Position numbers and translations under genes: made by a program. 64,000 nucleotides of DNA, taken from the IMG/VR virus record IMGVR_UViG_3300009431_000005. One strand, given 5' to 3'. Source of the DNA: an uncultured virus (IMG/VR IMGVR_UViG_3300009431_000005) (lineage: Duplodnaviria > Heunggongvirae > Uroviricota > Caudoviricetes). Each line of letters opens with the position of its first letter. Position 1 is the stretch's first letter. Positions 1-64,000 of the stretch are shown one piece after another. The notes beneath the pieces are model-generated. The model was given only the letters and a program-made list of their open reading frames with translations. It ran no database searches and was not told the DNA's origin.

Positions 1-287
1 CCCCCCACGAGCACGCGGCCGTGCATGTCGGGGATGTGCCGATCGAGCTGCGCCTGCTCACAGGGCAGGTCGGTCATCCACACCCCACCCTCGTACACGA
101 GGCTGTGCCAGACCGTCTCCTCCTGGAAGATGAGCCGCTTCGACTCCTGCCCGCCGATGAACGCGCAGCGAGCGTTCGCCGTAGTCAGTTCGGTTCCGGG
201 CGGCTTGACGGTGTGCTTGATTGCATAGGTGCCGACCTCCCCCTCCGGGATCGACACGACCGGGTTCCATACCTTGTCTTCGTTCAT
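1..287 (-). CDS. Class I SAM-dependent methyltransferase / spermidine-synthase-like protein (truncated by window edge)
   Basis: Manual translation from ATG at 287 (ATGA overlap with upstream gene): MNEDKVWNPVVSIPEGEVG...GVWMTDLPCEQAQLDRHIPDMHGRVLVGG, running off the edge at the start of a glycine-rich SAM-binding motif I. Not in the ORF track. Confidence 0.55.
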   Translation of the reverse strand, partial: MNEDKVWNPVVSIPEGEVGTYAIKHTVKPPGTELTTANARCAFIGGQESKRLIFQEETVWHSLVYEGGVWMTDLPCEQAQLDRHIPDMHGRVLVG

Positions 288-484
288 CGCTTCCTCTTGT
301 CCTCCAAGCGGACCGGGAGCCCGGCCGCCTTGCGGCAGACCGGGCAGTCGATCCAGATGTAGTTGATCCACGGTTGGCGAAACGCCTCCCCGCAGGTGAT
401 GCACCGACACATCGGCAGCACTCGATCACTCCCCTTCTTCGGCTTCGGCGGAGTCCGCCTCGCCAGCTTCTTCTTCTTCGCCAT
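284..484 (-). CDS. Small basic zinc-ribbon protein
   Basis: MAKKKKLARR...CITC...CPVC; GGAG-type RBS upstream; stop overlaps next ATG. Confidence 0.5.
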   Translation of the reverse strand: MAKKKKLARRTPPKPKKGSDRVLPMCRCITCGEAFRQPWINYIWIDCPVCRKAAGLPVRLEDKRKR

Positions 485-1145
485 CGACGGCGTCTCCTTG
501 GATTGCCGCCACGGCGGCTTCCTTTGCGGACAGCACCGCGCTCCGGGCACGCTGCACCTGATCGTGCGCGTCGAGGCGCGTGGTGCGAGCTTCCTCCAGG
601 GCGCGCTCTGCTTCGCTCTCAGCCTCGTGCGCGAGCCTCTCGAACTCCAGAGCCTCGGTCAGCGAGCCGCGCGCTGTGACGAGCACACGGTGCGCTTCGA
701 GGACCACGTCCTCGGGCTCGGGCTCCTCGTCCAGCGGCGGGCAGGCGGAGTCGCAGTCGCACGGGCCGTAGCCGTGCAAGAGCGTGCGACGGGGCGGCTC
801 CTCCGCGACAGGACCGCCGTGACGGTCCGGGTCCTCGGGCACCACTTCCGCCTCGACGCGGACACTCGCGCCCGCGACACGCCCGAGCTTCTTCTTCTTC
901 GGGTGCCCGCGCGCCGGGAGGTCCTCGCTCTCGTCCACGCCGGGAGCCTCGGCCTCGCCCTTCTGCCAGCGACGGAGCTGGCCTATCGAGACCCACTGCG
1001 ACGATTTGCCGAAGCGGACCTGGGCCTTCTTCTTCCGCACCTGCACGAGCGTTCCCCGTAGGCCGTGCGGCGATGAGGTCACACGCATGACCCTCACCGG
1101 ATTCCCGATGAGGGCCTGCGCTTGCTCAAGCGACAGCTCGGTCAT
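426..1145 (-). CDS. Hypothetical protein (SH3/KOW-like N-terminus, acidic coiled-coil C-terminus)
   Basis: Start reassigned to MTELSLEQ (ATGA overlap with upstream stop); GNPVRV...GTLVQVRKKKAQVRF beta-barrel-like segment. Confidence 0.6.
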   Translation of the reverse strand: MTELSLEQAQALIGNPVRVMRVTSSPHGLRGTLVQVRKKKAQVRFGKSSQWVSIGQLRRWQKGEAEAPGVDESEDLPARGHPKKKKLGRVAGASVRVEAEVVPEDPDRHGGPVAEEPPRRTLLHGYGPCDCDSACPPLDEEPEPEDVVLEAHRVLVTARGSLTEALEFERLAHEAESEAERALEEARTTRLDAHDQVQRARSAVLSAKEAAVAAIQGDAVDGEEEEAGEADSAEAEEGE

Positions 1146-1852
1146 TGGGCCGACTCCCCTTCCCAACGCACCTCGACAGCCTCGACCACCGTCTCGACCG
1201 TCCAAGGCTCTTTCCCCCGCCGCTCCTCCTCACGCTCCGCAGCGAGGATGCGGTCGTACTCCACGGCCAGGGTGTCCTCGACCTCCCAGGTCCAGAGAGC
1301 GACGAAGGCGAGGTCGTCGAGCAGACCCTGCGGCTTGAACGTCACCGGGTCGCCTTGGAGCGCCAGCTCGACGCGGTCCAAACGCTTCCGCGAGTCGGCG
1401 ACCACGTCCTGCAGGAACTCCCGACGATCCTCCCCCTCCAGGAGCATCGACATCTTGCGCGCCTCGCCCGAGGGCGGCGAGTCGGTGTAGTTGAAGCTCG
1501 TCTCGCGCAGCACCTGCAGCGGCACCGCGTCGACCTCGTTCCGGTCCTCGTCGAAGTAGCGCAGGCGACCGTCCTCGTCGACGCTGAACCACGCGGCGGG
1601 CTCCGCCGGGACGGACTGGAAGTACGTGTCACCGTTCGGCGAGCGGAGCAGCACTCGCTCGCCTTCGGCCGTGATGATGTGGAGCTGGAAGTCTCCGCGC
1701 GGCGACACCGGCACCGGGGCCTTGTCGTTCATGCGGAAGTGGGTCCGGTGCCAGTCGATCTCCGTCTGACGGTGGTGCTTGTAGATCGCACCCGCCGCGA
1801 GACCGAGGATGATGAGAGCGGACAGGACATGCCAAAATCGAATCTTGCGCAT
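1142..1852 (-). CDS. Hypothetical protein with N-terminal membrane anchor/signal
   Basis: Hydrophobic segment FWHVLSALIILGLAAGAIY; AAGGAG RBS upstream. Confidence 0.7.
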   Translation of the reverse strand: MRKIRFWHVLSALIILGLAAGAIYKHHRQTEIDWHRTHFRMNDKAPVPVSPRGDFQLHIITAEGERVLLRSPNGDTYFQSVPAEPAAWFSVDEDGRLRYFDEDRNEVDAVPLQVLRETSFNYTDSPPSGEARKMSMLLEGEDRREFLQDVVADSRKRLDRVELALQGDPVTFKPQGLLDDLAFVALWTWEVEDTLAVEYDRILAAEREEERRGKEPWTVETVVEAVEVRWEGESAQ

Positions 1853-1869
1853 CGGTGGTTCTCCTTGAA

Positions 1870-2655
1870 TCAGTACAACTCGTTCGGGTCGACGCCGAAG
1901 GCTTCACCGACGCGGCTCGCCGCTTCCCAGCGGGGCTCGGAGTCGGTCGCGCCCAGGGCGACGTATCGGTCCATGACAGTCGACAGGTAGTGCAGCGCGT
2001 TCCGCGCCGCGTGCAGACGCTTGAGCGCCGGGAAGCGATCAGCAAGGGAGGCAAAGCCCGCCTTGATTCCAGCGAGGCACGCCTCGTCCAGAGCCTTGTT
2101 CGCTTCCTCGCATCCGGGCTCGCTCGAATAGAGCTGCCAGGGGTTCTCGCTCAGCACGGCGTCCACGTCGGTCTCGGGCATCGGTTCTCCTTGGATTCGG
2201 TCCATCAGGTCGGACGCGGCGGCGAGGTCCTCGCTGCTCACGCCCTCGGTCTCTCTCCCCAAACAGTCGGCGCAGTACACTCCCGCAACGCGCACGCGCG
2301 TGTTGCAGACAGCGCACAGCTCCTCGAAGCCGGTGATCCCGACCTCCAGTGCCTCGAAGGGCACCATCACGTCCTCCCACTTCGTTCCTGGCGTGAGCCG
2401 GTTCGATCGGGGGTAGCAGCCCTCGACCAGCCCGTACTCGTGCAGGAAGCGCAGCGCGACGAAGGTCGCCGAGCTGGGCGTTTCGAGAGCCTCGACGATC
2501 TGCTCGCCGGTGAACGGCTCTCCGGTCTCCAGCACCCATCGCGCGACGGCTTCGAAGACCTCACGCGAGCAGCGGTGGACATACGGCTTGCCCTTGGCGG
2601 GCGTGCGCGCTTCGCAGAGCGCACCTCCCTCACGGCGGAACTCGTACTCGGTCAT
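1870..2655 (-). CDS. Hypothetical protein, possible winged-HTH plus CxxC zinc motif
   Basis: Start MTEYEFRR at ATGA overlap; FTGEQIVEALETPSSATFVALRFLHEYGLVE resembles a wHTH; CAVC...CADC. Confidence 0.6.
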   Translation of the reverse strand: MTEYEFRREGGALCEARTPAKGKPYVHRCSREVFEAVARWVLETGEPFTGEQIVEALETPSSATFVALRFLHEYGLVEGCYPRSNRLTPGTKWEDVMVPFEALEVGITGFEELCAVCNTRVRVAGVYCADCLGRETEGVSSEDLAAASDLMDRIQGEPMPETDVDAVLSENPWQLYSSEPGCEEANKALDEACLAGIKAGFASLADRFPALKRLHAARNALHYLSTVMDRYVALGATDSEPRWEAASRVGEAFGVDPNELY

Positions 2656-2990
2656 CCGGACACCTTCCCCCGCGCCCGCCTCAACTCGGTCGTCTTGCCG
2701 AAGAGAGACAGGCCAAGCCAGCGCAGGAAGCGAACCCAACGCGAGGGCGCACGCTTCCCCTTGATCTGCAGGTTGAGCTTGCCGAACTCGTCCTCGCCGG
2801 GACCGCGCACGTCGATGCGCAACGTAGCGCACTCGATCTCCCTGCCGTGCGCCTCCTCCAAGCGGCCCAGCATCCCCGCGAGCGATTGGTACAGCTCCTT
2901 GAACTCGGTGTCCTTGGGAAGAGTGGCGAGCACCGCCGCCTCTGTGCGAGCGGTGAAGATCCGCTCCTCGGGTTTGAGTCGAATAGCCAT
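2652..2990 (-). CDS. Hypothetical protein
   Basis: MAIRLKPEER..., TGATG coupling with upstream gene. Confidence 0.6.
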   Translation of the reverse strand: MAIRLKPEERIFTARTEAAVLATLPKDTEFKELYQSLAGMLGRLEEAHGREIECATLRIDVRGPGEDEFGKLNLQIKGKRAPSRWVRFLRWLGLSLFGKTTELRRARGKVSG

Positions 2991-3316
2991 CAGGCGCACC
3001 ACCTCTTGATTCGTTGCCAGATCGAGACCGGCTCGTCCTTGACGAGACGCATCCGCTGACGGTGCGCCTCCGCGTTCCGCTCCTCTTCCTCGCGGTTCTG
3101 CCTCTCGACGCGCAGGCGGAACCCTTCCGCCGTTCGCGCCTCCTCCCTCTTCCTCTGCTCCCACTTCTCCAGTAGCGGGCCGCACGTCCTCCGGAACTCC
3201 AGAGCGGCCTCGATGTCGCGGATCTGCTTCCGGATCCCGGAGAGGAGCGCATCGCGCATCACCTCCACCGGGACGCTGCTGAAGAGGTCCACCCAGTTCT
3301 CTTCCGTCTTCGCCAT
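2990..3316 (-). CDS. Hypothetical coiled-coil protein
   Basis: MAKTEENW..., E/R-rich; TGATG coupling on both sides. Confidence 0.6.
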   Translation of the reverse strand: MAKTEENWVDLFSSVPVEVMRDALLSGIRKQIRDIEAALEFRRTCGPLLEKWEQRKREEARTAEGFRLRVERQNREEEERNAEAHRQRMRLVKDEPVSIWQRIKRWCA

Positions 3317-3870
3317 CACTCAACCTCCGTCACCATTGGGTCCTTCGAGCCGACGAACAGGAGCGTGCGCCCCGGTTCCAACCGCAGACCGTACAGCCCG
3401 GTCCGCTCTTCGATTTCGCGCCACGCCTCGTCGAGACGCGCCTGCGTGAGACGCCCGCCGTCCAGGATGGTGCGAGCGATGGTCTCGCCGGGCAGGTGCA
3501 GTTCGAGCTGCGCCTTGTAGTAGCCGGACGAGCCCCGGCTGACCCAGCCGGTGTGCCCCTTGCGCCAGACCACGCGGATCGGGGAGTCCCCCGGGCGAGC
3601 GCGGTGGTACAGGAGCACGACGCCCTCGGTGCCATAGTCACAGCCGCCGTCGAGACGCGCGGCGGTGAGAGGCTCCAGGGTCCAGTGCGGCTTGCATCGC
3701 GCTCGTGCGCGAGCCCAGGCGCACACACGGTCGATGCGCGCGTGGAGCTTCCCCCACTCCGAATCCGGATCGGTGAGCTGGTGGTCTAGCTCTGAGCAGT
3801 CCGAGAGCATCGTGTCCACCGCCTGCAGGACCTCCCGCAGACGCTCCTCTGGTTTCAGGTACTTCCTCAT
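3316..3870 (-). CDS. Hypothetical protein
   Basis: Start reassigned to MRKYLKPEER (TGATG overlap, GGGAG RBS). Confidence 0.6.
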   Translation of the reverse strand: MRKYLKPEERLREVLQAVDTMLSDCSELDHQLTDPDSEWGKLHARIDRVCAWARARARCKPHWTLEPLTAARLDGGCDYGTEGVVLLYHRARPGDSPIRVVWRKGHTGWVSRGSSGYYKAQLELHLPGETIARTILDGGRLTQARLDEAWREIEERTGLYGLRLEPGRTLLFVGSKDPMVTEVE

Positions 3871-4274
3871 CAGGCTCCCTTGGGTTGCGGTTTCGCCCGG
3901 GGCACGCGCGTGATGACCACGCGGTAGCGACCGGGCTGGATCTTCACTCCGGCATTGCGGAGGCCCCAGCGGATGCGGTGGACGAGACCGTCCTGACCGC
4001 CCCCCTTCCCGACCGGGGCCTCCAGCTCGATGCGATAGGCTCCCCCATCGCGCGTGTTCCATCGGCGGAGCGCCTCCTCGGTGAGACGCACCGCCAGCTC
4101 CTCCATGTCCCTGCACCCGCGCGGCATCCGCTCCGGCATCCCCACCTCGACGCTGAGGCCGCAGCCCCCGCGCGAGGGAGCGCACTGCACACCCCAGCTC
4201 AGTGCGCTCATCACGCCGACGTACAGGTTCGGCATGCCCGCGCCGCAGCACGGGCAGGGCAGAGGCATCGTCAT
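3870..4274 (-). CDS. Lar-family restriction-alleviation-like protein
   Basis: LPCPCCG...VQC...GC...EEALRRWNTR matches the Lar pattern PCPxCG...CxxC...EAxxxWNxR; TGATG-coupled. Confidence 0.55.
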   Translation of the reverse strand: MTMPLPCPCCGAGMPNLYVGVMSALSWGVQCAPSRGGCGLSVEVGMPERMPRGCRDMEELAVRLTEEALRRWNTRDGGAYRIELEAPVGKGGGQDGLVHRIRWGLRNAGVKIQPGRYRVVITRVPRAKPQPKGA

Positions 4275-5071
4275 CAGGCCGACGCCTTGTTGCCCCAGGG
4301 CAGGTTGTAGTGACCGGCGCAGGTCGCGCCGTACCCGACCGCGAGCGAACTCGGGTGGGTCAACTCCTTGCGGCAGAAAACGCACCGGCCGCTCTTCTTG
4401 CCGTACTCGGCTGCGAGGCCCGCCGGGTCGTGGTTGAAGGCGAGCAGGAAGCGGAGCACCCACTCGGGGCTCTTCTTCGACGCGAGGAAGGTGCCGCCTT
4501 CGATGCGACCGAAGTACACCGAGTCACCATACGGCCCGCCGTCGGTGACCATGACCTGCCCGTGGTACTTCGACTTCGGACCGGCAACGTGTAGCTGCAG
4601 CGTGCCCTCGTCGAGAGAGAAGCGGATCTTCGGGTACTTCAGGTGCTCACCTGCGGCGGTGAGCATCGGCTCGATCGCGTGGAGGTTGGACGGCGCGCTG
4701 GCCTTGGCCTCCGCGACCGCCTCGTGCTTCGCCGCCTCCATCTCGCGGATGGTCGAGAGGACCTCGGCGGTGCGGTCGCGCAGACGCTGCTGCCAACCGG
4801 CGGTGCGGTACACCCGCTTGCTCTTGAGGCGCATCGGGACACACACGCGGATCGCATCGGCTCCGCAGTCGCGGGTCTCGCCGGTCGAGACCAGCACGCT
4901 GGTGAAGACGCGCAGCCGAAGACCCGGGCAGTCGGGGATCGGCCAGTCGAAGACGTGCTCCTTGGTATTGAGCAGGTCGTTGTCCGGCTGCTCGTTGACG
5001 TGGACCCAGCCCTGCTCTGAGCGCAGGACCTGCTGGACATCGCGGAGGGTGAAGGGTGTGTAGGTGCTCAT
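4274..5071 (-). CDS. DUF6011-like zinc-finger domain protein
   Basis: C-terminal YGKKSGRCVFCRKELTHPSSLAVGYGATCA motif; start MSTYTPF preceded by GAGGA. Confidence 0.65.
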   Translation of the reverse strand: MSTYTPFTLRDVQQVLRSEQGWVHVNEQPDNDLLNTKEHVFDWPIPDCPGLRLRVFTSVLVSTGETRDCGADAIRVCVPMRLKSKRVYRTAGWQQRLRDRTAEVLSTIREMEAAKHEAVAEAKASAPSNLHAIEPMLTAAGEHLKYPKIRFSLDEGTLQLHVAGPKSKYHGQVMVTDGGPYGDSVYFGRIEGGTFLASKKSPEWVLRFLLAFNHDPAGLAAEYGKKSGRCVFCRKELTHPSSLAVGYGATCAGHYNLPWGNKASA

Positions 5072-5134
5072 GGTCGGGTTCCTCTTGGGCGGCCCCATCG
5101 CCGCAGTCCCCTTTTCGGGAACGGCCTCCCCGAA

Positions 5135-5163
5135 CCTTACCTCCTATTGCGGGTTTTTGCAGG
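5135..5163 (-). promoter_or_regulatory. Putative sigma70-type promoter for the left small-gene cluster
   Basis: Minus strand CTGCAA-17 nt-TAAGGT in an AT-richer patch about 60 nt upstream of the 5071 start. Confidence 0.3.
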
Positions 5164-5589
5164 TTTCCCAGCCCGGCAAAGGGCCTCCGGCCGCGTGGAC
5201 CCCCCAGGGGGCCGAATCCTGGCCGGAGCGGGGGCTCCAGAGCCCCAGGATCGCCCCAGGCGGCGAGGGCGACCGACGGGGCCTCTCAGCCCAGCGGCCC
5301 GCACAGAGCCTCCCAGGCGGCCACGGCGATCGCCGGAACCCCTCCGGCAATTGCCGGAATCTGCGCACACCCGAGGGGGCTCGGTGACAGAGGGAGATGC
5401 GGGCGGGGACCTGGGATCAGGGTCCCCAGGGCAATCGCCGCAGCCCTCCTCGGCGGTAGCACCCCCGCCCGCACCCCTCGCGGTCCAATTGGCTCGCGGG
5501 ACGTGGCAATTGGCACGCTGGACGTGACCGGGGACGTGACGTGCCGCGTATCGCCTTCGTCGTCTCTAGGAGCTGCTCGATTCTGGGCA

Positions 5590-5612
5590 GCCGTTGGCAG
5601 CCTGCCACTGGC
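5590..5612. repeat. 23-bp near-palindromic intergenic element, copy 1
   Basis: GCCGTTGGCAGCCTGCCACTGGC, directly abutting the sulfotransferase stop codon. Confidence 0.85.
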
Positions 5613-6269
5613 TCAAAGGCCGTGCAACTCGCGGTGCTTTGCGAAGATCGCCCGCAGCCGTCGTGCCCGCCACTTCACACGGGCCACAGGGTCTACACGG
5701 TCGACCGGGTAGCCGTACTTCTCGCAGAAGTCCCCAAAGCGGTCGCCGACGGCCCGCCACGTCCGTCCGCTGTACAGGCGCGAGTACCGATACGCGACGC
5801 GGTCCCGTTTGGTGGTGCTCGTTACCGGCAGGGGAGATGCGTTCTTGTGGGGCAGCCGGGGGGGCTCGATCCCCAGGTGGTCGCGGCACAGCGTCTCGAA
5901 GTCCTCCGGGAGCAGCTCGAAGCGTCCGACGAAGTGAACCAGCTCCCGACCCTGCTTGTCCTGGAAGAACAGCGCCTGATTGATCGGGCTCACGCCGTGG
6001 AAGTCGGCGTCCCGACACGGCATCCCTGCGTCAACCCAGTCCTCGAACGCCCACGTCCGGAACAGCCCGGCCCAGAAGTACCACGACATCACATGGTCCC
6101 AGGGATTGCGGATGAACGTGAAGCGGACCGCGTCGTCCCAGTCGGGCTCGTTCCGCGCCCGGAGTAGCGCGGGTTTGTGGGGACCCTTGATGCTCAGCGC
6201 GTCACAGATGCTCGTGCCCGCCGTCTTGGGCACATGCACGAACTTGATCGGGCGGTCGTCGTCACCCAT
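5613..6269 (-). CDS. Sulfotransferase family 2 protein
   Basis: 5'-PSB motif FVHVPKTAGTS, 3'-PB motif FIRNPWDHVMSWY, FVGRFELLPEDF; true start MGDDDRP at TGATG overlap. Confidence 0.85.
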   Translation of the reverse strand: MGDDDRPIKFVHVPKTAGTSICDALSIKGPHKPALLRARNEPDWDDAVRFTFIRNPWDHVMSWYFWAGLFRTWAFEDWVDAGMPCRDADFHGVSPINQALFFQDKQGRELVHFVGRFELLPEDFETLCRDHLGIEPPRLPHKNASPLPVTSTTKRDRVAYRYSRLYSGRTWRAVGDRFGDFCEKYGYPVDRVDPVARVKWRARRLRAIFAKHRELHGL

Positions 6270-6622
6270 CAGGCGGGTGGATGCCCAGGTCGCTCGCGGA
6301 CCTCGACGATACCCGTGTCCGTGGTGATGATCTGCGAGTCGATCTGGATGGTCAGCGAGAAGGTGTACGTGCCCAGGGCGGCGGTGAAGTTCGTCGCCAG
6401 GATCGGCAGCATGACGATCCCGTTGGCCCAGTCGGCTCCGGGGAGTCCACTCCCGACAGTGATGAGGGGCTGGTGGGTCCCGTCCTCGTCCTCCCACTCG
6501 ATCTGGATCTGCGAGGCTCCTGAAACGTCGGCGGGTCCCTTCACGCCGAACCGCTTGACGTTGATGGGGTAGTACAGCTCGTTCCCCAAGTACGTCACGA
6601 TTCTGAGCTGGTCGTTCGTCAC
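6269..6622 (-). CDS. Small Ig-like/BppU-like tail-associated protein
   Basis: Beta-rich 117 aa, GTG start with TAGGAG RBS, GTYTFSLTI strand; follows the long fibre-like gene. Confidence 0.5.
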   Translation of the reverse strand: MTNDQLRIVTYLGNELYYPINVKRFGVKGPADVSGASQIQIEWEDEDGTHQPLITVGSGLPGADWANGIVMLPILATNFTAALGTYTFSLTIQIDSQIITTDTGIVEVRERPGHPPA

Positions 6623-6632
6623 GGTTCGACTC

Positions 6633-9600
6633 CTACGGGTGCATGAAGAGGGTCAGCGAAGGCGCTCCGGGCAGATACGTCTTGTGGGTCAGGCCGGGGG
6701 TCAGGTGCGTCGTGCGTTCGGCTTCGCCAGGAAGGAAGGTGATCGGCTCGTCTTCGGGGCCATTCAAGAAAACCGCGACGCCGCCGTCCACATACCAGAC
6801 GTAGATGACTTCGTGGAAGCGACCGATCGCGTCGTCCGCCGCAGCGAGAAGGTTCGCCACGACGATGCGCGTCCCCAGGATACTCGCCGTAGCGCCTCCT
6901 GCCACGAACCCAATCACAGCCTCCACCGCCTCCGACCCGGTGAGCGACGCTTGTGCGGGCTCGGAGACCAGGACGAGGTTCGCCTCGTGGATGAGGATCC
7001 CGTCCAGATCCGCAGAGGCGGGCTCGGCTTCGAGGTCGGCAGCGACGGTCCACGGGACCTCACCCTCCAGCGCAGCCTCGGCGTCTTCCGCTGCCGCGTC
7101 GAGGTCGGCCTCGACAATGCGCACGCCGTCCAAGTCGGCAGCGGCGGGCTCGGACACGAGGACCAGCGAGCCGTCCCACACCTTCTGGCTGTTGATGTCA
7201 GCCGCCGCGTCTTCCGCCTGCGTGTCCAGGTCGGCGTTGACGATGCGCGTCCCGTCGATGACCAGAGTCGGAGGCTCAGGCGCGAAGGCGAGGTCGGTCA
7301 CGCGGATGACGGACGCCTCGATCGCCGTCGTAGCGGGCTCGGCCTGCAGGTCGGCGGTGTCGATCGTGGCAACGCCCAGCTCGGCCTCGATCTCGCAGGA
7401 AGCGGGCGCGGCCTCCAAGCCGAGGTCAGCCTCGACGATTCGAACACCGTCGATGTCCGCCGTCGGGCTGGCGGCAGCCGCGTCCAGGTCCGCACCGATC
7501 GCAACGCCTGCGTCGATGTCAGCCGCAGCGGGCTCAGCCGCGAGGTCGAGGGCCGCCTCGACGATTCGGACACCGTCCAGATCGGCAACGGCAGCCGCAG
7601 CGCCCAGGTCGAGGTCCGCGTCGACTTCCTCCGACCCCTGAATGCTCGTCGACGCGGGCTCAGCCTGCAGGTCCAGATTCGCCTCGACGATGCGCAGAGC
7701 GTCGATGTCGAGGGTGAAGTCTGCGAGTTCGAGAGCCGCATCCGCCTCGACAATCCGAACGGCGTCGATGTCGGTAGCGGCGTCCCCCGCCTGTGCGTCG
7801 AGAGGGCCGACGAGCCCAACGTCCCCCGCAATCTCCGCCTCGGCCGCTTCCGCCTGCAGGTCCAGATTCGCCTCGACGATGCGCAGAGCGTCCAGCTCGG
7901 CAGCGGCAACCTCCGCGTCCAGGTCGGCGTCAGCCTCGACGATCCGAACAGCGTCGATGTCAGCCGCAGCGGGCGCTGCACTCGCGTCGAGCTGCCCTGT
8001 GGACTGGAAGAGGTCGGCGTCAATCGCCGTCTCGGCAGGCTCGGCCTCCAGAGCGAGCGAGGCTTCGACAATGCGCACCGCGTCGATGTCGGTCGCAGCG
8101 GGCTCTGCCTGAGCGTCGAGATCGCCCTCCGACTGGAAGAGGATCGCGTCGATGTCAGTCGCCGCGTCTTCGGCAGTCAGATCCAGGTTCGCCTCGACGA
8201 TCCGAAGGGCGTCGATGTCGGTCGTAGCCTCGGGGACCCCGAGCACGCCCAGGGTCACGGTCATCGTCTCGACGATGCGAACGCCGTCGATGTCAGCCGC
8301 AGCGGGCTCAGCCACCGCGTCGAGCGGACCGAGAGTCCCAGTGTCGCCCACAAAGTCGGCTTCCGCCGCCTCTGCCTGCAGGTCGAGATCAGCCTCGACG
8401 ATCCGCAGCGCATCGAGGTCGAAGACCACCGCGTCTGCGTCGAGGTCCGCATCCGCTTCGACAATGCGCAGCGCGTCGATGTCGGCCGTAGCGGCGGCAG
8501 CCTCAGCCGCGAGGTCGCCCGAGAGGGCCGTGACCTCCCCGTCGATTTCCGTCTCGGCGTCTTCCGCCTGCAGATCCAGGCTGGCCTCAACGATCCTCAG
8601 CGCGTCGATGTCGAGGGTCGGATTCTCGGCGAGCCAATCCATGTTGGCTTCGCGCGCCTCGGATCCGAGGATCTCCGTCTCGGCAGGCTCTGCTTGCAGA
8701 TCGAGGTCAGCCTCGACGATTCGAACACCGTCGATGTCGGCTGCGGCGGACTCCGACTCGAAGTAGACGTACGCCTTGCGAACGCGGGAGAGGTCGATCT
8801 CCGTCTCGGCAGGTCCCGCCTCCGCGTTGAGAGGACCCTTGTGGGCGATCTTCCCGCCACCGGCCGCGCTTGCGTACGGAGAGACGAAGGGGGCAGTCGC
8901 CTCGACGATGCGCGTCTGATCGCCATCGAGGACCGCAGCCCCAGCCTCCGCGTCCAGGTCGCCCTCAACCTGGAAGACCGTCGCGTCGATGTCGGTAGCC
9001 GCTGGGCCAGCTTCCAGATCGAGGTCGGCGCGGATGATCTTGTACGCCTGAATCGGCGTCAGCGGACCAACGGGCTCGGCCGTCCAGCCAACGCTCGTCG
9101 TCTCGACGATGCGCTCCGCGTCCGTCGGAGTGTCGAACTCGGCGGGCTCCGCTTCTGCGTCGAGGTCAGCCGTGATGATGCGCGTCTGGTCGAAGTCGCT
9201 CGATGCGTTCTCGGGAATCAGCGCGTACGGGATGCCCGGACCCGAGGGGTTCCAGCCGTTGTCCGAGAGATCCGGAGTCGCTGCGTACCCCGAACGGGTA
9301 ACGGCAGCCGAGGCGTCGCTGTACTCGTCGCACTCGACGTTGACGAGCGGGTCGGTGAGCCCGAGAGCTTGCAGCTCGCTGGCATGGCGACCGCGACCCG
9401 CGTTCCACAGCTCCCGGTGCTCGTCCGCGTCCAGCAATGCGGGGTAGTGGCGGAGCTTGCAGATCCAGCCCTTGAACCCGGCGGGCTGAGTGTACGACGC
9501 GCCAACGCGCATCGACTTGTCACACGAGGGTGCGCCGGTGTACTCGGAATCGGCGGACTCCACGTACGTGCCGAAAGTCGGTCCCTTGGAGAGCCGCCAA

Positions 9601-11546
9601 TTGATCGACTCGCCGTTTGTGTCGAACTCCAGGAGGAGGTGGTACCAGACCCCCGTCTCCATATCCGACTGGATGTGCTTGGTGTTCGTGTTCGGGAACG
9701 CGCCGTGGATGTACTGGACGCGCAGGTAGTTGGCGCTCGTGAGGTACAGTTGGAACGAGCTGTTGCTCTCCAGAAGCGTGTCCCAGTGCGCGAGGATGCA
9801 CGCGCCGTCGACGACCGTGTGGATCTTGAACCACACCTCGTACGTCGACTCGGCCTGCAGCTCGAAGGACGCATAGTCACCGGCAGCCGACTTCAGGTAG
9901 TGGTTCGAGGCTCCTTCGAGATAGACGGCCCTCCGACCGTTGACTTCGACGACCCGCGTACCGCTGATGTCCGCCGAAGCTGCTCCCGCCTCTGCATCGA
10001 GATCGGCCTCGATGATCCGAACAGCGTCGATGTCGGTCGACGCGGCAGCGGCATCCGCGTCGAGGTCCGCATCGTGGAGATCGCCGATGCGGATGAGACC
10101 CCAACGGAAGTTGTTGATGTCCTCAACGTCGTCGGTCGTGTCCCCTGCATTCGCAGTCCCCGTCTTGAAGGCGAAGTCGACGGGCGTGCCGGTGACCCGA
10201 TCGAGCAGGATCGCCAGGGAGAGGGAGGACTCCTCGTGACTGCTGTAGTCGCGGATGTATGCGTTGGCGACGTGGACCTCGTCGTGCGCGGTGCCGTCGG
10301 AGAACAGCTCGATCTCGACCATCTGTCGAGCAGCCGTCCCCGAGTCCTTCACCAAGCCGACGGACATGAAGACGAGGTAATAGGCGTCGTCCTTGACCCG
10401 GATCTCGTACCGCGTCACCCCGGAGGTCGGGAAGAACGCATAGACCGGCGTGTAGTAGCCGCCCAGCTCGTTGAACTGCATGTACTGCGCGGTGCTCTGG
10501 TTCCACGCAGTCCCGCTGTCCAGCGCCGTGCCGCCCGCCCACGCAACCTCACCGCCCGACCCGAGGCCGAACTGGATGATGGTGATCTGCCCCTTGAGCC
10601 CCGTGCCGGTGGTGATCGTGCCGCTCGCGGCGGTCGCAGAGACCTCCAGGGTGATGGTCTTCGTGCCGTCGCCGTCGTGCGTCGTGACGAAGACCCCCGC
10701 AACGGACGACTTGGTGTCGCTGTTTGCGTTTCGGATGTAGCCCTGACACGCAGGCGAACCCTTTAGGTCGGTCCCGTCCTCCTTGAGCTGGAACTCCACG
10801 CTCCCGCGCGTGATCGACCCTTCCAGCGGGCAGTTGAGGAAGATGACGTACGTGCCCGCGTTGTCGATCTCGATGTCGGTCGGCGTCGAGCCAGACCAGC
10901 TATACGAGTTGTCCTCCCGCAGCGGCGTCTCGAAGTTGACCTCTTGCGCCGTGGCTTGGTTGAGGTTCGTGGACGGCGTCGAGCCGCAGTCGTCGAACTC
11001 CGCGCAGAAGATTTGACGAGTGGCGTTCGCCGTCCCCGCATCGGGGAAGGCCCAGACGGTCAGGGACGCCTTGCCGTCGACGCTGACGTCGTTCGACGTC
11101 GACGCGATCCCCTCGACCTCAATCGAAATCTCGTCGTTGACGCTGAGGTCTTGGAGGTAGTAGTAGAGCGTCGTCGTGCCCTGCTCCTGCGTCGTCGCGG
11201 GGGCCGCAAGGCGCATGTACGAGTTGCGCCCGATCGCACTCCCGTGCGCCGTCCCCTCGACGAGAACCTTCGCCTGGATCCGCGCCCGGTTGTTGAGCAC
11301 GCCGACCGCGTCGTCCTCGTGCAGAGGAAGGTTGAGGCAGAGGAGATAGTCCCCCGCCTTCTTGACGACGACGAGTTCGGGCTTGCCGCTGTCCCAATCG
11401 AACCAGTCGTCGTCGTACGCATCCCCGGGATCATCCCAGACGATGGGCTCCGCAGCGGCCGACGCCCTGTTGAAGTTCGTCGGCTCTGTAGCGGAATCGA
11501 CCTCGTCACCCCGAAGGGTGATGGCACGGTACGGCCGGGGAGCCAC
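6633..11546 (-). CDS. Large repetitive fibre/appendage protein (three C1q/BclA-like repeats, LamG-like domain, long acidic ~23-aa repeat tract)
   Basis: Many DIDAVRIVEADLDLxAExA repeats; LamG-like STYEVWFK...WYHLLL...FKGWICKLRHY; repeated AGxYxxxLN strands at the N-terminus. Confidence 0.7.
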   Translation of the reverse strand: MAPRPYRAITLRGDEVDSATEPTNFNRASAAAEPIVWDDPGDAYDDDWFDWDSGKPELVVVKKAGDYLLCLNLPLHEDDAVGVLNNRARIQAKVLVEGTAHGSAIGRNSYMRLAAPATTQEQGTTTLYYYLQDLSVNDEISIEVEGIASTSNDVSVDGKASLTVWAFPDAGTANATRQIFCAEFDDCGSTPSTNLNQATAQEVNFETPLREDNSYSWSGSTPTDIEIDNAGTYVIFLNCPLEGSITRGSVEFQLKEDGTDLKGSPACQGYIRNANSDTKSSVAGVFVTTHDGDGTKTITLEVSATAASGTITTGTGLKGQITIIQFGLGSGGEVAWAGGTALDSGTAWNQSTAQYMQFNELGGYYTPVYAFFPTSGVTRYEIRVKDDAYYLVFMSVGLVKDSGTAARQMVEIELFSDGTAHDEVHVANAYIRDYSSHEESSLSLAILLDRVTGTPVDFAFKTGTANAGDTTDDVEDINNFRWGLIRIGDLHDADLDADAAAASTDIDAVRIIEADLDAEAGAASADISGTRVVEVNGRRAVYLEGASNHYLKSAAGDYASFELQAESTYEVWFKIHTVVDGACILAHWDTLLESNSSFQLYLTSANYLRVQYIHGAFPNTNTKHIQSDMETGVWYHLLLEFDTNGESINWRLSKGPTFGTYVESADSEYTGAPSCDKSMRVGASYTQPAGFKGWICKLRHYPALLDADEHRELWNAGRGRHASELQALGLTDPLVNVECDEYSDASAAVTRSGYAATPDLSDNGWNPSGPGIPYALIPENASSDFDQTRIITADLDAEAEPAEFDTPTDAERIVETTSVGWTAEPVGPLTPIQAYKIIRADLDLEAGPAATDIDATVFQVEGDLDAEAGAAVLDGDQTRIVEATAPFVSPYASAAGGGKIAHKGPLNAEAGPAETEIDLSRVRKAYVYFESESAAADIDGVRIVEADLDLQAEPAETEILGSEAREANMDWLAENPTLDIDALRIVEASLDLQAEDAETEIDGEVTALSGDLAAEAAAATADIDALRIVEADADLDADAVVFDLDALRIVEADLDLQAEAAEADFVGDTGTLGPLDAVAEPAAADIDGVRIVETMTVTLGVLGVPEATTDIDALRIVEANLDLTAEDAATDIDAILFQSEGDLDAQAEPAATDIDAVRIVEASLALEAEPAETAIDADLFQSTGQLDASAAPAAADIDAVRIVEADADLDAEVAAAELDALRIVEANLDLQAEAAEAEIAGDVGLVGPLDAQAGDAATDIDAVRIVEADAALELADFTLDIDALRIVEANLDLQAEPASTSIQGSEEVDADLDLGAAAAVADLDGVRIVEAALDLAAEPAAADIDAGVAIGADLDAAAASPTADIDGVRIVEADLGLEAAPASCEIEAELGVATIDTADLQAEPATTAIEASVIRVTDLAFAPEPPTLVIDGTRIVNADLDTQAEDAAADINSQKVWDGSLVLVSEPAAADLDGVRIVEADLDAAAEDAEAALEGEVPWTVAADLEAEPASADLDGILIHEANLVLVSEPAQASLTGSEAVEAVIGFVAGGATASILGTRIVVANLLAAADDAIGRFHEVIYVWYVDGGVAVFLNGPEDEPITFLPGEAERTTHLTPGLTHKTYLPGAPSLTLFMHP

Positions 11547-11569
11547 GAATCACCCCCTGCCGGGATGGC

Positions 11570-11956
11570 TCACTGAGGAGCCGTGTAGGTCATCGAGTTG
11601 ATGCGGACGGCGTCGTTCGTGCTGATCGACAGCGAGGAAAGCTCCATGTCGCCCCCGCCGCCCGTCGCAGTCACGGTGCCGTTGAAAATCTCGTTGTTGT
11701 CCGAGTCCGTCGCCCGGAAGACCGCAGCGGTGCCCGTCTGAGTGGCCGTGCCCTCGGGAGTGGGCGTGACGTCGCCGGTAGCGACGCCCGCCGAAGCGTC
11801 ACCGAAGGCGGGGTCGTTGAGGTCGATGTCGACGAGCAGCGAGCCGAAGCCGGTGGTGTAGATCCGGATCTTGCCGTCGCCGGTGCCGTCGTCGAAGTGG
11901 TCCACCACGGTGTCGGCGAGTTCGTTCCGAACGGTAGCTACGTGAGTCAGAGCCAT
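11570..11956 (-). CDS. Small virion structural protein (fibre-associated)
   Basis: 128 aa, KIRIYT...GTAAVFRATDS...FNGTVT...GGDM, typical of small phage tail-associated proteins; AAGGAG RBS. Confidence 0.65.
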   Translation of the reverse strand: MALTHVATVRNELADTVVDHFDDGTGDGKIRIYTTGFGSLLVDIDLNDPAFGDASAGVATGDVTPTPEGTATQTGTAAVFRATDSDNNEIFNGTVTATGGGGDMELSSLSISTNDAVRINSMTYTAPQ

Positions 11957-12000
11957 GTCTGTCGCTCCTTGGGCGAGAGGGTGATTCGAGGTCGACGGCT

Positions 12001-12028
12001 ATTCTATCGGGCCGGATCTCCGGGACAA
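12001..12028 (-). promoter_or_regulatory. Putative sigma70-type promoter
   Basis: Minus strand TTGTCC-16 nt-TAGAAT upstream of the 11956 start. Confidence 0.5.
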
Positions 12029-12031
12029 TGC

Positions 12032-13642
12032 CTAGTAGCGGATGACCCAGTTGAGCGCCATCGACGGTGCCATGTTCTGGTGGCCGGACGAAGGCGCAGA
12101 CGGCCCGGTGACTCGCGGCGTCGCCGTCGCAGCGTTGTCCGAGTCCTGCGCGGTGCCTCCCGTCTCTCCACCACCGCTTCCGCTGGTCGCGTACACGTCG
12201 GTGTAGGTGTGGTCGTGCGCGGGGATATAGGCCATCGAGCTGATGGTCACGAGGTCCTCTCCGAAGAGGCCGCCGAGTACGTCCGCCTGCCCGAGCGTGA
12301 CCCGGTTCGCAGGTCCTCGCGCGGTGCCGAAGTTGTCCATCCCCATGATCGCCCGCCCCCGCAGGTCGGGGAGCTTGAAGACGTTGACGTTGGACGGCGT
12401 GCCGTAGATCGTCCCGATGATGAGGAAGAGGTTTTGGTACAGCGTTCGGCTGATCTCCTGCCCGACGCACCGCAGGAAGGGTCCGTCGATCTCCGCGTAG
12501 GGGCCGCAGAAGGGGAGGATCGCGCCGACCGGAACGTCCTGGCCTCCGACAAGTGCGATCTGCGTCTCCAGGTACTGCTTGGTGGCGAGGTCCCCGCCCG
12601 ACGAGGGGTCCGCCATGTTGGTGATCGCGTACGTGGGATCGGTCGGCCCGTCCTGCATGTCCAGGTCGGCCGTCATCGGGTTGGTCCCGGCGAGGTTGAC
12701 GTAGCTCGTCACGAACGCGCTGTACGTCACGTCGAACTCCACCTTCCGGATGAAGTGGTGGGACAGCGTCGCCAGGGCGAGGTTCGTGATTCGGAAGCCG
12801 CCGAGGTTGAGGTCCGCACCCATCTGCACCGTGCCGTCACGTCGCACGATGTCCGAGTTGAGGACCTGCTCCACGTCGTCCTGCGCACCGAAGTACACGT
12901 CGTTGTACTGGTCGCGCGTGACGAGGTCGCCCGCGTCGACGGCGTCCGCAAGGTCGACGACCTTGAACCCGCCCATCGGCAGGTCCCCACGCATGTAGCT
13001 GGGGTCGGCGTACGTCGGGTTCTCGTCGAGTCCGCCGGACATCCCCTCCAGCGTCTGCACGCCCGCCGTGTCCACGCCGGTGATGGTCTGGTTCCCGAGC
13101 GAGCCCGCCACGTCGCAGGTGAGCCGCACGATCCCTGAGAGCCCGGTGACGGCGCTGATCTCGATGGCGTCGTCGTTGATCGCTTGGATCAGGTTCGCAG
13201 CCGTGGTCTGCGCGTCCGATCCGATCTGCACGGCGACGTTCGAGCCGGAGACGCTGCCGTTGCTGTCGAACTCGAAGGTGACCGTCACACCCTGGCCGTC
13301 GTTGAGCGTGACCGAGTCGGTGTCGTTGGGGAGGCCCGAGAGCGTGATGAGACCCGTAGCAGCGGTCAGCACGTCGACGCGGATGTTGGACGAGCCGTCG
13401 CGGTCGATGAAGTGCGCCTGGATCGCGTTGATGTTGGTGATGAGCTGATTCGCCAGAGCACGCAGCGTCTCCGTGCGGCTGTCGACGTACTCCGCGACGC
13501 GGTTCTCAGGCGAGGTCTCCGGGTCATCCGCGACGACCAGCTCCGTCGGGATGACCGGATCGAGCAGCGGGTACGAGCCCAGCGGATCCGTCCCCGAGGG
13601 GTCGGGAATCTGCGTGACAGCGATCGGGGGCCACTCAGCCAT
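12032..13642 (-). CDS. Tail fibre protein with tail-collar domain and inserted ~110-aa module
   Basis: PVGAILPF...FLRCVGQEISRTLYQNLF...FKLPDLRGR collar motif; HDHT; C-terminal HQNMAPSMALNWVIRY. Confidence 0.85.
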   Translation of the reverse strand: MAEWPPIAVTQIPDPSGTDPLGSYPLLDPVIPTELVVADDPETSPENRVAEYVDSRTETLRALANQLITNINAIQAHFIDRDGSSNIRVDVLTAATGLITLSGLPNDTDSVTLNDGQGVTVTFEFDSNGSVSGSNVAVQIGSDAQTTAANLIQAINDDAIEISAVTGLSGIVRLTCDVAGSLGNQTITGVDTAGVQTLEGMSGGLDENPTYADPSYMRGDLPMGGFKVVDLADAVDAGDLVTRDQYNDVYFGAQDDVEQVLNSDIVRRDGTVQMGADLNLGGFRITNLALATLSHHFIRKVEFDVTYSAFVTSYVNLAGTNPMTADLDMQDGPTDPTYAITNMADPSSGGDLATKQYLETQIALVGGQDVPVGAILPFCGPYAEIDGPFLRCVGQEISRTLYQNLFLIIGTIYGTPSNVNVFKLPDLRGRAIMGMDNFGTARGPANRVTLGQADVLGGLFGEDLVTISSMAYIPAHDHTYTDVYATSGSGGGETGGTAQDSDNAATATPRVTGPSAPSSGHQNMAPSMALNWVIRY

Positions 13643-13646
13643 AGGA

Positions 13647-14891
13647 CTAGAACTTGATGATCACGAACATCGCCATGCACGGCTGCAGGTTGTTGTGGGC
13701 ACCGCCACCACCTGCCGAGCCGGTCGAGGGCGTCGGACTGATCGTGTCGAAGTCGGACGTGCTTCCCGTCGCGGACGGGCCGAGCAGCGAGCCGCCGGTC
13801 GCGCCCGAGATGTAGTAGTCGTCGTACGTGTGCGTGTGCGCGGGGATCTGGTTGACGGTCAGCGTCACCTCCTCCTCGCCGAGCGTTCCGCCGAGCACGT
13901 CGGCCTGGGGGTCCGTGACCACGAAGGCCGAGGTCCCGCCCATGTTGTCCATCCCGAAGGCGATCCGCCCTCGGAAGTCGGGCAGGCGGAACTCGCCGCC
14001 GGGCTCGCCGCCGGTGTTGTACAGCGTGCTGATGACGGCATAGAGGTTCCCGTACGTGGAGATCGGAACCGTGCTGCCGTCGCAGACGAGCCAGCCGGTC
14101 GGCGTCGCGGTGGCTGCGTTCCCCGCGTAGTAGGCGATCGTCCCGGGGGGCGTCTCGGCGATGTCGCTGATGACTTGGAGCAGGTACGCGCGAGAGATCG
14201 CGTCGCCGTCGGAGGACGGGACACCTTGGTCGTGGTTGATGACCTTGTTCCCGCCCATGTCGAGGTTGCCGACCATCGCCAGCGAGCCGTCGCGCTTCAG
14301 ATACCCGTCCTGAAGCGTCCCGAACTGCGTGTCGGCGTAGTCCTTGGTCACCGCGTCGTTCGCGTTGATGGGGTCGGCCACGTTGATGGCCTGATTGTTC
14401 CCCATGTTCAGGTTCGCCAGCATTGCCAGCGTCCCGTCGCGCCGCACGAAGTCGGTCAGCGAAGCGTTGAGCGTGTTGAGGAAGGTCTCCAGCGTGTCGA
14501 GCTGGCCCTTGTTCACGCCGTCGGTGTCGGCGGTGCCTGCCGCCATATCGGTGACGCGGAACGCGGTCGAAGTCCCCGCGTCGGTCATCGACAGGTTGCC
14601 CTTCATGTAGCTGGGCGAGGGCGAACCGCCCACCACAGCGTCCGCGCCGTCGCGGTGGAGCAGGTTCGTGTTGAGCGCGTTGACCGCCCCGACGACCTCG
14701 TTCATGAGTGCGCGCAGCGACTCGGTGCGCAAGTCGAGCGCACGCGGCTGCCGGTTGGCAGCTTCCGGCCCAACCGAGTCTCCGACGGTGAGGTCCTCCA
14801 GGAGCGGGTACGTGTTCGTCGTGACCGTGAGGTCAGTGCTCGTCGGGTCTTCGATCGTGTCGATCGGGATGTTCGGGATCTCGGTGGTCAT
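13647..14891 (-). CDS. Tail fibre protein with tail-collar domain
   Basis: PPGTIAYYAG...GWLVCDG...FRLPDFRGR; IPAHTHT; HNNLQPCMAMFVIIK; DAVTKDY shaft repeats. Confidence 0.9.
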   Translation of the reverse strand: MTTEIPNIPIDTIEDPTSTDLTVTTNTYPLLEDLTVGDSVGPEAANRQPRALDLRTESLRALMNEVVGAVNALNTNLLHRDGADAVVGGSPSPSYMKGNLSMTDAGTSTAFRVTDMAAGTADTDGVNKGQLDTLETFLNTLNASLTDFVRRDGTLAMLANLNMGNNQAINVADPINANDAVTKDYADTQFGTLQDGYLKRDGSLAMVGNLDMGGNKVINHDQGVPSSDGDAISRAYLLQVISDIAETPPGTIAYYAGNAATATPTGWLVCDGSTVPISTYGNLYAVISTLYNTGGEPGGEFRLPDFRGRIAFGMDNMGGTSAFVVTDPQADVLGGTLGEEEVTLTVNQIPAHTHTYDDYYISGATGGSLLGPSATGSTSDFDTISPTPSTGSAGGGGAHNNLQPCMAMFVIIKF

Positions 14892-14894
14892 GGC

Positions 14895-15464
14895 TCAGGC
14901 CCTGGCGAAGACGAAGTCGTGGTCGAACTGCACGCCGAAGCCCGCCACGATGGCCTCGGGAGAGAAAGTCGTCCGGGCAAAGAGCGCGTCGTTCTCGATG
15001 AAGAGAGCCTCCTCCGTCACCTGATCCCCGGTGAACAGTCCCGCAGCGATGAGCCCACTCCAACGCACGGTGTAGTTGCCAGGGTACGCGACGGTCGGCG
15101 TCACCGAAGTCAGCGGCGTCGGGTCCTCCAGGTCGTTGTCGGCAGCCGCCGGAGCGGTCGGGCTGTTGAGGTTGCCGAACTTCATCGTGTCGACCTTGAG
15201 GCTGTTGACGTCCGTCACGCCGAACGTGTCGGTGCCGTTGGTCACGTCCGGCGCGGCGAGTCCGAAGCCCACGAGCCGAGAGATCGCGGAGAGCCCGAGG
15301 TCCACGACCATGTTCGAGATGGTCTGCCGTAGCTCGGCGACGCCTGCGAACCGAAGGCCCTGGAGGGTGACCGGGTCGATGGGTCCGCCCCGCCCATACT
15401 CGTCGAGCACGTCGGATCGAACGCGGGTGATCCGCAGCGTTCCTTTGAGGGTGATCCCGTCCAT
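14895..15464 (-). CDS. Baseplate/fibre-attachment protein
   Basis: Start reassigned to MDGITLKG; NMVVDLG...EEALF...LFARTTF pattern typical of fibre-proximal baseplate proteins. Confidence 0.65.
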   Translation of the reverse strand: MDGITLKGTLRITRVRSDVLDEYGRGGPIDPVTLQGLRFAGVAELRQTISNMVVDLGLSAISRLVGFGLAAPDVTNGTDTFGVTDVNSLKVDTMKFGNLNSPTAPAAADNDLEDPTPLTSVTPTVAYPGNYTVRWSGLIAAGLFTGDQVTEEALFIENDALFARTTFSPEAIVAGFGVQFDHDFVFARA

Positions 15465-15466
15465 AC

Positions 15467-16861
15467 CTAGACCTGCGAGATGTTGAGCGAGTCGGCGACA
15501 GTGACCCCCTCCGGAGCGGACGTCACCGAGTGATCCGTGACGAAGTACCGGATGCGCACATGCGCAGGGAGGACGTAGAGAACGAAGAACTCCGCCACCT
15601 CTTGCTTGATGGCGTTGTCGATCACCTGCAGCGGGTCGCCGTTGAGCGCGTTGACGTGGACCGCGACCTGACTCGCGGGATAGTACGTGGAAGGCGCGTC
15701 GACGTCGTACCCGATCGGCTTCTCGATGTAGTCGTTCGGCCCTCCTCCGGGGATGACCCACACGTTGTTGACGTACCCGGTGTACCCGAGCATCCGCAAC
15801 GCCTGCACGAAGGACTGCGCGGTGCCCTTCGCCTTCTGGATCTCGATGAATTGCCGGACGAACTCGCGCTTCTGCTGCGCAGGCGTCTCGTACAGCACGC
15901 CCAGGCCGAAGTTGTGCGCGAGGAAGGACACGTACCCGTCCGGCACTTCGGTCGGGTCGAGGAAGTCGCGCAGGCGCGCGGTGTCGTACGACCACTCCGC
16001 CATGCACAGCCCGCACAGCTTCGCGTAGTAGTCATAGACCCCCGAGGGATCGAGGAGCTGGAAGACGAACTGCCCGTCGAGGTTCCTCTGGGGCTGCGTG
16101 TAGTAGGTCTCCCAGATGCCCACCGTGGCATTCCACCTGCGGACCTCGCAGGTGTCCTTGATGACCACGACCTCCCACGGGTCCGGATCGCGGAAGCGCA
16201 GGGCCAGCGTCCCCGTCCCGTCGTCGATCACCATGCCGATCCGATTGGCGAGCGCACCGAAGCTCGCAAAGGTGGTGTCGTTCACCGGATCGAAGTCGGA
16301 GGCGACGATGAAGGGCTCGTTCTCGTTGATCTGCCAGACGCCGCCGACAGTCACGAAGCCATAGTGGTCGACCTGATCGTAGTAGATCAGCCACGGGAAC
16401 GAAGGTCGCACACCGGCCTGATCGGCGAAGATGTCGCGCGTCAGGTCGGTGAAGGTGAAGAGGACCAGCTCGCCGAGAACCGCAGGAGCGACGACGATCG
16501 TCGGCTGATCCAGCTTGATGTTGAGCCCCGTCGTCCCCAAAGGGAAGCCGGGAGACTCGACGACATTGTCGGTGATGACCGCGTTGGTGACGAAGCTGCC
16601 GGAGACGACCACCGTCCCCGTGACGAGCGGGTCGGGACCCGCAACCGTCAGCGGAAGCTCGCCACCGAGGACCTGAACGTCACTCTTGAGGCGCGGGTTG
16701 TGCGGCCATACAGAGCCGAACTCCCCGTTGTCCATCCAGTGGTACAGATACGCCTGGGCGGTAACGACACGATCGGTGACGAGCGGGCGGAGCAGCTCGC
16801 CCGTCACCGAAGCCGTCGCCGTTACCAGCGCATCGGCACCCTGAATGTAGTAGTCCGCCAC
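15467..16861 (-). CDS. Baseplate wedge protein (P2 gpI / T4 gp7-like C-terminal part)
   Basis: LDPTEVPDGYVSFLAHNFG...KAKGTAQSF...VLPAHV; located after the J-like wedge gene. Confidence 0.75.
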   Translation of the reverse strand: MADYYIQGADALVTATASVTGELLRPLVTDRVVTAQAYLYHWMDNGEFGSVWPHNPRLKSDVQVLGGELPLTVAGPDPLVTGTVVVSGSFVTNAVITDNVVESPGFPLGTTGLNIKLDQPTIVVAPAVLGELVLFTFTDLTRDIFADQAGVRPSFPWLIYYDQVDHYGFVTVGGVWQINENEPFIVASDFDPVNDTTFASFGALANRIGMVIDDGTGTLALRFRDPDPWEVVVIKDTCEVRRWNATVGIWETYYTQPQRNLDGQFVFQLLDPSGVYDYYAKLCGLCMAEWSYDTARLRDFLDPTEVPDGYVSFLAHNFGLGVLYETPAQQKREFVRQFIEIQKAKGTAQSFVQALRMLGYTGYVNNVWVIPGGGPNDYIEKPIGYDVDAPSTYYPASQVAVHVNALNGDPLQVIDNAIKQEVAEFFVLYVLPAHVRIRYFVTDHSVTSAPEGVTVADSLNISQV

Positions 16862-16885
16862 GTCCTACCCCCGAGCCGCTTCGGA

Positions 16886-17323
16886 TCAGGTCAGGCGGAT
16901 GATCAGGTCGTCGGCCGTGATGGAGTCGCCGTCGTTGAGCGTGATCGCAGAGCTGCGCTCCCACCACGCGATCGGGTTGTCGTCGGCGTCGCTGGCGAAG
17001 GCCCCCGCGACGTTGGCGATCGAACCGCCGGAGGCCGTCCACGTCTGGTCGACGAGCTGGATCTCCACGTTCCCGGAGGTGATCTGCACCGTCCAGGAGC
17101 CCGCGAGGCCCGTCTTCGCCGCGTAGCCGCCGCCGGACGCCTCCACCCACGTCGCCGAATCGTGCTCCTTGTGCGGCGTCGACGCGGAGGTGTACAGGTG
17201 CAGCTCGACGGCCATCTTCTTGATGCCGCCCGTGTTGGTGGTGGTCCCAGTGATCCCGGACTCGGAACGGTCGTCCTCGTTCAGCGCGATCGTCTGGCCG
17301 TAGTTCGTGAGGCTGTTCGCCAT
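16886..17323 (-). CDS. Small tail-associated structural protein
   Basis: LHLYT...VEASGGGYA...WTASGGSI...ITLNDGDSIT. Confidence 0.65.
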   Translation of the reverse strand: MANSLTNYGQTIALNEDDRSESGITGTTTNTGGIKKMAVELHLYTSASTPHKEHDSATWVEASGGGYAAKTGLAGSWTVQITSGNVEIQLVDQTWTASGGSIANVAGAFASDADDNPIAWWERSSAITLNDGDSITADDLIIRLT

Positions 17324-17335
17324 TGGAAATCTCTC

Positions 17336-19006
17336 CTATGCGGTCTGGAGGTCGAAGGACAGGGTCCTCAAGTTGATGGCTTGGATGTTCGGGTTGTCGA
17401 CGGCGGTCGTGTACGTCACCTCATTGTCGTACAGGTACGCATCGTCGTAGTAGACGCGGTCGTTTGCTCCCGGGACGAGAAGGTCCTGGAGCGGCAGGAA
17501 GGGACCACCCACCGCGCCAGTCGGATCCTGGTCCGTGCGGAACTCCTCCAGGATCACGGTCGGCGGGTTGTCCCAGTCGATGTGCTCCCACACGATCCGC
17601 TCGATCGTGAAGTGGAGCACCCCCGGCACGCTGAGCAGCGTGTCGTAGATGTCGGCGATGCGGATGGCGAAGCCCGTGGACTCCTCGAACAGAGTCACGA
17701 GCGCCTCCACGATGTCCTCGTGAACGTCGGCCGCCGCGAACAGCGTCTTGTTGTACGCGACGCGACCCAGGTACAGGTCGACCTGCGAGACCGTCGGACG
17801 AACCACGAGGTTGTGGACCGTCGCCGTCGTGCGCGGGCGCAGGTACTGCTGCACCGCATAGACGCGATTCGCGGGGACCTGGGTGTAGCGGTCGTACGAG
17901 AGCGTCGAGCTGATCGCGGACTCGGGCGAGGTCGACGTGAAGTTGACCTGCTCCGTGTCCCAGACGTGAACGCGGACGATGTTCCCGCTGTACGAGGAGA
18001 GCGGCACGTCCGCGTACACGAGCGCGACGCCGCCCAAGTTCTGAGTGGTGTCCGCATAGTCCTCGACGGTGCGAACCTCGTCCAAGGTGCGGATGAAAGC
18101 CGGGATCGAGAGACGCATCTCGTCGACGGACTCTCGATCGGTGCCGCCGGTCGCGGGCGTCTGGTCGTTGTTGACTGCGATCGAGGCGGTCGTCCCCAGG
18201 CCGATCACCGTCGCCTGCACGCTGCCCTTGATCGTGTTCGTCGCCGCGTTCCCCGACGCACCGTTCGTAGTGCGGTACACGATGTTGACCGTGTCGTCGG
18301 GGATCTTGCCCGAGTTGCCGTCACCGAAGACGACGTGCAGCTTGCCGTCGCCGTCGAACCACACCTCGTACGTCTCGCTCGCGGAGGTCTCGAAGCTGAC
18401 GTTCCCGACCTGCACCCACTCGTTCGTCGGAATCGCGGTCGAGCCGATGAACACATCCCACGAGGCATCCTCGACGACGGCGCGACTCGTCACGAACTCC
18501 TGCCGCGCAGCGCGTGTGGGCGTGAACGAGTCGGTGTACGTGGTCCCCTCCTGCAGCGTCAGCGAGAGGACCGAGGAACCCGGCGTGATGATGTAGTCGG
18601 CGACCAGTTCGTACTTGAGCCCATTCGCCCCTGTGATGAAGGTCCCCGCCGCGATGGTCGCGCCGTTGAGCACCACGTCGGAAGGCAGGGTCTCCGAGCG
18701 CACGACGGTCTGCGCAGCGCGGGCCGAAACCGGCACGTATCCAACGGAGCGGGCGAAGCGAAGCGCGCTCTCCTGACGGCGCGCGGTCGAGAGGTAGATT
18801 TCCTGCGCGAGCACGTCCTGTCCGTGCGAGACGATGTCGCCCACGAAGGCGACCATCTCCAGGAGTGCGATCCCGAGGTTCGACTCGTAGAAGTCCGTCC
18901 AGAGGTCCTCGCGCGTCGCCTGGATGAAGGACTGCAGGTGCGTGCGAATCGTCGGGAAGTCCCGAGCGGTGTAGTCGATGACAGGATCGGCAGTAAGAGT
19001 CGCCAT
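17336..19006 (-). CDS. Baseplate wedge protein (T4 gp6 / P2 gpJ-like)
   Basis: DYTARDF, WTDFYESNLGIALLE, FGDGNSGKIP, ATGGTDRES...RTVEDY. Confidence 0.9.
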   Translation of the reverse strand: MATLTADPVIDYTARDFPTIRTHLQSFIQATREDLWTDFYESNLGIALLEMVAFVGDIVSHGQDVLAQEIYLSTARRQESALRFARSVGYVPVSARAAQTVVRSETLPSDVVLNGATIAAGTFITGANGLKYELVADYIITPGSSVLSLTLQEGTTYTDSFTPTRAARQEFVTSRAVVEDASWDVFIGSTAIPTNEWVQVGNVSFETSASETYEVWFDGDGKLHVVFGDGNSGKIPDDTVNIVYRTTNGASGNAATNTIKGSVQATVIGLGTTASIAVNNDQTPATGGTDRESVDEMRLSIPAFIRTLDEVRTVEDYADTTQNLGGVALVYADVPLSSYSGNIVRVHVWDTEQVNFTSTSPESAISSTLSYDRYTQVPANRVYAVQQYLRPRTTATVHNLVVRPTVSQVDLYLGRVAYNKTLFAAADVHEDIVEALVTLFEESTGFAIRIADIYDTLLSVPGVLHFTIERIVWEHIDWDNPPTVILEEFRTDQDPTGAVGGPFLPLQDLLVPGANDRVYYDDAYLYDNEVTYTTAVDNPNIQAINLRTLSFDLQTA

Positions 19007-19425
19007 CAGGCACCTCCAGCAACGCTGACGCTGGTCTTCTTCAGGAGCACGCTGCGCTCCTGGAGGTTCTCCAAGTCGGAGCGCAAGGCGAAGGTCACGC
19101 CGACCTCGACATGCTCAGGCTCCGGGGACGCGACCGACACGTCCTGGATGACGAGATGTGGACAGGAACGAGTCGCGGTGTCCCGCACGACGAGCTTCAC
19201 AAGTTCGAACTCCGCCGCGATGGGCTCGAAGAGGAGGTCGTACAGCGTCGTGCCGAATGAGCGGTTCATCGGGCGGCCGTTCTGAGGAGTGAACAGCGCG
19301 ATCATCAGGTCGCTCCAGGCCACGTCGATCTGAGAGGCCGAGGGGAAATACCCCCCGGCTCCGCGCCGCGTCGGTAGCGCAAGCCCTCGCAGTTCGGTCG
19401 CCGTCTGAAACTCGCCGGATGCCAT
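19006..19425 (-). CDS. Baseplate gp25/GPW-like sheath initiator
   Basis: LFTPQNGRPMNRSFGTTLYDLLFEP. Confidence 0.85.
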   Translation of the reverse strand: MASGEFQTATELRGLALPTRRGAGGYFPSASQIDVAWSDLMIALFTPQNGRPMNRSFGTTLYDLLFEPIAAEFELVKLVVRDTATRSCPHLVIQDVSVASPEPEHVEVGVTFALRSDLENLQERSVLLKKTSVSVAGGA

Positions 19426-19440
19426 GAGGCGGACAGTCTA

Positions 19441-19740
19441 TCAATTCATGAAGACGGGGGCAGCACTCGCTCCAACCAGCGTGCCGCCAAACCAGCCCGT
19501 CCCGAGGTTCGTCACTGCGCCGATCAGATAGACCAGCTTCCCCTCGACGAGCGTCTTCGTGGTGGTCGGAGCACCACTCACAATCGGGCCACCCCCAGTC
19601 AGCGCAGAGCCGAACAGGCAGACCGAGGCTCCGCGCACGAAGACCTTAGTCGAGCCGCCCAGGAGCGGGAACGATGCCACCTTGTCCGGCGGCTGGTAGT
19701 AGGCGACCCCGTTGTCGCCCTGCACTGCGGGGAGTCCCAT
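19441..19740 (-). CDS. PAAR-like spike tip protein
   Basis: 99 aa with three pseudo-repeats (GSTKVFVRG, TKTLVEG, APVFMN), located downstream of the spike gene. Confidence 0.6.
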   Translation of the reverse strand: MGLPAVQGDNGVAYYQPPDKVASFPLLGGSTKVFVRGASVCLFGSALTGGGPIVSGAPTTTKTLVEGKLVYLIGAVTNLGTGWFGGTLVGASAAPVFMN

Positions 19741-20396
19741 CAGGTGAGAGACGCGCGTAGCGCCTTGAACTTGGCCTCGGCGTTCATGAGCTTCTGGACG
19801 ATGGCTGCCGAGTTCCCCGAGAGGCCAGAGGGGACACCGTTCGCCATGTCGAAGTCCTGGATGACAGTCGCAAACTCCTCGTACGGCCCGGCCTGATACT
19901 CCTCCGTGCCGCAGACCGCGAGGACCGTCGCAGAGATCAGGACCGCGTTCGCATACGTGACCGAATCGAACCGCAGCCGCTCCATCTCCTTCGTGTACTT
20001 ACGCGCGACGCCGATGAGCTTCGCGTTGTCCGATGAGCTGAGCCCCGCTTCGTACGTCTCCCGCGCCTCCTGGATCTCGCCCGCCTTGAGGTCCTTGACC
20101 TTCTGAAGCTGCACCGTCGGGTCGAGGTCCTGGATGTCCGCGAGTGTGAGCCCCAGCGCGAGCGGCAGTAGCGGGCAGGTGATGTACTCCAGGATGTCCG
20201 TGAAGCTGATCGAGAGGGGGCTCGGAATGGCTCCGGCTGCCGAGTCGATGTCATCTCCCGCGAAACCGACGACGTCCTTCGCCGCTTGGTCGAAGTACGA
20301 GGTCGCGTTGATGATCGCGCGGACCTTGTCCAGCTCGACCTGCACGATCTTTCGCAGCGAGTAGATGACTGCGTCGGGGCAGCCACAGATAGCCAT
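19740..20396 (-). CDS. Hypothetical helical baseplate-region protein
   Basis: 218-aa ORF with TAGGAG RBS, coupled to the PAAR-like gene. Confidence 0.7.
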   Translation of the reverse strand: MAICGCPDAVIYSLRKIVQVELDKVRAIINATSYFDQAAKDVVGFAGDDIDSAAGAIPSPLSISFTDILEYITCPLLPLALGLTLADIQDLDPTVQLQKVKDLKAGEIQEARETYEAGLSSSDNAKLIGVARKYTKEMERLRFDSVTYANAVLISATVLAVCGTEEYQAGPYEEFATVIQDFDMANGVPSGLSGNSAAIVQKLMNAEAKFKALRASLT

Positions 20397-20437
20397 TTTC
20401 GGGGCCTCCTACGGTGAAGGGGGGTGAGTCCGGGGCT

Positions 20438-20460
20438 GCCGTTGGCAGCCTGCCACTGGC
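20438..20460. repeat. 23-bp near-palindromic intergenic element, copy 2
   Basis: GCCGTTGGCAGCCTGCCACTGGC, identical to copy 1; 7 nt past the spike stop codon. Confidence 0.85.
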
Positions 20461-20467
20461 AATCCTA

Positions 20468-21664
20468 TCAGCCGATCAGGATGACGCCACCGTCGATCGA
20501 AGTCGTCGCGGAGCCTTCCATCGTCAGTAGCGAGGATGCCGAGATGTCGATGGTGGGAGCCTCCAGCTCGACGCGGGAGCTGGATGCCAGCTTGGCAACG
20601 CCGGTCGACTCGATCGTCGCGTTCCCGGCCACGGTCACGTCACAGTTCGCAGAGACGTCCAGGGTCGCCGCTCCGGCCACAGTCACGTCGCAATTCGCCC
20701 CCACGTCGACCGTCGCGGAGCCGCCCACGGTGATCTCAGCGTCGGCGGTGGCCTCAATCTCGATCTTGTCGGAGCTTTCGATCCGGAGCAGCCCACCCGT
20801 GGACTGCACGAGAATCGTCTCCCCGTCGACGTTGATCGGGCCGTCGCAATGGACGTTCGCCTCGGTCGTGATGTTGACGTTGGTCGTAGCGGAGCAGGTG
20901 ATGTTGATGTCGCCGATCACGTCGACGTCGGCCTGACCCGCCACGTCGACGTCGAGCGCATCTCCCGACTCGGCCTTGATGAGCGAGTCGGCCCGGATGT
21001 CCACGGTGTCGGTGGTCTTGGGGGCCAACGCCCCCATCACTTCATCCTCGTACCTCCCGATGTTGATGGTGTTCGCAGAGCGGATCGTCACCACGTCCTC
21101 GCAGACGACGGAGCACTCGTCCGCCACCTGAGCAAAGACCTTCCCGGCCTCGACCGTGACCTCGCTCGCCTCCAGGACCTGGACCTGCGGGGACCTCACC
21201 ATCACCCGCGCGTCCGTCTCGATCTTGACCGACCCTTCCTCGCCGTGAATCGTCACGGTCGACTCGGTGGATTGCAGCTCGATGAAGCCGTTGTCCGGGT
21301 CCATCAGGATGCGATTCCCGAAGCGGTCGGTCCGAATCCACACGCGCTGCAAACGCTCGTAGTCGCCCGTCTGCTCCGCAGGCAGATCCGGCGTCCCCCC
21401 GCCGTACGAAAGCCACCCGCCCATGATGACGGGGAAGCGGCGGTCGCCGCGCTCGAAGCACACGAAGACGAGATCGCCGACCTCGAAGTGGGGGATGTCG
21501 CCAAAGCCCTTCCCGGCGAAGGTGCAGAACTCGGCCCAGGGCAGCTTGTCGACGGGCACCTCGTCGCGGTGGACGTTCACCACGCGCACGCGGTATCGCT
21601 TGCGCTGCTCGGAGTCGACCGTCTTCTCGATCAGCCCCCTCCAGATCCCCGGGTAGCTGGGCAT
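20468..21664 (-). CDS. Baseplate central spike (gp5/gpV/VgrG-like OB-fold plus beta-helix)
   Basis: DSEQRKRYRVRV...LPWA...PHFEVGDLVFVCFERGDRRFPVIMG; 8-aa VxGxxxxx beta-helix repeats. Confidence 0.9.
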   Translation of the reverse strand: MPSYPGIWRGLIEKTVDSEQRKRYRVRVVNVHRDEVPVDKLPWAEFCTFAGKGFGDIPHFEVGDLVFVCFERGDRRFPVIMGGWLSYGGGTPDLPAEQTGDYERLQRVWIRTDRFGNRILMDPDNGFIELQSTESTVTIHGEEGSVKIETDARVMVRSPQVQVLEASEVTVEAGKVFAQVADECSVVCEDVVTIRSANTINIGRYEDEVMGALAPKTTDTVDIRADSLIKAESGDALDVDVAGQADVDVIGDINITCSATTNVNITTEANVHCDGPINVDGETILVQSTGGLLRIESSDKIEIEATADAEITVGGSATVDVGANCDVTVAGAATLDVSANCDVTVAGNATIESTGVAKLASSSRVELEAPTIDISASSLLTMEGSATTSIDGGVILIG

Positions 21665-22896
21665 CAGGTCTCGACCTCCAGCTCAAAGCCCGTGGAGCCC
21701 GAGGACGCCGGGGGCGAGTTCACCTGCGTCGAGGAGACCGAGACGGTGCCCTCGACGTTCGCAATGCCGGAGCGCAGGACCTCGTACTCCGTGACCCACT
21801 CCGAGGTGTCGACGGTGTGCTTGCGACGGAAGACCTGGAAGCGGCCGGACAGATAATGCAGGCGGCCGTCGGACTTCACGTAGTCGATCTGCACATAGTC
21901 GGTCATCCGCACGCGGTGCGTCCCGTGGACCTGCAGCACGCCCTGGTACTCGTACCGACGGAACTCGTCGAAGCGAGCCTGCGCGAGACGTGCAAGCTCC
22001 GCCGGGTCTCGCGTCGCAAGGTCCACGTACGCATGGGTGCCGGTCCCATAATCCGCCTTCGCACCGCTGTCGGACTGCACCGGGCTGCCACCGCTGCCCA
22101 CGCCGCCGACCACGCTCGAAGTCCTCTGCGTCGAGGAGCCGAGCAGGGAGCCCGCACCGCCGAAGCTCGTGTTCCCGCCGCCCATCAGCTTCCCGAACAG
22201 CGACACGTCGGCGGGGGCAAAGCTGATCACGTCGCCCGCAATCGCACGCGCGTACGTGAAGGCGTGGACCTCCGGCGAGAGATAGTCCGGCGTCCGGAAG
22301 TGCATCTGGTTCTTCTCGTCGAAGAAGAACACGTAGCCGCCCTCCCCTGCCGCGTTCACCGCCTGCGGCCGAAGCTGCTCCGAGATGAACTGCAGGTCGC
22401 TCTCGCCCGTCGAGGAGAAGGGCTCTGCGACGCCTTCGTTCGTCGGCTCGATGAACGCCTCCCACCCGCGATCGTCGGCGATCTGCTCCACCATCTCGCT
22501 GACGAGCAGGCCCGACTCGAAAGAGCGGATCTTCTTGTCCGCCATCGACGGCAGGACGGGTCGCGCGACCAGCTCGATCGTCAGTGTGATCCCGTGCGGC
22601 TCGAACGTCGGCTCGTACGTGACGATGCCGCCCTCGTACTCCAGCGTCTCGGTCGGGAAGGCGTCGCCGCGTCCAAAGCGGAGCTTCAGGTAGCGGTCGA
22701 GCCCGGCAGCGATGACGAGGCTCTCCAGGAAGTCCCCCTCGCGGTCGAACAGGACGAGCGTCCCGATCCAAGAGCCGCCGGACACCTCCTCGATTTCGAG
22801 CGACTGAAAGAACTGATCCGAGCGGAGCGGCACGGCCGTCCCACCCGAAAACAGCGTCATCTCGATGAAGAGGGGTGCAAGGGAACCTGTCGGCAT
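21664..22896 (-). CDS. Baseplate hub (gp27/late-control-D-like)
   Basis: GESDLQFISEQL, YVFFFDEKNQMHF, YLSGRFQV...HTV; directly upstream of the spike gene. Confidence 0.8.
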   Translation of the reverse strand: MPTGSLAPLFIEMTLFSGGTAVPLRSDQFFQSLEIEEVSGGSWIGTLVLFDREGDFLESLVIAAGLDRYLKLRFGRGDAFPTETLEYEGGIVTYEPTFEPHGITLTIELVARPVLPSMADKKIRSFESGLLVSEMVEQIADDRGWEAFIEPTNEGVAEPFSSTGESDLQFISEQLRPQAVNAAGEGGYVFFFDEKNQMHFRTPDYLSPEVHAFTYARAIAGDVISFAPADVSLFGKLMGGGNTSFGGAGSLLGSSTQRTSSVVGGVGSGGSPVQSDSGAKADYGTGTHAYVDLATRDPAELARLAQARFDEFRRYEYQGVLQVHGTHRVRMTDYVQIDYVKSDGRLHYLSGRFQVFRRKHTVDTSEWVTEYEVLRSGIANVEGTVSVSSTQVNSPPASSGSTGFELEVET

Positions 22897-22901
22897 CTAC
22901 G

Positions 22902-23447
22902 TCACTGCCATTGACCCTGGAATCGGTAGCCGAGATCCGCTTGGAACCGGCGGACGACCGAGAAGGTGGCCTGGAACTCGCAGGTGTGCGGGAGGAGGGT
23001 GTCCGGGTCGACGGGACCCTTCCATTGGGGGTCGCCCCCGGTGAGCACCACGCGCGCTGTGAGGAGCGCGCCGATCTTGAGGATGCACGCGGGCGGCGGG
23101 TACGAGAGGTCCTGCTGAGGCGAGTACAGCGGGTACTTGAGGGCGTCGAGGAAGCGACCGGCCATCACGACCTCGGAGAGCAGATCACCGTCCTGAACCT
23201 GGAAGGTGAAGTTGAGGGTGATCTCGCGCGAGGGCAGTCCGACGAACGCCTTGTACGGCTCCGCACGTCCGATCACGTCGGTGTCGGCGTAGTTGGGCGC
23301 GACCGATTCGCCGACGCCCTGCTCGAAGTCGACATAGGTGAAGCGCAGCGTGTCCCCGTACGGGTGCTGCCAAAGCGCCTTCACCGCCGGATCGAGCGAG
23401 GGGTCGATCCGGAGAAAGGCGAGATCACCAAGTGTTGCGTCGGGCAT
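22902..23447 (-). CDS. Tail tube initiator (gp48/gp54/CIS-tube-like)
   Basis: YADTDVIGRAEP...SREITLNF...YPPPACILKIG; located after the tape measure gene. Confidence 0.75.
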   Translation of the reverse strand: MPDATLGDLAFLRIDPSLDPAVKALWQHPYGDTLRFTYVDFEQGVGESVAPNYADTDVIGRAEPYKAFVGLPSREITLNFTFQVQDGDLLSEVVMAGRFLDALKYPLYSPQQDLSYPPPACILKIGALLTARVVLTGGDPQWKGPVDPDTLLPHTCEFQATFSVVRRFQADLGYRFQGQWQ

Positions 23448-23449
23448 AC

Positions 23450-26400
23450 CTAGTGGGCGAAGTTCGCCACCTCACGGGTGAAAGGGCTCGCGGTCTTCTT
23501 GGGGCCAGCGGTCACAGCCTCCGTCGGACCCGCCCCGACCTTGAGCAAGTCGTTCCCCGACATGATGGCCGAGAGGATCTGACGGAGAAGGGTGTTGTTC
23601 TGCCGCATCTCGTCCTGCACCGCGTCGTTGAGCCCTGCCTCCGCCACGGCGTTGATGACCGTCTCGATTTGGGCGGGCGTGAACGCAGCGGAGGCCGACT
23701 TCTGCCGGAGGGACGTAGCGCGGTCGAACTCCAAGCGCATGTCACCGAGGGCGCGTGCGATCGAAGTCGCGTGCTCGCGGATCTTCTCCGCCGGGTCGTC
23801 CCCGAAGATACCGGAGAGGAGCCCGCCGCCGGGCAGGTCCTCGATCGCGTTCAAGAGGTGCCCGTAGGCGTCGACGAATCCGACCGCCGCGTACGTCTGC
23901 TTCTTCGCAGCCTCGACCATCGCGGGGCCGGAGGCCATGACCGCCATGTCCCCGACGATGGCGTCGAGCGCGCCCGCGAGGCCCATGCTCAGCTCAGAGC
24001 CCCCAGAGGCGAGCCTGAAGGCCCCCACGCCGAGCGCAGCGGTTCCGAAGGCTGCCCCGAGGGCAATCACCGCAGCGGCCAGAGAGCCCAGCCCAGCGGC
24101 CACAGAGAGCAAGGCGGGACCCATCGCCACGAGGTTCGCCGGGTTGGCGCTGGTCAGCTCCTTGAAGACGAGCACCATGCGGTCGAGCGTGCCCAGGAAG
24201 ACCTCCCCGGCCGTCTCGATGAAGGTCTGGAAGAGTGGGACTGCGAGTCCGAACGCATCCACCGCAGCACCCATCGCCGTCTCGACGACCTTCCCGAGCA
24301 CCTTCAGGGCAGGCGTAGCGATCCGCGCCGCAGCCGCAATCGCCAGGATCGCCACGATCAGGGTCACGCTGAACGCGATACCGGGCGGGCTCAGGAGGAC
24401 GGCTCCGAGCGCAGCGATGCCGCCCGCGAGAGTGGTCATCCCAGCCGCGAGGCCCGCGAAGAAACCGCCCGACCCGACAGCTCCGGCCGCGCCGCCCGCA
24501 GCCTTGCCGATCGAGCCGATGGCCGTAGCAGCACCCCCGGCCTTCTTGCCGAAGGACAGCATCCCGCCCATCTTCCCGAAGACCTTGCCGAGCCCGAGCA
24601 GCTTCCCGCCGGTCAGGACTGCCGTGCCGCCCATCTTGGCGAGCATCCCGATCGCCAGGATCGAGGTCGGGCCGAACTCCTTGATGCCGTCGATCACCTC
24701 CGCGACGGAGAAGTTGAGCCCCGGGATCTCCTTGGCGGTGAGCTGCCCCATCTTCTTCTGGAACCACTCGAAGGCGGTGGTGTTGTTCTCTACGCCCTCC
24801 GCAAGACCGCTCATCGCACCTGCAACGTCGTCCACACCCCCTTGCATCCCTCCGAGCTTGTCGAGAGTGCCATTGATCTTGTCGACGTTCTTCCCGAGCA
24901 GCGCGAACTCCGCAGCGGTACCCTCGAATCCGAGAGTCTCACGCAGACTTTCGAGCGCGGCTGTCTGACCCGTAGCGGTGAGCATCTGGATCTTCCCGGC
25001 CAGCCCATCGAGCATTCCGGTGAGATCCCCTTTCTTGAAAGCCTCCTGAAGTTCAGCTTGCGTCTTCCCAAAGGTCAGAGACACCTGCTGCATGGCCTCG
25101 ATCTCACCACCCATCGCACGCGAGAGCAGGCCCGTCATCTGATCGGTCGAACCCGCCCAGTTGTCCGACAGCGACGCACCGAGTCGCGCCATGTTGGTGA
25201 GAATCGCAGCGCGGTCTGCTTCAGTCTCCTTGAGCAGAGCCGGGCCGAGTGCTGCGATATTCGCCTGCATGTCCTGCACGAGCTGCTCCGCGTCAGACGC
25301 GGAGTTCTGCGAGAACATCCGGATGTTGTTGAAGGTCGAGGCGACCTGTCCGTCGGTGAGATCGAGGGCGTCACTCAATCTGTAGGCTGCCTCTCCGAGC
25401 GTGTTGACCTGCGCCGTAGACGCCTTGGCCATCCGCGTCACAGCCGGGGTCAGGGCCAGCATCGCACGCCGGTCGCGCATCCCTGCCTCGGCCATGCCTT
25501 CCAGCGCTTCGCTCATCTCGTTGACGTTGAGGTCTGCAACACCCGCGAGTTCCCCAGCCTCCTTCTTGAACTCTCGCAGCTCGCTCCGACTCAGCCCAAG
25601 CATCCGGTTGAGCTGGTTCATGTTGGCGACGAAGCTCTCCGTCTGATCGCCCTCGAGCTGACTGAAGGCGTCGGACGCGCCGCCTTGTAGCTGGCTGAAG
25701 GTGTCGCTCAGCGAGTCCACGGCCTTGCTGATGGCGAGGAAGCGCGCGGGTCCGATGACCTTCCCGAGCAGCTTCTGCATCACGGTCGTGTTCTCCTCGC
25801 CCGCCTCGGTGAACTCGTTGAGCCGTCCGGTAGCGTCCTTGATGGACGGGGCGAGTCGCACGCGCGTCGCGTACGAGAGGTTGCCCGCCATGTCGGTGAG
25901 CGTGGCAACCTTGTCCGCGAGCTGCGTTACTCCCTTGTCGTACAGGCGGATGTCGGCAGGCGAGCCGAGCCCGGCGTCGATGGCCTCCTTGAGCTTCCCG
26001 AGCCCACCGGAGAGGTTCTCGATGTCGGCGATGACCGTGCTCAGCTCGCCGACCGGAGCGCCGCCCGCGCCCACGTCCGCAAGCGCGTCCATGAGCTTGT
26101 CGGTGACCTCCGGCGTGAGCACCATCTCGCCCTTCGTCAGCAACGCGGGGATCTGGTCGACGCCTCCCGGTCCGTCCGCGATACCACCCTTGGCGAACTT
26201 GCGAGGCTCCAGGCGGCCGGTCATGTCCGGCGGCTGCGCCATGTACGAGTACAGCGTCCGCAGCGAGAACGAGGTGTCGAAGTAGCCGAGGCGCTTCTTC
26301 GGGAACGTCACTCCGAGCCGGATGAGTGCGCCCGCGAGGGCTTTCGAGACAGCCTGCGCGATGGCCTGCGAGAGCAGCTTCCGGTCCTTCGCCTGAAAGA

Positions 26401-26680
26401 CGAGGTTGAGCGGCTGCGAGATCGGCTTGATCTTGGCCTGGAGCGCCTTCAGCGCGGCCGAATATCCCTGCGAGACCTGCTGCGGGAGTTGCTTCCATCC
26501 CGCCACGAACGCACCGAGATGGCCCATCCCGTGCGTCGCCACGTCGTACAGGCGGCGGTTCCACTTCTCGATCTGCCCGACGAACTTCTGATAGTTCGCC
26601 GCAGCCGTAGCCAGCGTCGGGGTGAGCTGGTCTTCCGCCTGCAGGTAGAAGCCGATCGCGTCTGCTGAGAAAGCCGCCAT
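23450..26680 (-). CDS. Tape measure protein
   Basis: 1076 aa Ala/Gly-rich helical protein with hydrophobic segments and FAKGGIADGPGGVDQIPALLTKGEMVL motif. Confidence 0.85.
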   Translation of the reverse strand: MAAFSADAIGFYLQAEDQLTPTLATAAANYQKFVGQIEKWNRRLYDVATHGMGHLGAFVAGWKQLPQQVSQGYSAALKALQAKIKPISQPLNLVFQAKDRKLLSQAIAQAVSKALAGALIRLGVTFPKKRLGYFDTSFSLRTLYSYMAQPPDMTGRLEPRKFAKGGIADGPGGVDQIPALLTKGEMVLTPEVTDKLMDALADVGAGGAPVGELSTVIADIENLSGGLGKLKEAIDAGLGSPADIRLYDKGVTQLADKVATLTDMAGNLSYATRVRLAPSIKDATGRLNEFTEAGEENTTVMQKLLGKVIGPARFLAISKAVDSLSDTFSQLQGGASDAFSQLEGDQTESFVANMNQLNRMLGLSRSELREFKKEAGELAGVADLNVNEMSEALEGMAEAGMRDRRAMLALTPAVTRMAKASTAQVNTLGEAAYRLSDALDLTDGQVASTFNNIRMFSQNSASDAEQLVQDMQANIAALGPALLKETEADRAAILTNMARLGASLSDNWAGSTDQMTGLLSRAMGGEIEAMQQVSLTFGKTQAELQEAFKKGDLTGMLDGLAGKIQMLTATGQTAALESLRETLGFEGTAAEFALLGKNVDKINGTLDKLGGMQGGVDDVAGAMSGLAEGVENNTTAFEWFQKKMGQLTAKEIPGLNFSVAEVIDGIKEFGPTSILAIGMLAKMGGTAVLTGGKLLGLGKVFGKMGGMLSFGKKAGGAATAIGSIGKAAGGAAGAVGSGGFFAGLAAGMTTLAGGIAALGAVLLSPPGIAFSVTLIVAILAIAAAARIATPALKVLGKVVETAMGAAVDAFGLAVPLFQTFIETAGEVFLGTLDRMVLVFKELTSANPANLVAMGPALLSVAAGLGSLAAAVIALGAAFGTAALGVGAFRLASGGSELSMGLAGALDAIVGDMAVMASGPAMVEAAKKQTYAAVGFVDAYGHLLNAIEDLPGGGLLSGIFGDDPAEKIREHATSIARALGDMRLEFDRATSLRQKSASAAFTPAQIETVINAVAEAGLNDAVQDEMRQNNTLLRQILSAIMSGNDLLKVGAGPTEAVTAGPKKTASPFTREVANFAH

Positions 26681-26692
26681 GCCGTCATCCTA

Positions 26693-29600
26693 TCACGAGG
26701 GCCTTCGAGCCACGAACTGCCGAACACGGTCGCGGGACGGAATCACAAGCGCAGATCCAACCTCCATGATCTCGGGGTCCTCGATCGCATTCGCGTACGC
26801 AATGACCCACCACAGGCTCTCGTTCCCAGGCCCATAGAACTCGACGGCAAGGCGGTCGAGGAAGCCCAGGTCGCGCTCGCGCACGCGGTGGATCTGGAAG
26901 TCCTCGCCGACCGAGTAGAAGTCGTCGAGCACGCTCATCACGTCGAACTCGGGGCCGTCGTCGCGGTCCGCATCGCGGAAGACGGCGGTGAGCTTGTAGC
27001 GCGAGTCCTCCGCCACGCGGATCGTGACGCGCGCCGCAGCTTCCTCTTCGCGCAGGAGGAAGAGGGACTCGGTGATCGTGACCGTGAGATCCTCGACGCT
27101 GGGAGGGGCCTCCGTCTCCGCGCCGGGGATGGTGATGGTCTCGGTCTCGCCGTTGTCGAACCCGTCGTCCTCCATCCGGAACCAGAGCGAGCGCCAGACC
27201 TGCGAGCCGTCGAGCACGGCCTGGACCACGAAGCGAATCCGCTTGTCCTTCCAGTTCTGCCCGTACGGGATCGTGAACGTGTCGATCTGATTCCGGTTGA
27301 CGCTGAACGTGCCCTGGTCGTAGTAGTCGGCCTGACAGACGACCTCGGTGCTGCCATCGACGAGTTCGACCTCCCACCACGAGATGACAGGTCCGGCGTC
27401 CGTCGGTCCGGCGTTCCCCGTCGCGGTGACGTTGTGCCCGGTGGCAGAGACCACGACGCTGACGATGGTGGGGAGCGGGTCGCCATAGATGGTCCCGCCC
27501 GGCGTCCCGCCGGAGTCGTCCTCGGGCTCCATCACCACGTACGGCGAGTCAGAGTACGGGAAGTCGCTGATCTCGAAGCTGTCGAGCACCGACGGCGCGA
27601 GCATCGCGCGGTGCGGGATGCGGTTCCACTCGATCGCGGTGCCGTCCTCAAGGCCCGTAGCGGAGAGGTTCCCCGAACCGTTGACGGGCGTCGTGATCGC
27701 GTTGTTGGTCGTGCCCTCGCTGTCGTACGAGCCGCGCGTCGCCGCCACGCGCACGTCGTTGCTGAGCGGCAGGTGCGTCGCCGCGATGTCCAGCGCCGGG
27801 GCGTTGTTGATCGCGTTCTTCAGGTTCGTCAGCGTCGTATAGACGTCACCCGCTGCGATGACGACCCGACGCATCACGTCGGTCTCCATGACGCTGGCGT
27901 TGTCGTCGAACTCGAAGGTGACTGCGGCGTTCGTCCCGTCGTCGATCCGGAACTGGTCGCCGTCGTCGGGCACATCGGACAGAGAGCAGGTGCCGGTCGA
28001 GACGCGGATCGGCGCGGCGGTGGGCTCGCTGTCCGGCGCGGTCCACTCGCGCGTGCCGTAGTCGGCGGGGATGCGACACCGCCCCGCGTCCGCCGGGGGG
28101 ACGTACCGGAAACGCTCGGGATAGTCGTCGTCGCCGATGATCCCCGACGAATGCACGGCCTGCTGGTACCCGTAGAAAATCTGCTCGATCTGCGCGATCG
28201 ACAGGCACGCGGGAACAGCCACCGCCGCCATATAGTCGCAGTCGTCGAGGAAGACGATCCCGGTGCGATCCTGATAGTCGTTCGTGCCCGCGCTCGACGG
28301 ATCAACGTACAGCGCGCCGTTGATGTACAGGTCGGCGCTGTCGTCGACGCAGTTGTACCGGAAGGCGAGGTTGAAGTTGCGGTTCTCACCCGGCGCGAAG
28401 GCAGAGGTGGTGAAGGTGAGGATCGCGTTCGGGTTGCCCGACCCGGCATTGTCCGCGCCGATCGTCGCTTCGAGCGTCTGCGTCAGGCGGTCGAAGCGCA
28501 GCTCCAGGTGGTAGCACTCGAAGAAGATGACCGTGTTCGTCCCCGAGGGCTTGAAGCCGATGATGACGATGGTGAGGTCGCCCGGACCCGTCCGCCAATC
28601 GTCCACGTCAGCGACGTTCGGGTTGGTGTGCGTGACGTTATAGAGACGCCGCGACGGGTACGAGTCGGACGAGAGGACCCGAGTGGAGTTGAGGTTCTGA
28701 ACGCGCACCTCCGAGTCGGACACGTCGCTGAAGTCGACGTTCCACTCGTTCCTCTTCAGGAAGGGCTTGGACACGTCGCCCGGGATGATCCACGGCGTGT
28801 TCCCTGCGAGTCCGATCTCCAGGCGGTAGCTCTGCTCGCTGTCGAACCACTGAGAGAAGCGGTCGTTGGTCTCGTTGCTCTCGATGTCCTCGGGCAGCCA
28901 CGCGACGCGCAGGTTCGCGGTCACCACGTCTTCGTGCAGGTTGCCCTCGGAGGTGATCTTCGCCACGTCGCCCGAGGAGAGCACCGCATCCCACGCGGCC
29001 ACGAGGGAGATCGCGCCATTCCAGAAGTTCGCGCCGTCGTTCGAGGGCTCCTCACAGCCCATCGAGAAGGGCTCGGTGTTGGAGGCCATCGCACCCGGCG
29101 AGCCCGTGGGGTTCTGCGTCCCCTGGCTCGACGAGCCGTCCACGTACAGGTTGAGCGCAGGACCCGTCGAGGTGTACGTGAAGACGAGCACCGTGCGCTT
29201 GCGGATGCCCACCACACCCGCCGCGTCCGTGCCGACGTTCGTAGTGCGCTCGACCAGATCAGTCGTCCCGTCGAGTGAAGTGCAGATGCGCACCGTGCAT
29301 TCGCCCGTGGTGGCGTTCCACTCCACGCGCCAGCCCGCCTGCGTGTCGGTCGGGTTGTGCTTGGCGATCACCGTGCCCGTCGTCCCGACATGGACAGCCT
29401 CGGGGTCGAAGACCACGGCGCAGGAGAAGGCGGTGCCGCCGTTGAGGTACGAGTCGCTCGCGGTGCGCGCGAGGAAGTTGCTCCCGTTGAAGTACACAAT
29501 CGGCGGCGACTTTCGCAGCCCATAGAGCCCGATGTCGACATCGGTGACCACAGAGGTCGCCAGGACCGTAGGCGAGTCCCCCGACGCAGCGATGTCGACG

Positions 29601-29965
29601 TCCAGGAGCGGGAACGTCTGCATGAGCCGAGGCGTCACGAGGACCGTCGGATCGGGAAGCACAGCGGCGATGCTCCACGCGCCCGTCAGCGACGTGCCGA
29701 CCTCGACGACGTTGTTCCCCTGGAAGTTCGCCTCGCCGATCCCGCCGTACACGCCGACGGCGGACTCGACGGTGCCCTTCAGGTCGAACGCGAAGCTCCC
29801 CGCCACCACGACGGTCCCGGTGACCGGAAGCTCGGTGATGTTGGTCTCGACACCCCCGCCGATGAGCGGCGTGACGATGACCTCCGCGTGCCACGATTCC
29901 GCCCACTTCGCCGTCACCCCGCCCGAGACGAGGACCGGAGGGGAACCGAGGATGTAGTCGACCAT
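26693..29965 (-). CDS. LamG-domain virion protein fused to a C-terminal gp53/LysM-like baseplate domain
   Basis: LamG-like AFSCAVVF...LYVDG...FWNGAISLVAAWDAVLS; C-terminal LDRLAVEFYG...LWWVIAYANAIEDP...GSALVIP. Confidence 0.75.
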   Translation of the reverse strand: MVDYILGSPPVLVSGGVTAKWAESWHAEVIVTPLIGGGVETNITELPVTGTVVVAGSFAFDLKGTVESAVGVYGGIGEANFQGNNVVEVGTSLTGAWSIAAVLPDPTVLVTPRLMQTFPLLDVDIAASGDSPTVLATSVVTDVDIGLYGLRKSPPIVYFNGSNFLARTASDSYLNGGTAFSCAVVFDPEAVHVGTTGTVIAKHNPTDTQAGWRVEWNATTGECTVRICTSLDGTTDLVERTTNVGTDAAGVVGIRKRTVLVFTYTSTGPALNLYVDGSSSQGTQNPTGSPGAMASNTEPFSMGCEEPSNDGANFWNGAISLVAAWDAVLSSGDVAKITSEGNLHEDVVTANLRVAWLPEDIESNETNDRFSQWFDSEQSYRLEIGLAGNTPWIIPGDVSKPFLKRNEWNVDFSDVSDSEVRVQNLNSTRVLSSDSYPSRRLYNVTHTNPNVADVDDWRTGPGDLTIVIIGFKPSGTNTVIFFECYHLELRFDRLTQTLEATIGADNAGSGNPNAILTFTTSAFAPGENRNFNLAFRYNCVDDSADLYINGALYVDPSSAGTNDYQDRTGIVFLDDCDYMAAVAVPACLSIAQIEQIFYGYQQAVHSSGIIGDDDYPERFRYVPPADAGRCRIPADYGTREWTAPDSEPTAAPIRVSTGTCSLSDVPDDGDQFRIDDGTNAAVTFEFDDNASVMETDVMRRVVIAAGDVYTTLTNLKNAINNAPALDIAATHLPLSNDVRVAATRGSYDSEGTTNNAITTPVNGSGNLSATGLEDGTAIEWNRIPHRAMLAPSVLDSFEISDFPYSDSPYVVMEPEDDSGGTPGGTIYGDPLPTIVSVVVSATGHNVTATGNAGPTDAGPVISWWEVELVDGSTEVVCQADYYDQGTFSVNRNQIDTFTIPYGQNWKDKRIRFVVQAVLDGSQVWRSLWFRMEDDGFDNGETETITIPGAETEAPPSVEDLTVTITESLFLLREEEAAARVTIRVAEDSRYKLTAVFRDADRDDGPEFDVMSVLDDFYSVGEDFQIHRVRERDLGFLDRLAVEFYGPGNESLWWVIAYANAIEDPEIMEVGSALVIPSRDRVRQFVARRPS

Positions 29966-29971
29966 CGTGTC

Positions 29972-31771
29972 CTACAGGTAGCGGTACTTCAGGACGTGGA
30001 CGTTGGCAACGCGGGCGGTGTTACCTTCGGTGCTGGCGTTCGTGCGCTCCGCCTGCCAACGCACCACGAGCTGGCGCTGGGCGGTCTCGGTGGAGTCGAC
30101 CGGAACGTCGTACGTGTACGTGGTGAGGGTGTAGCCCGGAAGGCCGTTGTTCGTCCCGGCGGAGTTGAGCGTCAGCTTGTTGACCCACGCGCCGAACTCG
30201 TACACGTCGAACTTCAGCGGGCAGGTGCCCTCGCTGCTCGCGTCGTCCCGGTTCCGCGCGTCGAAGCTGACGCGGTAGATCGTGTCTTCGGGATCGCCGG
30301 TCTGCGGGACAATCGTCCACTCGGTCTCGACCTCCGCGAAGCTGCCCCCATACGCGGGGTCGTTGTAGTTCTCGATGAAGTCGCCGGTGTCGGTGTCGTC
30401 CCAGCCCGTCGACCAGCCCGCAGCGGTGGTCGTGTTCGTGACCGTCGGCGTGTTGAGCGCCCCGAGGTTCGGGAAGGTCAGGCCCGGCGTCCCGGTCATG
30501 ATGTAATACTCGTCGCCCGTCAGCGTGATGGAGACGGTCGCCAGTGCCGCGACGACGTTCGCATTCTCGTAGTAGAGCGCGATGAGCTGGTCGGTGTTGT
30601 ACGTCGGGACGAGATACCAGTCGATCAGCGTGTCCGGGTCCTCGTGGAGACCCGTCGGCGCAGCGAGGTCGCACCACCTGAAGTACGGAGCGGTGAAGAC
30701 CTCCCCCCAATCCGGGCGCGTCTCATCGGTCGCAAGGCTGTTCTCGATCGGCCCGTACAGATCCCCGGCGTTGTCCTCCTTCGACGTAGGCACTTGGATG
30801 AGACGGCCCAGGATGTGCGCACCGCCGCCTCCCGAGATCGCCCTCGGCGAAGGGGCCGTCCACGGCTTGTAGAACGGGAAGATCGGGATCTCGACGTTCT
30901 CCAGGTTGTAGAGATTGCAGCGCACCGGATGGAGCTGCGACTTCAGGTCGTACTGGATCCCGTGGACCGTCGACTCGTACAGCTCGTCGACCGTGTTCCA
31001 CTGCGGCTCAGGCGCTCCCCCCGTCCCCTCCGACTTCAGATAGAGCGGGATGATCGGATTGATCCGGTTGATGTTGGCGTCGACGGTCAGCTCGCGGTTC
31101 GGGATGCGCCCGCCCCCGAAGATGTAGCCACACGCGAGCAAGTCACCGAACTGCTCACGCGACGAGCCCGTCCCGGCGAACAGGAACAGCCCGGAGCGTC
31201 CGAGATAGGCGTACCAGTTGGACACGGCGAGCGTCGCGGAGTTGTACCCGGAGTACCCCGAGTACGGGAGCCAGTCGTCGACCGTCACGCGAGCGCCATC
31301 GTGGTTCCACCCATAGTCCGTCAGCGTCCCGGTCCCCCATCCATAGTTCGATGCGGGCGTGGTCCGGTGCCGCTCGGAGATGTAGATGTTGTCCAGGTTC
31401 GCCGCGCCGTCCTTGCGGATCGCGTCGAAGATGCAGACGTCGTTGTAGTGCTCGCTCGCTCCGGTGTTGACGTTGAACTCCCCGAACCAAGCCGCGACGA
31501 CGATGCAGGGCCGCCACAGCTCGTTGTTGACCGTGAAGGTCGCGGTGTCCGGATAGTCGAACGGGAACAGGCGAGGGGTCGTACTCTCCGACATCACGTA
31601 CTCGGGACTGCCGATCGGGTCCCAAGGCCAGAGTCCGCGCATCGCCACCATGCCGACGGTGTCGAGAGCACGGACGAGGTGCGAGAGGAAGGCCGCCTTC
31701 GAGTAGACGTACACGTTCTCTTCGGCGTACACCTGCGGGAGCGCGGGGCTCGATTGTCCGAATTCGGTCAT
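29972..31771 (-). CDS. Virion structural protein, unknown function
   Basis: 599-aa ORF inside the tail operon, rich in T/G/Y/W. Confidence 0.65.
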   Translation of the reverse strand: MTEFGQSSPALPQVYAEENVYVYSKAAFLSHLVRALDTVGMVAMRGLWPWDPIGSPEYVMSESTTPRLFPFDYPDTATFTVNNELWRPCIVVAAWFGEFNVNTGASEHYNDVCIFDAIRKDGAANLDNIYISERHRTTPASNYGWGTGTLTDYGWNHDGARVTVDDWLPYSGYSGYNSATLAVSNWYAYLGRSGLFLFAGTGSSREQFGDLLACGYIFGGGRIPNRELTVDANINRINPIIPLYLKSEGTGGAPEPQWNTVDELYESTVHGIQYDLKSQLHPVRCNLYNLENVEIPIFPFYKPWTAPSPRAISGGGGAHILGRLIQVPTSKEDNAGDLYGPIENSLATDETRPDWGEVFTAPYFRWCDLAAPTGLHEDPDTLIDWYLVPTYNTDQLIALYYENANVVAALATVSITLTGDEYYIMTGTPGLTFPNLGALNTPTVTNTTTAAGWSTGWDDTDTGDFIENYNDPAYGGSFAEVETEWTIVPQTGDPEDTIYRVSFDARNRDDASSEGTCPLKFDVYEFGAWVNKLTLNSAGTNNGLPGYTLTTYTYDVPVDSTETAQRQLVVRWQAERTNASTEGNTARVANVHVLKYRYL

Positions 31772-31778
31772 GGCTGTC

Positions 31779-32984
31779 CTACGTCACGGGAATCGTGATC
31801 TCACCAGAGGGCCACTCGACCCCGAGCTGCGAGTACCGACCGTTGTCCTCCATACGCGCGACGCGGTAGATCGCGCCGCTCACTGCATCCTGGACGTTCT
31901 GGAACGGAAGCAGGGTGTAGTCGACCGCTGCGAAGCGGAAGATTTGCCTCCAGGCTCGGGGGTCGAGCCAACCCGAATGGCTGGTGGCTGCGACGTCTGC
32001 GCCCGAGTTGCTCGACGCCGCGCACCGCACCTCGATGAGCGACTGCAGCATCATCAGGGGAGAGATGCGGTAGCGATCGCCGAGGGGCGTATTGCAGAGG
32101 CCGAAGGTCGCGTGGGCGTCGAGGTTGATGTCCTCCTCGATGACGACCGAGCTGATCGCCGTGGTCCTCCCCGTCCGGGACGCACCATAGAACGTGTCCC
32201 GGCTGCCGATGTAGTACGGCTCCTGATCGTTCTGGTCGGGCGTGAGGATGTTCCGCGTTCCGCGCGGGGAGTACGGCTGCAAACCCGCCGTGAAGTTCTT
32301 TTCGGCCGCGTCGTTCTGAACCCAGCGGATGTTGCGGCTGACGCAGAAGCGGCAGCCACCCGTGTTCCCATCGTACAGGTCGCAGACGAGGCCCTGCGCC
32401 GTCCACTGCACCGACCCGTCCTGCGTGTGGTGCAGCTCGGGGATCGCGCCGAAGGTCATGATCGCGCCGTGCCCGAGGTTGTTCTCGGCGGCGTCGCGTC
32501 CGACCTCGACGTACAGCCCGTCCTCGCCCCCGATCAGGAGGTAGTTGTTGGGCGCGGTGTCGTCGTACTTGATGCGGATGGAGCCGAAGCGGTACGACTG
32601 CGCAGCACCCGAGCCCGAGGTCCCCACGTAGTCGGGGGTCAGAATCTGCGAGCCCGTCGCCCCGACGTTCTGCAGGAAGGTCTGGATGACGATGTGCTCC
32701 TCGCTCGGGAACAGGGAGGTGCCGGTGCTGGTGTTCGGGTCGGAGTCGTACCAGACGCGGATGCCGCTGTACTGCTGAGAGCCGTCGCCGTCGTACTGCC
32801 ACCGCTCGCGCGAGGCTCGGTCGTCCTTCAGGTAGTAGCGGTCGGTCCCTCCAGGCGACCACGACGCCTCTTCCCAGCCCACGGAAGCGTGCGTCAGGAA
32901 GTTGTCGAACGCCGTGATGATGTTCGTGTGGTCGTGCGTGACGTTGTCGATCGTGAACGTGCCACGAGCCCATTCGTTTGCCAT
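31779..32984 (-). CDS. Virion structural protein, unknown function
   Basis: 401-aa ORF with AGGAG RBS inside the tail operon. Confidence 0.65.
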   Translation of the reverse strand: MANEWARGTFTIDNVTHDHTNIITAFDNFLTHASVGWEEASWSPGGTDRYYLKDDRASRERWQYDGDGSQQYSGIRVWYDSDPNTSTGTSLFPSEEHIVIQTFLQNVGATGSQILTPDYVGTSGSGAAQSYRFGSIRIKYDDTAPNNYLLIGGEDGLYVEVGRDAAENNLGHGAIMTFGAIPELHHTQDGSVQWTAQGLVCDLYDGNTGGCRFCVSRNIRWVQNDAAEKNFTAGLQPYSPRGTRNILTPDQNDQEPYYIGSRDTFYGASRTGRTTAISSVVIEEDINLDAHATFGLCNTPLGDRYRISPLMMLQSLIEVRCAASSNSGADVAATSHSGWLDPRAWRQIFRFAAVDYTLLPFQNVQDAVSGAIYRVARMEDNGRYSQLGVEWPSGEITIPVT

Positions 32985-33040
32985 GTCGAGACCTCCTGGG
33001 GTCGGCGATGCCGCCAGTATAGACGGCCGGTCGGAGGAGT

Positions 33041-33253
33041 CTACTTCCTCCCCGCGCGGGCACGGGCGCGTCTCATCGCCGCGTCGTGCTCACGCTTCTC
33101 TTTTTGCAGTTGCTCGACGAGCTGTCTGACGTGCCCCTCCAGCTCGTCGAAGGGCATGCGCTCGACGTCGCCGTGGGTGTAGCCGTGCCCGTGATAGACG
33201 AGAAAGAACTGGTGCGCCCGAAGCGTCTGCGGATCACAGACTGCTTGGACGAA
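33041..33253 (-). CDS. Startless downstream frame of the tail/baseplate chaperone (candidate +1 frameshift extension)
   Basis: Open frame FVQAVCDPQTLRAHQFFLVYHGHGYTHGDVERMPFDELEGHVRQLVEQLQKEKREHDAAMRRARARAGRK; no start codon before the conserved-looking part. Confidence 0.6.
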   Translation of the reverse strand, partial: FVQAVCDPQTLRAHQFFLVYHGHGYTHGDVERMPFDELEGHVRQLVEQLQKEKREHDAAMRRARARAGRK

Positions 33254-34067
33254 AGAACTCGGCGTCGAACGGCAGAGCCTGCTCGACCGTCGCCCCGCAG
33301 GACGAGCAATCGGGGAAGACTCTGATGTCCACGCCGGGCTCCTTGTCGCTGATGCCGCGCTCCAAGCGGACAGAGTCCGCAGCCGAGAGACGGGTGATGA
33401 AGTCTTGCTTCTGGAGGATGTCGCTGAACTGCTGGCCGTCCCGCTCGATCAGGGAGAGGGCCATGCGATAGGCGTAGCTCGGGTCGGACGAGTCCGCCGT
33501 GCTCATCTTGGTGCGCTTGGCGTGCTTCGTCACGAGGTCCTGGTCGGCCACGCGGAGGAAGCGGCAAGCCACGGTGCATTCCGCGTCGGGAAGCTCGATC
33601 TCGATGGGCTCCGTGAGATCGTCCGACGCAGGCTTCTCGTCGAGGTCGGCCACGATGTCGGTGGTCGCCCGTTCGACGGAGCCGCAGAAGCGGCAGCGGT
33701 ACGTGTAGGTGTACTCCGACCCGAAGGTCATCGTCCGCATTGCCAGCATCAGGAAGAAGCTGTCGGTGAGGAGCAGCTCCTTCGGGCTGAACCCCTCGGG
33801 CAGCTTCGTACACGAGTTGACGACGGCCTCGATCTTGGCGAGGGCGTTCCCACCCTGACCCTGGAGCTTCGCCATCTCGGTGCTGCGCATCTTGCGCATC
33901 TGGACAGCGCCTCCAGGGACCTTCTCGCCGTACAGGACGCCGCGTGAGGGCAGCACGATGGTCGAGTAGCCCAGGGAGGCCCCAGCGGCGGGGGCGGGCT
34001 GTGCGGCTCCCTGGGGAGCCTGAGAGGGGTCTTCGGGCGGTTGCCCGGTGGGTTTCCTTTGAGGCAT
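33234..34067 (-). CDS. T4 gp26/gp51-like baseplate hub / tail assembly chaperone
   Basis: LPSRGVLY, LLLTDSFFLMLAMR...FGSEY, CRFC, CSSC, ends EFFRP; directly after the tube gene. Confidence 0.8.
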   Translation of the reverse strand: MPQRKPTGQPPEDPSQAPQGAAQPAPAAGASLGYSTIVLPSRGVLYGEKVPGGAVQMRKMRSTEMAKLQGQGGNALAKIEAVVNSCTKLPEGFSPKELLLTDSFFLMLAMRTMTFGSEYTYTYRCRFCGSVERATTDIVADLDEKPASDDLTEPIEIELPDAECTVACRFLRVADQDLVTKHAKRTKMSTADSSDPSYAYRMALSLIERDGQQFSDILQKQDFITRLSAADSVRLERGISDKEPGVDIRVFPDCSSCGATVEQALPFDAEFFRPSSL

Positions 34068-34101
34068 TCGGGGCTCCTACGTTCGAAGGAGGTGAAGGCA
34101 C

Positions 34102-34137
34102 AGGGGCCGAGGTGCCGCGATGGACGCCCCGGCCCCT
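34102..34137 (-). terminator. GC-rich stem-loop after the tail tube gene
   Basis: AGGGGCCGGGGCGTC...GGCACCTCGGCCCCT inverted repeat; no clear U-tract. Confidence 0.4.
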
Positions 34138-34168
34138 TAGACGTGGATTCAGTTGAGGTGGAGAGAGA

Positions 34169-34702
34169 TCAGGCCGCAGTCGAGGCCGGGAGGTAGATCA
34201 CCTTGTCGATCGACAGCGTGAGGTTGATCTTGACCCCGTCCTCGGAAGCGAAGTCGGCCTCGCCCGCGTCCAGGGCGGAAGGCCACATGCCGTGCAGCTC
34301 GTACTCGCGCTCGGTCGAACCGTCGGGGCCGTAGCAGACCATCCGACCTTGCTTCGCGTACGTGCCCTTGAAACCGACCTTGCCGTCGACAGGGCTCTGG
34401 ACGAGGTACCGCCACTGGTGGACCAGCGCGGACGTGTCCTTGTCGACGTAGTCGTTGAAGACGATCGTGATGTCGTCGTACGTGATCTGCCCCGCGAACT
34501 TCCGCTTCTCGTTGAGGTACGGGACCTCGATGATGCCTGAGCTGAGCTTCGGCAGCGGGAAGGACGCGAGGGAAAGGGTGAGCAGGTCGTTCGAATTGCC
34601 CTCCAGTCCGACGACGTAGAGGAGGACGTTGTTCGCACGCTGCAGCTCGAAGCCGCCGCCGACTGCTCCGATGTGGTTGGCGTGAAGGGTGTCGAGAGGC
34701 AT
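34169..34702 (-). CDS. Tail tube protein (T4 gp19-like)
   Basis: IEVPYLNEKRKFAG...YDDITIVF...YELHGMWPS; follows the sheath gene. Confidence 0.9.
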   Translation of the reverse strand: MPLDTLHANHIGAVGGGFELQRANNVLLYVVGLEGNSNDLLTLSLASFPLPKLSSGIIEVPYLNEKRKFAGQITYDDITIVFNDYVDKDTSALVHQWRYLVQSPVDGKVGFKGTYAKQGRMVCYGPDGSTEREYELHGMWPSALDAGEADFASEDGVKINLTLSIDKVIYLPASTAA

Positions 34703-34718
34703 GGTAGCTCCTGTGGAA

Positions 34719-37400
34719 TCAGACGCTGAACTCGGCCGTGCCCGAGGACTGCAGGGCGAAGTCGACCTCGATGATCTCCGCAGCGGAGGTGGGGGTGAGG
34801 AACACGATCCCGCGCATCGTCTTCTGCGTGCGCAGGCTGGAGGGGTTGGTCTCGGCGTCGCACTTGACGCTGAACTCCTCCAGACCCCGCTCGGCGGCGA
34901 TCGCCTGCAGGATCGGGTTCACGGTCTGGACGAAGTTCCTCCAGGTCACCGGATCGTTCGGCTCGAAGTTGAGGTACTGGATCGCGGTCGTGATGGCCTT
35001 CTTCGCGTAGAGCAGCATCCGAAGAACGTGGACGCTGTCGAGCGGGCCGTTGACGCGAAGCAGCGTCCGGTTGCCGAAGAGGACGAGTCCCGTGGAGGCG
35101 AAGTTCGAGATCGGGTTGATCCGATTCATGTCGCCCAGTAGCACGTCGCGGTCGTCCCGGCGCGGGTTGAACTCCAGGCGGATGCCGTCGATCGTCCCGC
35201 GCTGGAATCCCGCCGGAGCGCGCCACGGACCGACTTCGTTGTCGGTGCGGGCGTACACCTCCAGAGCACCCGTCGACGGCGGCATCCAGATGTTCGCCGT
35301 CAGGTACTCGGAGTAGACCTCGAACCACGGCCACTGCATCGCGGAGTGGCCGTCGTCGATCTGGACCGTCGGGCTGTTGGCGATTGCGAAGGCGTCCCCG
35401 TTGTGCCAGTCCACAGCCTGATCGCGCGTCAGGCCGAAGGGCGGGTCGATGAGGGCCATCGCGTCGCCGCGCTCGACGACGGTCTCGATCATGGCGTCGA
35501 TCACGTCGGTGTGCGAGATGCCCGGGATGGCGAGCACGTTGAACTCGGTCAGCTCGGCATCGCGCAGAGCCTGGAGTCCGGTCGCCACTCCGGTCGCACT
35601 GAGCGACCCGACGTAGTCGGTGGAGACCAATCCGGTGATCCCGTCGAGCCCGGCGGTGTACGCCGCGACGTTGAGCCCGGTCTGGCCGAGGGTGTACGTG
35701 CCGGTGTACGGCGCGTGCGTGGCGACGACCGTCGCGCGGAGATAGTCCGACGCGGCGTACTCGCCCCTGATCCCTTCGGACAGCACCTTGGTCACGTACC
35801 GGGCGCTGGCCGCCGTGTTGTCGAGGTTCGAGTAGTTCTCGACCACCTGCACCGTGCCGTCGCTGTCGACCGGAGCGGAGATCGAGAGGTCGTACGAGGT
35901 CGCGCCCGCACCGACGGCCGCGCTCGGCGTGGTGACGGCGACGACCACTCCATCGCCCCAGCTCCCCGGCGAGGACGCCGCGAAGGTGAGCGAGTTCGCG
36001 GGCGTGCCAGCGGAGGGGTCCACACCGCCCGCAAAGCCCGCCAGCGTAGCGGGAGAGCCCGTGCCGGTGATGGTCACGTTCCCGAGCGAACCGGCCGCCA
36101 CGGTGTTCGTCACCGTCACGAACGGATCACCACCGGAGCCGAGGGCCGCGATCACGGCGGAGTTGCCCGCGAGACGCTGAGCCTCGATCGCCGCCTGCAG
36201 GTTGGCAGCGGTGAGAGCGGCGGTCGTACCGATGCTCACGGCGACGTTGCTACCCCCGACCGTCGAGGCGTCCGCACCGCCGCTCATGCCGGTGAGCGTG
36301 ATGACGGCACCCGCCTCGTTCTCGGTCATCGCCACGTTGCCGTGCGCCCCCGCCGTGTCGTTGACGAGGTCCGCCGAATCGCCCGAGCCCGCCGAAGCGG
36401 TGATGGCGAGTAGCGGCGTGTCCGTGTTGATCTTGTTGATGAGCGCAGCGATCGCGGTGGTCGCGCTCGCGCCCGTGATGACCTCACGGTACTGGTCGGT
36501 CTCGGTGATCGACGAGGACGCTTGCCACTCGTACGTGACGGCGGGGTTGACCCCGTCGTCGATCATGATCTGGTCACCGTCCGTCGGGATGCCCGACAGC
36601 GCGACGTTACCCGTCGCAGCGACGGCCGCGTCGAACTCGTAGATGATGACGTTCGAGCTGGCCGCTCCGCCGGACATGCCGGTGAACGCGATCACGTTGT
36701 TGGTGTCCGTCTCGGTGATGGCGACGTTGCCGCCCGTGCCCGAGGTGCTGTTGGTCAGGTTGACCGTAGCGCCGACCACGGTCGCGCCGATCGTCAGGAC
36801 CGGAGCGTTCTCGACGGCTTGCTGCAGGTTGGCAGCGGTGATCGCGGGGGTCGCCCCGATCACGACCTCACGCAGCACGTTCGTCTGCGTGATGGTCCCC
36901 GCCGAAGCCTCGAACTGGAAGGTCACGGCCGGGTTGGTCCCGTCGTCGAGGACGACCTGATCGTTCGCAGCCGGAGCACCCGAGAGGGTCACGGTGCCCG
37001 TCGCGCGCACGGCCGCGTCCGGGATGGTGATGGTGTCACCGTTGTCCGGATTGGTGCCGCCCGAGAACGTGATCGTACCCTCGGCAGCGGTGCCGCCGAC
37101 GGCCGACTGCGCACCCTGCACCGTCGCGTCGGAGGTCGCCTCGCCGTTGGCGACGCGCAGGTACACGAGCTGCTGTCCGTGCTTGAGGAACTGGATCGCG
37201 GTCAGGAGCCCGTAGTCGCTGTCGACCGGGTATCCGAACTTGGCGATCAGGTCGGGCTCGGACGTGATGACCGTGGGTTCGTCCACGTCACCCTTCGTCG
37301 CGCCCCCCACGATCGCCGGGGTCGTCTGACCCAGCACGACCGCGTAGTCGTTGAAGGTCAGCTCGTTGGTGTAGATGCCGGGTGAGATCCTTCCAGCCAT
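34719..37400 (-). CDS. Tail sheath protein (T4 gp18-like) with inserted domains
   Basis: SPGIYTNE, GGATKG, WMPPS, PWRAPAGFQRG, RINPI, FGNRTL, FEPNDPVTW. Confidence 0.95.
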   Translation of the reverse strand: MAGRISPGIYTNELTFNDYAVVLGQTTPAIVGGATKGDVDEPTVITSEPDLIAKFGYPVDSDYGLLTAIQFLKHGQQLVYLRVANGEATSDATVQGAQSAVGGTAAEGTITFSGGTNPDNGDTITIPDAAVRATGTVTLSGAPAANDQVVLDDGTNPAVTFQFEASAGTITQTNVLREVVIGATPAITAANLQQAVENAPVLTIGATVVGATVNLTNSTSGTGGNVAITETDTNNVIAFTGMSGGAASSNVIIYEFDAAVAATGNVALSGIPTDGDQIMIDDGVNPAVTYEWQASSSITETDQYREVITGASATTAIAALINKINTDTPLLAITASAGSGDSADLVNDTAGAHGNVAMTENEAGAVITLTGMSGGADASTVGGSNVAVSIGTTAALTAANLQAAIEAQRLAGNSAVIAALGSGGDPFVTVTNTVAAGSLGNVTITGTGSPATLAGFAGGVDPSAGTPANSLTFAASSPGSWGDGVVVAVTTPSAAVGAGATSYDLSISAPVDSDGTVQVVENYSNLDNTAASARYVTKVLSEGIRGEYAASDYLRATVVATHAPYTGTYTLGQTGLNVAAYTAGLDGITGLVSTDYVGSLSATGVATGLQALRDAELTEFNVLAIPGISHTDVIDAMIETVVERGDAMALIDPPFGLTRDQAVDWHNGDAFAIANSPTVQIDDGHSAMQWPWFEVYSEYLTANIWMPPSTGALEVYARTDNEVGPWRAPAGFQRGTIDGIRLEFNPRRDDRDVLLGDMNRINPISNFASTGLVLFGNRTLLRVNGPLDSVHVLRMLLYAKKAITTAIQYLNFEPNDPVTWRNFVQTVNPILQAIAAERGLEEFSVKCDAETNPSSLRTQKTMRGIVFLTPTSAAEIIEVDFALQSSGTAEFSV

Positions 37401-37447
37401 GATTCGTCGTCCTTCTCAGCGGTTTGCGGAGTGCGGGTCCTGTCGGC

Positions 37448-37765
37448 TCAGCCGATCTGGATGTGCCCCTTGGCCGCGAGGATCTCGGTGTGCTCGGTGA
37501 GCAGATCCTCGCGCAAGAGACCGGAGTATTCCCGGGGCAGGAGCTTGATCTCCTCCACGGACCCGGCGTCGTTGACGACGGAGGCGAAAAGGGTCTGCGA
37601 CAGCATGTTCCTCAGACGGACGTAGCGGGGCTTCACCTTGAGGACGGGGTTGCGAGGAGGGGTCGCCGGGCTCGACGACTTGCTTCTCTTCGCGGGAGGG
37701 GTCGCAGCTTCCGGCGCAACCGTGGTCGCGTCGGTGGTCGGTTCGGTGGTCTTCTTCTCGGGCAT
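37448..37765 (-). CDS. Hypothetical protein upstream of the sheath gene
   Basis: MPEKKTTEP...; GAGGA RBS; alternative start at 37771. Confidence 0.6.
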   Translation of the reverse strand: MPEKKTTEPTTDATTVAPEAATPPAKRSKSSSPATPPRNPVLKVKPRYVRLRNMLSQTLFASVVNDAGSVEEIKLLPREYSGLLREDLLTEHTEILAAKGHIQIG

Positions 37766-37787
37766 GGTCATTCCTCGCGTGAGTAGT

Positions 37788-38003
37788 CTATCCGGCCGCC
37801 GCAGGTGCGGAGAAGGGGCAGTCGGGAAGGTGTGCGGAACGAGACCGCAGGGTTTCGGCGAGCCTCTCCACGTCGAAGCGTCTGCCCCGAGTGACCATGC
37901 GGACCAGGACCGGCTGCACGCGGCGGTGCCACGCGGCGTATCGCTCGAACTCGGGGGTCTCCCGACAGGAGCAAGCGCGATCCTTACAGCTCGTGGCCTG
38001 CAT
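37788..38003 (-). CDS. Small hypothetical Cys/His-containing protein
   Basis: MQATSCKDRACSC...HLPDCPF fills the gap between genes. Confidence 0.35.
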   Translation of the reverse strand: MQATSCKDRACSCRETPEFERYAAWHRRVQPVLVRMVTRGRRFDVERLAETLRSRSAHLPDCPFSAPAAAG

Positions 38004-39546
38004 GGGTGCCATCGTATCGCTGGGCGTAGGGGGTGGCAATGGTGAGAGAAGTCGACACCCGAAGGGCAAGAGAGGTGCTCAGAGGCTGGATCAGGAGGAC
38101 CGCTCCCTGGTTGAGAGAGTCGTCGAGGGCCTCCGGAACGGTCACGGTCGGGGCCGTGTCGTCGTTCTCGGCTTGCGCGGTCCCCGTCCCAGAGGTGAGG
38201 GGGACGACGATGAGGTACGGGCGGGTCTCCAAGCCCGTCCAGGTGTACACGTTGTCGGACCCATCGACGACAGGGCCGGTCGAGGGTGCGATCTCCGTCC
38301 CGGGCAGTAGCCTGCGCACCACGATGTTCCCGAAGCGCGCCACAGCCGCAGCCCCCGAGCCCCGCACGCTCACATCGAAGATCGGCTGGGTGATGAGCGC
38401 GAAATAGCTCGCGCGCTTCCACTCGGACTGCGCGGGCAGCGTGATCTGCCTGCAGGACTCCCAGGTCGGCGTGCTGCCGGGCGTGTGCGCCCCGTCGTTC
38501 TGGAACACGTCGAGGACCACGTCCTCATCCGAGAGCAGACGGAAGTGGATGTACAGGATCCCCCGCCCGCTGGAGAGGTGCATCGGCTTGTTGACGAAGT
38601 CCACGATGTCCGTCGGGTCGGTCACGCCGACCACGAGCGCGGAGTTCGCCAGAGCACCCTCGGGCGCGAGAGAGCTGACGCCGATCGTAGCGTTGCCTGC
38701 GGTGGGCCACTGAGTCGCCACGAGCGACGGCGTGACGTACGGCTGGTACAGGTTGAGGGACTCGGTCACGGGTCGGAACTCGTCTCCGAGCGGGTCCGGG
38801 TCGGTGATGATCCCGTCCGTCCCCGCCACGTTGTCCTGCCACGAGCTGTGCGGGTCGAGCGTGTCGAAGTACGGCTGCGTCTCGGCGGCGGTGCGGAAGT
38901 GGGTCGTGTTGAACGTGAGGTCGATCTCGATGCGGAAGTACCGCTGGTCGTCCTCGCCCTCCAATTGCGAGAGGTCGCTCATGGAAGACATCTTCAGCGC
39001 CTGCCGCAGCGTCCCCCAAGGGTCGCCGTGCTCGACGTTGAGCCACACCTCGGTGCCCGCCGTCCCGAGCTGCCCCAGCTCAGAGAACAGCCACTCCTTC
39101 ATGTACACCATCGTGTAGCGTTTGCGGCACCACAGGTTGAGGCGGTACGTCGTCTGGTACATCCCCGGCCACGGGTGGCTCTCGTGCTCCAGAGTGCCCT
39201 GGCGGAAGACCTGGGTGCGGAAACGCTTGGGCACGCCGTCGTACTCGGCGTGCGGGTTGGTGTCGATGCGCTCGAAGGAAGCCAGCGGCAGGGGGACCAC
39301 CGGGAATGCCTTGGCGTTGTCTCGATACTCGTCGGCGTCCGTGCCGACCACGAATCCCTGCTTGACGAGGAGAACCCACAGCGCGGCGAAAGCTCGCTGC
39401 GGTCCGGCCATCACCTGCAGGATCGGGTGGTTGAGCTTCGCGCTCCCGCCCAGGTCCCCGTAGTCGACGGTCAGGTCGGAGAGCCACGCGCTGAACGCCT
39501 CGTCGTGACGGCGGAGGGTGTCCTCCAGTGAGTGCGGTGTCGCCAT
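37984..39546 (-). CDS. Tail terminator/completion protein (gp15-like) with C-terminal extension
   Basis: VPLPLASFER...TTYRLNLWC...SDLSQLEG...RYFRIEI; located between neck and sheath genes. Confidence 0.65.
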   Translation of the reverse strand: MATPHSLEDTLRRHDEAFSAWLSDLTVDYGDLGGSAKLNHPILQVMAGPQRAFAALWVLLVKQGFVVGTDADEYRDNAKAFPVVPLPLASFERIDTNPHAEYDGVPKRFRTQVFRQGTLEHESHPWPGMYQTTYRLNLWCRKRYTMVYMKEWLFSELGQLGTAGTEVWLNVEHGDPWGTLRQALKMSSMSDLSQLEGEDDQRYFRIEIDLTFNTTHFRTAAETQPYFDTLDPHSSWQDNVAGTDGIITDPDPLGDEFRPVTESLNLYQPYVTPSLVATQWPTAGNATIGVSSLAPEGALANSALVVGVTDPTDIVDFVNKPMHLSSGRGILYIHFRLLSDEDVVLDVFQNDGAHTPGSTPTWESCRQITLPAQSEWKRASYFALITQPIFDVSVRGSGAAAVARFGNIVVRRLLPGTEIAPSTGPVVDGSDNVYTWTGLETRPYLIVVPLTSGTGTAQAENDDTAPTVTVPEALDDSLNQGAVLLIQPLSTSLALRVSTSLTIATPYAQRYDGTHAGHEL

Positions 39547-39995
39547 CAGCCAGCCTCCCGGTCACGCCTGCTGCCGTTCATCGTCGCCTTCACGTCCTCG
39601 ACATCGAAGCCGCGCTCGGCAAGCCAGAGCATGTACGGCGAGATTTCGAGCACCGGGCCGCCCGCCTCAGAGACGCCCTGCTCCACGAAGCCGACGGGGT
39701 TCCCGAACACGCGCTCGCGCAGGTACACACGGGCGCGCAGGTCGGCGAGCGAGTGCCACTTGTCCCGCGTACGCGGGTCGGGACGCACCACGAGGTTCTT
39801 CCCGCCGACGAGGATCACGAGGCAATGCTTCGCGTCCGATCGCTTCTCCTCGGGCACGTCCTGTAGCGAGAAGTCCTCCAGGAGAAAGGTCCGCTTCAGG
39901 CGCAGGCCGAAGTCGAGATCGAGATCCACCTCGACGCGGTTCGCCGTCTGCACGCGCACCGTTCGGCCGCGAAAGGTCCTGGAAGCCAACGTCAC
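39546..39995 (-). CDS. Degenerate thermonuclease (SNase)-like OB-fold protein
   Basis: GTG start overlapping the upstream stop; VRVQTANRVEVDLDLDFG...AKHCL...DKW...RARVYL parallels the phage SNase pattern VVDGDTVDVDIDLGF...DKYGRxLAxVY. Confidence 0.5.
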   Translation of the reverse strand: MTLASRTFRGRTVRVQTANRVEVDLDLDFGLRLKRTFLLEDFSLQDVPEEKRSDAKHCLVILVGGKNLVVRPDPRTRDKWHSLADLRARVYLRERVFGNPVGFVEQGVSEAGGPVLEISPYMLWLAERGFDVEDVKATMNGSRRDREAG

Positions 39996-40582
39996 GAGCC
40001 CGACCTCACCATCTCGCAGTTGCACACGCGATAGAGGCGGATGTTGGTGTTCTTCCAGTACCCGCCGGACTTGTGCTGCTTCACGAGGTAGCGGTCGCCG
40101 TCCCAGATGAACTCGTCGCCCGCGTACACCGTGATCCCGAGAGCGTCGAGGAGCCCGTGCGGGAAGAACACGATGATGTCCCGCATCTCGTCGAACCCGA
40201 GCTTCTTCAGCTCGCGGTCCTTCATCTCGCGCTGCACGCGGCCGTGGATGTTGACCGGGGTGGCGAAGACCTCGACGGCCACCGCGTTGTCGACGGCGTC
40301 GCCGTGCGGCTGCGCCCATTCGCCGGTCGCACCGATGGTCGTGTCGATCGACTCCCCCCACAGCGGATCCCAGGCGGTGTGCCCAGCCTCGCCGATCGGT
40401 TCGGTCACGTCGCCAGGAGCGTCCGAGCCCGGGGTGATGTCGCGTTCGAGGCAGTAGTAGGGGAGCTGCGGGTACATCCGCCGGTACTGCTCGTTGATCA
40501 TTCGCACCTGCAGCGCGAGGTCCTTCCCGTACGCGGTCGGGAAGCCCGTCTGGTGCGTGTAGTCCTCGGGCAGATACGGCAT
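39992..40582 (-). CDS. Neck / head-closure protein (gp14-like)
   Basis: DPLWGE...ELKKLGFDEMRD...AGDEFIWDG; located in the neck module. Confidence 0.65.
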   Translation of the reverse strand: MPYLPEDYTHQTGFPTAYGKDLALQVRMINEQYRRMYPQLPYYCLERDITPGSDAPGDVTEPIGEAGHTAWDPLWGESIDTTIGATGEWAQPHGDAVDNAVAVEVFATPVNIHGRVQREMKDRELKKLGFDEMRDIIVFFPHGLLDALGITVYAGDEFIWDGDRYLVKQHKSGGYWKNTNIRLYRVCNCEMVRSGS

Positions 40583-41151
40583 CAGACCCCTCCCTTGACC
40601 ACCATCTTGCTGCCGACGGCGTCCTTGATCGCGGACAGGACACGGCGTCGCATCTCGCGTCGTGCGGCTGGAGCCCGGCGCTTCATCAAGTTGAAGAACG
40701 GACCCCAGTGCGGTCGCGCGGGCACGGTGATCGTCCCGTGCTCGTGGACCTTCATCAGATCGTTGAGGAGGATCCCGGCGGAGCTGCCGTCCGGCTTGCG
40801 GGCCTTCGCCTGCGTGTGGAAGCCGATCCGCCAGCGTCCGCTGCCCTTGGTGCCCAGGCGGCGGAAGACGCGAATCTGGTCCACGTAGCGTCCGGTCGCA
40901 ATCATCGTGCGCAGGTCGAGGCCAGTGCTCTCCTTGAAGTCAAGCCACTGCGGCGAGAGGTTCGTCCCCGACTCCGGGTACAGGATGACCTTGAAGGACG
41001 CGAACCGTTGGCCCTCGATCCGCGCGACGAAGTCCTCCTTCTCGTCCTCGGCGTGCTCGTCCATCGCATCCACGAGCGCAACCCGCGCTGCCGCGCTCGC
41101 GGCGCGGGCCAGGACGGGAAAGTTCGGGATGTGGGACTTCTTGTAGGCCAT
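40582..41151 (-). CDS. Neck/tail completion protein (HK97 gp10 / virion morphogenesis-like)
   Basis: MIATGRY...VHEHGTITVPARPHW. Confidence 0.65.
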   Translation of the reverse strand: MAYKKSHIPNFPVLARAASAAARVALVDAMDEHAEDEKEDFVARIEGQRFASFKVILYPESGTNLSPQWLDFKESTGLDLRTMIATGRYVDQIRVFRRLGTKGSGRWRIGFHTQAKARKPDGSSAGILLNDLMKVHEHGTITVPARPHWGPFFNLMKRRAPAARREMRRRVLSAIKDAVGSKMVVKGGV

Positions 41152-41158
41152 CTGCCCT

Positions 41159-41185
41159 CTGCCAGTGGCAGCCTGCCACTGGCAG
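41159..41185. repeat. Palindromic intergenic element, copy 3 (perfect 13-bp inverted repeat, 1-bp spacer)
   Basis: CTGCCAGTGGCAG-C-CTGCCACTGGCAG between two neck genes. Confidence 0.85.
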
Positions 41186-41187
41186 GC

Positions 41188-41964
41188 TCACTCGATGACA
41201 GGCACCCCCGGTCGGCGGCGCAGTTTGAGGTCCTCCTCCATTTGCTCCATGTCCTCGCGGCCCTCCTGGGCCAGCTCGGCGTAGTCCACCAAGTCGGCAG
41301 ACCCCTCGGGGTTGGTGATCCCCGCGAACTTGCCCCGGATGCGCGAGAGGATCGTCTTCGCGTACGCGATGGCGTACTCGATGATCCAGTCCACGTCCCC
41401 GGCGGGGACCGCCAGGAGGCCCTGAGCGTCCTCCTCCTCGGTGTACCGGGCGTTGAAGGTCACGGCCGCCTCGACGTTGTCACTCTCGACCGAGACGTAC
41501 ACGAAGTAGTGGTTCTCGTACGTGCTTCCGCCCACGTCGACCTGCTCCCACTGAGCGTGCCACTCCGGCTCGGAGCTGACAATGCGACTCGCGTCCTCGG
41601 AGTACGAAAGGCGCTGCGCCACGTCGCCGAAGGTCTCGTCGCCATAGGTCGGGCCGGTGAGCGAGGTCACGTACGGATCGAAGGGGTCCACGCCCGCAGG
41701 CTCGGTGCGGCGCGTGATCCACTCCACGTCGACGACCCCGAGGAGATTCGGGATCACGTTGTCCAGGCGGATGCGCTTCGTCGCCTGCGCGACGGTGATC
41801 GCGTGCCGCCCTTGGAACGGGAGGTAGCGGTTGTACGGCCGGAGGGCCTTCCGAACGCACACCTTGATGTCGCCATCGGTCAGCTCGACCTCAACGCCTG
41901 AACCACCGAGGGAGGTACGGACCTCCTCGGTGATCCGCTCATAGGTGAGTTCGGAGTTCGGCAC
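41188..41964 (-). CDS. Neck protein (T4 gp13-like head-tail adaptor)
   Basis: SLGGSGVEVELT...DWIIEYAIAYAKTILSRIRGKF...ELAQEG. Confidence 0.8.
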   Translation of the reverse strand: MPNSELTYERITEEVRTSLGGSGVEVELTDGDIKVCVRKALRPYNRYLPFQGRHAITVAQATKRIRLDNVIPNLLGVVDVEWITRRTEPAGVDPFDPYVTSLTGPTYGDETFGDVAQRLSYSEDASRIVSSEPEWHAQWEQVDVGGSTYENHYFVYVSVESDNVEAAVTFNARYTEEEDAQGLLAVPAGDVDWIIEYAIAYAKTILSRIRGKFAGITNPEGSADLVDYAELAQEGREDMEQMEEDLKLRRRPGVPVIE

Positions 41965-41967
41965 GGG

Positions 41968-42939
41968 TTAGTCCTCCAGCATCTCGTACTCTTCGAGCCC
42001 GGACAGGAGAGCGGCCAGGGTGGAAGCGCGGTTCATCTTCAGCGAGATGTCGAATTCCTCCTCCTCGACCAGACCACGAAGCTGGCCGAGAGTCATGGCT
42101 TCGACATCCGCACGCTTGTACGTGTTGTAGCCCTCCTCGTCCCCGTCTTCTTCCTCGGCCTCGACCTCCAGCTCGGGCGGCACCTCGACCTCGGACAGTT
42201 CTTCTTCGGACTCCTCCTCGACCTCCGGCTCGCCGCCCTCCTCGACCTCGGGGGCGGCCTCTTCGGACATCTCTTCTCCAGGTGCCGCCGAATCGGGGTC
42301 ATCCGGGGAAGTTTCGTCGGCGAGGTCCTCGGCCGTAGTGTCAAGGTCGGTGAGCGCAGGCGCGTCCGGGAGCTTCGCGGAGGCGGACTCCTCCGGCCGA
42401 TTGACCGGCGCATCCGGGAAGATTTCCCGAACGGCCTCGCGCACGGCCGCGAGGTTGTCGTCGGTGACCGACGCACAGGTGAGCAGCACGCTCGCCGGAG
42501 CTTGGATGAAGGTCACTCCGTCCGCGATCCCCTGTGCCGCAAGCTCCGATCGGAGTCTCTCGACGAAGACCTCGCGCGTCTCTCCGAGGACTTGACCTTC
42601 GCGTACCACCGCGCCCGCAAGGCGAAGGCGGCCCAGCTTCTTCGCGCTTTTCTGCTCTTCCTGCGCAGCGATCGTAGCAGCGTGACGCTCGTCGCGCGCA
42701 GCTTCCTGAGCCACTGCACTGTCGAGTTCGGCGGGATGGCCGGGAAACGGATAGAGCGGGCCGGACCCGCTCACGAACTGCTGGTAGAACGCGCCGCGCA
42801 CGACGTACGTGCCTTTGCGGCGGGCGCGGTCCGTCCACGGGTGGACGGTGAGCGGAACACGGTTCTCGTCGTGGATGATGACCGGCGTCCGCTGAAGGTT
42901 GACGTAGGCGGGTTCCGTCGTGGGTTGCTCGTCCGACAT
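41968..42939 (-). CDS. Acidic hypothetical protein with C-terminal HeH/Rho-N-like motif
   Basis: Glu-rich tract; VEAMTLGQLRGLVEEEEFDISLKMNRASTLAALL. Confidence 0.7.
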   Translation of the reverse strand: MSDEQPTTEPAYVNLQRTPVIIHDENRVPLTVHPWTDRARRKGTYVVRGAFYQQFVSGSGPLYPFPGHPAELDSAVAQEAARDERHAATIAAQEEQKSAKKLGRLRLAGAVVREGQVLGETREVFVERLRSELAAQGIADGVTFIQAPASVLLTCASVTDDNLAAVREAVREIFPDAPVNRPEESASAKLPDAPALTDLDTTAEDLADETSPDDPDSAAPGEEMSEEAAPEVEEGGEPEVEEESEEELSEVEVPPELEVEAEEEDGDEEGYNTYKRADVEAMTLGQLRGLVEEEEFDISLKMNRASTLAALLSGLEEYEMLED

Positions 42940-43035
42940 TTCAAGGGCTCCTTGGGGTTTCAGGGTGCGTCGTGGACGCGCGTTGTCGCGCCCGGTGGAT
43001 CGAACGCGGCCATGATATCAAGGGGAAGTCGGGGG

Positions 43036-43072
43036 AGAAAGAAAAGGGGGCAGCCCCGTGAGGAGCCGCCCC
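43036..43072 (-). terminator. Rho-independent terminator after the major capsid gene
   Basis: Minus strand GGGGCGGCTCC-TCAC-GGGGCTGCCCC followed by CTTTTCTTTCT. Confidence 0.8.
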
Positions 43073-43111
43073 GCCAGCGTGCCACCGATGCGCATACAGC
43101 GACAGCCGGGA

Positions 43112-44644
43112 TTAGGTGAGGCTGATGCGGACGTACATATCCGCGTTCACCATCTTGGAGGCGTAGCGCGAGGCCAGCCCCTTCTGGGTCAGGAAGTCCG
43201 CCGTCTGCAGACTCGGGGTCGTGTACAGGAGCTGGTACGGAGCCCACACGAACCCGGCCTCGAAGAACTGCGAACCCTTGAAGCCCATGAGCAGGTTGCC
43301 ACCCGCAGCCGCGCCCGTCTCGTTGATCAGGCGCAGGTCCTTGTAGACCCGCCACTTGTTCATCAGCGTGCCGATGAAGTGCAGGCCCTGGACGTTGCTC
43401 GGGCGCGGAGCCGAGACGAACATCCCGGCGGGCAAGGACTCGATCACGTTGCAGCCCTGCTCGTCACCGACGATCCAGTTGCCGTAGCCCTTGCGGGTGC
43501 GGAACTGGATGGAGTTGCTGGCGACGTTCAGGTTGTAGATCAGGTCCTTGAAGTGCTCCTGCTGGGAGTATTGCGGGGTCGCACCCGGCGGGTCCTTCGA
43601 GAAGGACGAGGCGACGGGAGCAACCGCCCAGATCGCGGAGATGATCTGGCGAGCGATCTCGTCGTTCATCTGCTCGGCGGCACCCGACACGAGCTGCGGC
43701 TCCAGGGAGACGCCGAACTCGGCCATGATGTCCTGCATCGCCTCCATGCTGTAGTTGACCTTCAGCGCGCGGCGCTCGGTCTCGGCGGTGGAGGTGATGA
43801 TCTGGACGTCGACCTGCGGGATCGAGGTGGAACCCTCGGAGTCCCAGCGGTACGTCGCCCAGTTCGTGGCGGAGGTGGTGAAGCCGGTACCCGTGGTGAC
43901 GGTCACCGTGATGCTCCACGCCCCGGTGGTGTAGTCGATCGAGCTGGCAGCGACGGTCGCTCCGGCGGACAGGAAGCCGCCGTTGCCGTCGTCGACGAAC
44001 TCGATGTCCGCCGCAGTACCGGAGGGCTCGTCGACCTCAGCCGTGATCCTCACCGTGCCCGGACGCACACCGCCACCGTCGTGGAAGGCGAGCGTGCCCG
44101 TGTTGGTGACGTTGGCCGCCCCGAGCGCGGGGATCGCTTCGTTGTCGATCACCTCGTTCGAGAAGTCGTACCCGGAGGACTGCTTGCCGGTGTTGGCATC
44201 GAACAGGCGCTGGCCGTGGGAGTAGCTGCCCTTGTTCGTGCCGACGATCCAGTTCCAGTACACGATCGTCGCGGAGCGGCGGGTCGTGGGCTGGACGGAG
44301 ACCAGCTCGTTGATCGGGTTCGTGGGGAACCCGGCCCGGATGATGGGGAAGAGGTAGTCGGAGAAGCCGCCGACGAGCGCGGAGCGCGTGGTCTCGTCGA
44401 TGAGCCAGCGACCCTGCGGGTCGAGCGCGCGACGGCCGCCGCACTGACGGGCGAGCCACCACTTCGCGTTCTCCAGGAGCATCGCCGTCTGGGCGCGGAG
44501 CATCTCGTCCTTGACCTCCATCTCGGAGCCCTCGGCGAAATACTCCATCCAGCCCCCTTCGGCGAGCGGGATGGTCGTGAGCTTCAGGGCGGTCTCCAGG
44601 ATGCCCTCGTAAGCCCCCGACGGGTTTAGGACCATGTTCGTCAT
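43112..44644 (-). CDS. Major capsid protein (T4 gp23-like)
   Basis: ELVSVQP, RALKVNYSMEAMQD, EIARQII, GFKGSQFFEAGFVWAPY, GLASRYA. Confidence 0.95.
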   Translation of the reverse strand: MTNMVLNPSGAYEGILETALKLTTIPLAEGGWMEYFAEGSEMEVKDEMLRAQTAMLLENAKWWLARQCGGRRALDPQGRWLIDETTRSALVGGFSDYLFPIIRAGFPTNPINELVSVQPTTRRSATIVYWNWIVGTNKGSYSHGQRLFDANTGKQSSGYDFSNEVIDNEAIPALGAANVTNTGTLAFHDGGGVRPGTVRITAEVDEPSGTAADIEFVDDGNGGFLSAGATVAASSIDYTTGAWSITVTVTTGTGFTTSATNWATYRWDSEGSTSIPQVDVQIITSTAETERRALKVNYSMEAMQDIMAEFGVSLEPQLVSGAAEQMNDEIARQIISAIWAVAPVASSFSKDPPGATPQYSQQEHFKDLIYNLNVASNSIQFRTRKGYGNWIVGDEQGCNVIESLPAGMFVSAPRPSNVQGLHFIGTLMNKWRVYKDLRLINETGAAAGGNLLMGFKGSQFFEAGFVWAPYQLLYTTPSLQTADFLTQKGLASRYASKMVNADMYVRISLT

Positions 44645-44679
44645 CTGTCTATTCCTCGCGTGAGGTCGTTGAGTCGAAG

Positions 44680-46545
44680 TCAGCCCTCGGCCACTGCCGT
44701 GCGTCCCTTCATGGCCTTGAGCGCCCCCTCGGCGACGGTGACCTGCCTCGGGCGTTCCTTCGGCGTGTCCTCCGTGTCGGGCGGCGGCTCAACGTCGTCG
44801 GATTCGATGACGACGCGAGACGGAAGGGTTCGGCGCGTAGCCGAAGAACCGCCCTCGGCGACGTCGGGCTCGTCGTGAGACTCCACCACCGGGCGCACGG
44901 CTGCAGGCAACAGCCGCTCCGCGATCTGCTCGACGTGCGCTGCATCGCGCCCGAGGAGCAGGATGTCGCGGAAACGCTCCAGGGAGGAGACCTCTCCGAT
45001 GACCCGATCCACCGTAGCGGTGACCGCCTCCGAGCGTTGAGACTCGGGACGGGTCGCCAGAAGTTCCTCGGCGAGTTTCAGCTTCGACGCCGTCGTCTCC
45101 AGCTTCCCCTCGACCTCCGCGAGCTGTTCGATCACCACGTCAAGCTGCCCTTCGGCAGTGCCCGTGGCCGACTCAGCGACTTCCAGCCGCTCCCGGAGGT
45201 GCCCCGCTTCCGCAATTGCGTCACGAAGCTGCTCCCGGAGACTTTCGGTGACCTGCGCGAATCCATCCACGCGGTCTTCCTCACCGGCCGCCGAAGCCTG
45301 TCGGATGGCATCGTCGATCGCAGCGTCCAGATCCCCGTCTTCGGATTCCAACAGGCCGAGGGAGTAGCGCGTCAGCATCCGCTGCAGGGAAAGGGCTTGC
45401 TCGGTGTGGAGCTTGCCTTCCCCTTGCAGGGCGCTGCCGCGTTCCGTCGCCTGTGCAATCTTCGCACGGAGGCTGGACCGCAGGAACGGGTCGATGTCAT
45501 CGAGAGGCGTCTCGACCAGTTGAGAGACCTCGACGGCGAATTCGTCCGCTTCGGTCACCGTAGCCGACGAGCCCTGCCCGTCGGTGTGCGATTCGTTGAG
45601 GATCATGATCTCCCGGAGCTGCTCTGCGGCTTGCCCCAGGTCGCCCACGTACCCCCAGTTCCTTCCGCCTTCGGCGGTGAACTTCTGCTCGTGCTGCTTG
45701 AGCTTGGCCTGCAGCGTGCGCAGGAGACCGGCGATCTCCTTCTTCCGCGCAGCGTAGGCGGACTTCGCATCCTTCCCGCGCGCCTCGTCCGTCGCCTCGC
45801 CGCCCTCCTCGTCCTCCTTGACCTGCTTCGGCACCGTGGGGAACGCGCCGGGGACGGAAGGCTTCATGACCGCGTCCCAAGTCTCGAAGACGAAGCTGTC
45901 CGGGTCGACGGTGCCGTCGTCGCCGACGGTGCCGTTGCCGCGCGAAGAGACGCCCCACCGGACGTTCTTCTTCGTGTACTCCTTGAGGATCAGGCCGTTC
46001 GGCGTGTCGAGGACCTCGGCGCGTCCCCAGACGGTGCCGTCCTCTTGGAGCTTCGCAGCGACGGTGACGATCGCGCCCTCCTTGCCGTCGGTGCGTCCGT
46101 CCTTGGGGTGTTCCAGGTGCCCGAGCATCGCGCGCTCGCCGATGTTCTTCTGGACGTAGCTGGCATCGTCCGCGATGAGCTTGTCCCAGATCGCCCGGGG
46201 GTACTTGCGCTTATTCGCGTTCGGCACGTCGCTGCGCTGGAACACGCCCTCGACGTACCAGGAGCCCTTCGGGATCTTGACCTTCGTGCCGTCGGAGAGC
46301 TGCCGCTCCTCCAGCTCCATCTCCTCGGCCGACTCGACCACGACACGCGGCCCACCCTCGGACTCCAAGAGGGTGTCGAGCGCCTCGCCCAGCATTGTTC
46401 CGTCGCCCTGTGCAAACCACACCTTCGCGTCCTGCACGACGTAGGCGACGCGCGGGTACATGACGAGGTTGTCCTCCCCGTCTGCCCACTCTTCCAGCCA
46501 GCCTTCGCAGAGCAGGCGGCGATCAGAGGCCAGGGTACCAGTCAT
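44680..46545 (-). CDS. Prohead core protease (T4 gp21-like) fused to a scaffold region
   Basis: EGVFQRSDVPNANKRKYP, LGHLEHP, LDTPNG, GVSSRGNG, WDAVMKPS; C-terminal acidic coiled coil. Confidence 0.92.
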   Translation of the reverse strand: MTGTLASDRRLLCEGWLEEWADGEDNLVMYPRVAYVVQDAKVWFAQGDGTMLGEALDTLLESEGGPRVVVESAEEMELEERQLSDGTKVKIPKGSWYVEGVFQRSDVPNANKRKYPRAIWDKLIADDASYVQKNIGERAMLGHLEHPKDGRTDGKEGAIVTVAAKLQEDGTVWGRAEVLDTPNGLILKEYTKKNVRWGVSSRGNGTVGDDGTVDPDSFVFETWDAVMKPSVPGAFPTVPKQVKEDEEGGEATDEARGKDAKSAYAARKKEIAGLLRTLQAKLKQHEQKFTAEGGRNWGYVGDLGQAAEQLREIMILNESHTDGQGSSATVTEADEFAVEVSQLVETPLDDIDPFLRSSLRAKIAQATERGSALQGEGKLHTEQALSLQRMLTRYSLGLLESEDGDLDAAIDDAIRQASAAGEEDRVDGFAQVTESLREQLRDAIAEAGHLRERLEVAESATGTAEGQLDVVIEQLAEVEGKLETTASKLKLAEELLATRPESQRSEAVTATVDRVIGEVSSLERFRDILLLGRDAAHVEQIAERLLPAAVRPVVESHDEPDVAEGGSSATRRTLPSRVVIESDDVEPPPDTEDTPKERPRQVTVAEGALKAMKGRTAVAEG

Positions 46546-46858
46546 TTTCGGGCTCCTCGTCGGGGAACTTCAGTGCGGGCTGCTTGGCTTCACGCGGGAT
46601 GATCTGGATCACACGTTGCTGAGCCGGGATGCACTGAGCCACGCCGAACTCGCGGGCGTAGTCCACCGCCGTCTCTCGAAAGTCCTTCTCGAACCCACGC
46701 AGACGAAGGAGAAGCACGACCCTTGCCGGGTCGGTGCCCAGGTCGAAGCTGCTCTCTGCGTCATCATCTAGTTCCAGGAGGAAGGTCTCACGGTCGCGGT
46801 CCCACGAGAGCACGAAGAAGTCACCCGGGAACACGCTCGGAATCGGAACCTGGGGCAT
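46523..46858 (-). CDS. Hypothetical protein
   Basis: 111-aa ORF with AAGGAG RBS. Confidence 0.6.
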   Translation of the reverse strand: MPQVPIPSVFPGDFFVLSWDRDRETFLLELDDDAESSFDLGTDPARVVLLLRLRGFEKDFRETAVDYAREFGVAQCIPAQQRVIQIIPREAKQPALKFPDEEPENDWYPGL

Positions 46859-47027
46859 CGCTCGACTCCTTCGCGCCTCGTGTTTGGCCGCAGACAGGAC
46901 ACTTCGACGGGTAGCGCCCAGGGTAGACAGGCATCGGGAACCCGCAGTCTTCGCACGGCTCCAGATGACGGCCTCGACTCAGCGCGTTGCTGAGTCCCTG
47001 AGTCAGCTTCTCGTCGAGTGCGTACAT
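46821..47027 (-). CDS. Small zinc-ribbon protein
   Basis: MYALDEK...CEDCG...CPVCG; TGATG-coupled. Confidence 0.55.
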   Translation of the reverse strand: MYALDEKLTQGLSNALSRGRHLEPCEDCGFPMPVYPGRYPSKCPVCGQTRGAKESSDAPGSDSERVPG

Positions 47028-47767
47028 CACGCCCGCCAGGATTCGAGCCTGACCAGCTCTCCGTTCCAGTAGCAGAGCGTCAGCTCGCCGAGGACATCGT
47101 CGCCACCCGTCGCATAGAAGCTCAGGTGGTTCTTCACGTCCGCGACGGCCCACTCGATCCCGAAGATCACACGCCCGCCCGGGGTCACCGCGACGTTCGC
47201 CACGTCGGCTCCGGCAATGCGCAGGTTGTGGACTGCGCCGGAGCCCCCGGCCAGACCCGTTCGGGTCTGCACGGTCGCAACGTCGTTCCCCGAGAGAGCG
47301 GTGTTGCTCGCGTCGGGGTGGCTGCCCACGAGGCGCAGGACGCCCTCGCCGTCGAGGGAGGCCACGATGTCCATCGCCGCCGTGTCCGTGTTGATCTTGG
47401 TGACGAGGTTCGTCAGCGTCAAGCTGAGCGTCGTTCCGATCACGACCTGCCGTAGCGTGGCGGTCTCGGTGACGCTGCCGTCGCTGTCGAACTCGTACGT
47501 GACGGCAGCGTTGATGCCGTCGTCGATGATGAGCTGGTCGGCGTCGTCCGGTTGGCCGGAGAAGGCCACCGAGCCGCGTTGAACGTCTCCGCCGTACGCG
47601 CTCAGGGTGAAGGCCGTCTCGCCGTGGTTCTCGATGAGCCCGAACAGCGTGTCCGCGAGAGGACCCTCCGGGCGCTTGAGAATCCCGATCAGGTCGCCCT
47701 GATCGCCGGTCTGACGACCGACCGCGAACTGGTGCGTTCGCGGGATGCTTTCGATGGTGGTCGGCAT
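47027..47767 (-). CDS. Putative head-decoration protein carrying the inserted ~110-aa module
   Basis: Central SGQPDDADQLIIDDGINAAVTYEFD...GLAGG; flanks resemble the neighbouring 142-aa protein. Confidence 0.65.
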   Translation of the reverse strand: MPTTIESIPRTHQFAVGRQTGDQGDLIGILKRPEGPLADTLFGLIENHGETAFTLSAYGGDVQRGSVAFSGQPDDADQLIIDDGINAAVTYEFDSDGSVTETATLRQVVIGTTLSLTLTNLVTKINTDTAAMDIVASLDGEGVLRLVGSHPDASNTALSGNDVATVQTRTGLAGGSGAVHNLRIAGADVANVAVTPGGRVIFGIEWAVADVKNHLSFYATGGDDVLGELTLCYWNGELVRLESWRA

Positions 47768-47813
47768 GGGGCCTCCAGTGGTTGCTCGGGTGCCAGGACA
47801 GAGAGCCGGAGGG

Positions 47814-47838
47814 GGTCGGGGAGCCGTAGCCCCCCGAC
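47814..47838 (-). terminator. Stem-loop with cUACGg tetraloop
   Basis: Minus strand GGTCGGGGGC-TACG-GCTCCCCGACC between the two putative decoration genes. Confidence 0.5.
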
Positions 47839-47861
47839 CGACCAGCTACTCGTCGAGAGGA

Positions 47862-48290
47862 TCAGTTGATGGGCGCGTTGGTACCGCTGGTCGCCGTGTC
47901 GAAGTGGACCGGCTCCAGGATGTCGTCGCCCCGGATCTGCAGGACGCCCCGACCACCGCCGAGCGCCTGCAGGCGCATCCACACGTCGATGCCGGGACGC
48001 AGGAGGATCGTGGCCTCCCTGCGGCACCGCTTCTCGACGACGACGGTAGCGACGGCGGCGAGGTTGTTCGCGGCGCTCGTGTCGGCCCACGAGCCCGGGG
48101 TCACGTTGTCGGCCCCGGCCGGAGCGACCTGCACCGTGACCGTGAGGTTGTTGGCGCTGTCGGGGTTCTCGAACAGGAGGGTCAACTTTCCGCTCCGGTT
48201 CGGCTTGGTGCGGAAGCGCAGGACCTCCGCCTCCGCCACGGGAGCGCGGAAGTCGAAGTTCCCCATCGTTGCGATTTGTGCCTGCGGCAT
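47862..48290 (-). CDS. Small beta-rich putative virion (decoration) protein
   Basis: 142 aa, AAGGAG RBS, followed by a hairpin, located upstream of the head genes. Confidence 0.65.
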   Translation of the reverse strand: MPQAQIATMGNFDFRAPVAEAEVLRFRTKPNRSGKLTLLFENPDSANNLTVTVQVAPAGADNVTPGSWADTSAANNLAAVATVVVEKRCRREATILLRPGIDVWMRLQALGGGRGVLQIRGDDILEPVHFDTATSGTNAPIN

Positions 48291-48307
48291 GTCGTTGCTC
48301 CTTGGAA

Positions 48308-49027
48308 TCAGGTAGCTGGTGTGAGGGCTCGCGTGACGTGCCCCATGAGTTCGCCCCCGTCCGAGTAAACCTCCGGGCTCGCGAGGGCGAGAGGCCCGTA
48401 GGGGTTCTGAGTTTTGAGCCAGTCGAGGAAGGCCCCGACCTCCGGTCTGTCGGCATCATCGTATCCCGACCACTGCTCGCCGAAAAGGGCAAGCCACCCG
48501 TCGGGATTGGCGACTGCGGAGTTGCCCAGCTCGTCGATGACGAGCGCGTCCACGGCGACCTCACGGGCGTCCACCACGCGAATCCTACCAATCGACCGCA
48601 TCGCTGTCGCCATCTTGGCGCTCTCGCGGCGTACGTCGACGACAGGACGGTCCTGGATCGCGGCGATCCAGTCGGTGAAGTCGAAGTCCGGCTCGAATTC
48701 GACAAGGGCCTGCAGCTCGCGGAGGTACTTCGCCCGCTGCAGGTCCGTCCGGCGGCGAGCCTGATCGCACCGTAGCGCGAAGAACTCGTCCGAGGGCGGG
48801 GCCACCTGCAGCTCGGGACGGAGGCCGTCGAACAGGAGCGTGACGGGGTCGAGAGGGGCGCTGATGACCACGAAGCCGGTGCCCATACCCCAGGGCAGCG
48901 TCCACCAATCGGCCAGGGCGAGGAGCGTGTTCTGCTCGTTCCACACGGCGAAGTCCAGCGGTCGCGGGTCCACTCGGTCGGGGTCCCGCAGCTCCGCGCC
49001 GCGCATGAAGAGGTCGGTGAGTTCCAT
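48308..49027 (-). CDS. Hypothetical protein translationally coupled to the giant polyvalent protein
   Basis: Start reassigned to MELTDLF at the TGATG overlap. Confidence 0.65.
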   Translation of the reverse strand: MELTDLFMRGAELRDPDRVDPRPLDFAVWNEQNTLLALADWWTLPWGMGTGFVVISAPLDPVTLLFDGLRPELQVAPPSDEFFALRCDQARRRTDLQRAKYLRELQALVEFEPDFDFTDWIAAIQDRPVVDVRRESAKMATAMRSIGRIRVVDAREVAVDALVIDELGNSAVANPDGWLALFGEQWSGYDDADRPEVGAFLDWLKTQNPYGPLALASPEVYSDGGELMGHVTRALTPAT

Positions 49028-52000
49028 CAGGCGACGAAGACGTCCTCGGGTTTCGCTCCGTTGAAGAAGGTCCATCCTAGCGACTTGGCGATCTTGATGC
49101 ACTGGTCGCGGTTCGACTTCGACCCACAGTTGACGCGGACCAGATACTGCTGGAGGTCAATGTCGTGGCGGATGTTGACCTGCAACGCAGACGATGAACC
49201 GCAGCCGCCGGTCCCGTTATGTGCTCCGAGCTTCACCCACTGCTCCGGCGTCGTGTAGCGTTCGGTCTTCGTGTTCCCGAACGAGTCCCCCGTACCGACG
49301 ATGTACACGTCGAGCCGCAGGGCGAGGCTGAGGTCGAAGTAGACCATCTGCTCACCTGACGTGAAGCCCTTCCGGAAGCAACAGAAAAGACCCTGCCCGC
49401 CGCCGACGTTCATGTCCGCTCCGGGAGACGCACCCATCTTCGTCACGCCGTAGAACGCCTTCTGCGCGTTCGCGAGCAGTGCGCCGTTGCTCGACATCTG
49501 CTGCATCCACGTCACCACGTCAGACGCGAGGTGGTGCGCGACGTGACAGCTCGAACCCATGTGCTCGATGAGTTTCTCGCGCGTCCAACCGATGCGAGTG
49601 TGTCGGTTCCAACCGGCACCGCGAGTGTAGTGGCCGTCGACCTCGTCGGACGAGGCCATCTTGCTGACACCCGCCACCGTCGTACCGAGCTTCTTCGCCA
49701 CGATCTTCTTCATCGCAGCGATCGCGCCCTTCGTGTCGCCGTTCCGGTACTGATCCATCGCGGCCTTGTACCCAACCTCGTTCACGGTCGTGCTGTCGGC
49801 CTGCGGCTTGACGGCACCGTTCCCCTGCAGGTGCTGGACCTGACGGCTCCAGTACAGCGCCTCGGAGTCGTCCGGCCCTGCGGTCGACATCCCGATGCCC
49901 GTCGCTTCCTGGAACAGCTTGAGCAGGTGCGCGACGGTAGCGGCGGAGGGTTCGCCGGGGATGATCGCCCACGCCTGACCCTTCAGCGACTCGACGCCTT
50001 CGGAGAGTCCGGACACTCCAGCACCGCCGGGCGGGTTGAAGAAGATCCGCGCCTTCGTCAGCGGGTCCTCGATCTGGAACTGCGACTGGTAGGCCGAGTT
50101 CATGACCGGCTTGTTGAGGTTGGTGACGTGGACCTCCTGGCCGCTCGGGTTCGCGGTCGGCCAGAAAGCGCCCTGCTTCTTCATCCGCACCTTGAACTTC
50201 GGCTTCGCAACGACGGGGCCTTCGTCCTCCTCGGGCGGGTCTTCCCACAGGAAGTCGGCGAGCTGCGGCGAGTGCTGCCCGAGCAGGTCCTCCTTGTTCT
50301 CGACCCAGTAGTTGATGATGCCGACGTACTGCAGGTACTGCTCGGCCATCGCGTACACCGCCTCGTTCGGCTCGCCGGTCGGGCCGTACGTTCCGCTCGG
50401 GTCAGCGGCGTCCTTGGTGAGCTGCTCCAGCTCGGGGGCGATCGCCTGCATCGCGGCGATCGTGTTCATGTTGATGTTGAGGTCGTTCTGGCCGTGCAGG
50501 TGGTAGTTGACCGACTTGATGGCCTGGAAGATTTTTTCCCAGTAGTTGTTCGCCTGATCGACCTTCAAGCGGTGCGGCCCGCCGAAGTTGTCATCGACGG
50601 CTTCCAAGCCCTGACTCGTGACTAGCTTCTTCGTCGCGGTCCGTCCGGCAGGAGCGGCGACGCGGAAGTGGATCATGGTCGCGGGCACCTTGACGCCGGG
50701 CTTCTCCTCGTACATCACCCGGCGGCACATGACCTCCTGACCCTCGACGGCGTCGCGGTCGATCTTGAGCGCCTTCCCTTGCCACCCGGCCTGCACCGCG
50801 TCGGCGATGGTCTGCTCTTCGCGCGCAGCGAAGCCCATCTCGGCAGGCGAGGACTGGAATGCGGCGGAGGGCGGAGCAATCGTCTCGGCACCGACGGCGG
50901 GCCACTTGAAGGTCGAGCGCAGACCCTTGAGGACCTTCGTCCAGTCCTTCTCGTAGCCATCCCTCCGCTTCTTCAGCTTGTTGAGGACGGCGGTCCGCTT
51001 CGTGTCGGCCGTCCCACGCGCCTCGAACACGGGCGTGAGGATCGCCGTCAACGTCTGGTCGGGCAGCGCGACCACCTTCTTGATGGTCTTGAGCATTGCG
51101 CCCCACGCCTTCTCGGGGATCTCGACCTGACCGTCACCCCAGCGGATGAGGAGCGTCTTAGCGTAGCCCGCGCCGAAGTTGCCGGGCGCGTGCCAGTTCG
51201 GGTCGAGGCTCTCGGGCTTCCCCATCAGCAGGAACTTGAACGCCTGCCCCCGGTCGACGGCGACGATCTTCCCGTTGGCCTGCTTGAGCCAGTTCCCGAC
51301 GTGACCGTCGTGGTCGCCCATGAACATATCGGCCGCGTGCTGCGAGAGCAGCTCGGCCATGTTGTCGTCGTCCAGCTCGGTCGGGTCGCCGGGCGGGCTG
51401 GTCGCGTCGTCCAGTAGTGGCTGGAAGCTGACGTGCCGCGTCGAGGTGCCGACGGCAACGTCCATCACGCCGACGGGGATGTTGTTGCCCTTCAGCTCCT
51501 GCGAGAGCCGGTACGCCGCGCCGTCGGTGTCCGCGCGCCACGCTTCGCCGGGAGGCCCCCACTTCGCAAACCACTTCTTCCCGCCAGGACCGATGAGGAT
51601 CGCGTTCGGCTTGGAGCCGCCACCCTGCTTCTTGCCCGTGTCGGAGAACAGGATCGGCTGCGGGTTGTTGACGTACTGCGTGTAGATCGGCGACTCGAAG
51701 GCCGAGGGGATGACCTTCTTCGGCGGAGCAGCGGTCGGCGTCTGGAAGGGGGCGGCGGCAGGCGGAGCAGCCGTAGCAGTACCGGCGGTCGCCTTGACCG
51801 GCGCGCTCGGCTTGTTCTTCTTGTGCGTCTGCTGCATCCGCGCCTTGAGCGAGGCGACGATCGCGTCGTGCTGCGCCTGACTGCACGCGCCAGCGACGAA
51901 CATCGAAGCCACGTCGCGGAGCAGCGGCTTCGTGATGACCGCGTACGCGGGGACTCCGGCGGCCTTGCACCACTTGGTCTTGAAGGTCGCCATCGTGGTT

Positions 52001-55000
52001 CCCTTCGGCAGCTCCCCGGTGGTGTACACGTCCTCGATCAGCGCGTTGACGTCCGGCTCGGGGTGCTGGAACCAAGCGTCCAGGCTCGCGTTCGCAACGG
52101 TCTGGTCTTGCGAGATGTGCGCACCCTCCAGACCTTCTTCGGTGCATTCGAGCGCGACGATCGAGCCGCCCGGGGTGTAGCAGAGCAGGAAGTGGTACGC
52201 CTGCCCGTCCTCACCGAGCCACGAGACGTACCCGGCGGCGATGTACGGCGTGCCTGCGGCCGTCTCGAAGGACTCGCCGAAGTTCGGTCCACTCGGCCGG
52301 TCGCGCGCAGCGTCGAACCCGGTGGGCAGCGCAGCCTCGCCGTTCGAGACCTTGTACTTCAGCTCGCCGACCATCTTGTCGGTGACCGGGAACGGGCACT
52401 TGAAGTACAGCGTCTTCCAGACGTGCCCCTCGAAGGTGTCGGCAGGGATCGTCGGCTTGAACGAGGTCTGAACCGGGGGCTGGTAGTCGGAGATGTCCGG
52501 TGCCTCGGGCTCGTCGAACGCGGGCTCCGGATCTTGGATCTTGGCCGTCACCGAGTGCGCCACTTGCTCAGGAGCAACGGCCGCGACGCCCGGGATGATC
52601 TCCTCGTCGGTGTCGTCCGGCCCGGTGACCGTAGCGTGGAACGAGTCGGCCTCGACCTCAGCGAGATGCGGGAGGCCGTTCTGCTGCATCCACGCCCACG
52701 CGGAGAGCAGCGCCTTCTGCTGCCACTTCGTCTCCGACTTCGGGATCAGGTCGGACCACCAATCGTCCTCCTGGAAGAGAGGGGCTCCGGAGGAGTCGGT
52801 GCGCAGGGGGCGGATGACGATGGACTCGGACTCCTCGGGCTGCACCTTCTTCTTCGGATTGCCGCCCGTGGCGTAGGCAATGAACATCCGCGTGATTGAG
52901 GTCGTCGCACGGAAGTCGCCCAGGAAGGCCACGGGCTTGCAGGTGATCCCCGTCTCCTCCCACACCTCGCGCACGGCGGTCTTGAGAACCGCCTCGCCCT
53001 TCTTCACCGAACCCTTCGGCAGATTGAGCTTGTAGCCGCCGAACTGCCCGAGGGGACGGTACATCAGCACGGCGGGCATCTGACTCTGACCGCCGATGCC
53101 CTTGGTGAAGGTGCCCGTGTCGGGCGGGAAGATCACCACGACCCCTGCGGAGATGTGGTGGTCCTTCGGGATCTCAGCGAAGGGCGGCTGCTTGAGCGGC
53201 GTCGGTTCGTCCCACCCGGCAGGTCCGTCGCTCGGGATGTCGCAGCCGGACTGCGTGTGCGTGAGCGTCACGACCTCGGAGTCCGCCTTCCCGATGTCGA
53301 CCCACTCCTTGCCGGGGTCGAACATCGTGAAGGACTCGTAGTGCGTCTTCCACGAAGCCTTCAGGTCGTCGCGCGAGACCGTCAGGTACGTGTCCTCGGT
53401 GCCCTGCTGCAAGAGCACGGCGTGCGGGTCCGACTCGTTCGAGGGGATCGTCCAACCGACGATGACGTACACGGTGGCCCCGGCGGTGTGGACCACGGGC
53501 GCGTTGACGTGGTGCGGCTTGCGCTTCGGCGCAGGCACGTACACGAGGCTCGCCTTCTCCGCGAGGACCTTCGCCTCCCGACTCAGCGTGTAGTTGAGGT
53601 CGGGGTACTTGACCTGAGCCTCACTGCCGGGCTTCGGCAGGAGAGCGTCGACGACGGACTGGTCCGTGTGCAGATAGACCTTGTACTTCTTGTGCCCGCC
53701 CGACGTGGAGACGTAGTTGACGTTCCCCTTCTCGGTGACGATCACGTACACCGCGCCCGTGTCGGAGAAGCCGTACCCGATGACCGTGCGCGTGCCGCCG
53801 TTCGGGTGCTGGCGCACCTGTCCGAGAGAGAAGCTGAAGGCACCCTCCGATGCGACGGCGGGCGTCCACCCCTTCTTCTCCAGGAAGTCGAACGCCTGCT
53901 GCGTGCCGGACATCTCGAAGTTGCCCTGCTCGGGATCCGGCTCGTCCGCTTCGTGCGAGGACTCGGGCTCCTCTTCGGGCGGGTCGTACGAGGACTCGAC
54001 CAGCGCACCGACGAACTGCTCCGTCTCGGAGTAGAACTCCCAGTAGCCCAGCTCCGCGTCGCCCGCTGCCATCGTCTTCTGCGTCGACACGACGGCGAAG
54101 ACCACGTCCTCCTCGAAGGTGAAGTTGAGGGTGATAGCCTGCGACTGCGCAGCGCCCACGAGGAAGATGTCCCCGACGGGCACGCCGATCTTCTCGCCCA
54201 GCACGAGGCCCCAGTTGCTCGGCAGCTCGTCGAGTCGCTTCAGCGGGTCGCCGACCTCGACGTGCTTGTAGATCGAGAGCGGTCCAGGAACGATCGCCTC
54301 GACGAGCGTCCCGTTTCCGTCGACGGCCTCGCGTCCGAGCAGACCCGGGGACGAGGACGAGCCGCCCACCATCGTCAGCTCTTGCGCGACGTAGTGGCCG
54401 TTGTCCGTACCGAGGACGAGGAACTTCGAGCCACTGAACTGGATCACGTCGTTCGGGTTGAACCCGAAGGGCTGTGCAAGCGGCTGTGCGGCGATACCCG
54501 GCACTTCCGGCGGGCTGTCCTTGCCCTGGTCCGGCGCACCGCCCTCGACGTTCTGCGCAGCGTCAGAGGCCCACACGGGCGTCAGGTCGCCGGACGCGAT
54601 CTCCTGCGCGGCAACCGTGTCGCTGAGCGGAGCGACGTTGCCGTTCGACCACCGGAGGCAGACGTAGCCGTCGCCGTCCGTGCTCTTCAGAGCCGCGACG
54701 ACGGTGACCTTCCCCTGCGGCGACTTGCGGAGCAGATCCTCCCCGAGCTTCGCGTCGGCAAAGTGCTTCTTCTTGAACGCACTCGCGTACTTGGTCTCGC
54801 CCAGGGGGATCGCCTCGAACCCGTCCAGGGGGAGGCCGGTCGTTTGCGAGAGCCCGACGATGACATCGAGCACGTCCTCCTCCGCACCCGGGAGGATGTG
54901 ATCGACGTTGGGCATGTCGGGCGCGGGTGCTTCGGGCTGCTCAGGGACGGCCTTGTCGGTCTTCGGGTACAGCTTCCCGTCCTGCACCGCCAGCTCCGTC

Positions 55001-56940
55001 GCAACGTCCGTCGTCACGAGCCACGGACCGTCGGCGGCCTCCTGTAGCGGACCCTCGAAAGCGATCCACGTCTGCAGGGGTTCCGTCCCGTGCGGCTTAT
55101 AGGCGTACGCGGAGTGCAGCCGCACGGCCTTCTGGGTCACGGACCCGTCGTGCTGCCACACCGAGCCCTTCTCGACGTGCCCGCCGAAGCCCTCCGAGAC
55201 GCAGGCGTGGAAGAAAGCCGTCTCGGTGAGCGGCACCGCCTTGAGCGTAGCCTGCTCCTCCGGATCGAGGTTCTTGATGATGTGCTGGTACAGCGACTCG
55301 GGCATCCCGAGCGCGCCCGCCGCCACCATCTCCTGCTCCAAGTCGATGTCGGTCTTCGTCGACTTGGGGGCCTTCGGAGCAACCGCGCCGTACACCGAGC
55401 CCGGCATGTCCTTGTGCGCCTGCAGGACCTGGATCTGACCGCTCTTCAGCTCGTCGGCGAAGATGTGGTCGGACCACACCGCCATGCTCCCGTCCGGGTA
55501 GCCGAGGACGACCTGCACCGCGCTCGCGGACGTTTGGAATGCGCCGAGGACGTGCGCCTTCGCCTTCCCGCCCACCTGACAGAGCGTGTAGATCCCGAGC
55601 GGCGTCCCCGTCGACTTCGCCGCCTTGCCGGACTTCGTCATGTCCAGCTTCACCGGCTTGAGTTTGTCGACGGTCTCGTGGTCGTAGTGGTGGCCCTCTT
55701 TCTGGAGGAAGCTGAAGACGGCCGTCTTCAGCGACTTGTCCGAGAGCGTCTGCTGGAGCTTGATGCCCGCAGCGGGCATCGGGTTCTCCTTGGCGAACTC
55801 CTCGAAGGCCGGGCGGACGTCAGCGTCGACGGGAATCGCGTCGAGGATGTGCTGCCAGTTGCCCTTCTTCCAGTCGGCGTTGTAGACGTGGAACAGGGAG
55901 CCCGCGAGCTTGTTCTCTGCCGTCCAGCGACGGGCCGCACCGAGGAGCTTCTGCACGACGGCCGCGCTGAGCTTCTTCCCGTAGTAGGCACTCATCATGA
56001 GTGCCTCCATCTGCTCGGGGAGCTGCGCAAACGCCTTCGTCTCGGAGGGGTCCTTCCACCGACTGCCGTGCGGGTGGAAGTACGAGATGTAGATGTTGAT
56101 CGCGTCGTGGTACCCGCTCCAGACGCCCGGCGCGTGGTTCTGTGCGGGCGGCTTCTTGCTCGACGTGTTGAGCGTGACGAGCAGCTCGGGCTTTTCGACC
56201 GCGAGGATCGCGTAGGCGACGAAGGCAGGCCAGACCATCTTCGTCGACACGGGGATGTTCCCGCCGTCGAACACCTGCTTCTTCATCCCCGCCTCGGTCA
56301 GCGAGGTCGACATCTCGTCGAGATCGACCTGCGCGGCGAGCCGGTACTCAGGATCGGCGCACTCCAGGATCAGCGCCGCTTCGCGGAAGGGGTCGGGGCC
56401 GTGGACCCGACGCTGCAGCGCGTTCCCCACAGCGCCCGCGCTGTCCCCGAAGGCGCGGCGGAAGTCAAGGTTCCATCCCGTAGCCCGGTGGTACTCCTCG
56501 ATGAAGCGGGCCGCCTTGCGGGGGTTGAGGTCGTACTCGAACCGCCACGCGCCAAGGGAGAAAGCTCCGTAGATTTCGTCCGGGGTCGCGCGCAGGAGGG
56601 CGACGGTGGAGTCCTGGAACTCGTAGCCCTCAGCCACGGCGTCGGCGTGGAGCTTGGCGGCCCAGGTGTGTCCGGCAGCGGCACCGTGCAGGTGCCACGA
56701 GCGCACGAGGGGTGAGTCCTGCTCGGAGCGGAGAAGCTGATACTCGGCCTCGACGAGCCGGTGGTTGACCTCGAAGAAACGGTGCAGCCTGCCGATCTGG
56801 TCGACGGTGACGCGCCCGGAAGCCAGCGACTCGGCGAGGCCCACACCCGTCACATCGTCCAGTGGCTGGCGGCGGTGAAGCTCCAGCGCACGGCCCGCTG
56901 CACGCTGCACAGAGAGCGGGACCTCGTAGGTCAGGTTCAT
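49027..56940 (-). CDS. Giant polyvalent protein: head-associated N-domain, SH3-like repeats, Nudix hydrolase, HipA/PI3K-like kinase, possible ART-like C-domain
   Basis: Nudix box PKGSVKKGEAVLKTAVREVWEETG; kinase motifs GGGSKP...WFAK...DHDGHVGNW...AVDRGQAF. Confidence 0.85.
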   Translation of the reverse strand: MNLTYEVPLSVQRAAGRALELHRRQPLDDVTGVGLAESLASGRVTVDQIGRLHRFFEVNHRLVEAEYQLLRSEQDSPLVRSWHLHGAAAGHTWAAKLHADAVAEGYEFQDSTVALLRATPDEIYGAFSLGAWRFEYDLNPRKAARFIEEYHRATGWNLDFRRAFGDSAGAVGNALQRRVHGPDPFREAALILECADPEYRLAAQVDLDEMSTSLTEAGMKKQVFDGGNIPVSTKMVWPAFVAYAILAVEKPELLVTLNTSSKKPPAQNHAPGVWSGYHDAINIYISYFHPHGSRWKDPSETKAFAQLPEQMEALMMSAYYGKKLSAAVVQKLLGAARRWTAENKLAGSLFHVYNADWKKGNWQHILDAIPVDADVRPAFEEFAKENPMPAAGIKLQQTLSDKSLKTAVFSFLQKEGHHYDHETVDKLKPVKLDMTKSGKAAKSTGTPLGIYTLCQVGGKAKAHVLGAFQTSASAVQVVLGYPDGSMAVWSDHIFADELKSGQIQVLQAHKDMPGSVYGAVAPKAPKSTKTDIDLEQEMVAAGALGMPESLYQHIIKNLDPEEQATLKAVPLTETAFFHACVSEGFGGHVEKGSVWQHDGSVTQKAVRLHSAYAYKPHGTEPLQTWIAFEGPLQEAADGPWLVTTDVATELAVQDGKLYPKTDKAVPEQPEAPAPDMPNVDHILPGAEEDVLDVIVGLSQTTGLPLDGFEAIPLGETKYASAFKKKHFADAKLGEDLLRKSPQGKVTVVAALKSTDGDGYVCLRWSNGNVAPLSDTVAAQEIASGDLTPVWASDAAQNVEGGAPDQGKDSPPEVPGIAAQPLAQPFGFNPNDVIQFSGSKFLVLGTDNGHYVAQELTMVGGSSSSPGLLGREAVDGNGTLVEAIVPGPLSIYKHVEVGDPLKRLDELPSNWGLVLGEKIGVPVGDIFLVGAAQSQAITLNFTFEEDVVFAVVSTQKTMAAGDAELGYWEFYSETEQFVGALVESSYDPPEEEPESSHEADEPDPEQGNFEMSGTQQAFDFLEKKGWTPAVASEGAFSFSLGQVRQHPNGGTRTVIGYGFSDTGAVYVIVTEKGNVNYVSTSGGHKKYKVYLHTDQSVVDALLPKPGSEAQVKYPDLNYTLSREAKVLAEKASLVYVPAPKRKPHHVNAPVVHTAGATVYVIVGWTIPSNESDPHAVLLQQGTEDTYLTVSRDDLKASWKTHYESFTMFDPGKEWVDIGKADSEVVTLTHTQSGCDIPSDGPAGWDEPTPLKQPPFAEIPKDHHISAGVVVIFPPDTGTFTKGIGGQSQMPAVLMYRPLGQFGGYKLNLPKGSVKKGEAVLKTAVREVWEETGITCKPVAFLGDFRATTSITRMFIAYATGGNPKKKVQPEESESIVIRPLRTDSSGAPLFQEDDWWSDLIPKSETKWQQKALLSAWAWMQQNGLPHLAEVEADSFHATVTGPDDTDEEIIPGVAAVAPEQVAHSVTAKIQDPEPAFDEPEAPDISDYQPPVQTSFKPTIPADTFEGHVWKTLYFKCPFPVTDKMVGELKYKVSNGEAALPTGFDAARDRPSGPNFGESFETAAGTPYIAAGYVSWLGEDGQAYHFLLCYTPGGSIVALECTEEGLEGAHISQDQTVANASLDAWFQHPEPDVNALIEDVYTTGELPKGTTMATFKTKWCKAAGVPAYAVITKPLLRDVASMFVAGACSQAQHDAIVASLKARMQQTHKKNKPSAPVKATAGTATAAPPAAAPFQTPTAAPPKKVIPSAFESPIYTQYVNNPQPILFSDTGKKQGGGSKPNAILIGPGGKKWFAKWGPPGEAWRADTDGAAYRLSQELKGNNIPVGVMDVAVGTSTRHVSFQPLLDDATSPPGDPTELDDDNMAELLSQHAADMFMGDHDGHVGNWLKQANGKIVAVDRGQAFKFLLMGKPESLDPNWHAPGNFGAGYAKTLLIRWGDGQVEIPEKAWGAMLKTIKKVVALPDQTLTAILTPVFEARGTADTKRTAVLNKLKKRRDGYEKDWTKVLKGLRSTFKWPAVGAETIAPPSAAFQSSPAEMGFAAREEQTIADAVQAGWQGKALKIDRDAVEGQEVMCRRVMYEEKPGVKVPATMIHFRVAAPAGRTATKKLVTSQGLEAVDDNFGGPHRLKVDQANNYWEKIFQAIKSVNYHLHGQNDLNINMNTIAAMQAIAPELEQLTKDAADPSGTYGPTGEPNEAVYAMAEQYLQYVGIINYWVENKEDLLGQHSPQLADFLWEDPPEEDEGPVVAKPKFKVRMKKQGAFWPTANPSGQEVHVTNLNKPVMNSAYQSQFQIEDPLTKARIFFNPPGGAGVSGLSEGVESLKGQAWAIIPGEPSAATVAHLLKLFQEATGIGMSTAGPDDSEALYWSRQVQHLQGNGAVKPQADSTTVNEVGYKAAMDQYRNGDTKGAIAAMKKIVAKKLGTTVAGVSKMASSDEVDGHYTRGAGWNRHTRIGWTREKLIEHMGSSCHVAHHLASDVVTWMQQMSSNGALLANAQKAFYGVTKMGASPGADMNVGGGQGLFCCFRKGFTSGEQMVYFDLSLALRLDVYIVGTGDSFGNTKTERYTTPEQWVKLGAHNGTGGCGSSSALQVNIRHDIDLQQYLVRVNCGSKSNRDQCIKIAKSLGWTFFNGAKPEDVFVA

Positions 56941-56970
56941 GTGGTCGTCCAGGTCACGGTGATGGCGGGT

Positions 56971-56993
56971 GCCAGTGGCAGGCTGCCAACGGC
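56971..56993. repeat. 23-bp near-palindromic intergenic element, copy 4 (inverted orientation)
   Basis: GCCAGTGGCAGGCTGCCAACGGC, the exact reverse complement of copies 1 and 2; 30 nt upstream of the giant gene start. Confidence 0.85.
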
Positions 56994-57023
56994 AGGTGGA
57001 TTATCGCCGATCCGCCACGCGGA

Positions 57024-57428
57024 TCAATGAACTGGACGAGCCTCGCCGGAGAGCGCACTCGTACCGAAGAACCCCCACGCCTTTTCGTAGCGGGCGAGGG
57101 CTTGACGCGCCTCCGCGTACGCCTCCGCAGGGAGCCCCACCCCGCATCCGTTCCCCGCCTCGATGGCGCAAGGCGGCGGCTGTTCGAGCGTGCCGCCCGG
57201 ACAGATCAGCTCCTTGAACGCCCGCATGACGGGCTTCGAGTCGTCGATCTGCTGCATACGGTCGGCGGGTAGCACGCGCACGGCCGCCCCGTCGTCCTCG
57301 ACCCCCGCCTCGGCCAGCTTCGCAGACACGCGCTTCGCTTCGGCCCAGCCCAGCTCGGCGTGCGTCTCCAGCTCACCGACCTGACCCTCCAGCTCCGTGA
57401 TTCGTGCCCGCAGTCCCTCTTCGCTCAT
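57024..57428 (-). CDS. Hypothetical protein (N-terminal coiled coil)
   Basis: 134-aa ORF with GAGGA RBS. Confidence 0.6.
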   Translation of the reverse strand: MSEEGLRARITELEGQVGELETHAELGWAEAKRVSAKLAEAGVEDDGAAVRVLPADRMQQIDDSKPVMRAFKELICPGGTLEQPPPCAIEAGNGCGVGLPAEAYAEARQALARYEKAWGFFGTSALSGEARPVH

Positions 57429-57438
57429 CGTTCGGTCC

Positions 57439-58659
57439 TCAAGTCTTGAGTGTGGTGCCCGGGGTCAGCTCCTCCCAGTCCGCTCCGACGCCGTGAACCT
57501 GCTCCGCCCAACGGCGGCGCGTGACGTCGCAGTACCGGGGGTCCAGCTCTGCCGCGTAGCATACCCGCTGCAATTGCTCCGCGACCGAAAGAGTCGTGCC
57601 GGAGCCGACGAATGGATCGAGCACGATCTGCCGCGCGTCGGTCGCGTCGAGCATCAGCGCCTCGATCAACTCGACCGGCTTCTGCGTCGGGTGCATGTCG
57701 TTGGCGGTCGGCTTGGGGAACTCCAGCACGTTCGTCCGCCGGGTGTCCGGCACGTACCACGTCGCCCCTTCCTTCGCGCCGTGCAGGATCGGCTCGTGCA
57801 TGTGGTGATAGTCGCCACGCCCGAGGGTGAATCGGTCCTTCACCCAAAAGAGCCAGCGCATCGCCACGCCGCCTGAAGCCTCCCACGTCCGCTCCAGCGC
57901 AGGCATCTCCTGCGAGGACATGAAGACGTAGCACAGCCCCGTCGTCTTCCGGAGGATCAGCTCGCACAGGTCCTTGAGGAACGTGCTCCACTCCTCCGGC
58001 TTCTGGTCGTCACCTTCGATGGTCTCACCGCTCGCGGACTCGTACGCGACGTTGTACGGCGGGTCGGTGATACACGCGGTGGCCTTCTTCTTGACGAGGG
58101 AGCTGAGCCCCCTGAAGTCACCGCAGAGCAGTCGGTGTCGCCCGAGGGTATAGACCACTCCAGGCTCCGACTTCGGCGGCCCCGAGGACTCGCCGACAGC
58201 GTTCTCCGCTCGCGGGGCCGCAAGGGCGTCGAGCCGGGCTGCCTGCGTCCGCAGGTCCTGCGCCAGCGACTCGAAGCCCATCGCGGTCGGGTCCGGTAGC
58301 GCAGCCTCGACAGAGTCGAGCACGGGGAGCGCCGCACGGACATCCCAAGTACCTCGGATCGCGGGGTTATTCATGGACAGGTTGGCCGACATCTCGGCCG
58401 CATCGTCCATGTGGACGACGACGCAGTCCGCGTGCGTCACCCCGGCGGCCATCAGCACGTCTCGCCGCTGGTGGCCGGAGATCACCCGGGGAGGATCGCG
58501 CTTCACGTTGACGACGATCATCTCCAGGAGCCCCAGATCGTCGAGAGACTCACGTAGCCCGCGCATCGCAGGCTCGCTGATCTCCCGGGGGTTGTAGGCT
58601 GCGGCCTCCAGGTCAGCGAGCCTGAACTTCTTGGTCTCGATCTGGGTCTGAACAGCCAT
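57439..58659 (-). CDS. ParB-like domain fused to N4/N6 DNA methyltransferase (intact motifs)
   Basis: YNPREI...ISGHQR (ParB/Srx); TDPPYN, HPTQKPVEL, LDPFVGSGTT. Confidence 0.9.
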   Translation of the reverse strand: MAVQTQIETKKFRLADLEAAAYNPREISEPAMRGLRESLDDLGLLEMIVVNVKRDPPRVISGHQRRDVLMAAGVTHADCVVVHMDDAAEMSANLSMNNPAIRGTWDVRAALPVLDSVEAALPDPTAMGFESLAQDLRTQAARLDALAAPRAENAVGESSGPPKSEPGVVYTLGRHRLLCGDFRGLSSLVKKKATACITDPPYNVAYESASGETIEGDDQKPEEWSTFLKDLCELILRKTTGLCYVFMSSQEMPALERTWEASGGVAMRWLFWVKDRFTLGRGDYHHMHEPILHGAKEGATWYVPDTRRTNVLEFPKPTANDMHPTQKPVELIEALMLDATDARQIVLDPFVGSGTTLSVAEQLQRVCYAAELDPRYCDVTRRRWAEQVHGVGADWEELTPGTTLKT

Positions 58660-58774
58660 GCGCATCTGAAGGGAAGGCGAGCGGGTCACAAGGACCCGCT
58701 CACCGGAACCGATTTGGAAGCGGGCGCGGTCGCACCCCGTGTGCCGCCAGTCTATCGCACGGTCAAGGGCAACG

Positions 58775-61102
58775 CTATCTGCGTCTCTGAGACCGTCGCA
58801 GGCGGTGGTGGTCGCGCTGGAGCATCCCCACGGTGCAGGCCACGTAGTTAAGCATGTTGTTCCAGCCGCTCGACTCGTTCTGCAGACGATCGCCGTACCA
58901 GTGCCCCTCGCGCAACGCGATCGCGTGCGTGACGCGCTCACCGCGCGGTCCGGGACCGGCCGCCAGATTGAAGAGGCGCTGCAGGAACCAGTTGTCGCGC
59001 GTCACGAGCCACGCATACGCGAGATGGAAGTGACCGTGGAAGCCCTCGCCTCCACCGCCCCACGCGACAGGCTCGTCGTAGTAGCCGCTGGGCTCACCGA
59101 CAGGACCGATCGCCACGTACCACGGCGGCTGCTCCGCACCGGGCGGGTTCTCGTCGTCAGGGACGGGTCGTGCGTCTCCGTCGACTTGCGACTTGGCGAC
59201 GAAGCGTGCGCCCGACAGTAGCATCTCGCGGATGCCGTCCTCGATGCGCGGCTCGATGATGCCGTCGGCGCAGCACTTGAGGATGCACCACAGCGCGTGC
59301 CCCCACAGGCCGATCTCGAAGGTCTGCATCACGAGGTGCTCGTCCGTCACTTCGCCGAAGCCGCGCCCTGCGGAGTTCTGCTTCGCAAAGGAGTGCGGGT
59401 CGGTGCCGGGTCCGTTGAGGGAGCCGCAGGCGTTCTGCAGCGGGCCGAGGGCCATGATCTCGGCTTGCGCCTCGAACCACTCCCAGTTGTCCCGTCGCCA
59501 CTGGTCCGGCGCGATCGCGTAGTACATCGCCGCCGTCTCGGCGACCCAGGCGTGCTCGCGTCCGCCGACCACACCCCGGTACCTGTTCGCGCGCACGAAC
59601 GGGAGGAGCTGATAGTTCGACTCCAGGTGATCGCCGAAGCCCCACGGGTGGTGCCGGTGGATCGTCTTCCCGAGGATGAAGTGCGAGGTCCACTGGTGCA
59701 GGTGGTGCTTGGCGTAGGCGTCGTTCCAGTTCCACACGAGCGTCTTCGCATTGAGCGTCCCGCGCACGCCGTGCTGACCGTCGACCATCCGGTACGGCTT
59801 GAGCATGTCCCGATACGGGCAGTCCCCCTCGTTCCACGGGAAGCCCTTGTCCTCATCGAAGCCGGGGATCTGCAACTGCGACGCGCCGGTCAGCGCGACG
59901 AGGAAGGGGATCTGCTCGGGGTACTGCTCGTGGAAGACCGTCTGGTCGAGCGGCATCCCCGTCTGCGGGTCCATCGCCCACATCACGTCGCGTTCGGCGT
60001 GACACTGGAGGAACAGCATGAGCAGGTAGTTCTGCTCCGGCGTCTGCGACCAGCCGGGGCACGGGTAGATCCACCACCCGCCGTGCTCGTAGCCGTGCGA
60101 GCATCCCATCGGATGCGCCCAGCCCAGCACCGGGGTGTGCATGTTGAAGTTCTGGTGCGGGTCCACGCCGCTCGCCAGGATGGCCTTCAGCGATTCGACC
60201 TGCCCGCCAAACCGGCTGCGTGCGGCAGCGCGTCCGTGGTATTCGTGTTCCGAGTCCCAGTGCCGATACGCACGGCCCAGGCGAGGCAGCGGCATCTGCT
60301 GCGGACCCCAACCCTTCTCGTAGTAGCTGCACGGTCCGTCCGCGATCGCACGGCCCACGCCGCGAGCGATCTCCTGCGCGCGGCCCACCTCCTCGCGCGG
60401 ACAGATCACGAAGCGGCGGTGGAAGTGGTGGCGAGGACCCATCCAATGGTCGCCGTCGTCCAGCGGCTTGAGGAGCCACTCGCCCTCCTGCCCTGCACGC
60501 TCGACAACGGGGACGATCGTCCAGCCGTCACCGAGCCCGGTGAACTTGAGCCCGTCGAAGTACAGCGCGCCGGAGAAGCCCGACCCGTCGGGGTTCATGC
60601 AAGCGTTCGAGACCTCGATGGTCAGCTCGATGGCCTGCGTGTCCGCGCGCACGGTGAGGAAGGACCACACCCCGAGGATGACGTGCTCGTTGACCATGAT
60701 GGTCGAGAAGTACGCCTCGGTGCTCAGTAGCGGACCGGCCTCGGCGGCGTACATGAATTCGCCGAACAGCTCGCAGCCGACGGTGCCGCGCACGCCGTTC
60801 GGCGTCGTCTCCAGGCCCAGGTTGATGACAGCGTCGCTGACACCGCCGGGCGTGCTGTCGGTGGACTCGGTGACCTCGTCGGAAGCCTCCAGGCGGTAGG
60901 CTCGGCGCACGTCGTCGACGAGGGCCGTCACCATCATGGCAGTCGGCTTGCCCTTCGAGTCTCGTGCGATCGCGTCGCGCTGCACTGCACGACCGTCAAT
61001 GGCCCAGGACTTGTCCAAGTCCGGGCCGGAACAGGGAACGGGTGCGCGTACCAGGAACGGTGCCGACGAGGGGACCTCGTCCAGCTTGAGCAAAGCCAGC
61101 AT
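58775..61102 (-). CDS. Large hypothetical protein, possibly glycan-active (lyase/hydrolase-like architecture)
   Basis: 775 aa, rich in W/H/Y; beta-rich N-terminus followed by a helical C-terminus; TAGGAG RBS. Confidence 0.6.
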   Translation of the reverse strand: MLALLKLDEVPSSAPFLVRAPVPCSGPDLDKSWAIDGRAVQRDAIARDSKGKPTAMMVTALVDDVRRAYRLEASDEVTESTDSTPGGVSDAVINLGLETTPNGVRGTVGCELFGEFMYAAEAGPLLSTEAYFSTIMVNEHVILGVWSFLTVRADTQAIELTIEVSNACMNPDGSGFSGALYFDGLKFTGLGDGWTIVPVVERAGQEGEWLLKPLDDGDHWMGPRHHFHRRFVICPREEVGRAQEIARGVGRAIADGPCSYYEKGWGPQQMPLPRLGRAYRHWDSEHEYHGRAAARSRFGGQVESLKAILASGVDPHQNFNMHTPVLGWAHPMGCSHGYEHGGWWIYPCPGWSQTPEQNYLLMLFLQCHAERDVMWAMDPQTGMPLDQTVFHEQYPEQIPFLVALTGASQLQIPGFDEDKGFPWNEGDCPYRDMLKPYRMVDGQHGVRGTLNAKTLVWNWNDAYAKHHLHQWTSHFILGKTIHRHHPWGFGDHLESNYQLLPFVRANRYRGVVGGREHAWVAETAAMYYAIAPDQWRRDNWEWFEAQAEIMALGPLQNACGSLNGPGTDPHSFAKQNSAGRGFGEVTDEHLVMQTFEIGLWGHALWCILKCCADGIIEPRIEDGIREMLLSGARFVAKSQVDGDARPVPDDENPPGAEQPPWYVAIGPVGEPSGYYDEPVAWGGGGEGFHGHFHLAYAWLVTRDNWFLQRLFNLAAGPGPRGERVTHAIALREGHWYGDRLQNESSGWNNMLNYVACTVGMLQRDHHRLRRSQRRR

Positions 61103-61119
61103 CTCGAACTCTCCTATCT

Positions 61120-61479
61120 CTACGAAGGTGATGTAGTGGGGTGCGAGGATGACCGCAGCCGGGCCTTCAGCGAACGGCGCACAGGCTGCTCCCCCGTCCC
61201 CGTCAATCTCTTGAGTCGCGCCAGGAGCAGGTCCCGCTGGCGCTCAATCTCGGCGTACTCTCCAAGGATCTGTGCCCCCGCCCCTGCGTTCAAGTAGCAG
61301 GCCGATCCGTGCCGGTTGACGTGCTGGCAGAAAGGGCAGGGCGTGCCGCGATACCGCCACCCGAGGGCGACGATCTCCCGAACCGAGTCCAGGACAACGG
61401 CGAGTTCGGTGCGCTCCCTCTCCGTCTGCTGGAGCTGAAGCTGGAGCGATTCGATCTGCTCGGCCTGTCGCCTTGTCAT
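61120..61479 (-). CDS. Hypothetical coiled-coil protein with CxxC...H...C motif
   Basis: MTRRQAEQ... at ATGA overlap; CPFCQHVNRHGSAC. Confidence 0.55.
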   Translation of the reverse strand: MTRRQAEQIESLQLQLQQTERERTELAVVLDSVREIVALGWRYRGTPCPFCQHVNRHGSACYLNAGAGAQILGEYAEIERQRDLLLARLKRLTGTGEQPVRRSLKARLRSSSHPTTSPS

Positions 61480-62732
61480 GTTGCAGCGGTGGTCGCAGCC
61501 TTCCAGTTCCCCTCCGGTCCGTGAACGAACCGCGTCCAACGCTTTCGCACGAGGTCCATCTCTCGGGGAGACGGGACATACCCAATCAACCTACGCCCGG
61601 TCTTCTCGGCAGCAATCAACGTAGCGCCGCGCGATACGAGCACGTCGAGGATGGTGCCACCCTTCTGCGTGCTGTTGAGGACGTGGCGGACGACAGCCTC
61701 AACGGGCACGTCGTCACGAGGTGGGGCCGCCTTCAAGCGCCACGCATTGCTCTGCGTGCGGTCGCCATAGAAGGCTCGCATCCCCTTCGCGCGCCAGCCG
61801 TACAGGATCGGCACCGTCACATCGCGGTACGTCTCCCGTGCAAGCGGCTTCACCGTCGGGGAGTAGCAAACGAGAGTGTTCGACCAGTACCCGCCCAGCG
61901 CGAGGAAGGTCGCATGGACCTGCGCGAGTCTGGCTGTGTTGGTGGCGACGTGGATGCCGCCGGTCGTGTTCTCCAGGAGGTGCCCGAGGTGCGCGTCCAG
62001 GAAGGACTCGCGGAACGGCTCCTTCGACACGAGCCGTGTGAAAGCCATGTCGGCGCGTTCCTCACCGAGCGCGTCGAGAGTCCCGACGGAGGTGATGCGT
62101 CCGCACAGTAGCCGGTGCTCGCCAAGCTCGTACACGACGCCGTGCTTGGAGTTCGCGGACGAGCGCAGGAGCGTGGGCACGTAGTCGTCCTCGGAGAGAC
62201 CGTGCCGCACCTCGTCGTCGATGCCAGGGCGGCTCTTGATGTCCTTGAGGACCTGACGGATGAGCGTGTCGAAGCGCAGCTTCCCGAGGAGCGCCGTACC
62301 CTCCTCGCCCACGAGATCGGCGATGCGCGCGATCACGCTCTGCGTCAGCTCGGGGACGAAGGTGCCCTCGATCGCCGCATTGTTGAGCGTCAGGTTCGCG
62401 CGGCGCTCGGTCGACTCGTCGAACTCGACGACGACGCAGTCGACGTGCGTCTCCTCCGCGTCCTGCAGCGCGCGGATGCGCTGGTGTCCCCCGACAAGTC
62501 GCTTCGCCCCTCCGGCGACGTTCACCACAGGCGGGGCCAAGAGGCCGAAGGTCTCCAGGCTGGCAAGAAGGCCCTGTAGCGCAACGTCCGTGATGACGCG
62601 GGGGTTGTACGGAGCAGCTTCCAGGTCGGCGATCTTGAATCGCCGCGTCTTCACTTGGACATACTTCTGGGTCGCAGCCTTCGCGGGGTTACGCCGCGTC
62701 TTCTTCTTGCGACTCGCCTTCTTCTTCGCCAT
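61476..62732 (-). CDS. ParB-like domain fused to a degenerate DNA methyltransferase domain
   Basis: YNPRVI...VGGHQR; GEHRLLCG; DPPY position reads TRLV and FxGxG position reads LVSRG. Confidence 0.8.
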   Translation of the reverse strand: MAKKKASRKKKTRRNPAKAATQKYVQVKTRRFKIADLEAAPYNPRVITDVALQGLLASLETFGLLAPPVVNVAGGAKRLVGGHQRIRALQDAEETHVDCVVVEFDESTERRANLTLNNAAIEGTFVPELTQSVIARIADLVGEEGTALLGKLRFDTLIRQVLKDIKSRPGIDDEVRHGLSEDDYVPTLLRSSANSKHGVVYELGEHRLLCGRITSVGTLDALGEERADMAFTRLVSKEPFRESFLDAHLGHLLENTTGGIHVATNTARLAQVHATFLALGGYWSNTLVCYSPTVKPLARETYRDVTVPILYGWRAKGMRAFYGDRTQSNAWRLKAAPPRDDVPVEAVVRHVLNSTQKGGTILDVLVSRGATLIAAEKTGRRLIGYVPSPREMDLVRKRWTRFVHGPEGNWKAATTAAT

Positions 62733-62778
62733 CGGTTGCTCTCCTGTGCAGCAGCCGATGGCTGCCGCTGTTCTCAGG

Positions 62779-63117
62779 TCAATGCACCGCCATTCGCTCC
62801 TCGCTCACCTCCGGTTCCCAGCCCTCGGCGACGGCCTTCTTGAAGCACTCCCACCCCCCGAGGAGGAAGTCGCGGCAGGCGTGTGGTCGCCGCTCGTAGA
62901 TCGTGCAACGCTTCGTCGTTCGGTCGAGCGCGACGCACACGTCGTCGACGCGCTTCATCCGGCCAACGTAGCAGTCGGCCGGGTCGGGCTCCGCCATCGC
63001 AGACGGGTCGGGCAGGATGCGCAGGTCGTCCTCGGTCAGTGGGACGTCCCACCCCTGACAGCACAACGCGCAGTCTTCGCAGCTCTCCTTCCGATCGTTG
63101 ATCTTGTAGACCGGCAT
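62779..63117 (-). CDS. YkgJ-family (CxxCxxCC) cysteine cluster protein
   Basis: CEDCALCC...CVALD...CTIYERRPHACRDF; TGATG-coupled. Confidence 0.85.
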   Translation of the reverse strand: MPVYKINDRKESCEDCALCCQGWDVPLTEDDLRILPDPSAMAEPDPADCYVGRMKRVDDVCVALDRTTKRCTIYERRPHACRDFLLGGWECFKKAVAEGWEPEVSEERMAVH

Positions 63118-64000
63118 CAGGTACCGCCCCCTGCGTGCGCGGGCAGGTCGGAGTCGAAGCGCACGCTGGTGGGCACCACGATCGTCGGGCGCTCGGCCGT
63201 TTCGACCTTCAGCGCGTCGATCTGCGCCTTGAGCCACTTCTGGCCGGTCTTGTTTTTGAGCGGGCGGCGCAGGAGCGCGTCTCCTGCGCGAGCAAGCTCG
63301 GGCGCGACGACCTGCTGCCAGTGCGTCGGATCGAGCGGCTCGTCGTTGTCGATGACGACGGTGTTCGCCTTCCCGAACAGCTTGATGTAGCGGGGGAGGT
63401 TCTTCTTCAAGCCGTGGTGCGCCGTCTGGATGTACGACTTGGGCACCTTGCGTCCGCCCGCCTCCGCGCGTGCGAGGTTGCGATCCAGTGCGGTCTGGAG
63501 CTTGGTGACGACGATCACCGCGTACACGTCGTACCCCAACCCGCGCAGAGACTGAACCGGCGTCGACACCCGTGCGAAGTCCCACCCGGTCATGTCGATG
63601 AGCAGGCCACGTCGACGCTTCGCGTGCCAGTCCCGCTCCTTGCGCGCGAGACCTTGCGCCTTCTTGAAGAGGCCGTAGTCGTCGCCGATTCGTGAGAGAG
63701 GCTTCCCGGCCTCCTTGTAGAACCGCTCCAGGTGCTTGTCCTGGTCGATGTGCTTGAGGCCGCGTCCGCCGAACATCTCGCGTCCGATCGACCCCTTGCC
63801 GGAGCCGCCGGAGCCGAGGACGAAGATGGCCTTGAGTGCGTGCGGGTCGTGCTCGATCGACTCGCCGAAGACGTAGCGCAGACCGATCACGCGGTGGTGC
63901 GTCTCGGGGTTGCCAGTCAGCACCGGGTCGAGCCAGAAGCCCTCGGTGTCGAGCATGTCGTCGTGCCCGCCCTCCTGCGGCCAGTCGAGGCGGCAGAGGT
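63117..64000 (-). CDS. Zeta-toxin/AAA_33-like P-loop kinase (N-terminus probably beyond window)
   Basis: KAIFVLGSGGSGKGS Walker A, LLIDMTG, ALDRNLAR...RKVP; frame stays open from 63956 to the window edge. Confidence 0.8.
   Translation of the reverse strand, partial: LCRLDWPQEGGHDDMLDTEGFWLDPVLTGNPETHHRVIGLRYVFGESIEHDPHALKAIFVLGSGGSGKGSIGREMFGGRGLKHIDQDKHLERFYKEAGKPLSRIGDDYGLFKKAQGLARKERDWHAKRRRGLLIDMTGWDFARVSTPVQSLRGLGYDVYAVIVVTKLQTALDRNLARAEAGGRKVPKSYIQTAHHGLKKNLPRYIKLFGKANTVVIDNDEPLDPTHWQQVVAPELARAGDALLRRPLKNKTGQKWLKAQIDALKVETAERPTIVVPTSVRFDSDLPAHAGGGT

Follow-up and report, generated by a model that had tools for sequence, protein, structure and literature searches.

T4 Alt, a single-domain ADP-ribosyltransferase (ART) of the R-S-E type of about 680 residues, is processed by gp21 at an LxE site, the cleavage rule of T4-type prohead proteases being (L/I)xE. 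Alt is packaged in the phage head, and the polyvalent proteins of tailed phages, very long chains from late or head genes that carry several unrelated conflict-type enzymes, are predicted, like MuF fusions, to travel in the head and to enter the cell by injection (PMC5512222). For Nudix domains joined to a MuF, portal or head-protease domain, the prediction is the same (PMC9503650). DarT enzymes, also of the ART fold, modify DNA bases, with R51 and E160 as the catalytic pair of the Thermus enzyme (PMC9967889). Here, we describe a giant protein, encoded by an uncultured myovirus whose head is T4-like, that combines Nudix, kinase and DarT-type folds. We consider it slightly better than an even bet (roughly 55%) that it is a polyvalent protein built into the prohead, trimmed by a gp21-type protease and ejected with the DNA.

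The window, i.e., the whole stretch of 64,000 nucleotides analyzed from this virus (IMG/VR IMGVR_UViG_3300009431_000005), encodes on its minus strand a protein of 2637 residues (P0001; 49027..56940, ATG start, stop codon at 49027-49029). The reading frame, as called in the earlier note, is genuine, its GC content by codon position (0.64/0.44/0.90, thus a GC3 of 0.90) being typical of real genes in this DNA. It is the founding member of a family of giant proteins, about 60-100 in number, that comes from metagenomes only; 43 relatives of 1508-3654 residues share 27-50% identity with it, all but one of them (42/43) being full-length giants of at least 2097 residues and almost all having the Nudix domain, and the profile search for the family returned 45 matches. 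Its description as polyvalent holds, with three unrelated enzyme domains in one very long polypeptide and a conserved position beside protease and capsid genes, as in the tailed-phage proteins predicted to be packaged and injected (PMC5512222). Compared with the inventory given there, P0001 showed neither a MuF, portal or MPTase domain nor any further domain listed for anchoring or processing, and the kinase of that inventory is described as a truncated Ser/Thr/Tyr type, the main text of the source containing neither the word HipA nor PI3K. Among the other parts of the chain (all minus strand), aa 521-960 (54061..55380) are poorly conserved and aligned in just 7-25 of the 43 relatives. Residues 961-1250 (53191..54060), beta-rich by eye and with no significant internal repeat by hhalign, and residues 1500-1700 (51841..52443) are conserved across the relatives. 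Two further conserved domains occupy the middle of the protein (aa ~2039-2379; 49804..50826; alpha/beta, and helical plus beta-rich) and gave no specific fold match, VIA returning generic helical-repeat rows only, for model residues 385-480.

The Nudix hydrolase domain (aa ~1255-1420; 52681..53178, minus strand) is matched by Pfam NUDIX (PF00293; aa 1291-1370, E 1.2e-10, 42 bits, cut-off 21.1), by PHROG nudix families and by PDB profiles of Ap4A hydrolase, MutT/Nudix, Dcp2 and ADP-sugar pyrophosphatase. The box on which the earlier Nudix call relied, GSVKKGEAVLKTAVREVWEETGI, is found where it had been placed (aa 1310-1332; 52945-53013) and is a complete GX5EX7REUXEEXGU motif; box and Pfam match together support the call. 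A strict regular expression for the box is satisfied in 42/57 family proteins. When NCBIfam equivalog models were compared with the domain, all scored far below their cut-offs (27.5 bits vs 200 at best).

Regarding the kinase, an atypical protein-kinase-like domain of the PI4K II/CtkA/HipA type spans aa ~1749-2009 (50914..51696, minus strand), with its motifs at aa ~1764-2001 (~50940-51650). Its AF2 model (mean pLDDT 85.3) shares the fold of this group: by VIA, PI4K II-alpha (4pla_A, Z 14.5, rmsd 3.9, 236 residues aligned) came first of 46 chains at Z≥8, which include Helicobacter pylori CtkA (3akj_A, Z 14.0) and HipA (4pu3_A, Z 11.0), and Foldseek gave 115 PDB matches at E≤0.001, the best being CtkA (3akl_C, E 1e-4, TMt 0.54). 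As in these enzymes, there is an invariant Lys (K1793) and a DxxxxN loop (within GDHDGHVGN, 1875-1883), the Asp of a DxG motif (DRG, 1896-1898) following 13 residues later; across an alignment of 26 sequences, K1793, D1878 and D1896 never vary, and N1883 is conserved in at least 90%. Judging from motif spacing, these residues would be the ATP-binding Lys (K1793), the catalytic Asp and Asn (D1878 and N1883) and the metal-binding Asp of DxG (D1896). Unlike the PI4K II-alpha/CtkA/HipA group, P0001 itself matches none of the Pfam kinase models, HipA_C (PF07804) and PI3_PI4_kinase (PF00454) giving nothing at E≤1. The homologous kinase domain of a relative (P0063) is recognized by HipA_C (E 4.3e-11, 43.3 bits, cut-off 30.5) and, below the cut-off of 27.1, by PI3_PI4_kinase (E 2e-5, 25.1 bits); at the sequence level, the connection of P0001 to these families is thus transitive. 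With the fold matches and the invariant catalytic residues, this connection upholds the HipA/PI3K-like assignment made earlier.

The genes around the giant bring it close to head assembly. Three small ORFs (246, 142 and 264 aa; 47027..49102, no family match) separate it from a T4 gp21-type prohead serine protease of 621 aa (44680..46545; Peptidase_S77 E 1.4e-18, phrog_207 E 2.5e-36), beyond which lies a T4 gp23-like major capsid gene (43112..44644; phrog_138 E 4.3e-40), all on the minus strand; by tblastn, the latter matches capsid genes of T4-like and other myophages at identities of at most 30%. In the 126-kb record, the portal (97771-99567) and terminase (99606-101717) genes are located ~41 kb upstream of the giant gene and ~51 kb from the protease, and the head module is therefore split. 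The earlier placement of the gene directly upstream of the head module is confirmed for the protease and capsid genes, with three small ORFs in between, and is qualified by the distance to portal and terminase. Since all genes of the record share one strand, adjacency by itself carries little weight. The arrangement is kept at two loci with more distant giants, L009 (41% identity) and L011 (27%), where a zeta-like gene, the giant, an ORF of ~245 aa, the S77 protease, the gp23-like capsid gene and an adaptor follow in the same order. Two ParB-DNA-methyltransferase fusions and a zeta-toxin-like kinase gene also belong to the neighborhood of P0001, and at L009 ParB-methylases stand between the zeta-like gene and the giant.

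Links to head proteins are also found within the chain. The C-terminal 880 residues recur on a metagenomic MuF/SPP1-gp7 protein of 1569 aa (P0044), of which aa 169-283 match Pfam Phage_Mu_F (E 8.1e-16) and aa 742-1530 align with aa 1756-2596 of P0001 (E 3e-40), a block running from the kinase to the ART-like domain. The kinase domain also matches the middle of mycobacteriophage McProf gp54, annotated as a 'minor capsid and ADP-ribosyltransferase fusion', where it is flanked by a VG15/MuF-like N-terminus on one side and by an ART on the other; that ART belongs to the ADPrib_exo_Tox type and is not DarT-like. Among the BFVD matches of the kinase domain are proteins carrying the names ADP-ribosyltransferase (1340 aa), HK97 portal (1201 aa) and head morphogenesis domain (1020 aa). 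P0001 differs from the MuF fusions by its family-specific N-terminus, an extra Nudix domain and ~1200 further residues. The Pfam MuF model (PF04233) was absent from P0001 and the 17 relatives scanned, being found in P0044 only, and Pfam revealed no known head-anchor domain (MuF, portal or other) in P0001.

The N-terminal part had been thought to resemble a small domain recurrent in phage head proteins, a view which the searches contradict: it is a module of 390-520 aa restricted to the P0001 family. It comprises a conserved, family-specific subdomain N1 (aa 1-190; 56371..56940), a linker of variable length (aa 196-235; 56236..56355) with conserved DLxE(L/M) and LxE(S/A) motifs, and a second conserved subdomain N2 with its tail (aa 236-520; 55381..56235), all encoded on the minus strand. 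No Pfam or PHROG family matched it, and aa 1-216 had no tblastn match at E≤1 in a set of 50,697 phage records. An exhaustive HMMER search with aa 1-520 against 1.84 billion representatives (E≤0.001) returned 81 matches: giants of 2185-3800 aa that likewise have the module N-terminally, shorter proteins of 113-1196 aa that align with a portion of it, and a single 2998-aa cadherin/Ig-repeat protein that matched by aa 389-445 only. Among the shorter proteins, P0098, P0103 and P0106-P0109 match N1 alone (aa ~3-190), and proteins of 359-374 aa span aa ~4-385. Of 19 matches scanned with Pfam, 18 carry the module, and none of these 18 has a family other than NUDIX. The linker contains a candidate prohead-protease site, L214-T-E216 followed by A (56293-56301, minus strand). 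Sites of the [LI]xE kind, to which the LxE-A/S sites reported previously belong, are not enriched overall, occurring 23 times against 17.6 expected from composition, i.e., at chance level, but this LTEA site is kept in 35/42 homologues (aligned columns); in a second count, [LIVM]xE[ASG] was found in the aligned linker window of 73/92 homologues. The virus thus combines a gp21-type protease with a conserved LTE-A candidate site, at which cleavage may occur, as expected of a processed head-core protein of T4 type. P0001 shares with T4 Alt an ART-fold enzyme and the company of a gp21-type protease and a gp23-type capsid, along with its candidate LxE site; it differs in that its ART fold is DarT-like and ends a multi-enzyme protein of 2637 aa, and in that Alt is packaged whereas P0001 is predicted to be.

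The C-terminal domain (aa 2380-2637; 49030..49803, minus strand) consists of four helices followed by a DarT-like ART core (aa ~2451-2637; 49030-49590), and the strings HVAHH, GALL and GASPGADMNVGGGQGLF, noted in the first reading, are present at aa 2466-2519. Its AF2 model (pLDDT 91.0, pTM 0.88) resembled by VIA only 4 of 48,161 chains at Z≥8, every one of them DarT (DarT1 8baq_A, Z 11.1; 7omv, 10.5; 7omu, 10.4; 7yk3_C, 10.0), with an rmsd of 3.1-3.9 over 148-162 residues and an identity of only 9-10%. SopF (6.9), Tpt1 (6.6) and CopC/OspC3 (5.8) came next, CteC also being among the fold neighbors, and ranks 1-9 were all ART-superfamily chains; likewise, ranks 1-10 of Foldseek were all ART-fold enzymes, at weak E-values (2e-3 to 0.5). 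While phmmer against the PDB found nothing for this domain, the fold searches place it beside DarT, which firms up the ART call that the earlier note had made tentatively. Judged by the modeled fold, nucleic acid would be no less likely a target than protein. DarT belongs to the DarTG toxin-antitoxin systems, whereas the phage domain is fused, as the C-terminus of a giant, and no DarG macrodomain or NADAR partner family was recognized by Pfam among the 8 window neighbors scanned.

Whether this domain transfers ADP-ribose is more doubtful. The catalytic pair of Thermus DarT includes E160; in 47 family sequences, compared by alignment, no Glu is invariant, the invariant polar residues being D2509, D2544 and D2552, with R2449, H2469, S2505, D2536, R2542 and D2595 kept in at least 90%. 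Because of this the ART activity itself is in doubt: the domain may lack activity or follow a different chemistry. It is possible, though we hold it tentatively, that P0001 bears an ART fold that serves as a binding module or for another reaction, the giant being a Nudix plus kinase effector; Foldseek E-values of 2e-3 at best would agree with this. However, no other part of the protein is as well conserved as this domain, which has many invariant polar residues, and its best structural neighbors are active ARTs. A wider departure would be a cytoplasmic enzyme that is never packaged and acts during infection on phage or host nucleic acid; in DNA modification, for example, the DarT-like domain could add ADP-ribose to bases, with Nudix trimming and a phosphotransfer step. 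DarT enzymes do modify DNA bases (PMC9967889), the ParB-methyltransferase fusions and the zeta-like kinase gene are close by, and P0001 has no known head-anchor domain, but we judge this unlikely given a protease/capsid synteny preserved down to 27% identity, the C-terminal block on a MuF head protein and the kinase domain in portal, MuF and minor-capsid fusions. Another reading is a mainly structural internal head or ejection protein, of the inner body or ejectosome style, which would be large for the sake of DNA packaging or delivery and would have enzyme domains that are secondary or decayed. Ejection is known of giant virion proteins, N4 vRNAP among them, the gene is a conserved single copy beside head genes, and the 2637 residues include long stretches with no enzymatic signature, among them the variable aa 521-960. 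This reading also appears improbable, since the Nudix box and the kinase catalytic residues are retained across the family, which points to selection on catalysis, and no evidence for a channel or scaffold fold was obtained.

We therefore infer that P0001 is a head-packaged and injected multi-enzyme effector, because its place upstream of a gp21-type protease and a gp23-like capsid gene is conserved, the protease is of the T4 type, an LxE motif is kept in a variable linker, and its C-terminal 880 residues and its kinase domain recur in MuF-, portal- and ART-fused phage proteins. Against packaging stand the lack of a known head-anchor domain, the ~41 kb to portal and terminase, and the [LI]xE frequency. 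The N-terminal module (aa 1-390) might direct the protein into the head core during assembly, which is a guess, as it has no match outside its own family, and the phage protease would cut the linker at aa 214-216, as in packaged T4 proteins. Once ejected, the Nudix domain could hydrolyze nucleoside-diphosphate-X compounds (ADP-ribose, NAD-derived signals or RNA 5' ends), the kinase would have proteins or lipids of the host as substrates and the DarT-like domain would attach ADP-ribose to nucleic acid or protein of the host, all three enzymes acting before any phage gene is expressed.

P0001, the giant protein under study, carries three predicted enzyme domains conserved by selection, and its gene has a conserved position next to the genes for head maturation; the head of this phage is of the T4 type. 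It is encoded by an ATG-initiated reading frame open over 2637 codons (49027-56940, minus strand), whose GC content by codon position (0.64/0.44/0.90) resembles that of the other genes of the window. The window makes up the opening 64 kb of a viral record of 126,207 bp (CheckV completeness 91%), in which every called gene is on the minus strand. The source phage is uncultured; its capsid protein shares at most 30% identity with that of any cultured phage, and megablast of the P0001 gene against 50,697 phage records gave no match. A second viral contig of 18 kb (L007) encodes the C-terminal 898 residues of P0001 at 100% identity, so at least two assemblies of this phage exist. Relatives were recovered by word-indexed search (43 proteins of 1508-3654 aa, 27-50% identity, almost all with a Nudix domain), by a profile search with the family (45 proteins) and by an exhaustive HMMER search with aa 1-520 (81 proteins). 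Judged by the relatives' coverage, aa 1-520 and 961-2637 are conserved and aa 521-960 poorly so. Self-BLAST found no internal repeats; when six candidate beta segments were compared by hhalign, no probability exceeded 11%, and the idea of a repeat array was dropped.

The Nudix domain is identified by Pfam (NUDIX, aa 1291-1370, E 1.2e-10) and by three PHROG Nudix families. Its Nudix box, which an earlier note made from the sequence alone had placed rightly, spans aa 1310-1332 (52945-53013) and matches the canonical pattern at all positions; a strict regular expression for the box is matched by 42 of 57 family proteins, the misses including variant boxes. Regarding its substrate class, every NCBIfam equivalog model scored far under its cut-off and the PDB profile matches spread over Ap4A hydrolase, MutT, Dcp2 and ADP-sugar pyrophosphatase. 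Searches of PDB sequences with phmmer and the family profile of P0001 returned nothing but Nudix among the matches listed. Of note, a second giant reading frame of 2234 aa, outside the window (G000:C1:66396-73100 on the full record, minus strand; L003:3396-10100), also contains a Nudix domain (phrog_1198, E 7.9e-25, aa 1097-1222). This protein was rejected as a paralogue of P0001, the best BLASTP E value outside the Nudix box being 0.099, and the phage thus encodes, in the stretch from portal to protease, two giant proteins with Nudix domains that are not related to each other.

No Pfam model matches the kinase region, and it was approached through an AlphaFold2 model of aa 1740-2637 (26 sequences, mean pLDDT 85.3). 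A Foldseek search of the PDB returned 115 matches at E<=0.001, the listed ones being kinases throughout and led by Helicobacter pylori CtkA (3akl_C, E 1e-4, TMt 0.54), PI3K and actin-fragmin kinase. With VIA-align, searched against 48,161 representative chains, model residues 10-270 matched 46 chains at Z>=8, including PI4K II-alpha (4pla_A, Z 14.5, rmsd 3.9, 236 aligned), CtkA (3akj_A, Z 14.0), Fam20C (Z 12.5), MavQ (Z 12.3), HipA (4pu3_A, Z 11.0) and CotH (Z 10.9). K1793, D1878 and D1896 are invariant in the kinase alignment and N1883 is retained in at least 90% of sequences; we read D1878, the Asn five residues on and the Asp thirteen further as having the spacing of the catalytic and metal-binding loops of kinases. 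A transitive link, at the level of sequence, to HipA_C and PI3_PI4_kinase is provided by P0063, a metagenomic relative of 5996 aa with three kinase-like copies (aa 1380-1533, 2098-2389 and 5477-5622), the first of which scores 43.3 bits with HipA_C (cut-off 30.5) and 25.1 bits with PI3_PI4_kinase (cut-off 27.1). Precomputed Pfam matches of P0063 comprise HipA_C, PI3_PI4_kinase, ADPrib_exo_Tox and NUDIX, making it a polyvalent protein still larger than P0001. Fold matches, catalytic-residue spacing and the P0063 link together make the call of a HipA/PI3K-like kinase, already proposed in the earlier note, right at fold level.

The C-terminal domain was modelled separately (aa 2380-2637; 47 sequences, mean pLDDT 91.0, pTM 0.88). 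Foldseek gave no match at E<=0.001 for this model, and its ranks 1-10 are ADP-ribosyltransferase (ART)-fold enzymes only (seven DarT rows, SopF twice and CteC), the best DarT row being 7omv (E 2e-3, probability 1.00, TMt 0.47). In the independent VIA-align search, just four of the 48,161 chains had Z>=8, every one a DarT: Escherichia coli DarT1 (8baq_A, Z 11.1, rmsd 3.2, 155 aligned), Thermus DarT (Z 10.5), Thermosipho DarTG (Z 10.4) and Mycobacterium tuberculosis DarT (Z 10.0). SopF (6.9), the tRNA 2'-phosphotransferase Tpt1 (6.6) and CopC/OspC3 (5.8) came after, with CteC and the pertussis-, LT- and CARDS-type toxins lower down. Given the gap in Z between DarT and the rest, and matches that span the entire core (model residues ~72-258), a DarT-like ART fold is the best reading of the predicted structure, which lends support to an ART call that had been only tentative. 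Such a fold is known chiefly from a bacterial anti-phage toxin. Sequence searches with this domain were silent, as phmmer against the PDB gave no match at E<=10 and the ESM Atlas returned only unnamed clusters for aa 2386-2637 (score 0.91, few shared features). Among the 47 aligned sequences, G2443, G2498, D2509, G2513, G2514, D2544, D2552 and G2555 are invariant, R2449, H2469, S2505, D2536, R2542 and D2595 are found in at least 90%, and no Glu is invariant. DarT requires R51 and E160 (PMC9967889). As stand-ins for the catalytic Glu we considered D2544, by its motif (RLDVYIV), and a position near D2595 (RHDID), by proportional location of DarT E160, and claim neither.

Several of these domains recur on phage head proteins. 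P0044, a metagenomic protein of 1569 aa, carries Phage_Mu_F at aa 169-283 (Pfam), and its aa 742-1530 align with aa 1756-2596 of P0001 (24% identity, E 3e-40); this places the kinase, the ART-like domain and the two domains between them in one travelling block that is also found on a MuF head protein. TIGR03843 matches P0044 weakly (E 0.0029) and has no match in the phage's own 126-kb record. With the kinase domain alone, a match falls in the middle of mycobacteriophage McProf gp54, a protein annotated as a 'minor capsid and ADP-ribosyltransferase fusion'; VG15 forms its N-terminus and ADPrib_exo_Tox its C-terminus, and it is encoded between the portal and scaffold genes. Foldseek against BFVD likewise matched large phage proteins, those with names being an ADP-ribosyltransferase (1340 aa, E 2.9e-11), an HK97 portal protein (1201 aa) and PI3/4-kinase-domain, Nudix-domain and head-morphogenesis-domain proteins.

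The N-terminal region is of a different kind. The claim that its first ~100 residues are akin to a small domain found repeatedly in head-associated proteins gained no support from Pfam, PHROG, tblastn or HMMER searches: neither Pfam nor PHROG matched the region in P0001 or in 17 relatives, and a tblastn search of phages with aa 1-216 was empty at E<=1. The ESM Atlas gave only unnamed clusters for aa 1-520 (score 0.77, few shared features). The HMMER matches to aa 1-520 are family giants that begin with the module, at their extreme N-terminus, and shorter partial matches of 113-1196 aa; in a Pfam scan of 19 of the matches, 18 carry the module and NUDIX is the only family found among those 18. 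Short proteins of 359-374 aa span aa ~4-385 and others of ~180-220 aa span aa ~3-190, which suggests two subdomains, N1 (aa 1-190) and N2 (aa ~236-390), and part of the short matches may be contig-end fragments. Residues 389-445 (~55606-55776) alone matched a cadherin/Ig-repeat protein of 2998 aa (P0112, rich in cadherin, He_PIG and PA14 domains) at 12 repeated stretches (E 6.4e-8), and are probably a linker-like or Ig-like element. The linker between N1 and N2 varies in length and has the conserved motifs DLxE(L/M) and LxE(S/A). The T4 prohead protease cleaves at (L/I)xE. P0001 has 23 [LI]xE sites, as expected by chance (17.6), and the sole well-kept one is L214-T-E216|A, retained in 35 of 42 homologues (aligned columns). 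In the aligned window of a wider homologue set, [LIVM]xE[ASG] occurs in 73 of 92 sequences and [LI]xE in 82 of 92, the latter count also taking in the DLxE motif. We propose L214-T-E216|A as a candidate processing site.

The P0001 gene is followed by three small reading frames with no family match and by the prohead protease gene (44680-46545, minus strand; 621 aa, Peptidase_S77 of the T4 gp21 type, E 1.4e-18), and then by genes for a gp23-like capsid protein, adaptor, sheath, tube and baseplate. A 264-aa reading frame (48308-49102, minus strand), called from a GTG, overlaps the final 76 bases of the giant gene, and its true start probably lies further downstream. The S77 domain covers only aa ~83-340 of the protease, which has 19 [LI]xE sites, many of them within the C-terminal ~280 aa; this part may be a fused scaffold or propeptide. 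On the 5' side are found a 134-aa reading frame, two ParB-DNA-methyltransferase fusions (57439-58941 and 61476-62732; phrog_498, E 3.8e-89 and 4.3e-44), a 775-aa reading frame and a zeta-toxin/AAA_33-like protein (63117-63956), the last and both fusions on the minus strand. In relatives at 41% and 27% identity (L009 and L011), the giant gene is followed by a ~245-aa reading frame, the S77 protease, the capsid gene and the adaptor, with the zeta-like gene preceding and the methylases also in synteny. The gene had been described as directly upstream of the head module, which holds for the protease-capsid half only, since the portal and large terminase are encoded some ~41 kb further upstream, at 97.8-101.7 kb. 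The portal/terminase region (G000:C1:97771-101717) and window 43112-46545 are ~50 kb apart on one strand, mostly with unknown genes between, an unusual split of a head module. Promoter and terminator counts over 44-62 kb were at chance; the sole sigma-70-like site (57000-57027, minus strand, TTGATC-16-GATAAT) lies 60 bases 5' of the giant's ATG, and one site is expected from shuffles (mean 0.8).

How P0001 acts can be envisioned in several ways. We infer, at a probability of roughly 0.55, that it would enter the prohead, be cleaved at the conserved site in the linker by the gp21-type protease, depart the head together with the DNA and act at once inside the host cell. The same model was proposed for polyvalent proteins and MuF fusions (PMC5512222) and for Nudix domains fused to head proteins (PMC9503650). 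That P0001 is instead a non-packaged enzyme working on DNA during infection seems to us quite improbable, and we give equally little credit to a mainly structural role as an internal protein. Cutting across the packaged reading and both of these, the ART-like domain could be inactive, an outcome we find doubtful while giving it real weight, as the alignment of 47 sequences holds no invariant Glu. The presence of an NAD+-using fold together with a Nudix domain invites the speculation that both work on ADP-ribose chemistry. A bolder and rather unlikely scenario is an anti-phage weapon reversed, in which a head-carried DarT-type ART, fused to the Nudix hydrolase and the PI4K/HipA-type kinase, would be injected, ADP-ribosylate host DNA or RNA and arrest the cell before phage genes are read, the Nudix domain processing ADP-ribose adducts or removing NAD-derived alarm molecules.

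Finally, polyvalent, probably virion-borne effectors are an already known kind of protein. The usual examples of head-packaged effectors are T4 Alt, P1 Dar and N4 vRNAP and, to our knowledge, few have been studied so far. Relative to the part of the survey text available to us, three features of P0001 are new: an ART fold of the DarT type in a phage protein of this kind, a kinase of the PI4K/CtkA/HipA type that recurs in MuF, portal and ART fusions from unrelated phages, and a family-specific N-terminal module; the set that these form with the Nudix domain is unnamed in that text. The words HipA and PI3K are absent from the main text of the 2017 survey (PMC5512222), whose supplementary domain inventories could list such domains under other names. 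The main texts of the literature searched, taken without supplements, yielded no description of the P0001 family, nor of any phage head fusion with a HipA/PI4K-type kinase or a DarT-type ART. Head-packaged effectors precede phage gene expression and are hence the first move in the conflict between phage and host. If both packaging and activity hold true, P0001 would offer a testable case of virion-delivered ADP-ribosylation of nucleic acid or protein, a new head-targeting module and a candidate processing signal for T4-type heads beyond the T4 group.
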